Assembly: GCF_018977255.1 (NCBI RefSeq)
Contig: NW_024704809.1
Coordinates: 124,001 to 188,000 of the forward strand
Reading direction: 5' to 3'
Source of the DNA: Callorhinchus milii
Taxonomy: Eukaryota
DNA: 64,000 bases
The translations under genes and the position numbers were made by a program. How positions within the stretch are numbered: position 1 is the first letter of the stretch; each line of letters starts with the position of its first letter. The notes under the pieces are model-generated. The model made no database searches and was not told the DNA's origin. It saw nothing but the letters and a program-made list of their open reading frames with translations. Below, one piece after another: positions 1-64,000 of the stretch.

Positions 1-73
1 TAAAAGGATTCAAATTGGTTTAACAATGGACCACAGCAACAAACACCAGAGCAGGACAGACACACAAACATAC

Positions 74-94
74 CCATTTGTCCAGATCAAGAGG
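74..94 (-). CDS. RYR1: RYR1 21-nt microexon (PLDLDKW)
   Basis: Pyrimidine tract, AAG acceptor, 21 nt, GTATGT donor; aligns with the RYR2 segment QVDVEKW at the same position. Confidence 0.75.
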
Positions 95-3000
95 CTTGCA
101 TAGTGGATAAAATGAAAAGCAAAAAAAGCACATTATTTTCAAGTTGGACCACTTTCTGGACTGTCCTTCCATAATTCCAGTCGCCAATAGCAATACAATA
201 TGCATGCAACACAACAAAGTAGGTATTTGGACATGTCTAAATCCACCTATACATGATTACATTATGACCATATGGTGACAAGGTGCATTGAAGTTTTTAT
301 TTCTTGACTAGCTATTCTAAATCTGTAAATTGGACAAAACGCATTTAACGTTACGACTTCAATATCTTAACCTTAATAATTACATTTACACAAGTTACAA
401 ACTGCAAATTTTTCTAATACTGTCAAACAGGTTTACTCGAAAAAACACTGTGAATACATAGAATCAAAGATTCGCTTCTCTGATCAGAATCCGAAGCGTG
501 TAAACATTGTGCTTAAAGACAACAGTTAAAATCAAATCGACTACATTTAACTATTCACTTAGATCACAATGTAATATATACAAACTTTTTTTAAACAGTG
601 AAATCGATATACTCACTTAATTTGACCCAATTTATTGGTCAGTGTATTGGATCAGTCTGAGATTGGTTTACTGATAGGTGATATGAGCTAATCAAACATT
701 TTACTCCTGTAATTGACACAAAACAACAACAACAACAACAAGATTCCATTTATAAAGCGCCTTTCACGTCAGGAGGACGTCCCAAGGCGCTGCACAGTTG
801 GGTCATGACCCGAGCAGGGGGGAAATGGTGAGGGGAGGGAGCAAGGAGGGTGGAAATGGTCAGGGGGAGGGATGGGAGGGAGCTGGAAGGGGGAAGAGAG
901 TCGAGAGGGGAGCTGAAGGCTCGGTCAAAGAGAAAGGTTTTGAGACCGGTCTTGAAGGAGGAAAGGGAGGAGGCGGCGAAGGCACTGGGGGATAGAGTTC
1001 CAGAGCCTCGGGGCTGAGAGGCTGAAGGCCCGACCACCAATGGTAGGGCGATTGGGGCGGGGGACGTGGAGCGGACCGGAGCCAGAGGAACGGAGGGTAC
1101 GGGCAGGTAGGTAGGGGGATAGTAGGTTGGAGAGGTAGGAGGGAGCAAGGCCGTGAATGGCCTTGTAGGTGAGGATGAGGATCTTGAAATCAATCCTCTG
1201 GGGGATGGGGAGCCAGTGGAGGCGAGCGAGGGTGGGAGTGATGTGGTCCCGAAGCCTGGTGCGGGACAGTACACGAGCTGCAGAGTTCTGAATGACAAAT
1301 TGCAATTGAAATTGGATTTATGTGGTGGTAGACATCCACGGCTTCTTCTAGGAGGTGGAAATGGGACACATCGGGTAAGAAAGGTGAATCCGATGGAAGA
1401 CCCACTAGATCAGAAGGCCACAAAAGTAACAGCTGATCAACATCAAAATTCTGCTATCTCAAAGGCCTAAGAGTAAGGTTGCAGATAATGAGATCTTCAA
1501 TTTCAGATCACAAAAGAGGTTCAACCAGAAACATGTCATGGAGGAACTAATAATAGATGGGGAGGTTTGAGCTTTCAGGCTTCAGAAAATATGAGATATT
1601 TGGGATCTTATCATGGAAAATCACAATTCTTACAATGTGCACAACAATAAAATTGGACTCAAGTGTTGCAGATATTCTAAGCTAACTCAACAGATCCCAT
1701 GTTGTGAGGCCATGTTGTGCCAATATGGGATTACAAAGATTACCGTTATTATTCACTGCCTAAAGTGTCTAGAGATTTGAGGAAAATCATAATAACAATC
1801 TCTGCCTTCCCTCACCCCTACACCACCCCTCCCCACCCCATGCTCGTGCCCCGACACCTGACTGTTCAGCTCTTTGGGATGTCCTCCCGACGTGAAAGGC
1901 GCTCTATAAATGTAATTTTGTTGTTGTTGTACTAAGTCAGAAGGTGTGAATTCAAGCCCGATGTCAGGACTTTGAACTCACAGTCTACATTGACACTCCA
2001 ATGAAGCATTTTTCGAGATTCCATCCTTTGGATGAGACATTAAATCAAGGTCCAGTCTGGCTCTTTAGGTGGACATTAAAGATCCCATCCCATTTAGGTG
2101 GACATTAAAGATCCCATCCCATTTAGGTGGACATTAAAGATCCCATGGACATTAAAGATTCCCCAAATAAAATTGGTCACTCACTTCAAAGTTGTCTGTA
2201 GACATTGTTGGTGCACAAATTTACTGCCCCATTAGCCTACAAAATACAGTCACTACACTTCACAGTAAAATGCTGTGAAGCACTTTGGAATGTTTTGATT
2301 ACCCTTTGGAACTCCAGCCCTCACCTCCTTCAAGAACCATCTCAAGATCCTTCTCTTCAACCACGCTTTCGGCCACACTCCTACCCCTACCCTCCCTGCC
2401 CTTCACCCCTCCTGATCCAAAACCCCAGCCTGGGTCCAAATCTGACTGTCCAGTGCCTTGGGACATCTGCCCCATGTGAACGGCACTGTGTAAATGTCAT
2501 TTGTTGTCGCTGATGATGAAGCAAAGTCTTTAAAATGTATTAATTACAACAAATAGCAGTCGAGAATGTTTGTTCACACCAACCAATCATCTAAATGATT
2601 CTAGACATGCAAGGAGAGAGCTCAATGTGTTACAATGAAAAGGCATGTCTCGAATATCCTGGAAACAGTTTAACATATTGATTTAGACAGATTGAGAGAC
2701 GCCGAGAGACCTGTGAGCCAGCACCTCACCATTTCCCCTCCCTCCTGTGGCACCAGATCCTGCCATTATCCAGCAGTTTGTGGAGGATCCCTAGAAGTCG
2801 ATGTTCACTGAAAACAGTAACTAGCCGAAAAATTGTTCCGGGAGATAACTTGGAGTGCAGTCAATTATTATCAGCATATTATGTCAGGCAGTCCTGAGAA
2901 CAACAACTGTTAGAAAATAGCTCTATGTGGACAACATCACCCAGTACACCCAATTTTCTTCTTCAATAGCTCCACTGTGAATTTGAATTTGCTGTAAGCA

Positions 3001-6000
3001 TCATGCAATATCTGGAAGATTTTCACCCTTTACATGAAACGGCATGATTAAAATGAAAGCTCTGGGTGGCAGTGATTTACACATTTGTAAGCATGAATCG
3101 ATGACGATGAATACATTTAGCATGCTCAATGAAAAGCTGAAACAAAGTCTTGAATGACATTTTAGTTCGTAGAACAAAATAATAAAATCTGCTGGGTACA
3201 AAGTCGAAATGTTGTGGATATATCTCCTGACTTTATAAACCCACCAAATGTATTAAACCAAATCCTGATGGTTTAAACACATTGACTGATATTCCCTATA
3301 TTTAGTCAAATATTTGCAGTTTAAGGCAGGGCTGTCCAATGTGTGAACCACTAGCACAGAAGGAGATCATTCTATTCTATTGAGAAACGCCATGAATCAA
3401 GAAATGTTCTAAATTACCTCTATGGTTTCATCTGCAATGGGCAACCAAGCATTTGAAGAACTGTGGCTAACCACTATTTTAGTATGTGAGCAGTTGTCTT
3501 AGTACTTTCATTGACTGGCAGATAGAGCAGTGAGTAAGAACAACACAAACTAACTGGAATAGAACCTCAAACATCCAGTAGCACAATTAACTAAAAGATT
3601 TCAGTTTGACACAAAAAAAAAGCATGAGAAATACTGACAGTGATTCAGTCAAAGGTTTGCTGCCCATAAAAAATCACCAAAAGATTTATTAATAAATTTT
3701 GAGATTTATCAAATAAATCATTTTTTAAAATATTTTATAATTTATAATAATATTTTTTACAACAACACATGTATGCAGAAAGTTTGGTTCAACTTTTAAG
3801 AATTAAGAGGCACATTGATTAAAATGCAGGTAATGCTCATGCCCTCCTCACCAGTCTCCCTAGCTCCACTATCCACAAAATCCAACAAATCCCAAACTCT
3901 CCCACCATATACTCACCCGCTCTAAACTCTGCACCACCAAGACATCAGTCTTTGCCAGGCTCCACTGGCTCCCTATTGCAGAATGGATCAACTTCAAGAA
4001 CCTCACACTCGTCTTCAAATCCCTTCATAACTTGGCACCTCCCTACCTCTCTGACCTGCTTACTAACCCCACTCCACCACCCTCCGCTTCCGCTTGGCTG
4101 CCTCCAGCCTTCTGCTTGTTCTCTCGTTCTCTCTGTGTACTATTCGCTTCTCAATGAGCCATTTTATAGTCTTACCTCATTGCCTTGGACAGTGTTTGCC
4201 AGCATCTCTTGCAAGGCTCGCACAGAGAGAGATTGCTGAAGCACGAAGCTGCAAATTGCAAGGTCTGGAGGAACATTCTAAATTCGGGAAGAACATGAAA
4301 TGTTATTAACGTACTGATAGATTTGAAGTAATCAACAACAACGAAAAACAAATTTCAGTCAAAAAGTTGAAGAATTCATCTATTCAGATTTCTTACTGAA
4401 TTCACTAAAGAATTAAGGCTGAAATGTTACAGTCTGTTAGGGTCTGGAATGCATTGCCTGAAAGGACAGTGGAAACAGATTCAACATCAACTTTCAAAAG
4501 GGAATTAGATAGGTACTTGAAAAGGAAACATTTACAAGCATATGGGGAAAGAGCAGGGGAGTGGGTTTGATTGGGTAGCTCTTCCGACATAGGCACGATG
4601 GGCCGAATGGCCTCCTTCTGTGCTGTAATATTCTCTGATTCTAATATTAAAGGAGGTAAAATACTTGTTTACTAAACTCATCTATTCCAATCTGCTATTT
4701 CAGATCACTCTCTAGAATAAGGAAACATGAATTTTGTTATTGATAGCATGTCTAAGCTTCTACTCTTAAAGAGTTTAAGTTTCCAGTTTGTAATCCTATT
4801 TTGAATTTATTACCCAGTTAATAAACAATCCTAGTTAATCTATCACAATTATTTGTGATAGTAGTTTCAACAATTGGTTAGTGTTGTATAAATTCAGATG
4901 TGATTGTTCTTAGGAGGTAAATCATGCGATCAGGAAGATCCAACAGAAAATACTTGGAGGGTTAAAAAGCTCCTTTGGCCCATTTGACCTCATCCCTCCA
5001 GAATACCCACCTTACCATCCTCCCATCAGAGTCAAGCTGCTTTTTAAATGAGTCCAGTGTCCAGGTTACAACCAGCCTTCCTGACAATCTTTTCCAGCCG
5101 TTCTTTATACTCTGGGTAAAGAAGAACTTTCTGGTGTCTGGGCTGAAATTGTCTTTTGTAACTGCGAACCTATATCCTCTTGTTCTGTCTTGGTGCATCT
5201 TAAAGGTTCCAGGTTTACTTTCTTAATCCCATTTATATTTTTATGCACCTCTATGACACACAAATATCCTACTAAAATCAAATGTTATGTTGAATAAAGC
5301 CCAGTAAAGTGTTGGCTGATTAAAAGAGAACAGTGGAATGACATTTCTTCTGCTTCACACATTTCTAAAGATTCTATTCTTAGCAGGACTGTGCCGCTTC
5401 CACCCCCTCATCAATTATCCACCCAAAGACTTGTCAAACCTGACCCGAGCTGGAACAGGAATAGCAAAAGGATAGACTGCGATTTTTTTTTAGTCACCAA
5501 AATTACGGAGTATAAAATATTTACTGCATTCTAACGTGAAAAATAATGTGTTTTTAAGGAAAAGTGAGAAAACCCATTGTGTAATAATAGTTAAATGTCA
5601 GTAAGGAGGCAAGAATCACTGTCAGATTCCTTTGGGAAGCAGTCGATTTTACTGCTGTGATAGCAGCTGACTATCCAGTGCTATCAATGTTGTTCTTGTG
5701 TTCTACTTTTCAGCCATGAGTGTCCCATATTCGTCTGCCGATTTGGGTTTCCTTGACAACCAGCAAGAGATTGAACCATCTACTTCCAGGTGTTGCAAAC
5801 ACGTTAGAAATGTACACCATTCTTCTGGTCCCGCCACAGGTCACACATCCATTTGAATTCCAAATTACACCATCAGTTTTCAGTTAAAATAAATGAATGA
5901 ATGTTGCAGAAACTGAAGCAATAAGGAGCCATCTAGTGCTTTTACAATTTTAGTTAAATTTAAAAGAGGACATTCCGTTTTTTTCCTAATACGTTAAACA

Positions 6001-9000
6001 AATTATGTTAAGTCCATAAGTAGACACCTCAAAGGAAACAAATAAAGAATAGTACAGGGGCTAATATTAGATAAATAATTATTGAATGACATCTCTCATT
6101 CAGAAAGTAATAATAATAATCCTTGCATTTGATATAGCGTCCTATCAGGTCTTCAAGACGTCTCAAAGCGCTTCACAGAATATACTGTAAAGTGAATTAA
6201 CTGTATATTTTGTGGGCGAACCAAGGCAGCCAATTGTACACTGCAGTCTCCCACAAACAATCGTGGATTGAGTCGCAAATTTATTATTATTATTATTAAA
6301 AGAAAAAAGAACCCAGTTATTCAGCAATTACCCATTTCCATAGGATACTTCCTTCAAGTATCCCTTACAGTGCATTTATTTAGCAGAGTGGAAATACCTT
6401 TGCGTTTGATGTAGATTCAAGGAAGCAGAGTCGATTACCAAATCCTTCAGCGGCAAGGCAGAGTTTTATTTGCTGTTTGACAACAGTTGCAGTGCATTGT
6501 AGAACCACTTCATCACCCTATTGAAGAAAGGTAAAGACTATTAGTAAATCCAGAATATTGCCATTTTTTACTATTCTACAAAAGTTTCACAAAAAAGTCT
6601 TACTTTTTACCTCTTCCCTATCAAACTTTCTCTCTAAGATTTGAGCTGCCTCTTCCAATTCCACAGCATCCCTAACAAGCCCTAACTTGATGCCATCTGC
6701 TACCTTGTATTGAGCTTACAAATTCAAGCCATTTCTATATATACAAGGAGATACCAGCATGGATCCACAATAATGTGGATTTGATCCCCTTAATGCTCAG
6801 TGCTAACAGTCCCTCGTTAGATATTAAGGTATTACAATAACTTGACCTAGGTACAGCTTTTCATGCCAGAAGCGCTTTTAAATAAGCAATGTGGGACATG
6901 GAACAAAGTAGGAAGAGAGAAAAGGTGACTTCAAAGCACTTCTCAAGACTCTTCTTCCTTGACCACGCATTCGGCCACCCTCCTACCCACGCATTCGGCC
7001 ACCATCCTACCCTTGTGCCCCCACCCCCCTCCAAACCCAACCCCCTACTCGGGTCCAAATTCCTGACTGTCCAGCACCTTGGGACATCCTCTGGATGTGA
7101 AAGGCACTGAAAACAATGTAATTTGTTGTTGAATCCCACTCAAATTGGAATGTCAAAAAAAAATCCATGGTTGTTCAGAGAAGATACAAGGCTTCTAAAG
7201 CCACAATGGATGTCATTATTTGATTATAGCATTTTTTTTATTTGATCCAGTGCTCCTACTCTACCCAAAGTTGTTGTTTTTTTGTGTACAGTTGCAGTTT
7301 AAATTGGTCTGGATGATACAAGTTCACCCATGTGCGAAGAAGACAGTAGCATAATATCTATATGAATCAGCAGTGGAAAGCCTTGTAGTATTTCAGGAAT
7401 GTGATATTTGATGCTCATATGGAGTATTGCCATTTTAACTCTTTCAGCCTCCAGATCATAATGCAGCTCAGCAGGTGAAAGACTATTTTGATGCATATTT
7501 TCCTAGCAGACAGCTGGGCCTCAAATGTTTTGTAGTTCTTGGTGAGCTTGTAGTGAGGAGCTGAGCAAAGCACTAGCCAACTCCTAAAATAACATCTATT
7601 AAGTCTAACGGCAGATTATTACTGTAAATATTTTAGTAAAGAAAGCTAATTTAATTTTGTGCTTAATTTGATTTCTACCTGATGTATCAAATATTAAATG
7701 GGAACATACTTCAGGAGTGTTTGCCAGCATGAAATAGTTGAAGGAAAATTCAAGTAAGCTGCCTGGGCACTCCCAGTGTAGAAGGTAGTGTCATTGAGGG
7801 TAATTTGCTTATATTAACATAGGCACTCACTCTGAAGAGAAAGGGACATCGCTGTGATGCAGGGAAACTGGTTGACTTTGAAATTTAGCAAAGAAATTGT
7901 GCCTGGCTAATTTAAAGAGTTAACCAAAATTGTGGATTATTATTGTATGAGGCAATTGGAATAGATGTTCATTTGGATTTGAGGAAGGCATTCAAATAGT
8001 TGTGGCATTTTATAGAGAGTTGTGGCTAAAATTAAAGTACGTGGAGGAGACTGAACAGTGGAGGGTGGTAGGATAAATGGTAGCATTCAAGCATTGTTCA
8101 TTCAAAGTGGGATTGCGGATAGCAAAGGGCAAACAGAATTCTAATAATAATCCTTGCATATGACTTAGTTCCTTTCACATTGAGAGGGCATTTCACTGGA
8201 TTCATTGTAAAATGCAGGACCTATATGGAGGTGGTTCTACGGCAATTTGCCCCACAAATAACAATATCTGGGTTTTATATGGAAGCTATTAAATACAAAA
8301 CTTTTTTTGCCCCAGAGTTGTCAGGGCGTGGAATAATTTGCCAGTAGTAGGTGTTGAGGCAGAGTCAACTGGAAACACAAGAAAAATGGACCAACTGTGT
8401 CACATGATTCAATGGTTGAAGGAGGGAGAGAGAAAGTGAGACAACATTAAGAATGAGTATCAGTCTTACAAGGTTGATGCAAGTTTGTGATGATCAAATA
8501 GACTGTAACATTTGGATGATAATCTCCTTAGTCAAAGCAGTAAGGAGCCAACACACAAATGTACCCAATAATGTACAAGTCCGTCCCAAAATAACCCTTA
8601 CATTCTCTGTGGCTGATCCCATTGCCAAAATACAATTGTGCGCTGGAGCTCACATCCCCCAAGCTCCAACATCAACGTATACTGATCTAATTCCTCTTGA
8701 AAATGTCAACACTATCCACCTCCTCCTTGATGTATAGAATTGTGCAGGTGAATAATGTCAAGTCTCACTTATTTCTATTGATTGTTACTGTTTTATGCAC
8801 TCCTCTCAAGGTTAAAAATATCCTACGTTTCCATTCATTTCAATGATGTTTTTCCCTCAAACAAATCTCAGAGGTTTCAGCAGGCTTGGCAAATATTAAT
8901 ATAGTATCACCTTATGTTGAGCATGTCAGTGAAGACAACCCTGGGGGCTGAGATTTATTGCCAGTTCTGTTGCCTTGGTTGCTAATATCAGAGTTGTTAC

Positions 9001-11415
9001 ATAGAATAGTTTGTGTGAATGTTATGTGAATGAAGACTCGCATAAAATTTGTGGCAGCAAAACTACTTTAGATATCTTAACTCCTAAATTCACCTTTATA
9101 AGTCAATGATGATAAGCCTTGCAATTGATATACAGTAAATTCCGAAGAACTCATTACTCGGTGGGAAAATGGGTTACTGACGAGTTATCAGATATGGCAA
9201 GTTAGATATAGTTTCTCCCTCTGGCCACAGTGAGCACGAATACACCAACATAACTGACTGCCGCTGGGCAGAGCGAGCAGCTGTCAGCGTGACAGAGTGG
9301 CCTCAGCCCATGCGATTGTCAGTTTATTTGTTAAAACCCATTTAAGTTAAGTATAAGTTTGCTGAAGCTTATGCTCGTGGGCCCCTTGTGCTACACTCGT
9401 TCACTTAGTCAGCACCCAGACGCTGCATCTGAATAAGCGCCCAACCTCCGCCGAGCGCCCGCACCAGTCACAACATAAGGTGGGAGACCACGGAGTGGCC
9501 CTCTAACAGCCCACGGCTTCCACAATGATCTAAGCATGTACACCTAACCTCTGCCAAACACCGCACCAGCCATAAGACGCCATCTTACAGGACGCGTTAT
9601 CAAATCAATTCTATGTTGTAAATAGTTGAGAGAATTTCTAGAATTCGACGAACTACATGTTAAGCAGAATGACAAGTAAAGCAATGTCCAATGTTTTGTG
9701 TGCAAGTCATAAACCAGTGAATAAAAATGACATCAGAATGAGGGCAGCTCCAGAAAGCCTGGGCTCTGTGCCTGACAAGGGAGCAGGCACAACCTCCCCG
9801 GTGGATTCATTTACACCAACTAAATATAAGACAGAATGTGTATTCTCAGCACATGTAACACATCAACTCGCAACGGTTAATGCGAGAGCAACAACGTGCC
9901 ACGTTAGTGGTGCAAAAAATCATCCTCCCAAAAAAGTTGCACAGAAAAGAAAGCATGGTCTTGCCCTAGATAAACTCTTTCCATTCGCAAAGTATTGCCC
10001 TGAAAATGACAACCTTGTTTTTTTGGATGTTCAGAGGAATCACTGGGAAGGTCATTAAAAGTCTCAATTTACATACAGCAACTTAAATCACATGTTTGGA
10101 TGATTCGGTCATATGAAACTCACAAGTTGAAACTCATTTTTTAGAAGATGTTGTTAAAGACTTTTGTCAGCGTTCCCTCTGGTCTGGAAATGGTAACCCA
10201 AATTTATCTACATTTCCTACTCTCTCTGCTAAAGTGGTGCAGCAGTTTCTGTAATTGAGCCAAAATTACACTTAGAAAAAACTACATAAGCACACATATG
10301 TAGACTTAATAATAATAACAATAACAATGCATTATGTAGACTTAATACGGGTCAAACTCCCACTCTTCATTTATTTCAAATAGTAATTCTTAACATGCAC
10401 TGTAAGATGCGAGTCAGAATTTGTATTCCTNNNNNNNNNNNNNNNNNNNNNNNNNNNNNNNNNNNNNNNNNNNNNNNNNNNNNNNNNNNNNNNNNNNNNN
10501 NNNNNNNNNNNNNNNNNNNNNNNNNNNNNNNNNNNNNNNNNNNNNNNNNNNNNNNNNNNNNNNNNNNNNNNNNNNNNNNNNNNNNNNNNNNNNNNNNNNN
10601 NNNNNNNNNNNNNNNNNNNNNNNNNNNNNNNNNNNNNNNNNNNNNNNNNNNNNNNNNNNNNNNNNNNNNNNNNNNNNNNNNNNNNNNNNNNNNNNNNNNN
10701 NNNNNNNNNNNNNNNNNNNNNNNNNNNNNNNNNNNNNNNNNNNNNNNNNNNNNNNNNNNNNNNNNNNNNNNNNNNNNNNNNNNNNNNNNNNNNNNNNNNN
10801 NNNNNNNNNNNNNNNNNNNNNNNNNNNNNNNNNNNNNNNNNNNNNNNNNNNNNNNNNNNNNNNNNNNNNNNNNNNNNNNNNNNNNNNNNNNNNNNNNNNN
10901 NNNNNNNNNNNNNNNNNNNNNNNNNNNNNNNNNNNNNNNNNNNNNNNNNNNNNNNNNNNNNNNNNNNNNNNNNNNNNNNNNNNNNNNNNNNNNNNNNNNN
11001 NNNNNNNNNNNNNNNNNNNNNNNNNNNNNNNNNNNNNNNNNNNNNNNNNNNGCAGTTTGTTTCTCCACGTTGAGTCACTGGGAAAGTCCAGGGGAATCAT
11101 TCCCAGAGACAACCCATTTTTCTTCAGAAGCTTTCCCTACCAGGCGCGCAAGAAATAATCTAAAATTTTTTTAAAAAAGCATATCCAGCCATAAAGGCTG
11201 TGCGTGTGCATATACATATATATATACACACACATACCTATAAAAAAATAACAACAACAATTCTCCTCAGTGCTTATTCACACCATCCTTTTACAAGGTC
11301 CCCCCCCCCTGTATTTGACAGGCGGATGGCGCAGAAGCTGTCGGCGATTAATAAGTGACTGACTCACAGTTCTGAGGAACTGAATCTCCTCTTCTCCTTC
11401 TGCCCCTTCAGCCAT
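74..11415 (-). CDS. RYR1: Ryanodine receptor 1, 5' part (continues beyond window start)
   Basis: Exons with GT-AG boundaries, all phase 0: 11415-11368 [16 protein letters not shown]; 6517-6398 [40 protein letters not shown]; 4277-4176 [34 protein letters not shown]; microexon 94-74 PLDLDKW. DLAIC and linkage to RASGRP4/FAM98C/PSMD8 favour RYR1 over RYR2/3. Confidence 0.92.
722..1295 (-). mobile_element. L2-clade LINE 3' fragment
   Basis: ORF2 C-terminus [53 protein letters not shown], then 3' UTR and (TTG)n tail at 722-740. Confidence 0.88.
1935..2290 (+). mobile_element. Old Deu-domain-type SINE
   Basis: Core GGATGAGACATTAAA...AGGTGGACATTAAAGATCCCAT (locally triplicated) and SINE tail. Related cores near 14640, 24770 and 27840. 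Confidence 0.6.
4176..4277 (-). CDS. RYR1: RYR1 exon 3
   Basis: 102 nt, TAG acceptor and GTAAG donor; contains [15 protein letters not shown]. Confidence 0.95.
4415..4645 (+). mobile_element. CR1 LINE 3' end
   Basis: Degenerate WNALP..V.A.S...FKRELD segment and terminal GGCCGAATGGCCTCCTTCTGTGCTGTAA. Confidence 0.75.
4965..5255 (-). mobile_element. CR1 LINE 3' end
   Basis: [24 protein letters not shown]1 ORF2 C-terminus. Confidence 0.7.
6398..6517 (-). CDS. RYR1: RYR1 exon 2
   Basis: 120 nt, TAG acceptor and GTATTT donor; contains [17 protein letters not shown]. Confidence 0.95.
10431..11051. other. Assembly gap (621 N) in RYR1 intron 1
   Basis: Run of N. Confidence 1.
11368..11415 (-). 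CDS. RYR1: RYR1 coding exon 1
   Basis: Kozak GCCATGG; 48 nt encoding [16 protein letters not shown], followed by GTGAGT donor. Confidence 0.93.
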
Positions 11416-11419
11416 GGCT

Positions 11420-12020
11420 GGCTCACTCCTTCCTCCCTCACTCCCTCACTCACTCCCCTCACGCTCCGCTCGCAGCTGACTGACTGCCTGACTGACTGAC
11501 TCGACTGACTGCCTCTCTGCCGCTCGCCCCGGACTGAGCGCCAAACCCCCCACGCGCGCGCGCGCGCACGCACGCACACACGCACACGCAGACCGACCCC
11601 GCCCCACAGACGCCGAACGCCCCGCCCTCTTCCACCCATTGGACGACTCGCGGGGGGGAGGCGCCGGCAGACGATTGGCGGGGTGGCTGCCCGGCGCGCG
11701 CGGCGGCGCGTGGGGGGGTGGGGCCGCGTGCCCCGGACTTGGCGGTTGGGCGCGAGGCTCCGGGTGGGCGGAGGGGGCGAGGTCACGTGCCCCGGAGTGG
11801 CAGTTGGTCGCGAGGCTCCGGGTGAGGTCACGTGCCCCGGAGTGGCAGTTGGTCGCGAGGCGTGGGGGGGGGGGTTGACATCGACGACGACGACAACTTG
11901 CATTCACACAGCAACCCCTCACGTGGGGGCAACGTCCCAGAGCGCCTGACGGGGGGAGCACGGACCCGTAGCCGGGGGGGCGGGCGGGCGTGGGGCGGGT
12001 GGGGGAGAGAAGAGGGGGTG
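11420..12020 (-). promoter_or_regulatory. CpG-island promoter / 5' UTR of RYR1
   Basis: Very high CpG density directly upstream of the ATG; GC boxes, ATTGG (CCAAT) near 11638 and 11674, three CACGTG E-boxes. Confidence 0.8.
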
Positions 12021-12799
12021 AGCGGGCGGGTGGGGTGAGGGGTGAGGGGTGGGAGGTGATTGGGCACTGTCGAAGAGGAAGGTCTTGAAGAAGGAAGGAA
12101 GGAAGGAACGAAGGCAGGGAATAGAGAGGGAGAGCTTTGACGGAGTCTCGGGGCGTCGCGGTTGAAAGCGTAGCGGCCGCCGATGGTGGAGCGGAGGGCA
12201 GGAGGGAGCCGGTCGAGTGGAGGCAATGGGTTGGGGGAAGGGTAAGCGGGTCGGAGAGGTAGGGAGGTAGGTGCCGGGGCGTGAGGAGACTCGTAATCAG
12301 GGGCCAGGGGCAAGGATGATGGGGTGATGGGGGTGCGAAGTTTGGTGAGGGTGGCCTTACTGGAAGGGAAAGGAGGGATGGAGGGAGGAGAGAGAAGTGG
12401 GAGGGAGATTAAATGATGGTGGTGGGGTCAAGCAGGACTCAAACCAAGAGAGTGCAGCCTTCTCCCTGAGCGGAGGACGAGGCGAGGTGGTGAATCCCTC
12501 CGCCTCGCTCCCTCTCTTGCCTCCTTCCTTCAAGGCACGGCTCAAGACCCTCCTTTTTGACCGTGCCTTCAGCCGTCTTCCTACCCCCCTCTCTGCCCTC
12601 CCTCATCCCAACCCTGTCCCCCCCCCCACCCCCCACACTTGGGGTCCTGATCCCAGACTGTTCAGCGCCTTGGGACGTCCTCCTGACATGAAAGGTGCTT
12701 TACAAATGTAATTTTGTTGGTGGTGTTAAGGAGGATGCGTATACCAACTATGTTGAAGGCAGCAGAGAGGGACAGGAGGACAAGGTGTCAGAGGGTACC

Positions 12800-13350
12800 C
12801 TGGCCACAGATAGAGAGGTGTAATTTGTGACGTGTCCAAGTAAAACGTTGGTGTCCACCACAACCTCCAGATACTTACGCGAATCAACAGTTGGGACAGA
12901 AGTTGTGTCTTCCGATTGATGCTTTCAAGGATCCCTCTCGAGCCGTGTGGAGCCATGGTACCACACTTTGCGGCACCCTCTATCACATCCCAGTGAGTAG
13001 CTCGGTACTCAAGATGGTGAGTGAACCGTAGAAGTTCTCCAGGTGAGTCTGTTAGTTGTACAATATCATCTGCAAACAGAAGCACTGCAAATAATCGGCC
13101 AGAAACGGCAGGAACAGATGCAATTTTTTTGCATATACCAATTCAAGCATTCCGCTATCCCGCTTGAAGGGCACTATATAAATGCAAGTTGTTGTTGTTT
13201 AATAAGGGGTGACAGAGGACAACCTTTCCTCCCCTCACTTTTGTGAGGGATAGGCTTGATGAGATTCCTATCACCCTTACGCAGATCTTGAAGCTGGAAT
13301 ACACATCTTGGATAAAATCCAAGATTTTACCATGTACACCCATATTAGGA
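12800..13350 (-). mobile_element. Degenerate non-LTR reverse transcriptase fragment
   Basis: Broken frames with GVHGKILDFIQDVY, (R)KGCPLSPL and LFADDIV RT motifs; interrupted by a short L2-type tail near 13155-13200. Confidence 0.65.
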
Positions 13351-14039
13351 AACAATAAATAATAATAATCCTTGCATTTGATATAGCACCTTATCACAAA
13401 TTCTAGACGTCTCAAAGCACTTTACAGAATATCAAGTGTATTGACTATATTTTTTGGGGGGAAATGCTGCAGCCAATTGCGGACAGCATGGTCTCACAAA
13501 CAGTGCGGATTCAGAGACCAAATTATTTTTATTTATTTTTGAAGGAATTATATGGTAAAGGGGAGTGAGCATGGGTTTTGTCGCAGATCTGACTGCCAAT
13601 TTGCACACAGCAGTGTACCGCGAACCACCATCCGTAAAATTAATCAGATTATTCATCCTATAATAACAACAAGATTACATTTGTATAGCGCCTTTCACGT
13701 CGGGAGGACGTATAAACAAGATGGCAGCGCTCATGTTAGCATCATTGCATTACAGAGGCATCTGGTGTATTGGAGGCCACGCTCTCCCGTGCTATCCTGT
13801 GACGGGCTGGCGATGGGCAAGGCTGGGCGCGCATGTTCAGATGCAGTATGCGTAGTGTCCAGCGGAAGAGGTGCTGGCTGAGCAAGTGAAAGAGATAACT
13901 CGTCACATCGGATAATTCATCACTGAATCCTTTTCCCTTAGAGTGACAAGTTATTTGGAGTTTACTGTATCTTCTACTGACTTTCAAACTATGCCCCTTT
14001 ATAAAATACTAGCTGTACTAGCTTTGCTTGCAACCAAAG

Positions 14040-14620
14040 GATCCAATATGGAATGTATATTTCAGTCCATGTATTAATCTAGTGAACCATTTTTGGACAC
14101 TATCCAAGGTTAGTAAATCCTTCCTTTGGCTGCGTGCCCAAAACTGAATACAGTATTCCAAGCGGTCTCTCTAAATTAGTATTCTATATAGCTGGAGAAG
14201 CATCTCCTTATTTTTATATTTGTGCAATAACTGTCTAGTATCCCCACTTGCTTTAGTGATTGCTTTCTGCATCTGCAAATTAGATTTTAATCAATGAGCT
14301 TCAACTCATAGATCTTTTTGTTCATCCACTTCTAATGCCATATAGAAGCTGTGCCCAACTAAAATAATACTTCAAACTTTGCAGTGTTAAACTCCATTTG
14401 CAATAGTTCTGCTCCCTTGTTTATTTTGCCTCCGTCTCTTTATCTTTCTACTACCCTCTTCACACCTTCTAGCTCACTAAACTTAGAAATAGTCTTCTCT
14501 ATTCCAGAATCCAGGTCATTGATATATATAGGGTGAAAAGCTGGAGCCCTATCACCACCAATCTCTGGGGGAACACCACTTGCCACTGCCCATCAATTAG
14601 AGACTGTCCCTTTTATATCA
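14040..14620 (-). mobile_element. Degenerate CR1 ORF2 fragment
   Basis: Reverse strand reads EYCIQFWA..., GVPQ-like and RT-adjacent segments with many stops. Confidence 0.55.
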
Positions 14621-16029
14621 ACTCGACCACACAATGTGCCTTTAGATGAGACATTAAAATGAGTCTCATCTGCCTATTCAAGTGGACGTTAAAGAATATC
14701 TATGACAGCATTCAAAAAGAGAAGGGAATTTCTCCTGATCAACAATCATGGAACCATACGTTTTACATACAGAAGAAGGCCATTTGGCTCATCATATCGG
14801 TGCTGGGTCTTTTAAAGAGCAATCCTTTCACTCCCATTTACCTACCCTGTTCCCAAACCCCTGTAGTTTGCTACATGATGAAAGCATAATAATAATCTTA
14901 CATTTGATATAGGGCCTTCAGCCACGCTGCCCCCACCCTATGGAACTCCATCCTGTAGTCCCTCCGCTTCGCCCCTTCCTTTGCCTCCTTCAGGATCCGT
15001 CCGAAGACCCTCCTCTTCGACCGTGCCTTTGGTCACCCTCCTTCCCCCCCCGCCCTCCACCTTCCCCGATTCCGACCCCCAGCTTGGGCCCGAAACACTG
15101 ATTGTCCAGCGCCTTGAGATGTCCTCCCGACGTGAAAGGCTCTTTACAAATGTAGTTGTTGGACATTGTAGACCTCAGTGTCCTCTGCTCCATGCCTTTC
15201 ATTACAAGTATACCCTTTGATATTGGATTTTGCCAAATGCTGGCTACAAATTACAGAAAGCTTCCTTCTCAGATTCTCACCCCTGGTAATTACAGGAAAG
15301 AAGTCTTTAGGAGCTAGTGACACCGTTGAGATCAACCTGATGGGAACAGGGGCTTGAGAAATCTGCACATATAGTGTATGATTTATGAGGTGGTCTATAA
15401 ATAAACTGGTTCATTATAGTTTCTTTCTGTGCAATCTGGGTCAATTGAGTGATTAGAAACTGTTGAACTGCTACATACTAAAATCAGTCATATGGTCTTA
15501 ACATTTTTACTTTATTCTTTCTATTTTCATTGTGGAAGCTATCTACTTTATTAATGAAAGTATGCATTTGATTGTGCTGGGTACTGCATTGACACATTCT
15601 ACATATATATGTCCCTCATGAGCAACTACTAATGCTGTATTGTGAAAAGAAAGGATAACAATGTCGAGAGGCAATTTTCTCAACCTCTGTGGTGCTATTT
15701 GCCCTATTTTTTATTGAAAACCTCTCAATTATGGCACAATATAAAATTTTCATAAAACAAAATGAAGTATCTTTTAAAATTGAAACATCTCAAACTGTTT
15801 CACAATGTTCTTCCAAAGCGATGGAAGAAGCATATAAGCGATTTACAGCAGAGGTTATTCAAGTCTGCGTTGGCCCTTAGAACAAGTCAATCTCACTACC
15901 CTGCCCTATTCCCCATACCTATTCAAGCTTTTAACTTCATATACCTGTGTACTTCCCTCTTGAAATCCAAGTGGATTCTGCCTCTTACCACCTTCCTTGG
16001 CAGCACATCCCACATCCCAACATCCTGAA

Positions 16030-16390
16030 ACGTGTAGCTTACCGAGTAGAGCATTCGCAAGCGAGAGGACCTGGGTTTGATTCCAGGCAGAGCGAAACAT
16101 TGGGCAAGTTTCTTTACTCCACACACCTCTGTTTACCGAGCAGTAAGTAGGAACCCAGTTGTTAGTCAATTAGCAGTCACTTTTCCAGGGGTAATAACTC
16201 CTTCAAAATAACTGAAAATAATTTGTTCACTCAATCCACGGCTGTTTGTGGGACACTGCCGTGCGCAATTGGCTGCCTCGTTTCTCCCACAAAATGTACA
16301 GTCAACTCACTCTAAAGTATATTCTATGAAGCGCTTTGAGACATCTCAAAGACTTGATAAGGCGCTATATCAAATGCAATAATTTTTATT
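16030..16390 (+). mobile_element. tRNA-derived SINE (dominant family)
   Basis: tRNA-like head GTAGCT...GAGCA...GGTTTGATTCC, body GGCAAGTTTCTTTACTCCACAC, tail AAGCGCTTTGAGAC...GCGCTATATCAAATGCAA. Confidence 0.8.
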
Positions 16391-17344
16391 AATTTTAAGA
16401 TTATGTCTTCTTGGTTCGGATCTTCTCAGCAGAGGGAACCATCATCCACTATGTAAGCTATGATGATAAAAACTTGAAAGCACCATACTTCAACAATCAG
16501 AATCAGAAGTTGTGGGTTCAAGCCCAACTTCAGGACTTTGAACTCACAGTCGAGGCTCACACTCCATTACAGCGCCAGGAGAGTATTGCATTATTAGAGA
16601 CGCCACCGGGTACTTTTTCACATAAAGGGTAGTGGAGATCTGGAGCTCTCTCCCCCAAAAGGATGTGGATTATGGCTGGATCCATTCAAATTTTCAAGGC
16701 TGAAGACAATATTTTTTGTTAGGTAATAAGGGTATCAAGAGATATGGAGGAAAGGCAGGTAAATTGAGTTGAGGTACAGATAGAAAGGTGCAACAGGCTC
16801 GAGAGGCTGAATAGCCTACTTCTGTTCCTATGTTTCTACAGTGTATCCTGTGAAGTGATTTTGAGACAGCGTCCTGATATAAAACACACTGAGTCAAATG
16901 CAGGGATTATTTATTTAGTTAATTACTTAATTAGTTAATTAACAAACATGTATGGTACAGTGTTCACTGCTATTAGTCAGAACGGGTTGTGTGCAAAGTC
17001 TGAGGGACCGAGAGCCAGGCTTGTGCTGCTCCCCTGTGTTCTGTTTCGTGAATAACATTGTTCACTGTGATCCAGTATTGATTTGCAGAGATAAAACAGA
17101 TCAAAATTATCAACCAACTTAACCCTGTCAGTGAACTGAAAAGTGTTGACCAAGGGCACAGTCAATAAGATACAACAACAACAAAATTACATTTATAAAG
17201 CGCCTTTCACGTCGGGAGGACGTCCCAAAGCGCCAGATACATTTTTGAGAAGGTATTATAGGTAGAGCAACAAGAGGAGGGGAAAGGATTTGAGGAGAGA
17301 GAGATAGTACAAGTAAATTGTGGCTGAATTTCATAATAGTAAAC

Positions 17345-17640
17345 AATAATAATCCTTACATTTGATCTTCGAGACGTTTCACAGCGCTTCACAAAATATT
17401 CTGTGAAGTGAATTGACTGTATATTTTGTGGGCGAAATGCGGCAGCCAATTGTGCCCAGCAGTGATCCACAAATAAAATTATTACCCCTGGAAAAGTGAT
17501 CCACCACGACTAACAACCGGGTTCCTACTTGCTGCCAGATAAACAGAGGTATGTGGAGTAATGAAACTTGCCCAACACTTGCCCTGCTGGGAATCGAACC
17601 CAGGTCTCTCGCTTGCGAGGTGAGTGCTCTAACCACTGAT
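17345..17640 (-). mobile_element. tRNA-derived SINE
   Basis: Same family, reverse orientation. Confidence 0.8.
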
Positions 17641-18019
17641 CTCAAGGCTGAGAGTGTGAGGAGTTTCAATTACCTGGGAAAATACAGTTCCCAAAGGACC
17701 ATAAATTAATCAACATTGATTTCATCTCAGAAACTTCCTGTGTAGAACTTCAAAAGGAAAGATTTATAAACAGAGCAAGGTCCTGCAGTCAGTGGTTGCT
17801 GATGTAATATGACAGATACAGGGCAGGTTAATCACAGCTCTCAGATCTTTAATCCTCTCTAGTTTTTTTATCGTCAGGTTCAGACGCTTGTGCAGAGAGA
17901 GGTAGCTTTCAGCACTGGGACATTGAGGGCAGGTTTGTTCTGCAGGTAATCTCACTGCAGTGATGGTCCTGAGCAGGATAGAGCTATCCTTTATACATCC
18001 CATCAAGGCTGCTTTGTGC

Positions 18020-18520
18020 CCAGGAATGATCTATGAGCAAAGATTAGACAAGCTAATGCTCTTCAGAAAAGATAACTCAAAGGGGACTTCACAGAGTACA
18101 AAACTATGGTCGGTTGAAATACTGTGTGCAATTTTGGTCTCCTCTTTAGAGAAGAGATGTTAAGGCGCTACAGCAAAGATTCGCCAGGATGTTGCCTGGA
18201 ATTATAAAATGCGGTTATATGAAAAGGCTTGATAAACTGGAGCTTTTTTCTGTGGAGCCCAGAAGGTGTATAAAATTATGGGAGGCTTAGATAGAGTAGA
18301 TTATTTCCAGTGGTCAAGGGGGGGTCTAGAACATTGTTTTAAAATCAGAATGAGGAGGTCCAGAGTGGAGATCAGAAGAAAATCATTCACACAGAGAGTG
18401 GTGAGAGTGTGCAGTTCTCTGCCACAATTAGTTGTTGTGCTGGCAATCATATGCTCATTCAAAAAAAGATGGACACCTGGTGAAGAGAGCATAAAGTTAA
18501 ATGATATAGAGAAAAAGCCA
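18020..18520 (+). mobile_element. CR1 LINE ORF2 3' fragment
   Basis: YKIMGGLDRVD...RKSFTQRVVRV.SSLP motif. Confidence 0.75.
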
Positions 18521-18821
18521 GATGTCTCAGGGCGCCGAACAGTTAGAGTTTTTGGGACCCGAGTTGGGGTCAGGAGGGGTGGGGGTGGGAGGGTGGCTCA
18601 AAGCACAGTCGAAGAGGAACAACAACAACAAAATTACATTTGTATAGCTCCTTTCACATCGGGAGGACATCCCAGGAAGATCGTTAGGCAGGACTTGAAG
18701 GAGGTAAGAAGGGGGTGAGATGGAGGGATTGCAAGCTAGAGTTCCAGAGTGTGGGGTTAGAGATGGTGAATGCCCAAAAGCCAATGATGGGGTGGGAAGT
18801 GCAGGGGACCCAGAGCAGCAG

Positions 18822-19307
18822 TCAGTGCCCCATGTCCAGGGAGATGGAGACACAGCGACACTCTTTGACCAGTTGCACACGCCGATGTCGTGAGGGTGGT
18901 TGGAGGGCGGGGCAGTTGAGGATGATGGTGACTGAGACGAACCTCTTGGGTTTGCAGAAGGAGCAGGAGCGGAACGGTGGCGATCCGGGGATGTAGAAGG
19001 AGTTACATTGTCCGTAGCAGAAGCGGTTGATGACGGTGCGACTGACGCAACCATTTTCCCTCAGGGTCTGGTTGAAGGGATGGGACTTGCACCAGTCCTG
19101 GTGAACATGCCGGCGCTCGGTCACAATCACAGCCTTCCGGCTGGAATCCAGGACTGCTTCCTTGCTCCTCCTCAGACCCCGGGCAGCCAACACACCACGA
19201 CCTTTGCTGGGAGCAGGGAAAGCACCTGGCATCCCAGCGCGTCTTGGCATCTCGGCACCGTTCAAAAGAGTGGATACGATCAAAAGGAGCAGTGCTCCGT
19301 AAAACAT
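18822..19307 (-). CDS. Gremlin-family (DAN) secreted BMP antagonist, 161 aa; probable third gremlin paralog (GREM3-like)
   Basis: Acceptor TTGCAG|G immediately before the ATG, as in GREM1/2. Signal peptide MFYGALLLLIVSTLLNG; PGAFPAP and VLDSS..VTERR gremlin blocks; cystine knot DWCK..GC..RFCYGQCNSFYIP..SCSFCKP..LNCP..KECRC. Intact ORF. Confidence 0.93.
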   Translation of the reverse strand: MFYGALLLLIVSTLLNGAEMPRRAGMPGAFPAPSKGRGVLAARGLRRSKEAVLDSSRKAVIVTERRHVHQDWCKSHPFNQTLRENGCVSRTVINRFCYGQCNSFYIPGSPPFRSCSFCKPKRFVSVTIILNCPALQPPSRHRRVQLVKECRCVSISLDMGH

Positions 19308-22300
19308 CCTGCAAGAGAGAGGCCAACGGTTAACACAGGGAATTGCATCTCGGAGCATTGCACACTGAAGAAGGAGGGAGAAGAGGGAGGGGGGATGACC
19401 ACTGGAGGGGGTTCAAGGAGGTAGGGTTTGAGGTGGGATGTAAAGAGAGGGGACAGGACCGAGCGGTAGAGGGAGGGAGTTCCAGAAATTTAGGGCGTAG
19501 GACCTCAGGGCGCAGGCATTGATGAAGGTGGTGTGAAGAAGGTGAAGCACAGTTAGCAACAGAGAGCCACGGTCTTATCAATATTCATTTGGAGAAAGTG
19601 TGCTCTCATCCAGGACTCAATGTCAGACACTGGACCAGGACTGGAGTGGAGGGTGGAGGCAGACAGATAGAGTTGGGTGTCATTCCCATACGTGAATTTA
19701 CACAAAACCCCATGACATCACCAAGTGGTGAGAGAAATGCAAGTTCACTTCTAAAAACTTCAACATTTCCACGGGAAAAAACTCCCTCTGAGCACTGTGA
19801 CGTATTCACCACTTGAAAATCCAGCACCTGCCACATGCTTGCCACGGGCCAACTAACCACGCCCCCGCCTGTTTTTATGAATGCTTTTCTGACCGAGTGC
19901 TGCAAAGAACATGTTAATTTCTCAGAACGGAGAACAAGTTCCAGGAATGGTTATCTCCTGACAGTCAATGTGCCGAGCCGCAGAGTGACTCTGCGTTGCA
20001 GTGGAACAAGGTTTCAGGAACCGAGGCACGAGAAACTCATTCACAGAAAGTCTGGCTGGAAACACAGTGGCCGGGGTAGGGCCCACTCACTGTGACCAGG
20101 ACGTCTGACTGATAGGATGATGGGAACAGCTCCTGAGCTCATTATACAATAACTATAAATGCTGGGCTCTGCCCACTGGCTCAAACACTGCCACTTGATA
20201 GAACAGCAGAATTATCAGAGGATCATCCTCGTTACTCTTCTCTGCACCTTAGGGGATCTAAGTTCAACTGATTTGCCTTGTTTGTTGCTGCCTCACACTG
20301 TTTTGACACAGTGAGCGATAATAATAATAATCCTTGCATTTGATATAGCGCCTCATCACGTCTTCAAGACATCTCAAAACGCTTCACAGGATATAATGTA
20401 AAATGCATTGACTGTATATTTTATGGGCAGACTGCGGCAGCCGATTGCGGACAGCAATGTCCCACAAACAATCGTGGATTGGGTGACCAAATTATTCATT
20501 TTTATTATTTTTAATAATGCCCAAATTTATAAAACTTGGGATTCATTAGCTTTCTTCACTTTGTCCACTTGCCATCCCAAGTATAAGATTATACACTGAC
20601 CCCCCGCGGCTCTTGCAATGTCTGAATTCTGAAGCAATTTTTTCGGGAGGTTCTTTAAAGAACTACAGATAAACTAGTTTATCCTCTTTGACCGTGCTTA
20701 CGGCCACCTCCCCTTTCTCCGGCTCGGAGTCAGGCTCCGCCACCGTTAAGTGTTCTGAGATGCTACCCTGCGTGGAAGGCGCTATATAAGTGCAAGTTGT
20801 TGTTAAACTTCCTTAAAATTAAGACAGAAACTAACAGTTGTCCCGATGTTGTGAATTGCTGAGACAGGGCTGGAGCCAGACGACCGTTCCCCCAGTGCTC
20901 CGCACTGATAAGCTGTGTTTTTTACTTGGTCTTTGCTCATCTCCTCTCTTTTCCTCCCTCAACGCACCCTCCCATGTTTACAATCCGACTGATAGCCCAG
21001 CTCAGGGCGTTAGTCCAGGGTAGGGCAAGTTCAATTCAGTTTAAGGAGACCGGAAGCATTCTGAGAAACTGATGATTAAATTCTAAAACATCCTTGATTT
21101 GGAGTTTCCCAGTATTGCCTGCCCTTTATCTGTCAACAAACAGGCTTGGGCTTCATTCAGTCCTCTGTTTCATAACCTTCCGCACAGCCACACACATCTC
21201 ACCCAACACAAGGCCAGCCATGCCCTGTCCGTGGGGGGTGGGAGTGGGGAGTGCGGGTCAGCAGAAAGGGATGGGTGGGGGTGGGGGTCGTTCAGTTAGG
21301 CTATAATAACAATAAATAATCTTTGCATTTGATACAGGGCCTTATCAAGTTTTTGAGATGTTTCAGAGCGCTTCACAGAATATACTGGAAAGTAAATTGA
21401 CTGTGTATTTTGTGGGCGAAACACGGCAACCAATTGCGCACAGCAGCATCCCTTATTCAAAGCGATTATTAATCCCAGAAAAGCAATCCGCCATTCGACT
21501 AGGTAAAATAAAATAAACATTTTATACTTGGCTGCCTTTCGGTAGATGATAGATTCAGGGTCAGTGATTGACTATCTTCGGGTAGCTGTATAATATAATT
21601 CAGAAAACAAAACAACAGTTGTTTTAATGTCTTTTTCATAAGTATTAGTGATACAATGATGGGGTAATTACCTCTTGGGCAGTGATGCAGACATTACCAG
21701 TTTAAGAGACAGCACTTCAAAGAGAGCAAATGGAAATAACTGCAAAGTTATTTTTACAAATAATAATAAATTTACAAACACAGAAACTGACCACATCAAC
21801 ACTCAACACTGTGCATCCCGTAATCTTATTCTTACTGCAACGCTTGCAGTGTCAGTGAGAAAGTGTGGGAATAGAAAATTACATCAACAGAGCGAAAGAG
21901 AGGAAGATAGGGAGAGAAAGGGAGTGAAGAGAGAAAAAAGGGAGAGAGAGAGTGAAAAAAGGGAGATAGAGAAAGAAAGTGAAAACAGAGAGAAAGAGAA
22001 ATGAACAAGGGAGGAGAGAGGCAGAGAGAGTGCTCACACTGAGCACCTGAGAGACAAGTCTCACTGAAGCCAGGCAGACAGTGAAGCCCGCCTGACACTG
22101 GTTTATATAACAGTATGTTATATAAGCAATAATACAACAAGAACAACAATTTGCATTTATATATCTTGACGCTGGGGAGTGTCCTGGAGTGTTTCCGAAA
22201 GCCCAAGATATGAAAATAATAGTTTCATATCTGAGACATTCTCCCAAACATTTCCGCAGATTCTCTCCCTATCTTCCTATCCTCCATTTCAAGGTGACAG

Positions 22301-22319
22301 AAAGCGCAGTTTTCTGGAT

Positions 22320-22703
22320 AATAATAATCCTGACATTTGATACAGCGCCTTATCACATCTTCGAGAGGTCTCAAAGCACTTCACAGGATACGCTGTAAGG
22401 TGAATTGGCTGTATATTTTGTGGGCAAAATGCAGCAGCCAATTGCCCACAGCAGTGTCTCAAAAACAGCCGTGGATTGAGTGACCAAATTATTACCGTTA
22501 TTATGTTTTATGAGACTATTACCCCCGGAAAAGCAATCCGCCAATCGACTAACAACCAGGCTCCTACTTACTGCTAGGTAAACCGAGGCGTATGCGAAGA
22601 AAGGAAACTTGCCCAAGGTTTCGCCCTGATCCGCCCGGGAATTGAACCCAGGTCCTCTTGCTTGCAAAGCAAGTGCTCTAACCATTGAGCTACAGGATTC
22701 CAC
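22320..22703 (-). mobile_element. tRNA-derived SINE, near full length
   Basis: Head GTGGAATCCTGTAGCTCAATGGTTAGAGCAC...GGTTCAATTCCC through (ATT)n tail. Confidence 0.85.
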
Positions 22704-22856
22704 ATATAACGGAAGAGTAACGAGAGAAGTTGAGAAGGGATCAGATAGCAGTGCTGAGCTGAGGGCTCAGTACAACCACAGCTTGAGACAAAGCACAAGA
22801 AGTGCAGAATTTTAACATTGATGACAACACAGACACACATCCCGGCACAGGCTCAC

Positions 22857-22980
22857 CTGTTGCAGCAGCGGCTTCCAGCTCAAGTCTGAATCCTCAGCAG
22901 AGCGATCTCAGCCTTCTCCCCTCCCCTCCCCTCGCTTACTCACTCCTCCCTCCTTCATTCACTGCTCAGTGCTCCCTCAC
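22857..22980 (-). other. Candidate non-coding first exon of the gremlin gene
   Basis: Strong CAG|GTGAGC donor at 22857/22856 on minus. Gremlins have a 5' non-coding exon and the coding exon needs an upstream donor. An alternative TATA-like start lies near 22105. Confidence 0.3.
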
Positions 22981-22981
22981 T

Positions 22982-23380
22982 CCCTCAGCTCCTGTTAACA
23001 CTGCAAGCCAAAGCCCCTAACTCACGGGTATGGTGGTCCTAGCTGGACAAGCAGTGGGAAAACTTGCTACGCAGTGCTCTCAATGGCAAGCTCTGTGGTT
23101 TTAGCTGGTTAGACTCCAGCAGTTACCCCAACGCACATTCTGGGCTCCCCCCAAACCTGGGCTCTTGCCAACCTGTGCCTAATAGGTTCTGGAATTAGGT
23201 AAGCTGGGTGCATCCCTTTAGGGAGAGAGAGAGAGAGCGCATTCCAACAATCTATCTCTGAGATTTCCAGGTGTAGGTGGGATGAATGGAATTCTCAGTT
23301 TGGTTTGGAGACACTTAAGCAACAGCGATGGGTTTCCACATGTGTCAGACACCCGGATGGACAAAAAAAACTCCCTCACA
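22982..23380 (-). repeat. Unclassified interspersed element, copy A
   Basis: Reverse complement aligns with 26585-26850 and 43333-44030 (e.g. GTGCGTTGGGGTAACTGCTGGAGTCTAACCAGCTAAA). Confidence 0.8.
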
Positions 23381-23809
23381 TGCTGCTCAGTCCTCCCTCA
23401 TTCCCTCCACAATTTCCAGGTATCTTAATATATTTTTAGCCCTTTGCCAGCGTGGCGCAGTCAGTACAATATATAAATTTACATTTATTAGGACTCTGAG
23501 CTCACAATCCAGAAAGATGCTGCAACGCAGTGCTGGGGGAGTGCCTCATTGCCAGAGACGCCTTTGGATGAGATGTTGAGCCAAGAACCCCTTCCCCTCG
23601 GCTCGGCAACGTGCTCCGCCACCATCAAGCCCTCGATGATACCCTGCGTGAGATTATTAATGCAAGTTGTTTTACAGAGTTTTCGGCAAATTTTACAGAA
23701 TATTATTTGATAATGAAAGTCATTGTATGATTACTACTTATTAGATTCCTGTTTTCACATTAGTTCAATCATCCTAAAGTTCGAAACAAATACACGAAAC
23801 AAATACATT

Positions 23810-24125
23810 TGTGGAGTCCTGTAGCTCAGTGGTTAGAGCACTCGCTTTGCGAGTGAAGAGACCTGAGTTCAATTCCAGGCAGAGGGCGAAACCTCGGGCA
23901 AGTTTCCTTACTCCACACAGAGCCCAATAATAATCCCTCCAAAACCAAAAACAATAATAAATTGGTCATTTTCAATCTACGACTGTCTGTGGGACATTGC
24001 TGTGCGCAATTGGCTGCCGCGTTCGCCCACAAATATACAGTCAATTCACTTTGCAGTGTGTTCTGTGAAGCGCTTTGGGACGTCCTCCCGACGTGAAAAG
24101 CGCTATATCAAATGCAAGGATTATG
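23810..24125 (+). mobile_element. tRNA-derived SINE
   Basis: GTGGAGTCCTGTAGCTCAGTGGTTAGAGCAC head with A/B boxes and family tail. Confidence 0.85.
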
Positions 24126-25029
24126 AAGCATTGCTACATCTGTAGAAATGTAGAAATCTGTTTGAATGTGTCTCATGGGCAGCTTTACACGCGCTGTGCG
24201 CAATTGGCTGCCGCATTTCATCCACAAAACATACAGTCAATTCATTTTACAGTGTATTCTGTGCAGCGCTTTGAGACGTCTGGAAGATGTGATAAGGCGC
24301 TATAACAAATACAAGGATTATTATTGTGACACTGTCGGTCGCTGATGGAGCAGCAGCAATTCCTGCTGCCAGGATGGGAACAGATTGTTGCTGAGGTCAA
24401 TCAACAATAACTTGCATTTATATAGCGTCCCTTATTATTATTATTATTATTCACGACGGGTAGCGTCCCAGAGCACTTGTCACACAGGAAGCGAGTGCGG
24501 GATTTTCTGTGATCCTCAACAACTCTCGGAAAGCGGAACGGGTTCTTTATCGCAATCTTTCCATTTCAATATCAAGTATTTTCTGAAGAGGTGTTGCAAT
24601 TTGCGGTCCAGATCCTGGGCACTTCCTGTTACGGGGCATCACTTCCTGTTACACTTCCCTGCATTGGGGAGGGGCCTGGGGCAGGGGGAGGGTCTCAAGG
24701 AAAGGGAGGGGCTGAAGGGGAGGGTCTGGCGGCAGCGTCTACGAGCTCATAGAGACATTACATGGAGATCCCGTCTGTGACCTGTTCAGGTGAACGTTAA
24801 AGATCCACGCGGCGCTGTTGGATAAGATAAGAGTTTCTCTCTCTCCCAGTGTCCTGGCCGACAATCCCCCCCAGATAAAACCAATCGCTCGCTTCATGGC
24901 TGTCTGCGGGACTCTTGCATTCGCCTACAAAACACACAGTCACTACACTTTACAGTGAATCCGGTGACACCCTTTGAGATGTCCTCCCGGAGTAAAAAAA
25001 TGCCATATTAAATGTGCGGATTATTGTTA

Positions 25030-25740
25030 GGAAGGATATCAAGGCCTTGGAGAGGGTGCAGAGGAGATAATAATAATAATCTTGCATTTGATATAGCGCT
25101 TTTCATGTCTTCTAGACATCTCAAAACGCTTCACTGGATAGACTGTAAAGTGAATTGACTGTATATTTGTGGGCGAAATGCGGCAACCAATTAATTGCGC
25201 ACAACAGTTTCCCACAAACAGTCGTGGATTGAAATGACCAATTTATTATTTTTTTTCTTGAGAGATTATTATCAGGCGTGTGGAGTAAGAAAACTTGCCC
25301 AAGGTTTCACCTTGCCGGGAATCAAACCCAGGTCTCTCGCTTGTAAAATGAGTGCTCTAACCACTGAGCTACAGGACTCCACGTGTAAGCCCAGGTGTAC
25401 CAGAATGGTACCAGGGATGAGGAACTTTAGTTATGTAGAGAGGCGAGAGAAGCTGGGATTTTTCTCCTTAGAGAAGAGAAGGTTAACGGGAGATTTGATA
25501 GAGGTGTTCAAAATTCTGAGGGGTTATGATAGAGTAGATAGGGAGAAACTATTCCCACGGTCAGGTGGGTCGATAACCAGAGGACACAGATTTAAGTTAA
25601 TTGGCAAAAGAACCAGAGGGGAGGATATGGGGAAAGAGCGGGGGAGTGGGACTGATTGGGTACCTCTTCCAAAAAGCTGGCACGGGCACAGTGGGCTTAA
25701 ATGCCCTCCTTCTGTGCTGTAATATTGTATGATTCTATGA
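25030..25740 (+). mobile_element. CR1 3' fragment with nested antisense SINE (25069-25382)
   Basis: [12 protein letters not shown] interrupted by the SINE, resuming TRMVPGMRNFSYVERREKLGFFSLEKRRLTGDLIEVFKIL; CR1 terminal motif near 25700-25740. Confidence 0.85.
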
Positions 25741-25914
25741 CACAAATTTCTGAGCTCGAGACTTGCAGTATTCACGCACACCACCAGGTGGGCCTAATAC
25801 GCTGAGTCAAACACCCCCTCTCCCCCTCCACCCCCTTGAGTATCGGGGGGAGAGGGAGGGGTCAGGGAGGCCGGGCCGGGTTGATCCAAACTTTTGCCCA
25901 AATCACTTTATTCA

Positions 25915-26300
25915 TAGAAACAAAGGAACAGGAGGAAGCTATTCAGCCCCTTGAACCTGTTCCGCCATTCTATTAGATCGTGGCTGATCTATACCTAAAG
26001 TCCACCCGCCTTTGCCTTGTACCCTTTAACACCCTGACCTAACAAATAGCTATCCACCTCAGTCTTGAATAGATCCGTAGCCTTTTGGGGGAGTGAGTTC
26101 CAGATTTCCACTTCCCCTTTGCCCCTAAATGGCCGAGTTCCAATTTTAAGATCATGCCCCTTGTTCTGGATTCCACACCAGAGGAAATAGTTTCTCCGCA
26201 GCTACCCTATCGAATCCCTTCATTATTTTAAACAACTCAAATCAGATCACCCTCCGCCTGTAAACTCAAGGGAATACATGCAGACAAGTTAATGCAAGCT
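25915..26300 (-). mobile_element. CR1 3' end
   Basis: Reverse of CR1 terminus (GGGGCTGAATAGCTTCCTCCTGTTCCT) and ORF2 tail. Confidence 0.65.
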
Positions 26301-26584
26301 TATTCAGTGGGTAAGGTTTGCAGCTGGTTCCTGTTAACCTCACAGTGCAAAACCCGATGGCTCAGGTGGTCCAGGGTGGACAAGTAGTGGGAAAGCTTAT
26401 CTGAAAGAGCAGGAGCCTGGCTGACTCCCCACCCACCACCCGTCGTTTCCCTCCTTGTGTTTGTGTCATCTGTAAACTTCCAAGTTGTGCTGCTCAATTC
26501 CTGTTTTTGGGGCACCAGGCTTCACACATTCAAACCAGACTAAGAAATCCCTGCCTGCCACCCACTTGTGGAAATTCATGTCTA

Positions 26585-27065
26585 TTGGAATGGAATGAGC
26601 GCTCTCTCTCTCTCTCTTTCTCCCCTGAGGAATGCCCTCTGCTTACCTAATTCCGGAGAGTATTAGGCGCAGGTTGGCAAGAGCCAAGGCTCGGTGGGCG
26701 GGGGAACCCAGAGTGTCCGTTTGGGTAACTGCTAGAATCTAACCAGTTAAAACCACGTAGCTCGTCACATTGTCACAAGCTTTCACATTGCTTTCCCAGC
26801 TAGGATCACCCTACCCGTTAGGGATTTGTTTTTCAACAGGAGCTGAGCGTGATGACTCCCCGCCCCCAGTGACTGGTCTGCTCTTCCCGGTCCTGCTGAT
26901 GAATCAGGCCGGGCTGGGCTGTCATCAGTAATGAGCGCCCTGGAATACTACGAACCCGCCTCACTCAGGAACCGGGACTAAGACCGTCACAGAGGGCTGA
27001 CTCAGTTTTGACATTCCGTTGGCAAGAACGTCAGCTTGAAGCCAGTTCAGCTCCAAGGAGACCCA
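26585..27065 (+). repeat. Unclassified interspersed element, copy B
   Basis: Colinear with 43775-44240. Confidence 0.8.
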
Positions 27066-27404
27066 TGGAGGTGGGGGGTGGGGGAGGAGACTTCTATGAT
27101 GGGAGCAGGGACCACATAAAACACTGAGAACCCACCTCCCCCGGGGACCAGTGCTGATGCAGTGAGCAGGGTGAGGGTGGGTGGGAAGGATGGGGCTGTC
27201 GTTGTGGGGGGTGAGGATGGAGGCAAGTTAGGGGTGGGGAGGTAGTGTGAGGCTGCTTGTGGCTTTGATCAGTTCCTGGTGCAAGAGTGGGGGGGGGAGG
27301 GGTTGCGTCAGACCACAGTTTAGAGAAGTGAAGCTCTAAGCGGGTTTTCACACCCAGAGACAGAGGCACAGCCCCAGCAGCGACAGAGCCTCCACAACTT
27401 CAAC

Positions 27405-30400
27405 ATGAACCGAAGAGAAAGTAAAAGGTGAGCAGTGCCTGGGCCAGACACACACAGACAGTCATGCATACACTGACAGTTGCACACACACACACACACA
27501 GGCAGAAACACACAGGCAAAAACACGCACACAGGCAGAAACAGACGTGAATTCAGACATGCACGGAACTGCTGCAAGGATGGTGAAGTGAAATTAACTCA
27601 GTTAGAGAGCACCACACACAGACAGATAGACACACAGAGTGACAGACTGGCTAACAGCAGGTGGGGGTACGGGGTGAAGAGGGTGACCCAATTGATGTAC
27701 GTTAGACCTGTTGCCATCCCCTCCCTAGTCGGGAGGTTGTGGGTTGAGCCCCACGTCGGAGACTCTGAGCTCACAGTCCAGGCTGAGGTTCCAGCACAGC
27801 GATGGGGAGAGAGTGCATTGTCAGAAACGGTGTTCTTCGGATGAGATGTTAAACCTCATTCCCCAGTCGTTCCCTGTTCAGGTGGATGTTAAAGTTCTCC
27901 TGCGGCGCTGTCAGGGAAAAGAGAAGGAGTTTCTCTCTCCCTCTCCCAGTGTCCTAACCGACAATCCCCCGATACAATCCCTTGCTCGTTTCACGATTGT
28001 TTGTGAGACGTTGCTCTGCTGTGTTCACTTACACAGAAACTGTGCTTCACAGACAGATTTGAAGCAATTAGTCAATTGTAGTGATAAAGCAATGTATCAG
28101 ATGTGAAAATTATTATTAACAGAGCAGCAAGCTCAGGCTTGCACCTGCTTTTATGTGCGGGGCGAAACTTTAGGTAAATTTCCATACTCCACACGCCTCT
28201 TTTTACAAGCAGTAAATAGGAACTCGGTTGTTCGTCACTTGGCGGATTGCTTTTCTGGGGGTAATAATTCCTTAAAGAAAATTAGTCACTCAATCCACGA
28301 CTGTTTGTGGGACGCTCCTGTGTGCAATTGGCTGCTGAGTTTCATCCACAAAATACAGTCACAACACTTTACAGTATATTCTGTGAGGCGATTTGAGATG
28401 TCTCGATGTCATAGGCGCTATATCAAATGCAAGGATTATTATTATATGATAATGACATGTGTCTGAACGTAGAACACGCCTGTGTGTCGCACACCCCAGG
28501 TCTTGGTACATAGTCATACAAACGTGGGTGAATTGGCTGAGTGTGTGAGGTGTTGGCAGGGGGTTTGGGTTGGGCACTGAGCTGCACTGTGAGCTGGTGC
28601 TGTGGAAGGGGGCATAAAGCTGAGTGGATGTCAGGACAACAATCTGTTAAAACACAGTGTGTTTCTGTGGTGGCTCAACGATGGTGGAGATAAAGGGGAG
28701 ATGATCAGAGGCACCAGAAGTCAAAGAGGGAGGTCTTCAACAACATTTACACAGCGCCCTTCACATCAGGAGGATGTCCAGCTGGACAGTCAGGGATCCA
28801 TACCTGAGCTGGGGGTTGGAATCAGGAGGGGTGGAGGACAGGGAGGGGAGGTGTAGGAGGGTGACCGAAGGCACGGTCGAAAAGAGTCTCTAGGGAGGAA
28901 AGGGAGGGGAGCGAAGCAGAGGGAATGGGATGGAGTTCTGAGGGTGGGGGCAGAGAGACTGAGGACCGGTGGGGCGGGCAAGGTGGGGAACGTGAAGCAG
29001 GTTGGAGCCCACAGAGCGGTGGGAGCGCCAAGGTTGTTAGGGGTTAGGAGGTCACAGAGGTAGGGAGGAGCAAGGCCGTGGAGGGCTTTGAAGGTGAGCA
29101 TCAGCTCTTCGGGTACCACGCATTTGTCACATCAAAGCTCAATTATGGAAATTCCCTCCTCATCGGCCTTTCCATCTCTTCCCTTCACAAGCTGCAGATC
29201 ATCCAAAACTCTGCAGCTCATGTACTTTCACGCAGCACGCTCTGTGACCCCATTATTCCCACCCTCGCCCGACTCCACTGGCTCCCCATCCCTTAGAGGA
29301 TCGGATTCAAGATCCTCGTCATCACTTTCAAGGCCTTACCCCATCTTACCTTTCTGACCCGCTGACTCCCTACCAACTTGCCTGCTCTCTGTTCAGCGGG
29401 TTCCGGCCTACCCCATGTCTCCCACCCGACCCGCCCTACCATCGGCGGCTGAGCTTTCAGCCTCTCTGCCCCCACACTCTGGAACTTCATCCCACAGTCC
29501 CTTCGCCTCACTTCCTCCCTTTCCTCCTTCAAGGCCAGTCTCAAAACCCTCCTCTTCGATCGTGCCTTCGGTCGCCCTCCCACCTCTCTGCCTTTCCTCA
29601 CCCCTACCCCACCCCTCTCCCATGCTCGGGTCCCGATCCCTGACTGCCCAGTATCTTAGAACATCCTCTCGACATGAAAAGTGCTCTATAAATGTAATTT
29701 TGTCGTCGTTCAGTTATGATGTGAAGAAGGGTAAAGAAGGGACAAGGTGAGGATCGAGGCAGAGAATTCCAAAGTCTCGGGGTGTTAGTGGCTGGATGCA
29801 CGGCCGCCGATGGAGGGGACGAGAGAGAAGCAGGAAGGCTGGAGCCCACTGAGCGAAGGGGTGGGGAGTGAATAGGTCAGGGAAGTAGGGAGGCGCTGGG
29901 GCGTGAGTTGATTCGCACGTGAATGAAATCGATCCATTCTGTGACAGGAGCCAGTGGGGTCATGTGGGGTGCGGAGTTTGGTGTGGATGAGGATACAGTC
30001 AACGGAGTGGTTGAATTAATTGGATTTTTTGAATGGTGGAGCTGGGAAGACCGGCAAGGAGGGTATTGGAATAATCGAGGCGGGAGGTGAAGAATGTGTG
30101 GACGAGGGTTTTGGCTGTCTGGGTAAGGTACTGTCAGAGGCGGGTGATGTGGCGAAAGTGGAAGAAAGCGGTCCTGGATGGAGTGAGTCTGAGGGAAAGG
30201 CGGAAGGTTAGGCTAACACTCCAGTGAAGTGTTAGAGAATGCTGCGTTGTCAGAAATGTCACCCTTTGGATGAAAGGAGATTGGAGTCGCAGGTAAGAAG
30301 ACGTTGGCAGGAGCCGAGGAGTATGGTTTCCATTTTGTCAACATTCTGCTACAGAAATATGAGCTACAGCCCGTTCAGCCTTGATGACAAGCAAGCCAAG

Positions 30401-33400
30401 AGAATATCAGCGGACCTGGAGTCGCAGCTGGAGGAGGAGAAGTAGATTTGTGTGTCATCCGCATATATGTGGAAGTTGACCCCATGTCTGTGGATGACCT
30501 CACTGAGAGGGAGCATATAGATGAGCAAAAGTAGGGGGCCAAGGATGGATACCCTGGGGTGCAGCACAGGTAACCGAGTGAGGGCGGGAGGAGAAACCGA
30601 TTGAGGAGATAAAGTGAAGGCAATTTGTTACATAGGACTCAGAATAGGTTAGTGCGGTCCCACTGAGGTGGATGAAGGAGGTGAGGCAGTGAAGGAGGAT
30701 GTCATGGTCGATTGTGTAAAATGTGGTGGAGAGGTCCAGGAGGATGAGGAGGCAGAGGGAATCCTGGTCACAGAGAAAGAAAGAGAGAGAAAACATTGTG
30801 ACCTTACCAAGCATTGTCTCTGTGCCTTGGGCAGGGCTGGAGGGGCTCGAGTAGGGAGTGGGGGAGAGGTGTGAGCGAGGTTGGGTGGCAACAAGACATT
30901 TCAGGACTTGAGAGGAGAGGTTTGGGTTGGGATCGTGAGAGTTTGTGAGAATCAAGGGATCAAAGGTGGGATTTTGAGGAGGGGGATGATGACAGTGGTT
31001 TGAGGGGGAGTGGAGCCAGAGGAGAAGGACAGACGTTTTGACTGGATTTTCTTCTGGACGTGAAAGGCACTATACAAATGTAATTTGTTGTTGCATGCGC
31101 TAGTAGGGGGAGAAGAGGGGGAGTTGCGTGGGGAGGGGGTTGAGGCAGCAGGTGATGGTTTCTTGTGAGGGATGAGGGAGAACTGGGGGCAAAGGCATGT
31201 AGGGTGGGGCAGTGATGGGGGACCGGAGCAGAGGAAGATAGGGGGCCACATCTGGCGTTGATGTGTGAGGACTGGATTGGGATTTAAAGGGAGCAGAGGT
31301 GGCTATGTAACAGGTGGAGGAGACATTCCAGGATTTCAGGGAATTGAGGGGAGAGGGGGATTAGACTGGGGAGAAGGGAGAGTGAGGAGAGCAAGGGAGA
31401 GTGGGGGTAGACTGGGGGAGCACTCATCATTCTCTATGTCTCCCCAGAGAATCTATTTCACTTTCAGTTCCAGGTTCTCAGTCATCTCATGTTATTGTCT
31501 GACACATTCAGGGACCGTCTCCAAACCATTGATAGACGCCAATGATTTCCTAGAACTGAAGGTTCAAACACTTCAATCACTGAGACTGGGTGAAAGTTGT
31601 CTGAAAATCCCCCCCCCCATCCCCACTCACCCAATCCCTTTACCTCACCCTGTGACTCTCACTCACTGTGTGGCTAACAGATGATTGACTGTGTTACCCA
31701 TGGCCTTGCTTCTCCCTATCTCAGTGACCTAACCCGATCCCTCCGCTCAGCGGGCGCTGACCTGCTTTACGTCCTCCACCGAGCCCACCCCACCATTGGT
31801 GGGTGGGCCTTCAGCCTCTCTGCCACCACTCTCTGGAACTCCATCCCACAGTCCCTCCATCTTGTTACCTGCCTAGCCTCCTACAAAACCTGACTCAAGA
31901 CCCTCCTTTTCAATCGTGCCTTCGGTCACCTTCCTACCCCTACCCTCCGCCCCTCCTCATCCCAACCAGCAGCTCGGATGCAGATCCCTGACTGTCCAGC
32001 GCCTTGGGACATCCTCCTGACGTGAAAGGCGCTGTGTAAATGTAATGTGTTGTATGAATGAATGATGTGAGATGTTTGGCTCTGGTGAGGCAGTTTGGTC
32101 ATTCAACAGTCAGGGTCAGGGCGACAGGTCACCAGACACTCACTGGAAAAGACATTTGGAGACAAACAGGTATCAGCCTGGCTCACTCGCTTCTGCTCTC
32201 ATCCTGGTCAGAAGGTGGGTTGTGGGTTCAAGCCCCATGTTCAGAATTTGAGCTCAAGGGCCAGGTTAATGCTCCAGTGCACTGTACTGCTCCTCACCAT
32301 CCATGGTTGCACACTCCACTTTGCTAAGCCAGTCCAGAACCTTGGGGTCTTGTTCAACCAGCCTTTCTACCCCACATCTGCATCATGACGCGTTCTCCCA
32401 CCTCCATAACGTCATACGGCTCCAACACTGTCTCACACCACAGGCCACCAAAATCCTCATACATGCCTTCATTACATTGAGGCTCAACTATGCAAATTCA
32501 CTGCTTGTCGGCCTCCCCAACTCCTCCCTCCACAGGCTGCAGATCATCCAGAACTAACTCTGCAGCCCGTGTCCTCTCCTGCACTAGGCTCTGCGACCCT
32601 ATCACCCCCATCCTTGCCCAACTCCACTGGCTTCCCATCACACAAAGGATATAGTTCAAGATCCTAGTCCTCACCTTCAAAGTCCTCCATGGTCTTGCTC
32701 CTCCCTACTTCTCCGACCTAACCCCCACCACCCTGTTCGTTCCCTCTGCTCAGCGGGCTCCAGCCTCCTTCACATCTCCCGCCTTGCTCGCCCCACTATC
32801 AGCAGGTGGGCCTTCAGCCGCTCTGCCCCCACCCTCTGGAACTCCATCCCGCAGTCCCTCACCCCTTCCCTTGCCACCTTCAAGACCCTCCTCTTCAACC
32901 GTGCTTTTGATCTCCCTGCTTCCCCCCCCCCCCCGCCCGCCCTCCATCTTCCCCTATCCCGACTCCAAGCTCGGGTCCGTAATCCTATCTGTCCAGCGCC
33001 TTGGGACGTCCTCTCGACGTGAAAGGCGCTATACAAGTATAATTTTTTTATTGTTGGGGTGGGAGAGCACCACATTGTCAGAGATGAAACCAGGGATGAG
33101 GGACTTTAGTTATGTGGTGGGACTAGAGTGGCTGAGGTTGTCCTCCTTAGAGAAGGCTGAGGGGAGATTTAATAGAGATGTCCAAAGTTATGAGGGATTT
33201 TGGTAGAGTAAATAAGGAGAAACTGTTAGATTATTATTCGTACTGCTGGGAATCAAACCCAAGCCCTTTTACTTGTGAGGCGAGTGCTCTAACCACTGAG
33301 ATACAGGAGGATGTCTCAAAGCGCTTCACAGCATTTTAATATAAAGTGTAGTGACTGTCAGTTTGTAGGTGGACGCAGTAGCCGATGTATGAGCAGATTG

Positions 33401-36400
33401 ATAGACATCCAGCGTGTTAGCTGCCGGGAACATCATCACCAGGCAATCTAACATGGCCATCAGTTTCTAACCATAACCCCAGACATTGTGCAAACGTTCC
33501 AAGAAGAAGCAGCCCTCCGCATTTCGTTGTGAGTCTATTCTCATTGTGAGATCAGATAATGCTGAGCGGCCACCAATGGCAATGCCGTTTGAGGTTTTGC
33601 AATGAGGTCGGTTTGCAACACTGCCCTAGCTCCTCGCTTATGACCTCCAAACCCCAACCCAGGTTAGAGGTCGCTCAGATACGGCACTATATAAAATTAA
33701 AGGATTATTGTAGATAATAACAGTAATAATAATCCTTGCATTCGATATAGCGCCTTATTACGTCCGACCGCCATCCTAGGCTCTTGGTAACTCACCGTTA
33801 AGAATCTGACTTCTGTTTGCTGGCCAGTAAATGGGAGACAGAAACACAGACACACACGTAGATGCATACAGAAACACACATACAGGCAGACTCATAGACA
33901 CACACATAGAGAGACGGACACGCGCACACGGACACACACAACACACACACGCGCGGACAGAGAGACAGATAGAGTCACACACATAGAGAGAGAGACACAT
34001 GTAGACGAACAGCCTTGCTTCCCTCCACTGCACTGATATTGAGCCTCGTTGCTGCTTTCTCCAACTTCACTGCCCTCAGACCTGCGGACTCCTCCCCTGT
34101 CTCTTCCTTTCCAGTTATTGTAGGTCAGACGTCACAAAACCACAACTTCCTGACTGATTTCATTCTCTCACCTACTTATTTCACCCTTACTGAGTTCCTG
34201 CACCGTGACCTTCTCCCCTTGTTCCTCTTCCTGGCTCCTCATCCCTCAGAGAATCAAATTCAAACCCTCATATACACCTTCAAAGCACTCCATGGTCCTT
34301 GCTGCCCCCTACCTCTGTGACCCCCCAATCAGCTTGTCCACTCCCTCCGCTCGGTGGACACCGGCCTGCTTCAGATACCCCCACTTCCCGCCCCACCATT
34401 GGCAGTCGGAGGTTCAGCATCTCTGCCCCCACACCCTGGAACTCTATCCCAAAATCCCTCCTCCTTACACCCGCCCCTCCCTTGCCTCCTTCAAGTCCTG
34501 TCTAAAGACCTTCCTCTTATCACATCTTCGAGATGTCTCAAAGCGCTTCACAGAATATACTGTAAAGTGTAGTGACGGTGTATTTTGTGGGTGAAACACG
34601 GCACTCAATTGTGCAGAGCAGTGTCCCACAAACATTCGTGGACTGAGTGACCACATTATTTTTTTTGGAAGGGATTATTACCCACGGGAAAGCGATCCGC
34701 CAATCGACTAACAACCGGGTTCCTACTTACTGCTGATAAACAGTGGCGTGTGTGTGGAGTAAGGAAACTTGCCCAACACTTCGCCCTGCCGGGAATCAAA
34801 CCCAGGTCCTCTTGCTTGCAAGCCAAGTACTCTAATCACTGACCTACAGGTCTAATTTACTGGCGTGACTGTGGGGAGCGAGTGGTAAGCGCATCAGGAA
34901 CGGAGCTCATAGTGAGTTTAGTGAGGAACTTCTTTACACACAAGCTTGTGAGAATGTGGAACTCGCTGCCGGAAGTTGTGGTTTGAATCAAAAACATCAA
35001 CATATTCAAGAGGAAATTCGATGTGTACATAAGGGAGAGAGGAATAGAGGGGTGTGGGAGGGGAATAGAGGGTTATAGCAGAGGAATAGAGGGTTATAGG
35101 AGAGGAATAGAGTGCAGAAGAGGGGAATAGAAGGGTGTGGAAGAGGGGAATAGAAGGGTGTAGTCCCTTCACATTCATCCCACACTACCTCCGCCTCGCT
35201 CCCTCCCTTTCCTCTTTCGAGGACCGGCTTACGACCCTCCTTTTCGACCGCGCCTTCAGTCACCCTCCTACCCCTATCCCCCGCTCTCCACCCCTCCTGA
35301 TCCCAACCACCAGCTCGGGTGCGGATCCTCAACTGTCCAGCACACTTGGGACGCCCTCCTGACGTGAAACGCGCCGCGTAAATTTAATCTGTTGCCTGTC
35401 TGTGGCTGATTGATGCCTGCCTCTGACTGACACTGTCTCTCGTTGGCGTGACAGGAAGTCCCGACAGGACAGCCTGCTGGTTGGGAAGAGCCGGCAGAGG
35501 AATGCCGGCGGAGGATGACATGCCCGAGCCCTGCAGAGATCAGCAAAGCCATCCTGTCTGTGCCGCAGCTCACCAAAACCCTCAGCCTACACGAGCTGGT
35601 CATGAAGTGTGTCCACTCGTTTGGTAAGTGCTTTCCACAGCCTGGTCTCGGGAGCCTGGCATCGGGAGCCTGGCATCGGGAGCCTGGCTTTGGGAAGCCT
35701 GATATTGGGAGGTTGGCATGGGAGACCTGTAGCTCATTGGTTACAGCACTTGCCTTGCAAGCGAGAGGACACCGGTTCGATTCCCGGCAGGGCGAAACAT
35801 TGGGCAAATTTTCTTACTCTCACACACTCTGTTTACCAGCGGTCAGTAGGAACCTGGCTGTTAGTCAATTGGCGGATCACTTTTCCGGGGGTAATAATCC
35901 CTTCAAAAAAAAATGATAATAGTAATAAATTGGTCACTCAATCCATGACTGATGTGGGACACTGCTGTGTGCAGTGCTACCCAGTGCTACCGCTATTCCA
36001 CAAAGACGTGATGAGGCGCTGGGATTATTGGGAGCCTGTCAGAGGGAGCCTGGCAGCGCCCTCGCCTCCACTCAATGCATCTTATTGTCTTATGCCTGGG
36101 CTGTGGTGTCCGAGTGAAGCTCTACGTGACACACGTGGCTGATCTTATTCTCCGGAGGCCATGAACCGTGACCTAGAATATTTCTTTTGTTTGACAATAA
36201 TTAACAAGAGGCTTTAACCATCCTCAAACCTCAGTGATTTCCGCCTGACCAGAGTCCCGAGGGTTGGGGTTGGATTGACCTAGTTACATTTCTAGTCTAT
36301 CATTCTGGTCAATCTCATATTAATATCCTCACAGTTACTGACCAATAATCCCTTCAAAATAAACAACTATAATAATAATCCCATCACTCAATCCAGGACT

Positions 36401-39400
36401 GTTTGTAGGGCATCGCTGTGTGCAATTGGCTGCCGCGTTTCGCCCACAAAATGTACAGACACTACATCTCCAGTGGATGCTGTGAAGCGCTTTGAGACAT
36501 CTTGACGACATGATAAAATGCTGTATCAAATGCAAGGATTATTATTATTCTGTCTCCAGATGAGGACGGTGCCCTACGCTGTAACAGTCAGTCGGTGGAT
36601 ATGATGCTGATGATGCACAGCTGGATCGTCCCCTCAACTGATTTCGTTCAGAAACTGTTTCAGTTATATCCTTAATTATGTGTGTCTGTGGGTGTTTGTG
36701 TGTGGGGCGGCGGATGGGGAATGAGGGGGAGTGCGTGTGGCAGTATGTGTGTGGGAGGGGAGTGTGGGGCGGCTGTGGGTGTGTTGGAGGGGAAGGGTGT
36801 GGGTATGTGTACGTGAGTAGGGGTGGTGTGTTTTGGGGCGTTGTGTGTGTCTGGGGGGGTTCTGGGAGTGGGGAGGAGTGGTGTGGTAGGGGGTGTGGAG
36901 TATTGTGGAGGATAGGGGTAGTGTCTATGGTCGGGTTGGGACCAGGAGCTGAGGTTTAATCCTTGACAAGGGTCACATACCAGGACTCAAGCCCCCTGAG
37001 AGAGAGGCTTTGTCACTTTATCAGGTAACTATCTCACTCTCCTCACCAGGGACAATCTCACACACTCTCTCTGGCTCACACGCACACTCTCTCACACACA
37101 TTCTCCGTCTCTGACTCACACACACGTCTCTGTCTCACCCACTCTCTGTCTGTATGGCTCACACCCACACACTCTCTCTGTCTCACGCTCTCTGTCTCAC
37201 ACTCTCTCTGTCTCACACACTTTTTGTCTCTGTCTCACAATCTCTCTCTGTCTCACGCACTCTGTCTCACGCACTCTGTCTCACACACTCTCTATCTCAC
37301 ACGCGCACACACACTCTGTCTCACACTCTGTCTCACACACTCTCTCTGCCTCTCACACACACACATTTTCTCTCTCTCTCTCTGTCTCACATTCCCTCTC
37401 TCTCTCTCTGTGCAGATATTGGATCACTCACTACCCAGCAGTGTTCACAATGGACAGTGACCTCGAGTTGGTTATGTTGAGGTTTTTGGAGTTCGTACGG
37501 AGGGAGGGCACCGAGGCTCACTCTCAGCTCATTGACACATCCAACATGTAAGTGGCACATGCGTGTTACATAGATTTACATACGGAAACTGTGCCAATGT
37601 CTATTCCATTTCCAGATCCTCTCACTCATCTTCAAACCCCTTCACGCTCTGTCACCCCCTCCCTCTCTGACCTGCTTTAACCCCCAACCCCTACCCGCTG
37701 CCTCCGCTCAACTGGCTCCAGCCCCTCCTGTCGGCAGCCGCGCTTTCAGCCACTATGCCAGGAAACTCTGGAGCACTCGCCCTCTATCTCTCCCTCTGCC
37801 ATGCCTCCTCCTTCCCCATCTTCGGGTCGTGCCTTATGACCTTCCTCTTCAACCGCCCCTACGGTCAACTCCCCTCTCCCCTGGCTCGGCGTTGGAATCA
37901 GAGAGGGAAAAATTAAGGGGAAGGGTCAGTGAGTGGGAGGTGTCAATGAAGGGGAGAAAACAGTGCGGGGGGTGGGACAGTGAGTAGAGGGGTCAATGGG
38001 GGAGAGGAGTCAGTGAGTGGGGTGTCGGTGCTCGGGGAGGGGTCAGTGAGGACGAGGGGTTAGGGATGGGGAGAGGTCAGTGAGGGGTGGGTTCAGTGAG
38101 TAGGAAGGGGTCAGGGAGGGGGTGGACTCCATTGTCAGACTCCGCCACTGTGAGGCGCTCTGGGATACAAACTCGCGTGAGGTGCTGTGTAAATGCCCAA
38201 TGCTGTTGTTGACTCTCTGCACAGACACCTACAGCAGTGGACACGGAGGCTGTCGCTGCTGGAGACGCCCAACAACAAGAAGAGGAAAGTCTCACTGCTC
38301 TTCGACCACCTGGAGCCCGGAGAGCTAGCCGAGCACCTCAGCTTCTTGGAGTTCAAAGCTTTCAGTCGGATATCGGTGAGAATCCCCCCCTCCGCTCTCG
38401 CTCGCTCGTTCGCTCACTCTCGCTCGTTCTCGGTCACTCGCGCTCTCGGTCACTCGCACTCTCGGTCACTCGCGCTCTCATTCTCTCGCTCACTCACCTT
38501 GGGTCTCTCGTTCACTCTCTCACTGACACTCTCTCTCTGGGGCTGTGTGTCTTACTCTCTCTCTCTCATTCTGTGTGTCTGTCTCTCTCGCTCTCTCTCT
38601 GGGTGGCAGTACCTGGATTACAGGAATTATGTTGTGTGTGGCTCGGTGCGAGAGAACCCGGCACTGGAGCGCAGCATCTCGCTGGTCAACGGGGTCTCGC
38701 AGTGGGTCCAACTCATGATCCTCAACAGACACACAGCGGCCCAGAGAGCAGAGGTCTTCACCAAGTTCATCCACGTCGCCCAGGTCTGTGTGTGTGTGTG
38801 TGTGTGTGTGAGACTGTGTGAGTGTGTTGTATGTGTGTCAGGTGTGTGTGACTACCCCCTCTTCGCTCCCTCCCTTCCCTCCCCTCACCCTGACCATTTC
38901 CCCCCCTCCTCGCTCGCTCCCTTCACCCTGACCATTTCCCCCCAATGCTCAGGTCCTGACCCAACTGTCCAGCGCTTTGGGACATCCTCCGGACGTGAAA
39001 GGCGCTCTATAAATGGAATCTTGTTGTTGTTGTTGTTGTTGAGTGTATCACAACACATGTCTCTCTCTCTCTCTCTCCCTCTCCCTTTCAGAAACTCCGT
39101 CAGTTACAGAACTTTAACACGCTGATGGCTGTGATCGGAGGCCTGTGTCACAGCGCAATATCCCGGCTGAAGGAAACCAGCTCGTTTCTCGCTCAGGACG
39201 TCTCCAAGGTCAACCTTTCGAACTCATCTCGTACCTACCACTCCCACGCCCCGCTCAGCCCCGCCCCGCCCACTCAGCCCCACCTCCGTCCCGGCCGCTC
39301 AGCCCCGCCCACACGCTCAGCACCGCCTCTGCCCACTCAGCCCCGCCCTTGCCCACTCAGCCCCACCTCCGTCCCGCCCACTCAGCCCCACCCACACGCT

Positions 39401-42400
39401 CAGCACCACCTCTGCCCTACGCACTCAGGCCCACTCAGCCCCACCCACCCACTCAGCCCTGCCTCTGCTCCGCCCACTCAGCCCCACCCCACTCACTCAG
39501 TCCCGCCCACCCACTCAGCCCCGCCTCTGCCTCTGCCCCGCCCACCCTGCCCCACCCACCCACCCAATTTCAGCCCCACCCAACCCCGAGCCCCTGCGGC
39601 TGTGTTACCGTGTGTCACTGTATTACTATGGCTGACCGCCTGCCCTGCGCTGACCGCCTGCCCTGCGCTGACCGCCTGCCCTGCGCTGACTGCCCACCCT
39701 GCACTGACTGTCTACCCTCTGTCCTGTGCTGACCCTCTCCCCCACAGGCGTTGGCTGAGATGACGGAGCTGTTGTCCTCGCGCAGCAACTTCGGGAGTTA
39801 CCGGCGAGCGTTCAGCGAGTGCAGCGGCTTCAAGGTGCCGGTGGTGGGCGTCCACCTGAAGGACCTGGTGTCGCTCAGCGAGGCTCTGCCCGACTTCGTG
39901 GAAGGAAAGATCAATGTCAGCAAATTACACCAGCTTCACAGCCGCCTCCTGCCCCTCCTATCCACACAGAGCCACAAACCCCCCTTTGAAGCCAACAAGG
40001 ACCTGCTCCACCTGCTCACGGTGAGGGGGGAGGGGCTGGGGTAATGGGGCTTGAGGGTTAAGGGGTTGAGGGTTCGGGGCTGGGGGTGGGGCTGAGAGTC
40101 TCTGTGACCCTCTGTGTCTGTCTCTCTCTATAGTTATCGCTTGACCTGTTTTACACTGAGGATGAAATCTACGAACTCTCCTACGCAAAGGAACCCAGAA
40201 CCCATCGGACGGTGAGAATCCATACACGGGGTGGGGGGGGTTGCACACGAGGGGAGGGGTTGCACACACGGAGGGAGGGGTTGCACACACGGAGGGAGGG
40301 GTTGCACACACGGTGGGAGGGGTTGCACACACGGGGGGAGGGGTTGCACACGAGGGGACGGGTTGCACATACGGGGGGAGGTGTTGCACACACGGGGGGG
40401 AGGGGTTGCACACACGGGGGGGAGGGGTTGCACACACGGGGGGAGGGGTTGCACACACGGGGGGAGGGGTTGCACAAACGGGAGGAGGGGTTGCACACGG
40501 TGACAGTGACTGTGTTACAGCCAGTGACCCCCTGTAAGCCCCCAGTGCTGGGTGACTGGGGCTTGGACGTGATCCGGAAACTGGACGCTGTGACCGTCGG
40601 CAAACACGTACAGCAAATGGTGGATGTGAGTCTCACAATCGGTCTTTAGGGGTGATGGTGGGGGTGGGCTGTGATGGGGGTGAGGTTGTGTGTGTGTGAT
40701 GGTGGGTGAGGGGTAGAGCTGCGAGCAGGGGGTGATGGGGGGGGAATGTGGGGCTATGATGGGGGGGACTGTGGGGCTGTGATTGGGGGGGGATTGTGGG
40801 GCTGAGATGGGGGGGGAAATGTGGGGCTGTGATGGACAATGTGGGATTATAATCTCTGCTTCGGCTCCTCAGTCTGTATTTAAGAATTACGACCACGATC
40901 AGGACGGCTACATCAGTCACGAGGAGTTTGAGAAAATCGCATCCATTTTCCCCTTCGCCATCCCCTTCAACCCACAGCGGTGAGCGGGGGCCAGTGGCGG
41001 GGCTGGGAGAGATACGGGGCTGGACGAGGGGCGGGTCTGGGAGAGGGGCAGAGTGGGCAGGATGGACGGGACAATGTGTGGTGTGCATTGAGGACACCCC
41101 AGGCTGTGCTGCCCTATTTGACCTGTGTCTCTGTGTGTGTGTCTCTGTGTGTGTGTCCCTGTGCTGTGTGTGTGTGTGTGTGTGTGTGCCATGTGCCCGT
41201 GTGTTCCAGGGAGGGGTTGCTGAGCCGGGAGGAGATCACCGGGCACCTGATGAGGGGCAGTGCCCTCTGCTCCCGGCCTGGCCAGCGTCACAGCTTCCAG
41301 GAGAACACCTTCATGAGGCCCACCTTCTGTGACATGTGCACCGGGTTTGTAAGTCACCACCCGCGCAGCGCCAGTTACAACAGGTATAGTGACTGTGTGC
41401 ACAGCAACACACAGCCCCAGCGACATAATAATAATAATCCTGGCATTTGACCCGGTGCCTTATTGCGTCTTCGAGACATCTCAAAGCACTTCACAGGACA
41501 CATTATAAAGTGTAGTGACTGTGTGTTTTGTGGGCGAAACGCAGCAGCCAATTGCGCCCAGCGACGTCCCCACAAACAGCCGTGGGTTGAAGTGACCAAA
41601 TTATTATTTATTTAATAAATAAATTTAACTCCCACACACACACACACTGTTGCACACACTCACGCACACCATCGCACAATACAGCGCCCTTCACAAGGTA
41701 TAGTGTCCCGGAGGCGCTCACACACTCTCCTCTCTCTGCACCGACCTGTTCTCAATTCATTTTCTTTCCTCCATAGCTATGGGGCGTCACCAAACAGGGC
41801 TACAGGTGTCAGGGTGAGCGTCGCTTACTCCCGTTAGCCGTGGAGGTGGGGGCTGTGTGCGTGGGGGCTGTGTGCGTGGGGGCTGTGTGCGTGGGGGCTG
41901 TGTGCGTGGGGGCTGTGTGTGGGGGGGCTGTGTGTGTTGGGGCTGTGTGTGACTCTTGTTGTGTACCTACAGACTGTGGAATTAACTGTCACAAACAGTG
42001 TGTGGAGCAGGTGACCCTCGAATGCAAGAAACGGACAAAGACCCCACATTGTGAGAGTGTTGTGTCCGTCAGCAACAGCAGCACCAGCACAGGTAACCCC
42101 CCCCAAACACACACACAAAGCCCCCTCCCATACACAGAGCCCCCGTACACATACCCCTTGCCCCTGTATTCACCCGAACTTGGGAGTGTGGGTTGGGGAG
42201 TTTAGAGGGAGCTTTGGTCTGTTAGGTCGGGCTGGGTGTGTAAGTGTGTCCTGGTGTGTTGCAGGTGTGGAGGACATCATCAGGGAGTGTCATCGCGACG
42301 ATGTGAAGGACCGCATAGTGTTAATGATAGGCCGCGTAGCCCACCCCATTTCCGTGAGAGTGAAGCCTCCTGTGATGCACCAATTCACACAGACCGAGAC

Positions 42401-43017
42401 CACCGCCCAGGCCACAAGCCCCCAGAGTGCAGAGAGTAGCCCCTTACACACTGAGCCGCACGGCCCCAACCCCCAGCCCCACGGCACGAGAGCCAGCCAA
42501 CGAGAAGCCAACAATAGTGGGTGTGAACGCTGCTCACAGAGATGGCAGAACCTTCAGCAGGTGAGCAGAGAGACGGAGATCGAGACACGTGCTTAATATA
42601 ATAATCCTTACATTTGACCCAGACATCTCAAAGCGCTTCACAGATACACTGTGAAAGTGTAGTGACTGTTTGTTTTATGGGTGAAACACGGCAGCCAACT
42701 GCACCCAGCGACGCCCCCGGAAACACCCTCCATCCTTCCTGATCCCAACTACCAGCTCGGGTGCAGATCTCTTGACCATCCAGCGCCTTGGGATGTCCTC
42801 CCGACGTAAAAGTAAATGTAACTTCTTGTTGTTGTAGGAGCAAAGGTTGGTCCCCGGGGAGACCCGGCTGCTGGAGGAGGAGCTGAGCAGTCTCCGGGCC
42901 CAGGTCAGGGCTCTCCAGGCCGAGGTGCAGGTACTGAGAAGCTCACAAGGAGTCCCCACCCTCACCCTGATTGTGGAGCAAATGGACAATCTGCACGTGC
43001 AGCAGGCTCCACGATAA
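27405..43017 (+). CDS. RASGRP4: RAS guanyl-releasing protein 4 (about 751 aa; 1-nt frameshift in exon 2 as assembled)
   Basis: Exons: 27405-27427 (MNRRESKR), 35455-35623, 36560-36665, 36977-37024, 37416-37547, 38225-38375, 38610-38783, 39092-39208, 39748-40020, 40134-40211, 40521-40625, 40873-40979, 41210-41348, 41777-41813, 41973-42092, 42265-42560, 42838-43017. REM, CDC25 GEF ([28 protein letters not shown]), EF-hand and C1 ([28 protein letters not shown]) domains. The N-terminus and TCPSP.EISK match RASGRP4. Confidence 0.93.
28740..29710. mobile_element. Two back-to-back L2 3' fragments (28740-29100 minus; 29110-29710 plus)
   Basis: [12 protein letters not shown] on minus; [28 protein letters not shown] on plus; each carries its own tail. 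Confidence 0.8.
29860..31080 (-). mobile_element. Degenerate L2 ORF2 reverse transcriptase region
   Basis: [40 protein letters not shown] motifs with frameshifts. Confidence 0.85.
32300..33055 (+). mobile_element. L2 3' fragment
   Basis: [33 protein letters not shown], 3' UTR and tail. Confidence 0.85.
36666..36976 (+). other. U12-type (minor spliceosome) AT-AC intron of RASGRP4
   Basis: Donor ATATCCTT at 36666, branch TCCTTGAC at 36960-36967, terminal AC at 36975-36976; joins the frame as ..KLFQL/YQDS.. Confidence 0.9.
40222..40500 (+). repeat. About 21-22 bp minisatellite (GGGGGAGGGGTTGCACACAC) in RASGRP4 intron 10
   Basis: Direct tandem copies fill nearly the whole intron. Confidence 0.9.
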
Positions 43018-43332
43018 ACTCATCCGCACCAGCGACGGCCTCCACAGCTCAGGTGCCGAGGGTCTCAATAACTTGCATTTATAGAGCGCCCTTCACCCCG
43101 GGGTAGTGCCCCAAAGCGCAGACACATCACCATACGAATTTTCTGGGCGAAAGAAGACCAAGGTCCATCTAGTTCACCTTCCACCGGCCTGGCCATCGCT
43201 CGGATTACATCCTTCGTAAAGCGACAGCATCAAACACGGCCTCAGTTACCCTCAACGAGGTGCGGCCTGACCTCAGGCATCAGGAACTCACTGAGCCTCA
43301 GGGCAGTCAACAGCACCACCTCCAACTCTGCG

Positions 43333-44240
43333 GTGAGGGGAATTCCTTTTTTTTTTCTCGCCTAGCCGGGTGTTGACACGCACGGAAACCCGTCACCGTG
43401 ACCGGCCGGGTGTCTGACACGCACAGAAACCCGTCACCGTGACCAGCCAGGTGTCTGACACCCACGGAAACCCGTCACTGTGACCAGCCGGACACACACG
43501 GAAACCCATCACCGTGACCAGCCGGGTGTCTGACGCGCACGGAAACCCGTCATCGTGACCGGCCGGGTGTCTGACACGCACGGAAACCCGTCACCGTGAC
43601 CGGTCGGGTGTCTGACACAGACGGAAACCCGTCACCGTGACCGGTCGGGTGTCTGATGCATACGGAAACCCGTCACCGTGACCGGGTGTCTGACACATAC
43701 GTCACCGTTGCTTAAGAGTCTCCAAACCCAACTGAGAATTCCCCACATCCCACTGCACATTGGTGAGATAGATTGTTGGAATGGAATGCGCTCCTTCTCA
43801 CCCAATTTCAGAGAGTACTAAGCACAGGTTCACAAGAGCCAAGGCTTGGGAGGACCCCCGAGTGTGCGTTGGGGTAACTGCTGGAGTCTAACCAGCTAAA
43901 CCCAGACACAGCTCAGCCATCGAGAGAGAGCGAGCGCTGTCTGGCCAAGCGTTCCCGCTGCTTGTCCAGCTGGGACCCCCCCCCCCTCCCTGTTAGTTAG
44001 GGCTTTGGCTGTGGGGTTAGCAGGAGCTGAGGGGGAGGATTCCCGGCCCCCAGTGACTGGTCAGCCCTTCCAGGTCCTGCTGATGAGCCGAGCCGGGTTG
44101 GGCTGAGATGCCCTGGAAGCCTGGCTCAGGAACCGGGACTAGAGACCCTCACAGAGTGGGGGGGGGGGTGCGCGGGGCTCGATCCCCACATTCCGTTGCC
44201 AAACATGCCACCTTGGGGCCAATTCAGCTCTGAGGGGACC
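43333..44240 (+). repeat. Unclassified interspersed element, copy C, with internal 41-bp tandem array (43365-43700)
   Basis: Longest copy; array unit CCCGTCACCGTGACCGGCCGGGTGTCTGACACGCACGGAAA. Confidence 0.85.
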
Positions 44241-44839
44241 CTGCGGTAATGACAGCGATGTGAGGGGTAATTAGAACGAGTGTGTGAGTGAGTGAGAGGG
44301 TAATTATAGTGAGTGTGTGAATGAGAGTGTGTGCGAGTGTGAGAAACACACACACACCCTATGATTAGTCCATGTAATGTCAGAGAACCATTCCAGTCAA
44401 ATATAAACACCCGAGTCTGGTGGCGGCAAATTGAAAATATACATTTTTACAAAACTATTTTTGTGCCAATCTCGTCACTGAATGGCCCCGTGTGGCCCCG
44501 TGCCCCGCCCCCCCCACCAGCCCCAGCCCCATCTCTGCCCCACCCCACTCCCCAGCTCTGCCTTGCCCCCTGCCCCGCCCCATCCAAGCTCTGCCCAGCC
44601 CCCCCCCCCACCCTGTCACATAGCCCTTCCCCCACTCCACAGTGCTCCCAGGCCTCTCACCCCCCACCCCCCCAGCCCCCAGCTCTGCCCCCAGCCCCAC
44701 CCACCATCTCATTGACAATTGACAACAATCCCCCCCAGAATGAGGGGCTGTAGACGTCTCCTTGAGAAAATCAGACGCAATCAAAGTACCCCCCGCCCGG
44801 GGTTTGCTGTGTGTCTGCCCCTCCCCCAGGGGAGGCTTT

Positions 44840-50048
<5,209 letters not shown>

Positions 50049-50320
50049 CCGCTGCTTTACGGCAGTGAGGCTTCTTTTTTTTTCGCGTTGCGGCTCTTTG
50101 CTTTTACGGCAGTGGGCGGGGGGTCAGGTGATGTGGCTGCTTTACGGCAGCGAGGCGAGGTGACGTGTGTGTGTGGGTGGGTGGGTGTCGCCACTTTACG
50201 GCAGCGAGTACGGGGAGGAGGGTTTGGGGGCGGCGGGGGTTTGGCGGCCGCTTTACGGCAGTGAGGCCGCTCCGCCTTTGCTTTCCGGCAGTGAGGCCGC
50301 TGCCGGTTGGCGCAGTCACT
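50049..50320. promoter_or_regulatory. Bidirectional CpG-island promoter FAM98C/PSMD8
   Basis: Only 272 bp between divergent ATGs; CpG-rich; six CTTT(A/C)CGGCAG repeats. Confidence 0.85.
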
Positions 50321-54658
<4,338 letters not shown>

Positions 54659-55018
54659 CGTGAGGGGGGGTGGGGAGAAGGGAGAGTGGGTGGGGGGTGG
54701 TGAGGGGTATCATAGTGATGGGGGGCATTATGTAGAGGAGCCAAGGGGTGGGCAGTTACCTGTCCTTGCCCCATATCCCTTAAAACCCCGACCTAACAAA
54801 ATATCCCTATCAAAATGCGCTCACACGTGTACCGCACACCCACTCGTGCCCACATTTCACACCGTGGTGTGTATTTTGGGGTGTAAACTGCGTGTAGCCT
54901 CTACCGCAGTCTCTCAGCACAGGTCGGCATCTCACTCACCTGCCTGTCTCGGTATCTCAGGCTTCACCGTCGAGACTGAACGGAGAATCGGTGGTTCCTC
55001 AGCCTTACAATGTAATTT

Positions 55019-55024
55019 AATAAA
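55019..55024 (+). terminator. Candidate PSMD8 polyadenylation signal
   Basis: AATAAA about 360 nt after the stop codon. Confidence 0.55.
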
Positions 55025-55089
55025 CTCTTTGAAACTAAAGCTCTTCGGTCTTTAAATTTCCAGGTCTGCCTTAATAACAACAGCAACAA

Positions 55090-55478
55090 CAACAATCCTC
55101 GCATTGGATTACAGCGCCTTATCGCGTCTCCGAGACGTCCCAAAGAGCTTCACAGAACACGGTGCAAAGAGACTGTGCACTTTGTGGGCAAAACGCGGCC
55201 GTCAGCGACGTCCCCACAAACAGTCTTGGATTGAGCGACCAATTTATTATTATTATTATTTTTTTTTGAAGGGATTATTACCGCCGGAAAAGCGATCCGC
55301 TCAATCGACTTAACAGCCGGGTTCCTATTGACTGCTGGTAAACGGGGGCGTGCGTGAGTGCGTGAGTGCGCGTTTGCGTGCGGAGTAAGGAAACTTACCC
55401 AACATTTTGCCCCGATCCTCCCGGGAATCGAACCCAGGTCCTCTCGCTTGCGAGGCGACGGCTCTAACCACTGAGCTA
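55090..55478 (-). mobile_element. tRNA-derived SINE
   Basis: Head-to-tail copy of the dominant family. Further copies near 34515-34850, 35720-35975, 47466-47837, 48570-48956, 49405-49670, 51207-51630, 52955-53182 and 61640-62060. Confidence 0.8.
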
Positions 55479-56450
55479 AGGTCAGAAACTCCCGACAATA
55501 CGCTGCCCAAACCAGACTGAGTCGCGAGACCGATAGCCAGTGACGTAGCCGGCCAGGCCGGGCGCCATTTTAGCGTCAAGGTTTACAACTCGACGCCAAA
55601 TTGAACGCCTTTCACGTCGTGGGGTGGGGGGGGGGGGTGGGGAGGACTTTAGCCTCTGCGGAACTTGGGAAGTAATTTTTTTTGAGCTTTGAGGCTGGTC
55701 AAAATAACGTTTATTCACATATTGAATCTGGAATTAAAAAAATATACAATTAAAAACAATAAATACTTCACGATTATACGACTGCGAAAAAAAAAAAAAA
55801 AAAAAGTAGAAGGGTGGAAATTAAATAGGGGAGCACACACGGTAGTTCGGGGCGCACAGCGGAGCCATTCACTGAGATCACGGAGACCCAACGAGGGGAG
55901 TAATTAAAAAAATAAAACAGAACCAGTTTAGAAACAGTCTGAAGTTAAGTACAAGGAAGGAAATGGGGCAATGTCCCTCACCTCATACGGATGCACCAGA
56001 TTTCAACCTCACCTTCAAGGAGTGGCCCCTCCGCCCCCATTTTTATTTATTTTTTTCCGCCTGCGCCCACTTTTTAACCCTTCGATCGTTTGGGATCCCG
56101 GTCGCTTTCCGATCGCGTGAGTCAGTGCAACGTTTGCGACGTTCGTCGAGAATGAACTGGGAACGGGAGGTATTCCATCACTGAATACAGGGAGTGTGCG
56201 TTGTGGGTGGTGGGGGGTGGGTGGGGGGGGGGGGGGGTGGGGGGTGGTAACTGTTGGAGTCTTAACCGGCTAAGCCCACGCGTAGCTTGGCTATTGAGAG
56301 AGAGTGAGAGAGAGAGCGCGATGACTGGAAAACTTTCCCGTTAGGACCACCCTCCCTGTGAGTTAGTTGGGGCTTTCGCTGCAGGGTTCGCTGCCCCCAG
56401 TGACTGCCAACGAGTCAGGCAGTGCTGCCGTCAGCAGTTGGACCAGGACT

Positions 56451-56475
56451 NNNNNNNNNNNNNNNNNNNNNNNNN
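56451..56475. other. Assembly gap (25 N)
   Basis: Run of N. Confidence 1.
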
Positions 56476-57209
56476 CCACACTCACAGGCCGCCCCCCCAC
56501 CCCACCACACTCACAGGCCGCCCCCCCACCCCCACCCACCCACCCCGTGTTACCAAGTGGTGAGTTAGTGTGGATTTACCGTGTGATCGTGTCCCAGAGA
56601 GGGCAGTTCTGCTCTCAATCTACAGCAACAAAATAATTTGCACTTTCACATGGGGCGGGTGGGCACGTGGGCACTTTAGGGCAGGAGCGGGAGTGGGGAA
56701 GGGGGAAGAGGAGAGTTGGGGGGGTTCTGGGTATATAGCACAGAGATGATCGTGAACGAGGAGGGTGGGAGGGAGTGTGGACGGACGCACAGTTGTAGAG
56801 GGAGCTTTACTGCGTCTCTAACCCTGACCTGGGAGTGTGGACGGACGCGCAGTGTAACGGAGGCCGTGGATGGACATGGAGGTTGGCAGGTTACAGGAAG
56901 GTTCCCATCTTCTCCCCCCCCCCCCACCCCCTCCTCCTCTGGCCATCCTCTGGCCTTGACGTATTTCAACAGCCGACGCCAAAGAGATGCTACGCGCGTG
57001 TGTCCCGACTCGTTCCCTGCGGTGAGAGCCTCGGAAACAGCCGAGATCAGGCGAGGACATCATTCCCCATCTCGTCCGAAGCAGCAGAAAAACACGAGCC
57101 AACGGACTCAAACCGAAGCAGGGTCTCGTTGGGGCTGAACTGGCCCCAAGGTGACATTGCCTGGCAATGGGATGTCGGAATGGACCCCCCCCCACCCTCT
57201 GTGACGGTC

Positions 57210-57495
57210 TCCTCTATCCCCCTCTCCCGCCCCTCTATCCCCCTCTCCCACACCCCTCTATCCCCCTCTCCCACACCCCTCTATCCCCCTCTCCCACACC
57301 CCTCTATCCCCCTCGCCCACACCCCTCTATCCCCCTGTCCCACATCCCTCTATCCCCCTGTCCCACATCCCTCTATCCCCCTCTCCCACACCCCTCTATC
57401 CCCCTCTCCCACACCCCTCTATCCCCCTCTCCCACACCCCTCTATCCCCCTCGCCCACACCCCTCTATCCCCCTCTCCCACATCCCTCTATTCCC
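57210..57495 (+). repeat. 24-bp minisatellite (CCCCTCTATCCCCCTCTCCCACAC)
   Basis: Tandem copies; a shorter version lies at 59010-59070. Confidence 0.85.
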
Positions 57496-57787
57496 CTCTC
57501 CTACTCTGCTCTAAATAGGGTAATCAGAGGAGTATGGAGTAAGGAAACTTGTCCAACGTTTCTCCCTGCCGGGAATCGAACTCCGATCCTCTCACGTCCG
57601 AGGCGAGTGCTCTAACCACTGAGCTACAGGTAACTATTATTATAATAAGCTGAGATAAGATAGTCTACATAATAATAATGCAAGGATGATGATGATTATG
57701 ATTATTATTATGTAGATTAGCCTTTGTGTTTGCATCATAAGAGTCATTGTGCTTCACGGTAACTTGGTATCTCTCCCTCTCTCCCAG

Positions 57788-60700
57788 GTCCTGTGCCGGT
57801 CAGACTGGTGAACGGGAACAACATGTGCTCCGGGAGAGTCGAGGTGTTGCACAACTCCACTTGGGGAAGTGTGTGTGGGGATCACTGGGGTACGGAGGAG
57901 GCCAATGTCGTCTGCAGACTGTTGAACTGTGGAGTGGCCACGTCAGCGACAGGGAACGCAAACTTCGGACAGGGGACTGGGCCGGTCTGGCTGTCTGACG
58001 TGAGGTGTAATGGGACAGAGGCCGCCCTCGATCAGTGCCCGGCAAAGCCGTATGGAAACAACAACTGTCACCACAGTCAGGACGCCAGCGTTACCTGCTC
58101 AGGTAAGGAACGATTTTGATTTGTGTTTCGGAGCTGTATTCAGATGGGACCTTGGTTGACCAAACAAAATAATAATAATCCTTGCAATTGGACTTGTGTC
58201 TTTGAGATCAATAAGATATCTCAAATAAATAATAATAAATTGGTCAATCAATGCACGGAAGTTTGTGGGACGCTGCTGTGCCCAATTGGCTGCCGCGTTT
58301 TGACAACAAAACATACGGTCGAATGACTTTACAGTGTATTCAGTGAAGCGCTTTGAGACGCCACGAAGACACGATAAGGCCCTGTATCAAATGCAAGGAT
58401 TATCTGATTATTCTTCTGATGTAGGACTTGGGTCACCTACTGTTGGCTCAGGGGTAAAAGGGCAACCCACTGAGCCAGGCTGACAACAGTTAGCTCCCAT
58501 GAGAGTGCCTCATTCTTTGCTCATTGACTCCAGGTCCTGTGCCGATCAGATTGACCGATGGTCTCAACATGTGCTCCGGGAGAGTCGAGGTGCTCCACAA
58601 CTCCACTTGGGGAAGCGTGTGTGGGGATCACTGGGGTACGGAGGAGGCCAATGTCGTCTGCAGACTGTTGAACTGTGGAGAGGCCACGTCAGCGACAGGG
58701 AACGCCACCTTCGGACAGGGGACTGGGCCGGTCTGGCTGTCTGACGTGAGGTGTGAGGGATCAGAGGCCGCCCTCGATCAGTGCCCGGCAAAACCGTATG
58801 GAAACAACAACTGTAGCCACAGTCAGGACGCCAGCGTTACCTGCTCAGGTAAGGAGCGATTTTATTCTACGATTGAATTACTGATTGAAAATTCTCAGAG
58901 TGAAAAACATTCCCGTCCAGTCTTCCTGATTTCTCCTTAAACGGCACCGAAACAGACCATTCAGCCCAACTCGTGGTGGTGTTTATATTACACACCCCCA
59001 CTCCCACACTCCTCTATCCCCCTCTCCCACACCCCTCTATCCCCCTCTCCCACACCCCTCTATCCCCCTCTCCTACTCTGCTCTAAATAGGGTAATCAGA
59101 GGAGTGTGGAGTAAGGAAACTTGTCCAGCGTTTCTCCCTGCCGGGAATCGAACTCCGATCCTCTCACTTCCGAGGTGAGTGCTCTAACCATTGAGCTACA
59201 GGTTACTATTATTATAATAAGCTGAGATAAGATAGTCTACATAATAATAATGCAAGGATGATGATGATTATTATTATGATTATTATGTAGATTAGCCTTT
59301 GTGTTTGCATCATAAGAGTCATTGTGCTTCACGGTAACTTGGTATCTCTCCCTCTCTCCCAGGTCCTGTGCCGGTCAGACTGGTGAACGGCAACAACATG
59401 TGCTCCGGGAGAGTCGAGGTGTTGCACAACTCCACTTGGGGAAGTGTGTGTGGGGATCACTGGGGTACGGAGGAGGCCAATGTCGTCTGCAGACTGTTGA
59501 ACTGTGGAAATGGCACGTCAGCCATAGGGAACGCCACCTTCGGACAGGGGACTGGGCCGGTCTGGCTGTCTGACGTGAGGTGTGAGGGCGCAGAGACTGC
59601 CCTCGATCTGTGCCCGGCAAAACCGTACGGAAATACTACCTGTGGCCACAGTCAGGACATTGGCGTTGCCTGCACAGGTAAGACTATCGTAGTGTCATAG
59701 AATCTTACAGCACAGACGGAGTTCGTTCAGGCCATCGTGCCTGAGCCGGATCTTTGAAAGAACCACCAACTAGCCCCACTCCCCCCACTCTTATCCCAAC
59801 TAGCCCCACTCCCCCCACTCTTATCCCAACTAGCCCCACTCCCCCCACTCTTATCCCAACTAGCCCCACTCCCCCCACTCTTATCCCAACTAGCCCCACT
59901 CCCCCCACTCTTATCCCAACTAGCCCCACTCCCCCCACTCTTATCCCAACTAGCCCCACTCCCCCCACTCCCCCCACTCTTATCCCAACTAGCCCCCACT
60001 CCCCCGCTCTTACACCAACTAGCCCACTCCCCCCACTCTTACCCCAACGCATCCCACTCTTATTCCAACCAGTTCACACTCCCCCCGCTCTTACACCAAC
60101 TAGCCCCACTCCCCCCGCTCTTACACCAACTAGCTCCATTCCCCCCGCTCTTACACCAACTAGTCCCACCCCCCCGCTCTTACCTCAACCAGCCCCACTC
60201 CCCCTACTTTTACACCAACTAGCCCCACTCCCCCCACTCTTACCCCAACTAGCCCCACTCCCCCGCTCTTATCCCACAGCCCTGCACATTTTGACTTTTT
60301 AAGTACCTATCTAATTCCCTTTTTGAAAGCTATTCTCAAACCTGCTTCCAGTGTATTCCAGGCCACAACAACTCTCTGGCTTAGAGAGCTGCAGCGTTGG
60401 ATTGGATTGGGACAGGTCGTGTGCTTGTAGTTTGCTCCGACCTGATGTTCTGTCTCTTGTTCCAGGGCCACATCCTATGCGACTGGTGGATGGAGACACC
60501 ATGTGTTCTGGGAGAGTCGAGGTCTTTCACAACTCTGTCTGGGGAAGAGTCTGCGGCGACGACTGGGATATAGCGGACGCTCGGGTTGTGTGTCGACAGA
60601 TGAGCTGTGGCAACGCCATGTCAACAGGTGGAGGGTTTTCCCTTGGCCGGGGGAAAGGACAAACCTGGCTGGATAAGGTCAAGTGCTCTGGGGATGAGAA

Positions 60701-63330
60701 GTTCCTGGATCAATGCCGATCTCAGCCATGGGGACACAGTAACTGTGTGCTGGGTACGGACGCTGCTGTGGTTTGCTCAGGTAAACAGGTCTCTATATCA
60801 TAATGTTTCAACACAGGTTACACCTACAGACAAGCTGGTCACTCAACAACAACTTGCATTGGGCACAGCGCCCCCTCACACCGGGCAGCGTCCCAGAACG
60901 CTTGACAGCGGTGGAGCATGATACTCAAGCCAGGAGGGGAGGAGGGAGGTGACCATAGGCACTGATCGAAGAGTTCGGTCTTCAGGAACGACCTGAAGAT
61001 GGGGAAGGAAGGGGCAAGGCGGAGGGATAGAGGAAGAGTGTTCCATGGTTTGGGGGCACAGTGGCTGAAGGCACGGCCATCGATAGTGGAGTTGAGGGTA
61101 CGAGGGATGAACAGGAGGCGGGAGCCACCCAAGCGGAGGCAGGGGGTATGGGAGTGGGGTGTGGGTGGAGGAAGCAAATCGGATTAGGTTTGCCACAAGT
61201 TATTCTCCCAAAATACTGTGTCGATCTCCACCAGGTCCTGTGCCGGTCAGACTTGTGAACGGGAAGAACAGGTGCTCTGGGAGAGTTGAGATATTCCACA
61301 ACTCCACTTGGAAATCTGTGTGCGGAGATGTCTGGGATTCCAATGCTGCCAGCATCGTCTGCAGACAGTTGATGTGTGGGACCATCCTGTCTATCTCAAC
61401 CTTGGCCAAATTTGGAGAGGGGACAGGGCCATTCTGGAGCCCCGACGTGAGGTGTAATGGGACAGAAGCTGCCCTCGATCAGTGCCCTACAAACCCGTAT
61501 AGAAAATACATTAACTGTAACCACAGTCGTGACTCCAGCGTTATCTGCTCAGGTAAGGAGAGAATTTAATAATAATAATAATAATAATAATATCCTTGCA
61601 CTTGGTGGATTTCCTTATGTCTCAGACAACACTGGTGTCCAGTGTTCCGCCTCGCAAGCGCGAGGATCTGGGTTTCATTTCCGGGTGGGTCAGGGCAAAA
61701 CATTGGGCAAGTTTCCTTACTCCAATCGCTGACTGTCCAGTGCTTGGGACATCCTCCTGACATTTGCGCTACACAAACGTAAATTTTTATTGTATTTTAC
61801 TCCACACGCCTCTGTTTACTGAGCGGTACGTAGGAACCCAGTTGCTCGTCGATTGGTGGATTGCCTTTCTGGGGGTAAAAATCCCTTCAAAATAATAATA
61901 ACAATAATAATTTGGCCACTCAATCCACGACTATTTGTTGGATACGGCTGTGCGCATTTCGCCCCCAAAAATACACAGTCAATTCACTTGACAACATATT
62001 CTGTTTGAGACGTCTTGAGGATGTGATAAGGTGCTATATGAAATGTGAGGATTATTCTTATTACTCTACGAGGTTAGAGCGGAGGGGCGGCTGATTGTGC
62101 GCTGAGTTTACTCTGACCTGATGCTCTGTGTGTTTGGTTGCAGGGCCCCAGCCCGTGAGGCTGGCGAACGGAGACACCATCTGCTCAGGGAGGGTCGAGA
62201 TCTTTCACAGTTCCACTTGGGGCAGCGTCTGCAGGGACGGGTGGGACACGGAGGATGCTCGGGTCGTTTGTCGACAGCTGAGCTGTGGAGACCCCACGCT
62301 ATCGATCGCACCCGTCTCCGCCAGCCAAGCCATCGATCAGATCTGGTTGATGAAAGTGAGATGCGTTGGGACGGAGAATTCGCTTGACCAATGTCCGGCC
62401 AACCCATGGGGTCAGCACAACTGCAATCACGAGGATGATGTTGGTGTCAAGTGTTCAGGTACAACCAGAGGTTTACAGGTCTCGCCATTTTATAATAATA
62501 AAAATAATAATTTTCCCATGCCATTTATCCCTCCGCTCGACGGGCACTGGCTTGCTTCACATTCCCAGCCCCTGCCCTGCCCACACCACTATTGGCGGTC
62601 AGGCCTCCCTCCATACCCTCTAGAACTCTATCCCAGAACCTCTCTGACTCACTCCTCCCTTGCCTCCTTCAAGGGCAGTCTGAAGACCTTACACTTTGAC
62701 CGTGCCTTTGGTCATCCTTCCACCTACACCACCCTTCCCCCCTTTAATTCCCTCCAACCCCAACCCCTGGCTTGGGTACAAATTCTACACTGTATAGCGC
62801 CTTGAAACGTCCTCTCAATGTGTAAGTTGTTTCCACAAACGACAAATTGTTGCTCATCGGGGCATGTCTTTCAATCTTATTGCCCTCCTTGTCTCTACAA
62901 CTCTTAATCCCTTTACTTCCTACATAACTATCTGCCTCTCACACCTCAATCCATCTTCTGTGTTTCAATGTTTCTATCCATTGAATCCAATAACAAATAA
63001 GTGACCATGTTTGTTTGCGTGTGTCCACAGGTCCCGTGCCCCCGCGGCTGGTTCACGGTTACACTCGGTGCTCGGGGACGGCTGAGCTGTTCCGTAATTC
63101 CTCCTGGTTCAGGCTTTGCCAGGATCACTGGGACCTTCGGGCTGTCACCATCCTGTGCCGGCAACTCAACTGTGGAGTGGCTTTGTCAGCCTCAACAGCC
63201 TTCGAGTCGCAGCCCGGGGAGCTCCATGTGAGATGCAATGGGACTGAGTCTGACCTGGATCAGTGTGTCACAAGTGACCAGAAAGTGAGCAACTGCGTCT
63301 ACCCACATGGAGCCACAGCCGTCTGCTCAG
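57788..63330 (+). CDS. Group-B scavenger receptor cysteine-rich (SRCR) repeat protein, CD163/SCART/DMBT1-like; partial
   Basis: Seven phase-1 exons, one 8-Cys domain each: 57788-58102, 58534-58848, 59363-59677, 60466-60780, 61235-61552, 62144-62458, 63031-63330. Motifs RLV.G...CSGRVEV.H...WG.VC.D.W....VVCR.L.CG. Signal-peptide exon and 3' end not identified. Confidence 0.9.
59695..60360 (-). mobile_element. CR1 3' end with internal 30-bp minisatellite (59765-60275)
   Basis: CR1 terminal sequence flanks an expanded CCAACTAGCCCCACTCCCCCCACTCTTATC unit. Confidence 0.75.
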
Positions 63331-63339
63331 GTAAGAGGA

Positions 63340-64000
63340 ACGTTGGCAAGACGGAAGCCATATTCATTGGCTCCCACCAACATTTCTCTCCCTACGGGTC
63401 TGAACTCCTCAATCTCTCCTGGGCTCTCCTTCAGACTCACCGAACCCATGTGCAACTTAGGCATCAGGTTCGATTCCCAGCTTTCCTTTCTACCACACAT
63501 CCATTCCCTGACCATCAACAAAAGCAGCCGAAACCCTCATCCACGTCTTTGTCACTTCCAGGCTGGACTATTCCAAAGCCCTCCTCACTGGTCTCCCCAG
63601 CTCCACCATATACAGCATACAATTAATTCCAAACTCTACTTCCCGGGATCTCACCCGCACAAAACTCAGGACTCGTGTGATGGGTGCGCAGAGATTGGGG
63701 TGTGATGGGGGTTTGAGGGCTGGTCAGATGAGATATGATTGGGGATTGGGCATTCAACATCTCTGCCCCCACACTCTGGAACTCTATCACGCAATGCCTC
63801 CACCTCACCCCCTCTCGTGCCTCCTTCAAGTCCAGTCTAAAGACCTTCCTCTTCGACTGTGCCTTCTTCCATCCACCAACTCCATCCCCACCACCCCCTG
63901 CCCCTCTGCCCTCCACCCCTTCTGACCCCAACTCCCAGCTTAGGGTAAAAAAAAACAATGCCCTGGGACGCTTTTTCGACCTGGAGTGGGCTACACAAGT
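63340..64000 (+). mobile_element. Degenerate L2 ORF2 3' fragment
   Basis: NVGKTEAIFIG, NLGIRFDSQLSF.PHI motifs and L2 3' UTR. Confidence 0.7.

Follow-up and report, generated by a model that had tools for sequence, protein, structure and literature searches.

Gremlins are described as dimers that bind BMPs and block their receptor sites (PMC7473711, PMC6154108). The locus studied here raises the question of whether a gremlin-like gene beside RYR1 in the elephant shark Callorhinchus milii is a paralogue in its own right or a displaced GREM1 or GREM2, and what its surroundings imply for its regulation and activity. The window is a stretch of 64,000 nucleotides from contig NW_024704809.1 (C68), in which an original prediction, made from the letters alone, had proposed an intact third gremlin between RYR1 and RASGRP4 with no formin gene beside it. 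We call the gene GREM3, the name used by Opazo, Hoffmann, Zavala and Edwards (bioRxiv 10.1101/794404) for a gene of cartilaginous fish, gar, and coelacanth.

An intact gremlin gene with a single coding exon

The open reading frame translates without interruption into 161 amino acids and a stop codon (Table 1). Its product matches the Pfam DAN family (PF03045) with an E value of 4.5e-34 (117 bits against a curated cut-off of 22) and is 100% identical to a C. milii database record named 'gremlin-1-like'. The nine cysteines (residues 73, 87, 97, 101, 115, 118, 132, 150, and 152) are the same nine as in GREM1 according to the alignment, consistent with the predicted intact gremlin with all knot cysteines. 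Residues 1-16 are hydrophobic, from which secretion of the protein is predicted. The closest solved structures are Gremlin-1 and Gremlin-2. In the AlphaFold model, a weak monomer model (pLDDT 65; TM 0.38-0.43), four long strands are present, and a Foldseek search with it returned Gremlin-1 or Gremlin-2 chains as all top 8 matches. The modelled protein thus appears to adopt the two-finger cystine-knot fold, with a model quality that is modest. At window position 18826, one read contig has C for T, which replaces the terminal His by Arg; a second database protein of the same species (P0165) also ends in Arg, and the difference is probably allelic.

Table 1 Features of the GREM3 locus in window coordinates
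Feature	Position	Strand	Basis or remark
RYR1 exon 3	4176..4277	-	exon match
RYR1 exon 2	6398..6517	-	exon match
RYR1 coding exon 1	11368..11415	-	exon match; identity from RyR1 scores of larger exons
GREM3-RYR1 interval, 7.4 kb, no formin exon found	11416..18821	.	repeats make up at least a third
GREM3 coding sequence, single coding exon	18822..19307	-	ORF translation, DAN domain, identical protein record, tree
DAN cystine-knot domain, residues 54-154, nine cysteines	18846..19148	-	Pfam and alignment
F104-Y105-I106-P107, 4-residue wrist loop, F112 (= Grem2 F117)	18972..18998	-	alignment
Predicted signal peptide, approximately residues 1-18, cleavage site putative	19254..19307	-	hydropathy; AlphaFold helix at residues 2-15
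Predicted splice acceptor: pyrimidine tract, CAG/G-ATG	19309..19325	-	one base ahead of start codon
RASGRP gene in head-to-head arrangement with GREM3, probably RASGRP4 by elimination and from the published synteny	35490..45775, ends approximate	+	

The layout of the acceptor before the GREM3 start codon is identical in form at the GREM1 and GREM2 loci of this genome, and horn shark isoforms split just ahead of the same methionine. Because the acceptor layout is common to the paralogues and the isoforms split at this point, we infer that translation starts at 19307 and that a non-coding exon lies upstream. The frame stays open upstream of 19307, where a 178-residue database form (P0164) begins. 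This form was rejected as the probable product, as its 17 extra residues cross the acceptor common to all three paralogues. C. milii read contigs from three presumed-RNA runs of one study (X1-X3) cover parts of the GREM3 coding sequence at low depth; contigs from X4, presumed RNA possibly with DNA mixed in, fall on the presumed intron as well.

Neighbouring genes and the three gremlin loci

The RYR start codon lies at 11415 on the same strand as GREM3, 7,406 bases from the GREM3 stop codon, in line with the predicted position about 7.4 kb upstream of RYR1. The remaining RYR gene on C68 matches the RYR gene on contig C9 exon for exon, and both large C68 exons tested scored best to RyR1 (364, 341, and 327 bits and 505, 483, and 496 bits for RyR1, RyR2, and RyR3, respectively). 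As controls, a RYR exon on contig C3 scored 387, 232, and 260 bits for RyR2, RyR1, and RyR3, and a C9 exon scored 294, 293, and 236 bits for RyR3, RyR2, and RyR1, that is, about equally to RyR3 and RyR2 and far above RyR1; by elimination, the C9 gene is RYR3. A GC- and CpG-rich stretch (11501-12000; GC 0.75, CpG observed/expected 1.0) adjoins RYR1 exon 1. An olfactomedin-domain exon (C68 16.0-16.8 kb, L021) lies right beyond the RYR1 3' end.

On the other side, two exons of the window RASGRP gene compared with PDB entries scored 81 bits to RASGRP1 against 70 to RASGRP4, and 70 against 56. A second RASGRP copy, located 106 kb upstream of GREM1 on C9, is a better match to RASGRP1 (106 bits), and for this reason the window copy is probably RASGRP4 by elimination, together with the published synteny, despite its higher PDB scores to RASGRP1. 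Further genes were observed along the contig: PSMD8-like exons beyond RASGRP (approximately 50100-54150, plus strand; match to the CSN8/PSMD8/EIF3K family), a gene with tandem SRCR-domain exons (approximately 57760-63400, plus strand) in which near-identical repeats occur at 57.8, 58.5, and 59.3 kb, together with a tandem stretch rich in Pro and Thr at approximately 59.7-60.3 kb, and a connexin gene (C68 224.6-225.5 kb, L036) and a BTB-domain gene (C68 253.8-256.5 kb, L039). Opazo et al. (bioRxiv 10.1101/794404) also name FAM98C, SPRED3, MAP4K1, and EIF3K as GREM3 neighbours.

A genome search returned the window gene on C68, GREM1 on C9, GREM2 on C3, and one weak match on C1 (C1:77096726-77096947, L004), a DAN-family sequence with 29% identity that is probably CER1 or DAND5; the CER1-like C1 match was left out of the trees. 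No DAND5 is reported for this group in the preprint (bioRxiv 10.1101/794404). The gene order on C9 is RYR(-), FMN(+), GREM1(-), ARHGAP11A-like(-), RASGRP1(+), and that on C68 is RYR1(-), GREM3(-), RASGRP(+), with matching orientations and the formin absent. The C3 locus reads GREM2-FMN-RYR2, and FH2 exons adjoin both the C3 and C9 gremlins. GREM1 and GREM2 hence occupy the separate RYR3- and RYR2-linked loci that had been anticipated.

The ARHGAP11A-like gene upstream of GREM1 lies at C9:10160788-10162095, and a search for an ARHGAP11 paralogue on C68 found none. A 903-residue protein of Acipenser ruthenus named ARHGAP11A-like (P0340) ends in a GREM3-like domain and probably represents two adjacent genes fused by annotation, which suggests that the sturgeon GREM3 block retained an ARHGAP11 paralogue comparable to the C9 gene that lies upstream of GREM1.

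Probable loss of the formin gene from the GREM3 block

The interval between GREM3 and RYR1 contains no N and measures 7.4 kb, and the matching place on C9 spans approximately 149 kb and holds a formin gene. In a genome-wide FH2 search (89 candidates scored), none of the 50 matches listed was on C68. Twelve FMN exon queries against 288 kb of C68 gave a best E value of 0.13 and left the interval empty; as a sensitivity control for these queries, 6 of 6 C3 exons matched their C9 paralogue at E ≤1.6e-5. These searches bear out the claim that no formin sits beside GREM3. Since a formin is present at both other gremlin loci, the GREM3 block presumably lost its copy, as opposed to a gain at each of the others.

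A permissive blastn comparison of the repeat-masked window with 470 kb of C9 and 200 kb of C3, which is blind to enhancers that have turned over, revealed no collinear non-coding match. It recovered the gremlin and RASGRP exons and otherwise scattered, non-collinear matches of 56-80%, which on visual inspection we took for remnants of repeats or DNA of low complexity.

Phylogeny, species range, and identity of the gene

In a 43-row mixture-model tree with flagged long branches, seven proteins of sharks, rays, and coelacanth grouped with the window protein, apart from all GREM1 and GREM2 rows with 100/100 support, and the C9 and C3 gremlins fell within GREM1 and GREM2, respectively. Approximately unbiased (AU) tests on 22 rows rejected a pairing of GREM3 with the GREM1 (p 0.0003) or GREM2 (p 8e-5) of its own genome, as well as a shark-specific GREM1 duplication (p 3e-81). 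The database label 'gremlin-1-like', the GREM1 residue found at 7 of the 8 columns that separate GREM1 from GREM2, and the RASGRP1-leaning PDB scores of the window RASGRP exons could be taken to mean that the gene was copied or translocated from GREM1 or GREM2 within this lineage, or that its neighbour is in fact RYR3 or RYR2. We regard this as extremely improbable and in effect refuted: the tree and the AU tests reject nesting, both canonical loci are present elsewhere in the genome, and both tested exons of the RYR gene resemble RyR1. The original prediction of a third paralogue has thus held, and the two outcomes that would have spoken against it, nesting within GREM1 or GREM2 with that gene missing from its canonical locus and a RYR3 or RYR2 neighbour, did not occur.

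Gar and sturgeon proteins, taken from representatives at 50% identity, joined the GREM3 clade with 100/100 support when no outgroup was included; with four presumed invertebrate outgroups the clade received 63/85. Pairing of the sturgeon GREM3-like proteins with sturgeon GREM1 was rejected (p 0.0001). In the invertebrate-rooted tree, GREM3 fell outside GREM1 plus GREM2 (96/96), and the alternative sister pairings were not rejected (p 0.19 and 0.16). The evidence on which two of the three are sisters is divided: the 7 of 8 columns and the RASGRP layout favour GREM1 and GREM3 as sisters, whereas the rooted tree favours GREM1 and GREM2.

A cluster look-up identified intact GREM3 frames, whose core hardly varies, in 20 named species of sharks and rays, including Scyliorhinus canicula, Chiloscyllium punctatum, and Leucoraja erinacea; the coelacanth frame is also intact. 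GREM3-like proteins were also found in three sturgeons, Huso huso, Acipenser sinensis, and A. ruthenus (P0204, P0206, and P0340), which probably extends the range of the gene to this group on the basis of protein sequence. The A. sinensis model has a wrist loop of 55 residues, possibly a model error. Core identity within the GREM3 group is 70-95%. The core of C. milii GREM3 is 73-75% identical to that of its shark and ray orthologues, and the corresponding figure for GREM1 and GREM2 is 95-96%; the GREM3 copy has diverged faster than the GREM1 and GREM2 of the same species.

Opazo et al. (bioRxiv 10.1101/794404) cover C. milii and the RYR1/RASGRP4 neighbours, and because they describe GREM3 in this species with these neighbours, the window gene is the published GREM3 and was already known, as the original prediction had suspected. 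The predicted loss in mammals stands and was understated: the preprint reports independent losses in tetrapods and teleosts. No GREM3-like protein of a teleost, tetrapod, lungfish, bichir, bowfin, or lamprey was present among 408 classified annotated proteins, drawn from searches that covered the best 120 of 330, 913, and 532 homologue matches and the best 150 of 559 representatives. Such a pattern could also be expected of a dispensable duplicate, redundant and in slow decay, that survived by chance in slow-evolving lineages, a reading that the long branches of elephant shark, gar, and sturgeon and the near-silence of the gene in fin buds (PMC7932699; see below) would suit as well. We nevertheless consider it improbable in view of the intact frames and almost invariant core in the 20 shark and ray species and the coelacanth.

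BMP-contact, heparin-binding, and diverged residues

The residues through which Grem2 binds BMP have been given as F104, I106, and F117 (PMC10793705), and their counterparts in the GREM3 alignment are F104, I106, and F112. At the 8 positions compared for the heparin site of GREM1 (PMC6154108), GREM3 has K or R in 7 and H at the eighth. As the contact and heparin residues are kept and the top matches of the model are gremlins, BMP antagonism would be expected of GREM3.

Other parts of the protein have changed. The wrist loop is 4 residues long in C. milii GREM3, 8 in shark GREM3, and 9 in most GREM1 and GREM2 proteins, and the RH at its start occurs in 0 of 45 GREM3-like rows against 182 of 202 GREM1-class and 45 of 54 GREM2-class rows. 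The N-terminal N-glycosylation sequon is present in all 16 GREM1/2 rows and in none of the 8 GREM3 rows, and among the latter a new sequon at N79 is found in C. milii only. Eleven columns, including S75, H76, G108, P111, and L146, each carry one residue in all 8 GREM3 rows that none of the 16 GREM1/2 rows has. GREM3 might therefore be a diverged, secreted gremlin in which the rebuilt wrist loop and the lost N-glycan shift ligand range or potency, for instance toward other TGF-beta family ligands or weak inhibition like that of NBL1. The fixed columns and the replaced loop are what this reading builds on, together with the conservation of the lineage itself (70-95% within the group) and the location of the core type II contacts between strands beta2 and beta3 (PMC7473711). 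Speaking against it, the three named BMP contacts and the heparin patch are kept, and the GREM1 finger and wrist loops have been described as flexible (PMC10793705); we rate it as a possibility, and an unlikely one.

GREM3 is the third vertebrate gremlin and is predicted, in the reading that we consider likely, to act as a secreted, heparin-binding, BMP-blocking dimer, probably mainly outside the fin bud. It likely arose through the early vertebrate genome duplications. The protein would be secreted and form a dimer, the dimer may bind heparin, and it would bind BMP ligands and block their receptors, with its action probably lying mainly outside the fin bud.

Fin-bud expression and regulation

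According to the supplements of a bamboo shark study (PMC7932699), the GREM3 orthologue was expressed at 0.30-0.58 TPM throughout all six fin-bud stages and never reached the 1.0 that the authors set as their cut-off. In the same pectoral fin-bud series, GREM1 reached 10.8-63.1 TPM and GREM2 0.22-1.88 TPM. The bamboo shark GREM3 was identified there by its label (best match coelacanth GREM3) and by its gene number, four from that of RYR1. This near-silence fits a GREM3 that stands outside the fin-bud circuit.

Malkmus et al. (PMC8455560) place the limb enhancers CRM2 and CRM5 of GREM1 within the Grem1-Fmn1 landscape, with Fmn1 exon 22 as part of CRM2, and report activity in mouse limb buds for the elephant shark versions of CRM2 and CRM5. 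The missing formin-hosted enhancers may be the reason for the silence of GREM3 in fin buds. Loss of the formin alone does not account for low expression, since GREM2 keeps its formin neighbour and is also low. The claim that GREM3 has to rely on another, compact regulatory landscape is thus upheld in part: nothing here corresponds to the enhancer block embedded in Fmn1, and the orthologue is almost silent in fin buds, but enhancers could also lie in RYR1 or RASGRP introns or beyond.

A more far-reaching proposal, and a doubtful one, is that GREM3 is the sister of GREM1, lost the formin enhancers, left the fin-bud BMP loop, and changed its ligand range via the wrist loop. If this were true, GREM1 and GREM3 would form a natural experiment indicating that GREM1 became the limb gremlin through the formin landscape and not through its protein; embryos of catshark, bamboo shark, and little skate already allow a test. 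GREM3 is a vertebrate paralogue of BMP antagonists, hidden in databases under the name 'gremlin-1-like', a mislabel that could mislead the design of GREM1 probes or orthology calls in cartilaginous fish. In the literature searched, with subscription journals outside its scope, the Opazo preprint was the one clearly relevant item found on GREM3, and no functional study was found. The intact gene in lab-bred sharks and skates makes this functional question easier to test, as do the fin-bud near-silence already on record and a locus without the formin that harbours the limb enhancers of GREM1.

Comparison with known gremlins

With respect to the published GREM3 (Opazo et al., bioRxiv 10.1101/794404), the gene shows no difference in kind, as the species and the neighbours reported there are the same. 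What is added here are the 20 named sharks and rays, probably the three sturgeons, the residue analysis, and the fin-bud expression.

GREM3 shares with Gremlin-1 (GREM1; PDB 5AEJ, 8B7H) the DAN knot, the nine cysteines, the heparin patch, and the BMP-contact aromatics, as well as the single coding exon, the acceptor just ahead of the ATG, and the orientation to RYR and RASGRP; its core identity to the GREM1 of this genome is 61%. In contrast to Gremlin-1, it has no formin toward RYR, over a far shorter interval (7.4 kb against approximately 149 kb), a shorter wrist loop, no N-terminal sequon, and a bamboo shark orthologue that is near-silent in fin buds, and no gap gene of SCG5/ARHGAP11A size was found upstream (ARHGAP searched). 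With Gremlin-2 (PRDC; PDB 4JPH, 5HK5), GREM3 has the fold and the F104/I106/F117 contacts in common, at 58% core identity to the GREM2 of its own genome. It differs from Gremlin-2 in its C-terminus and wrist loop, and GREM2 resides at a separate locus beside a formin and RYR2.
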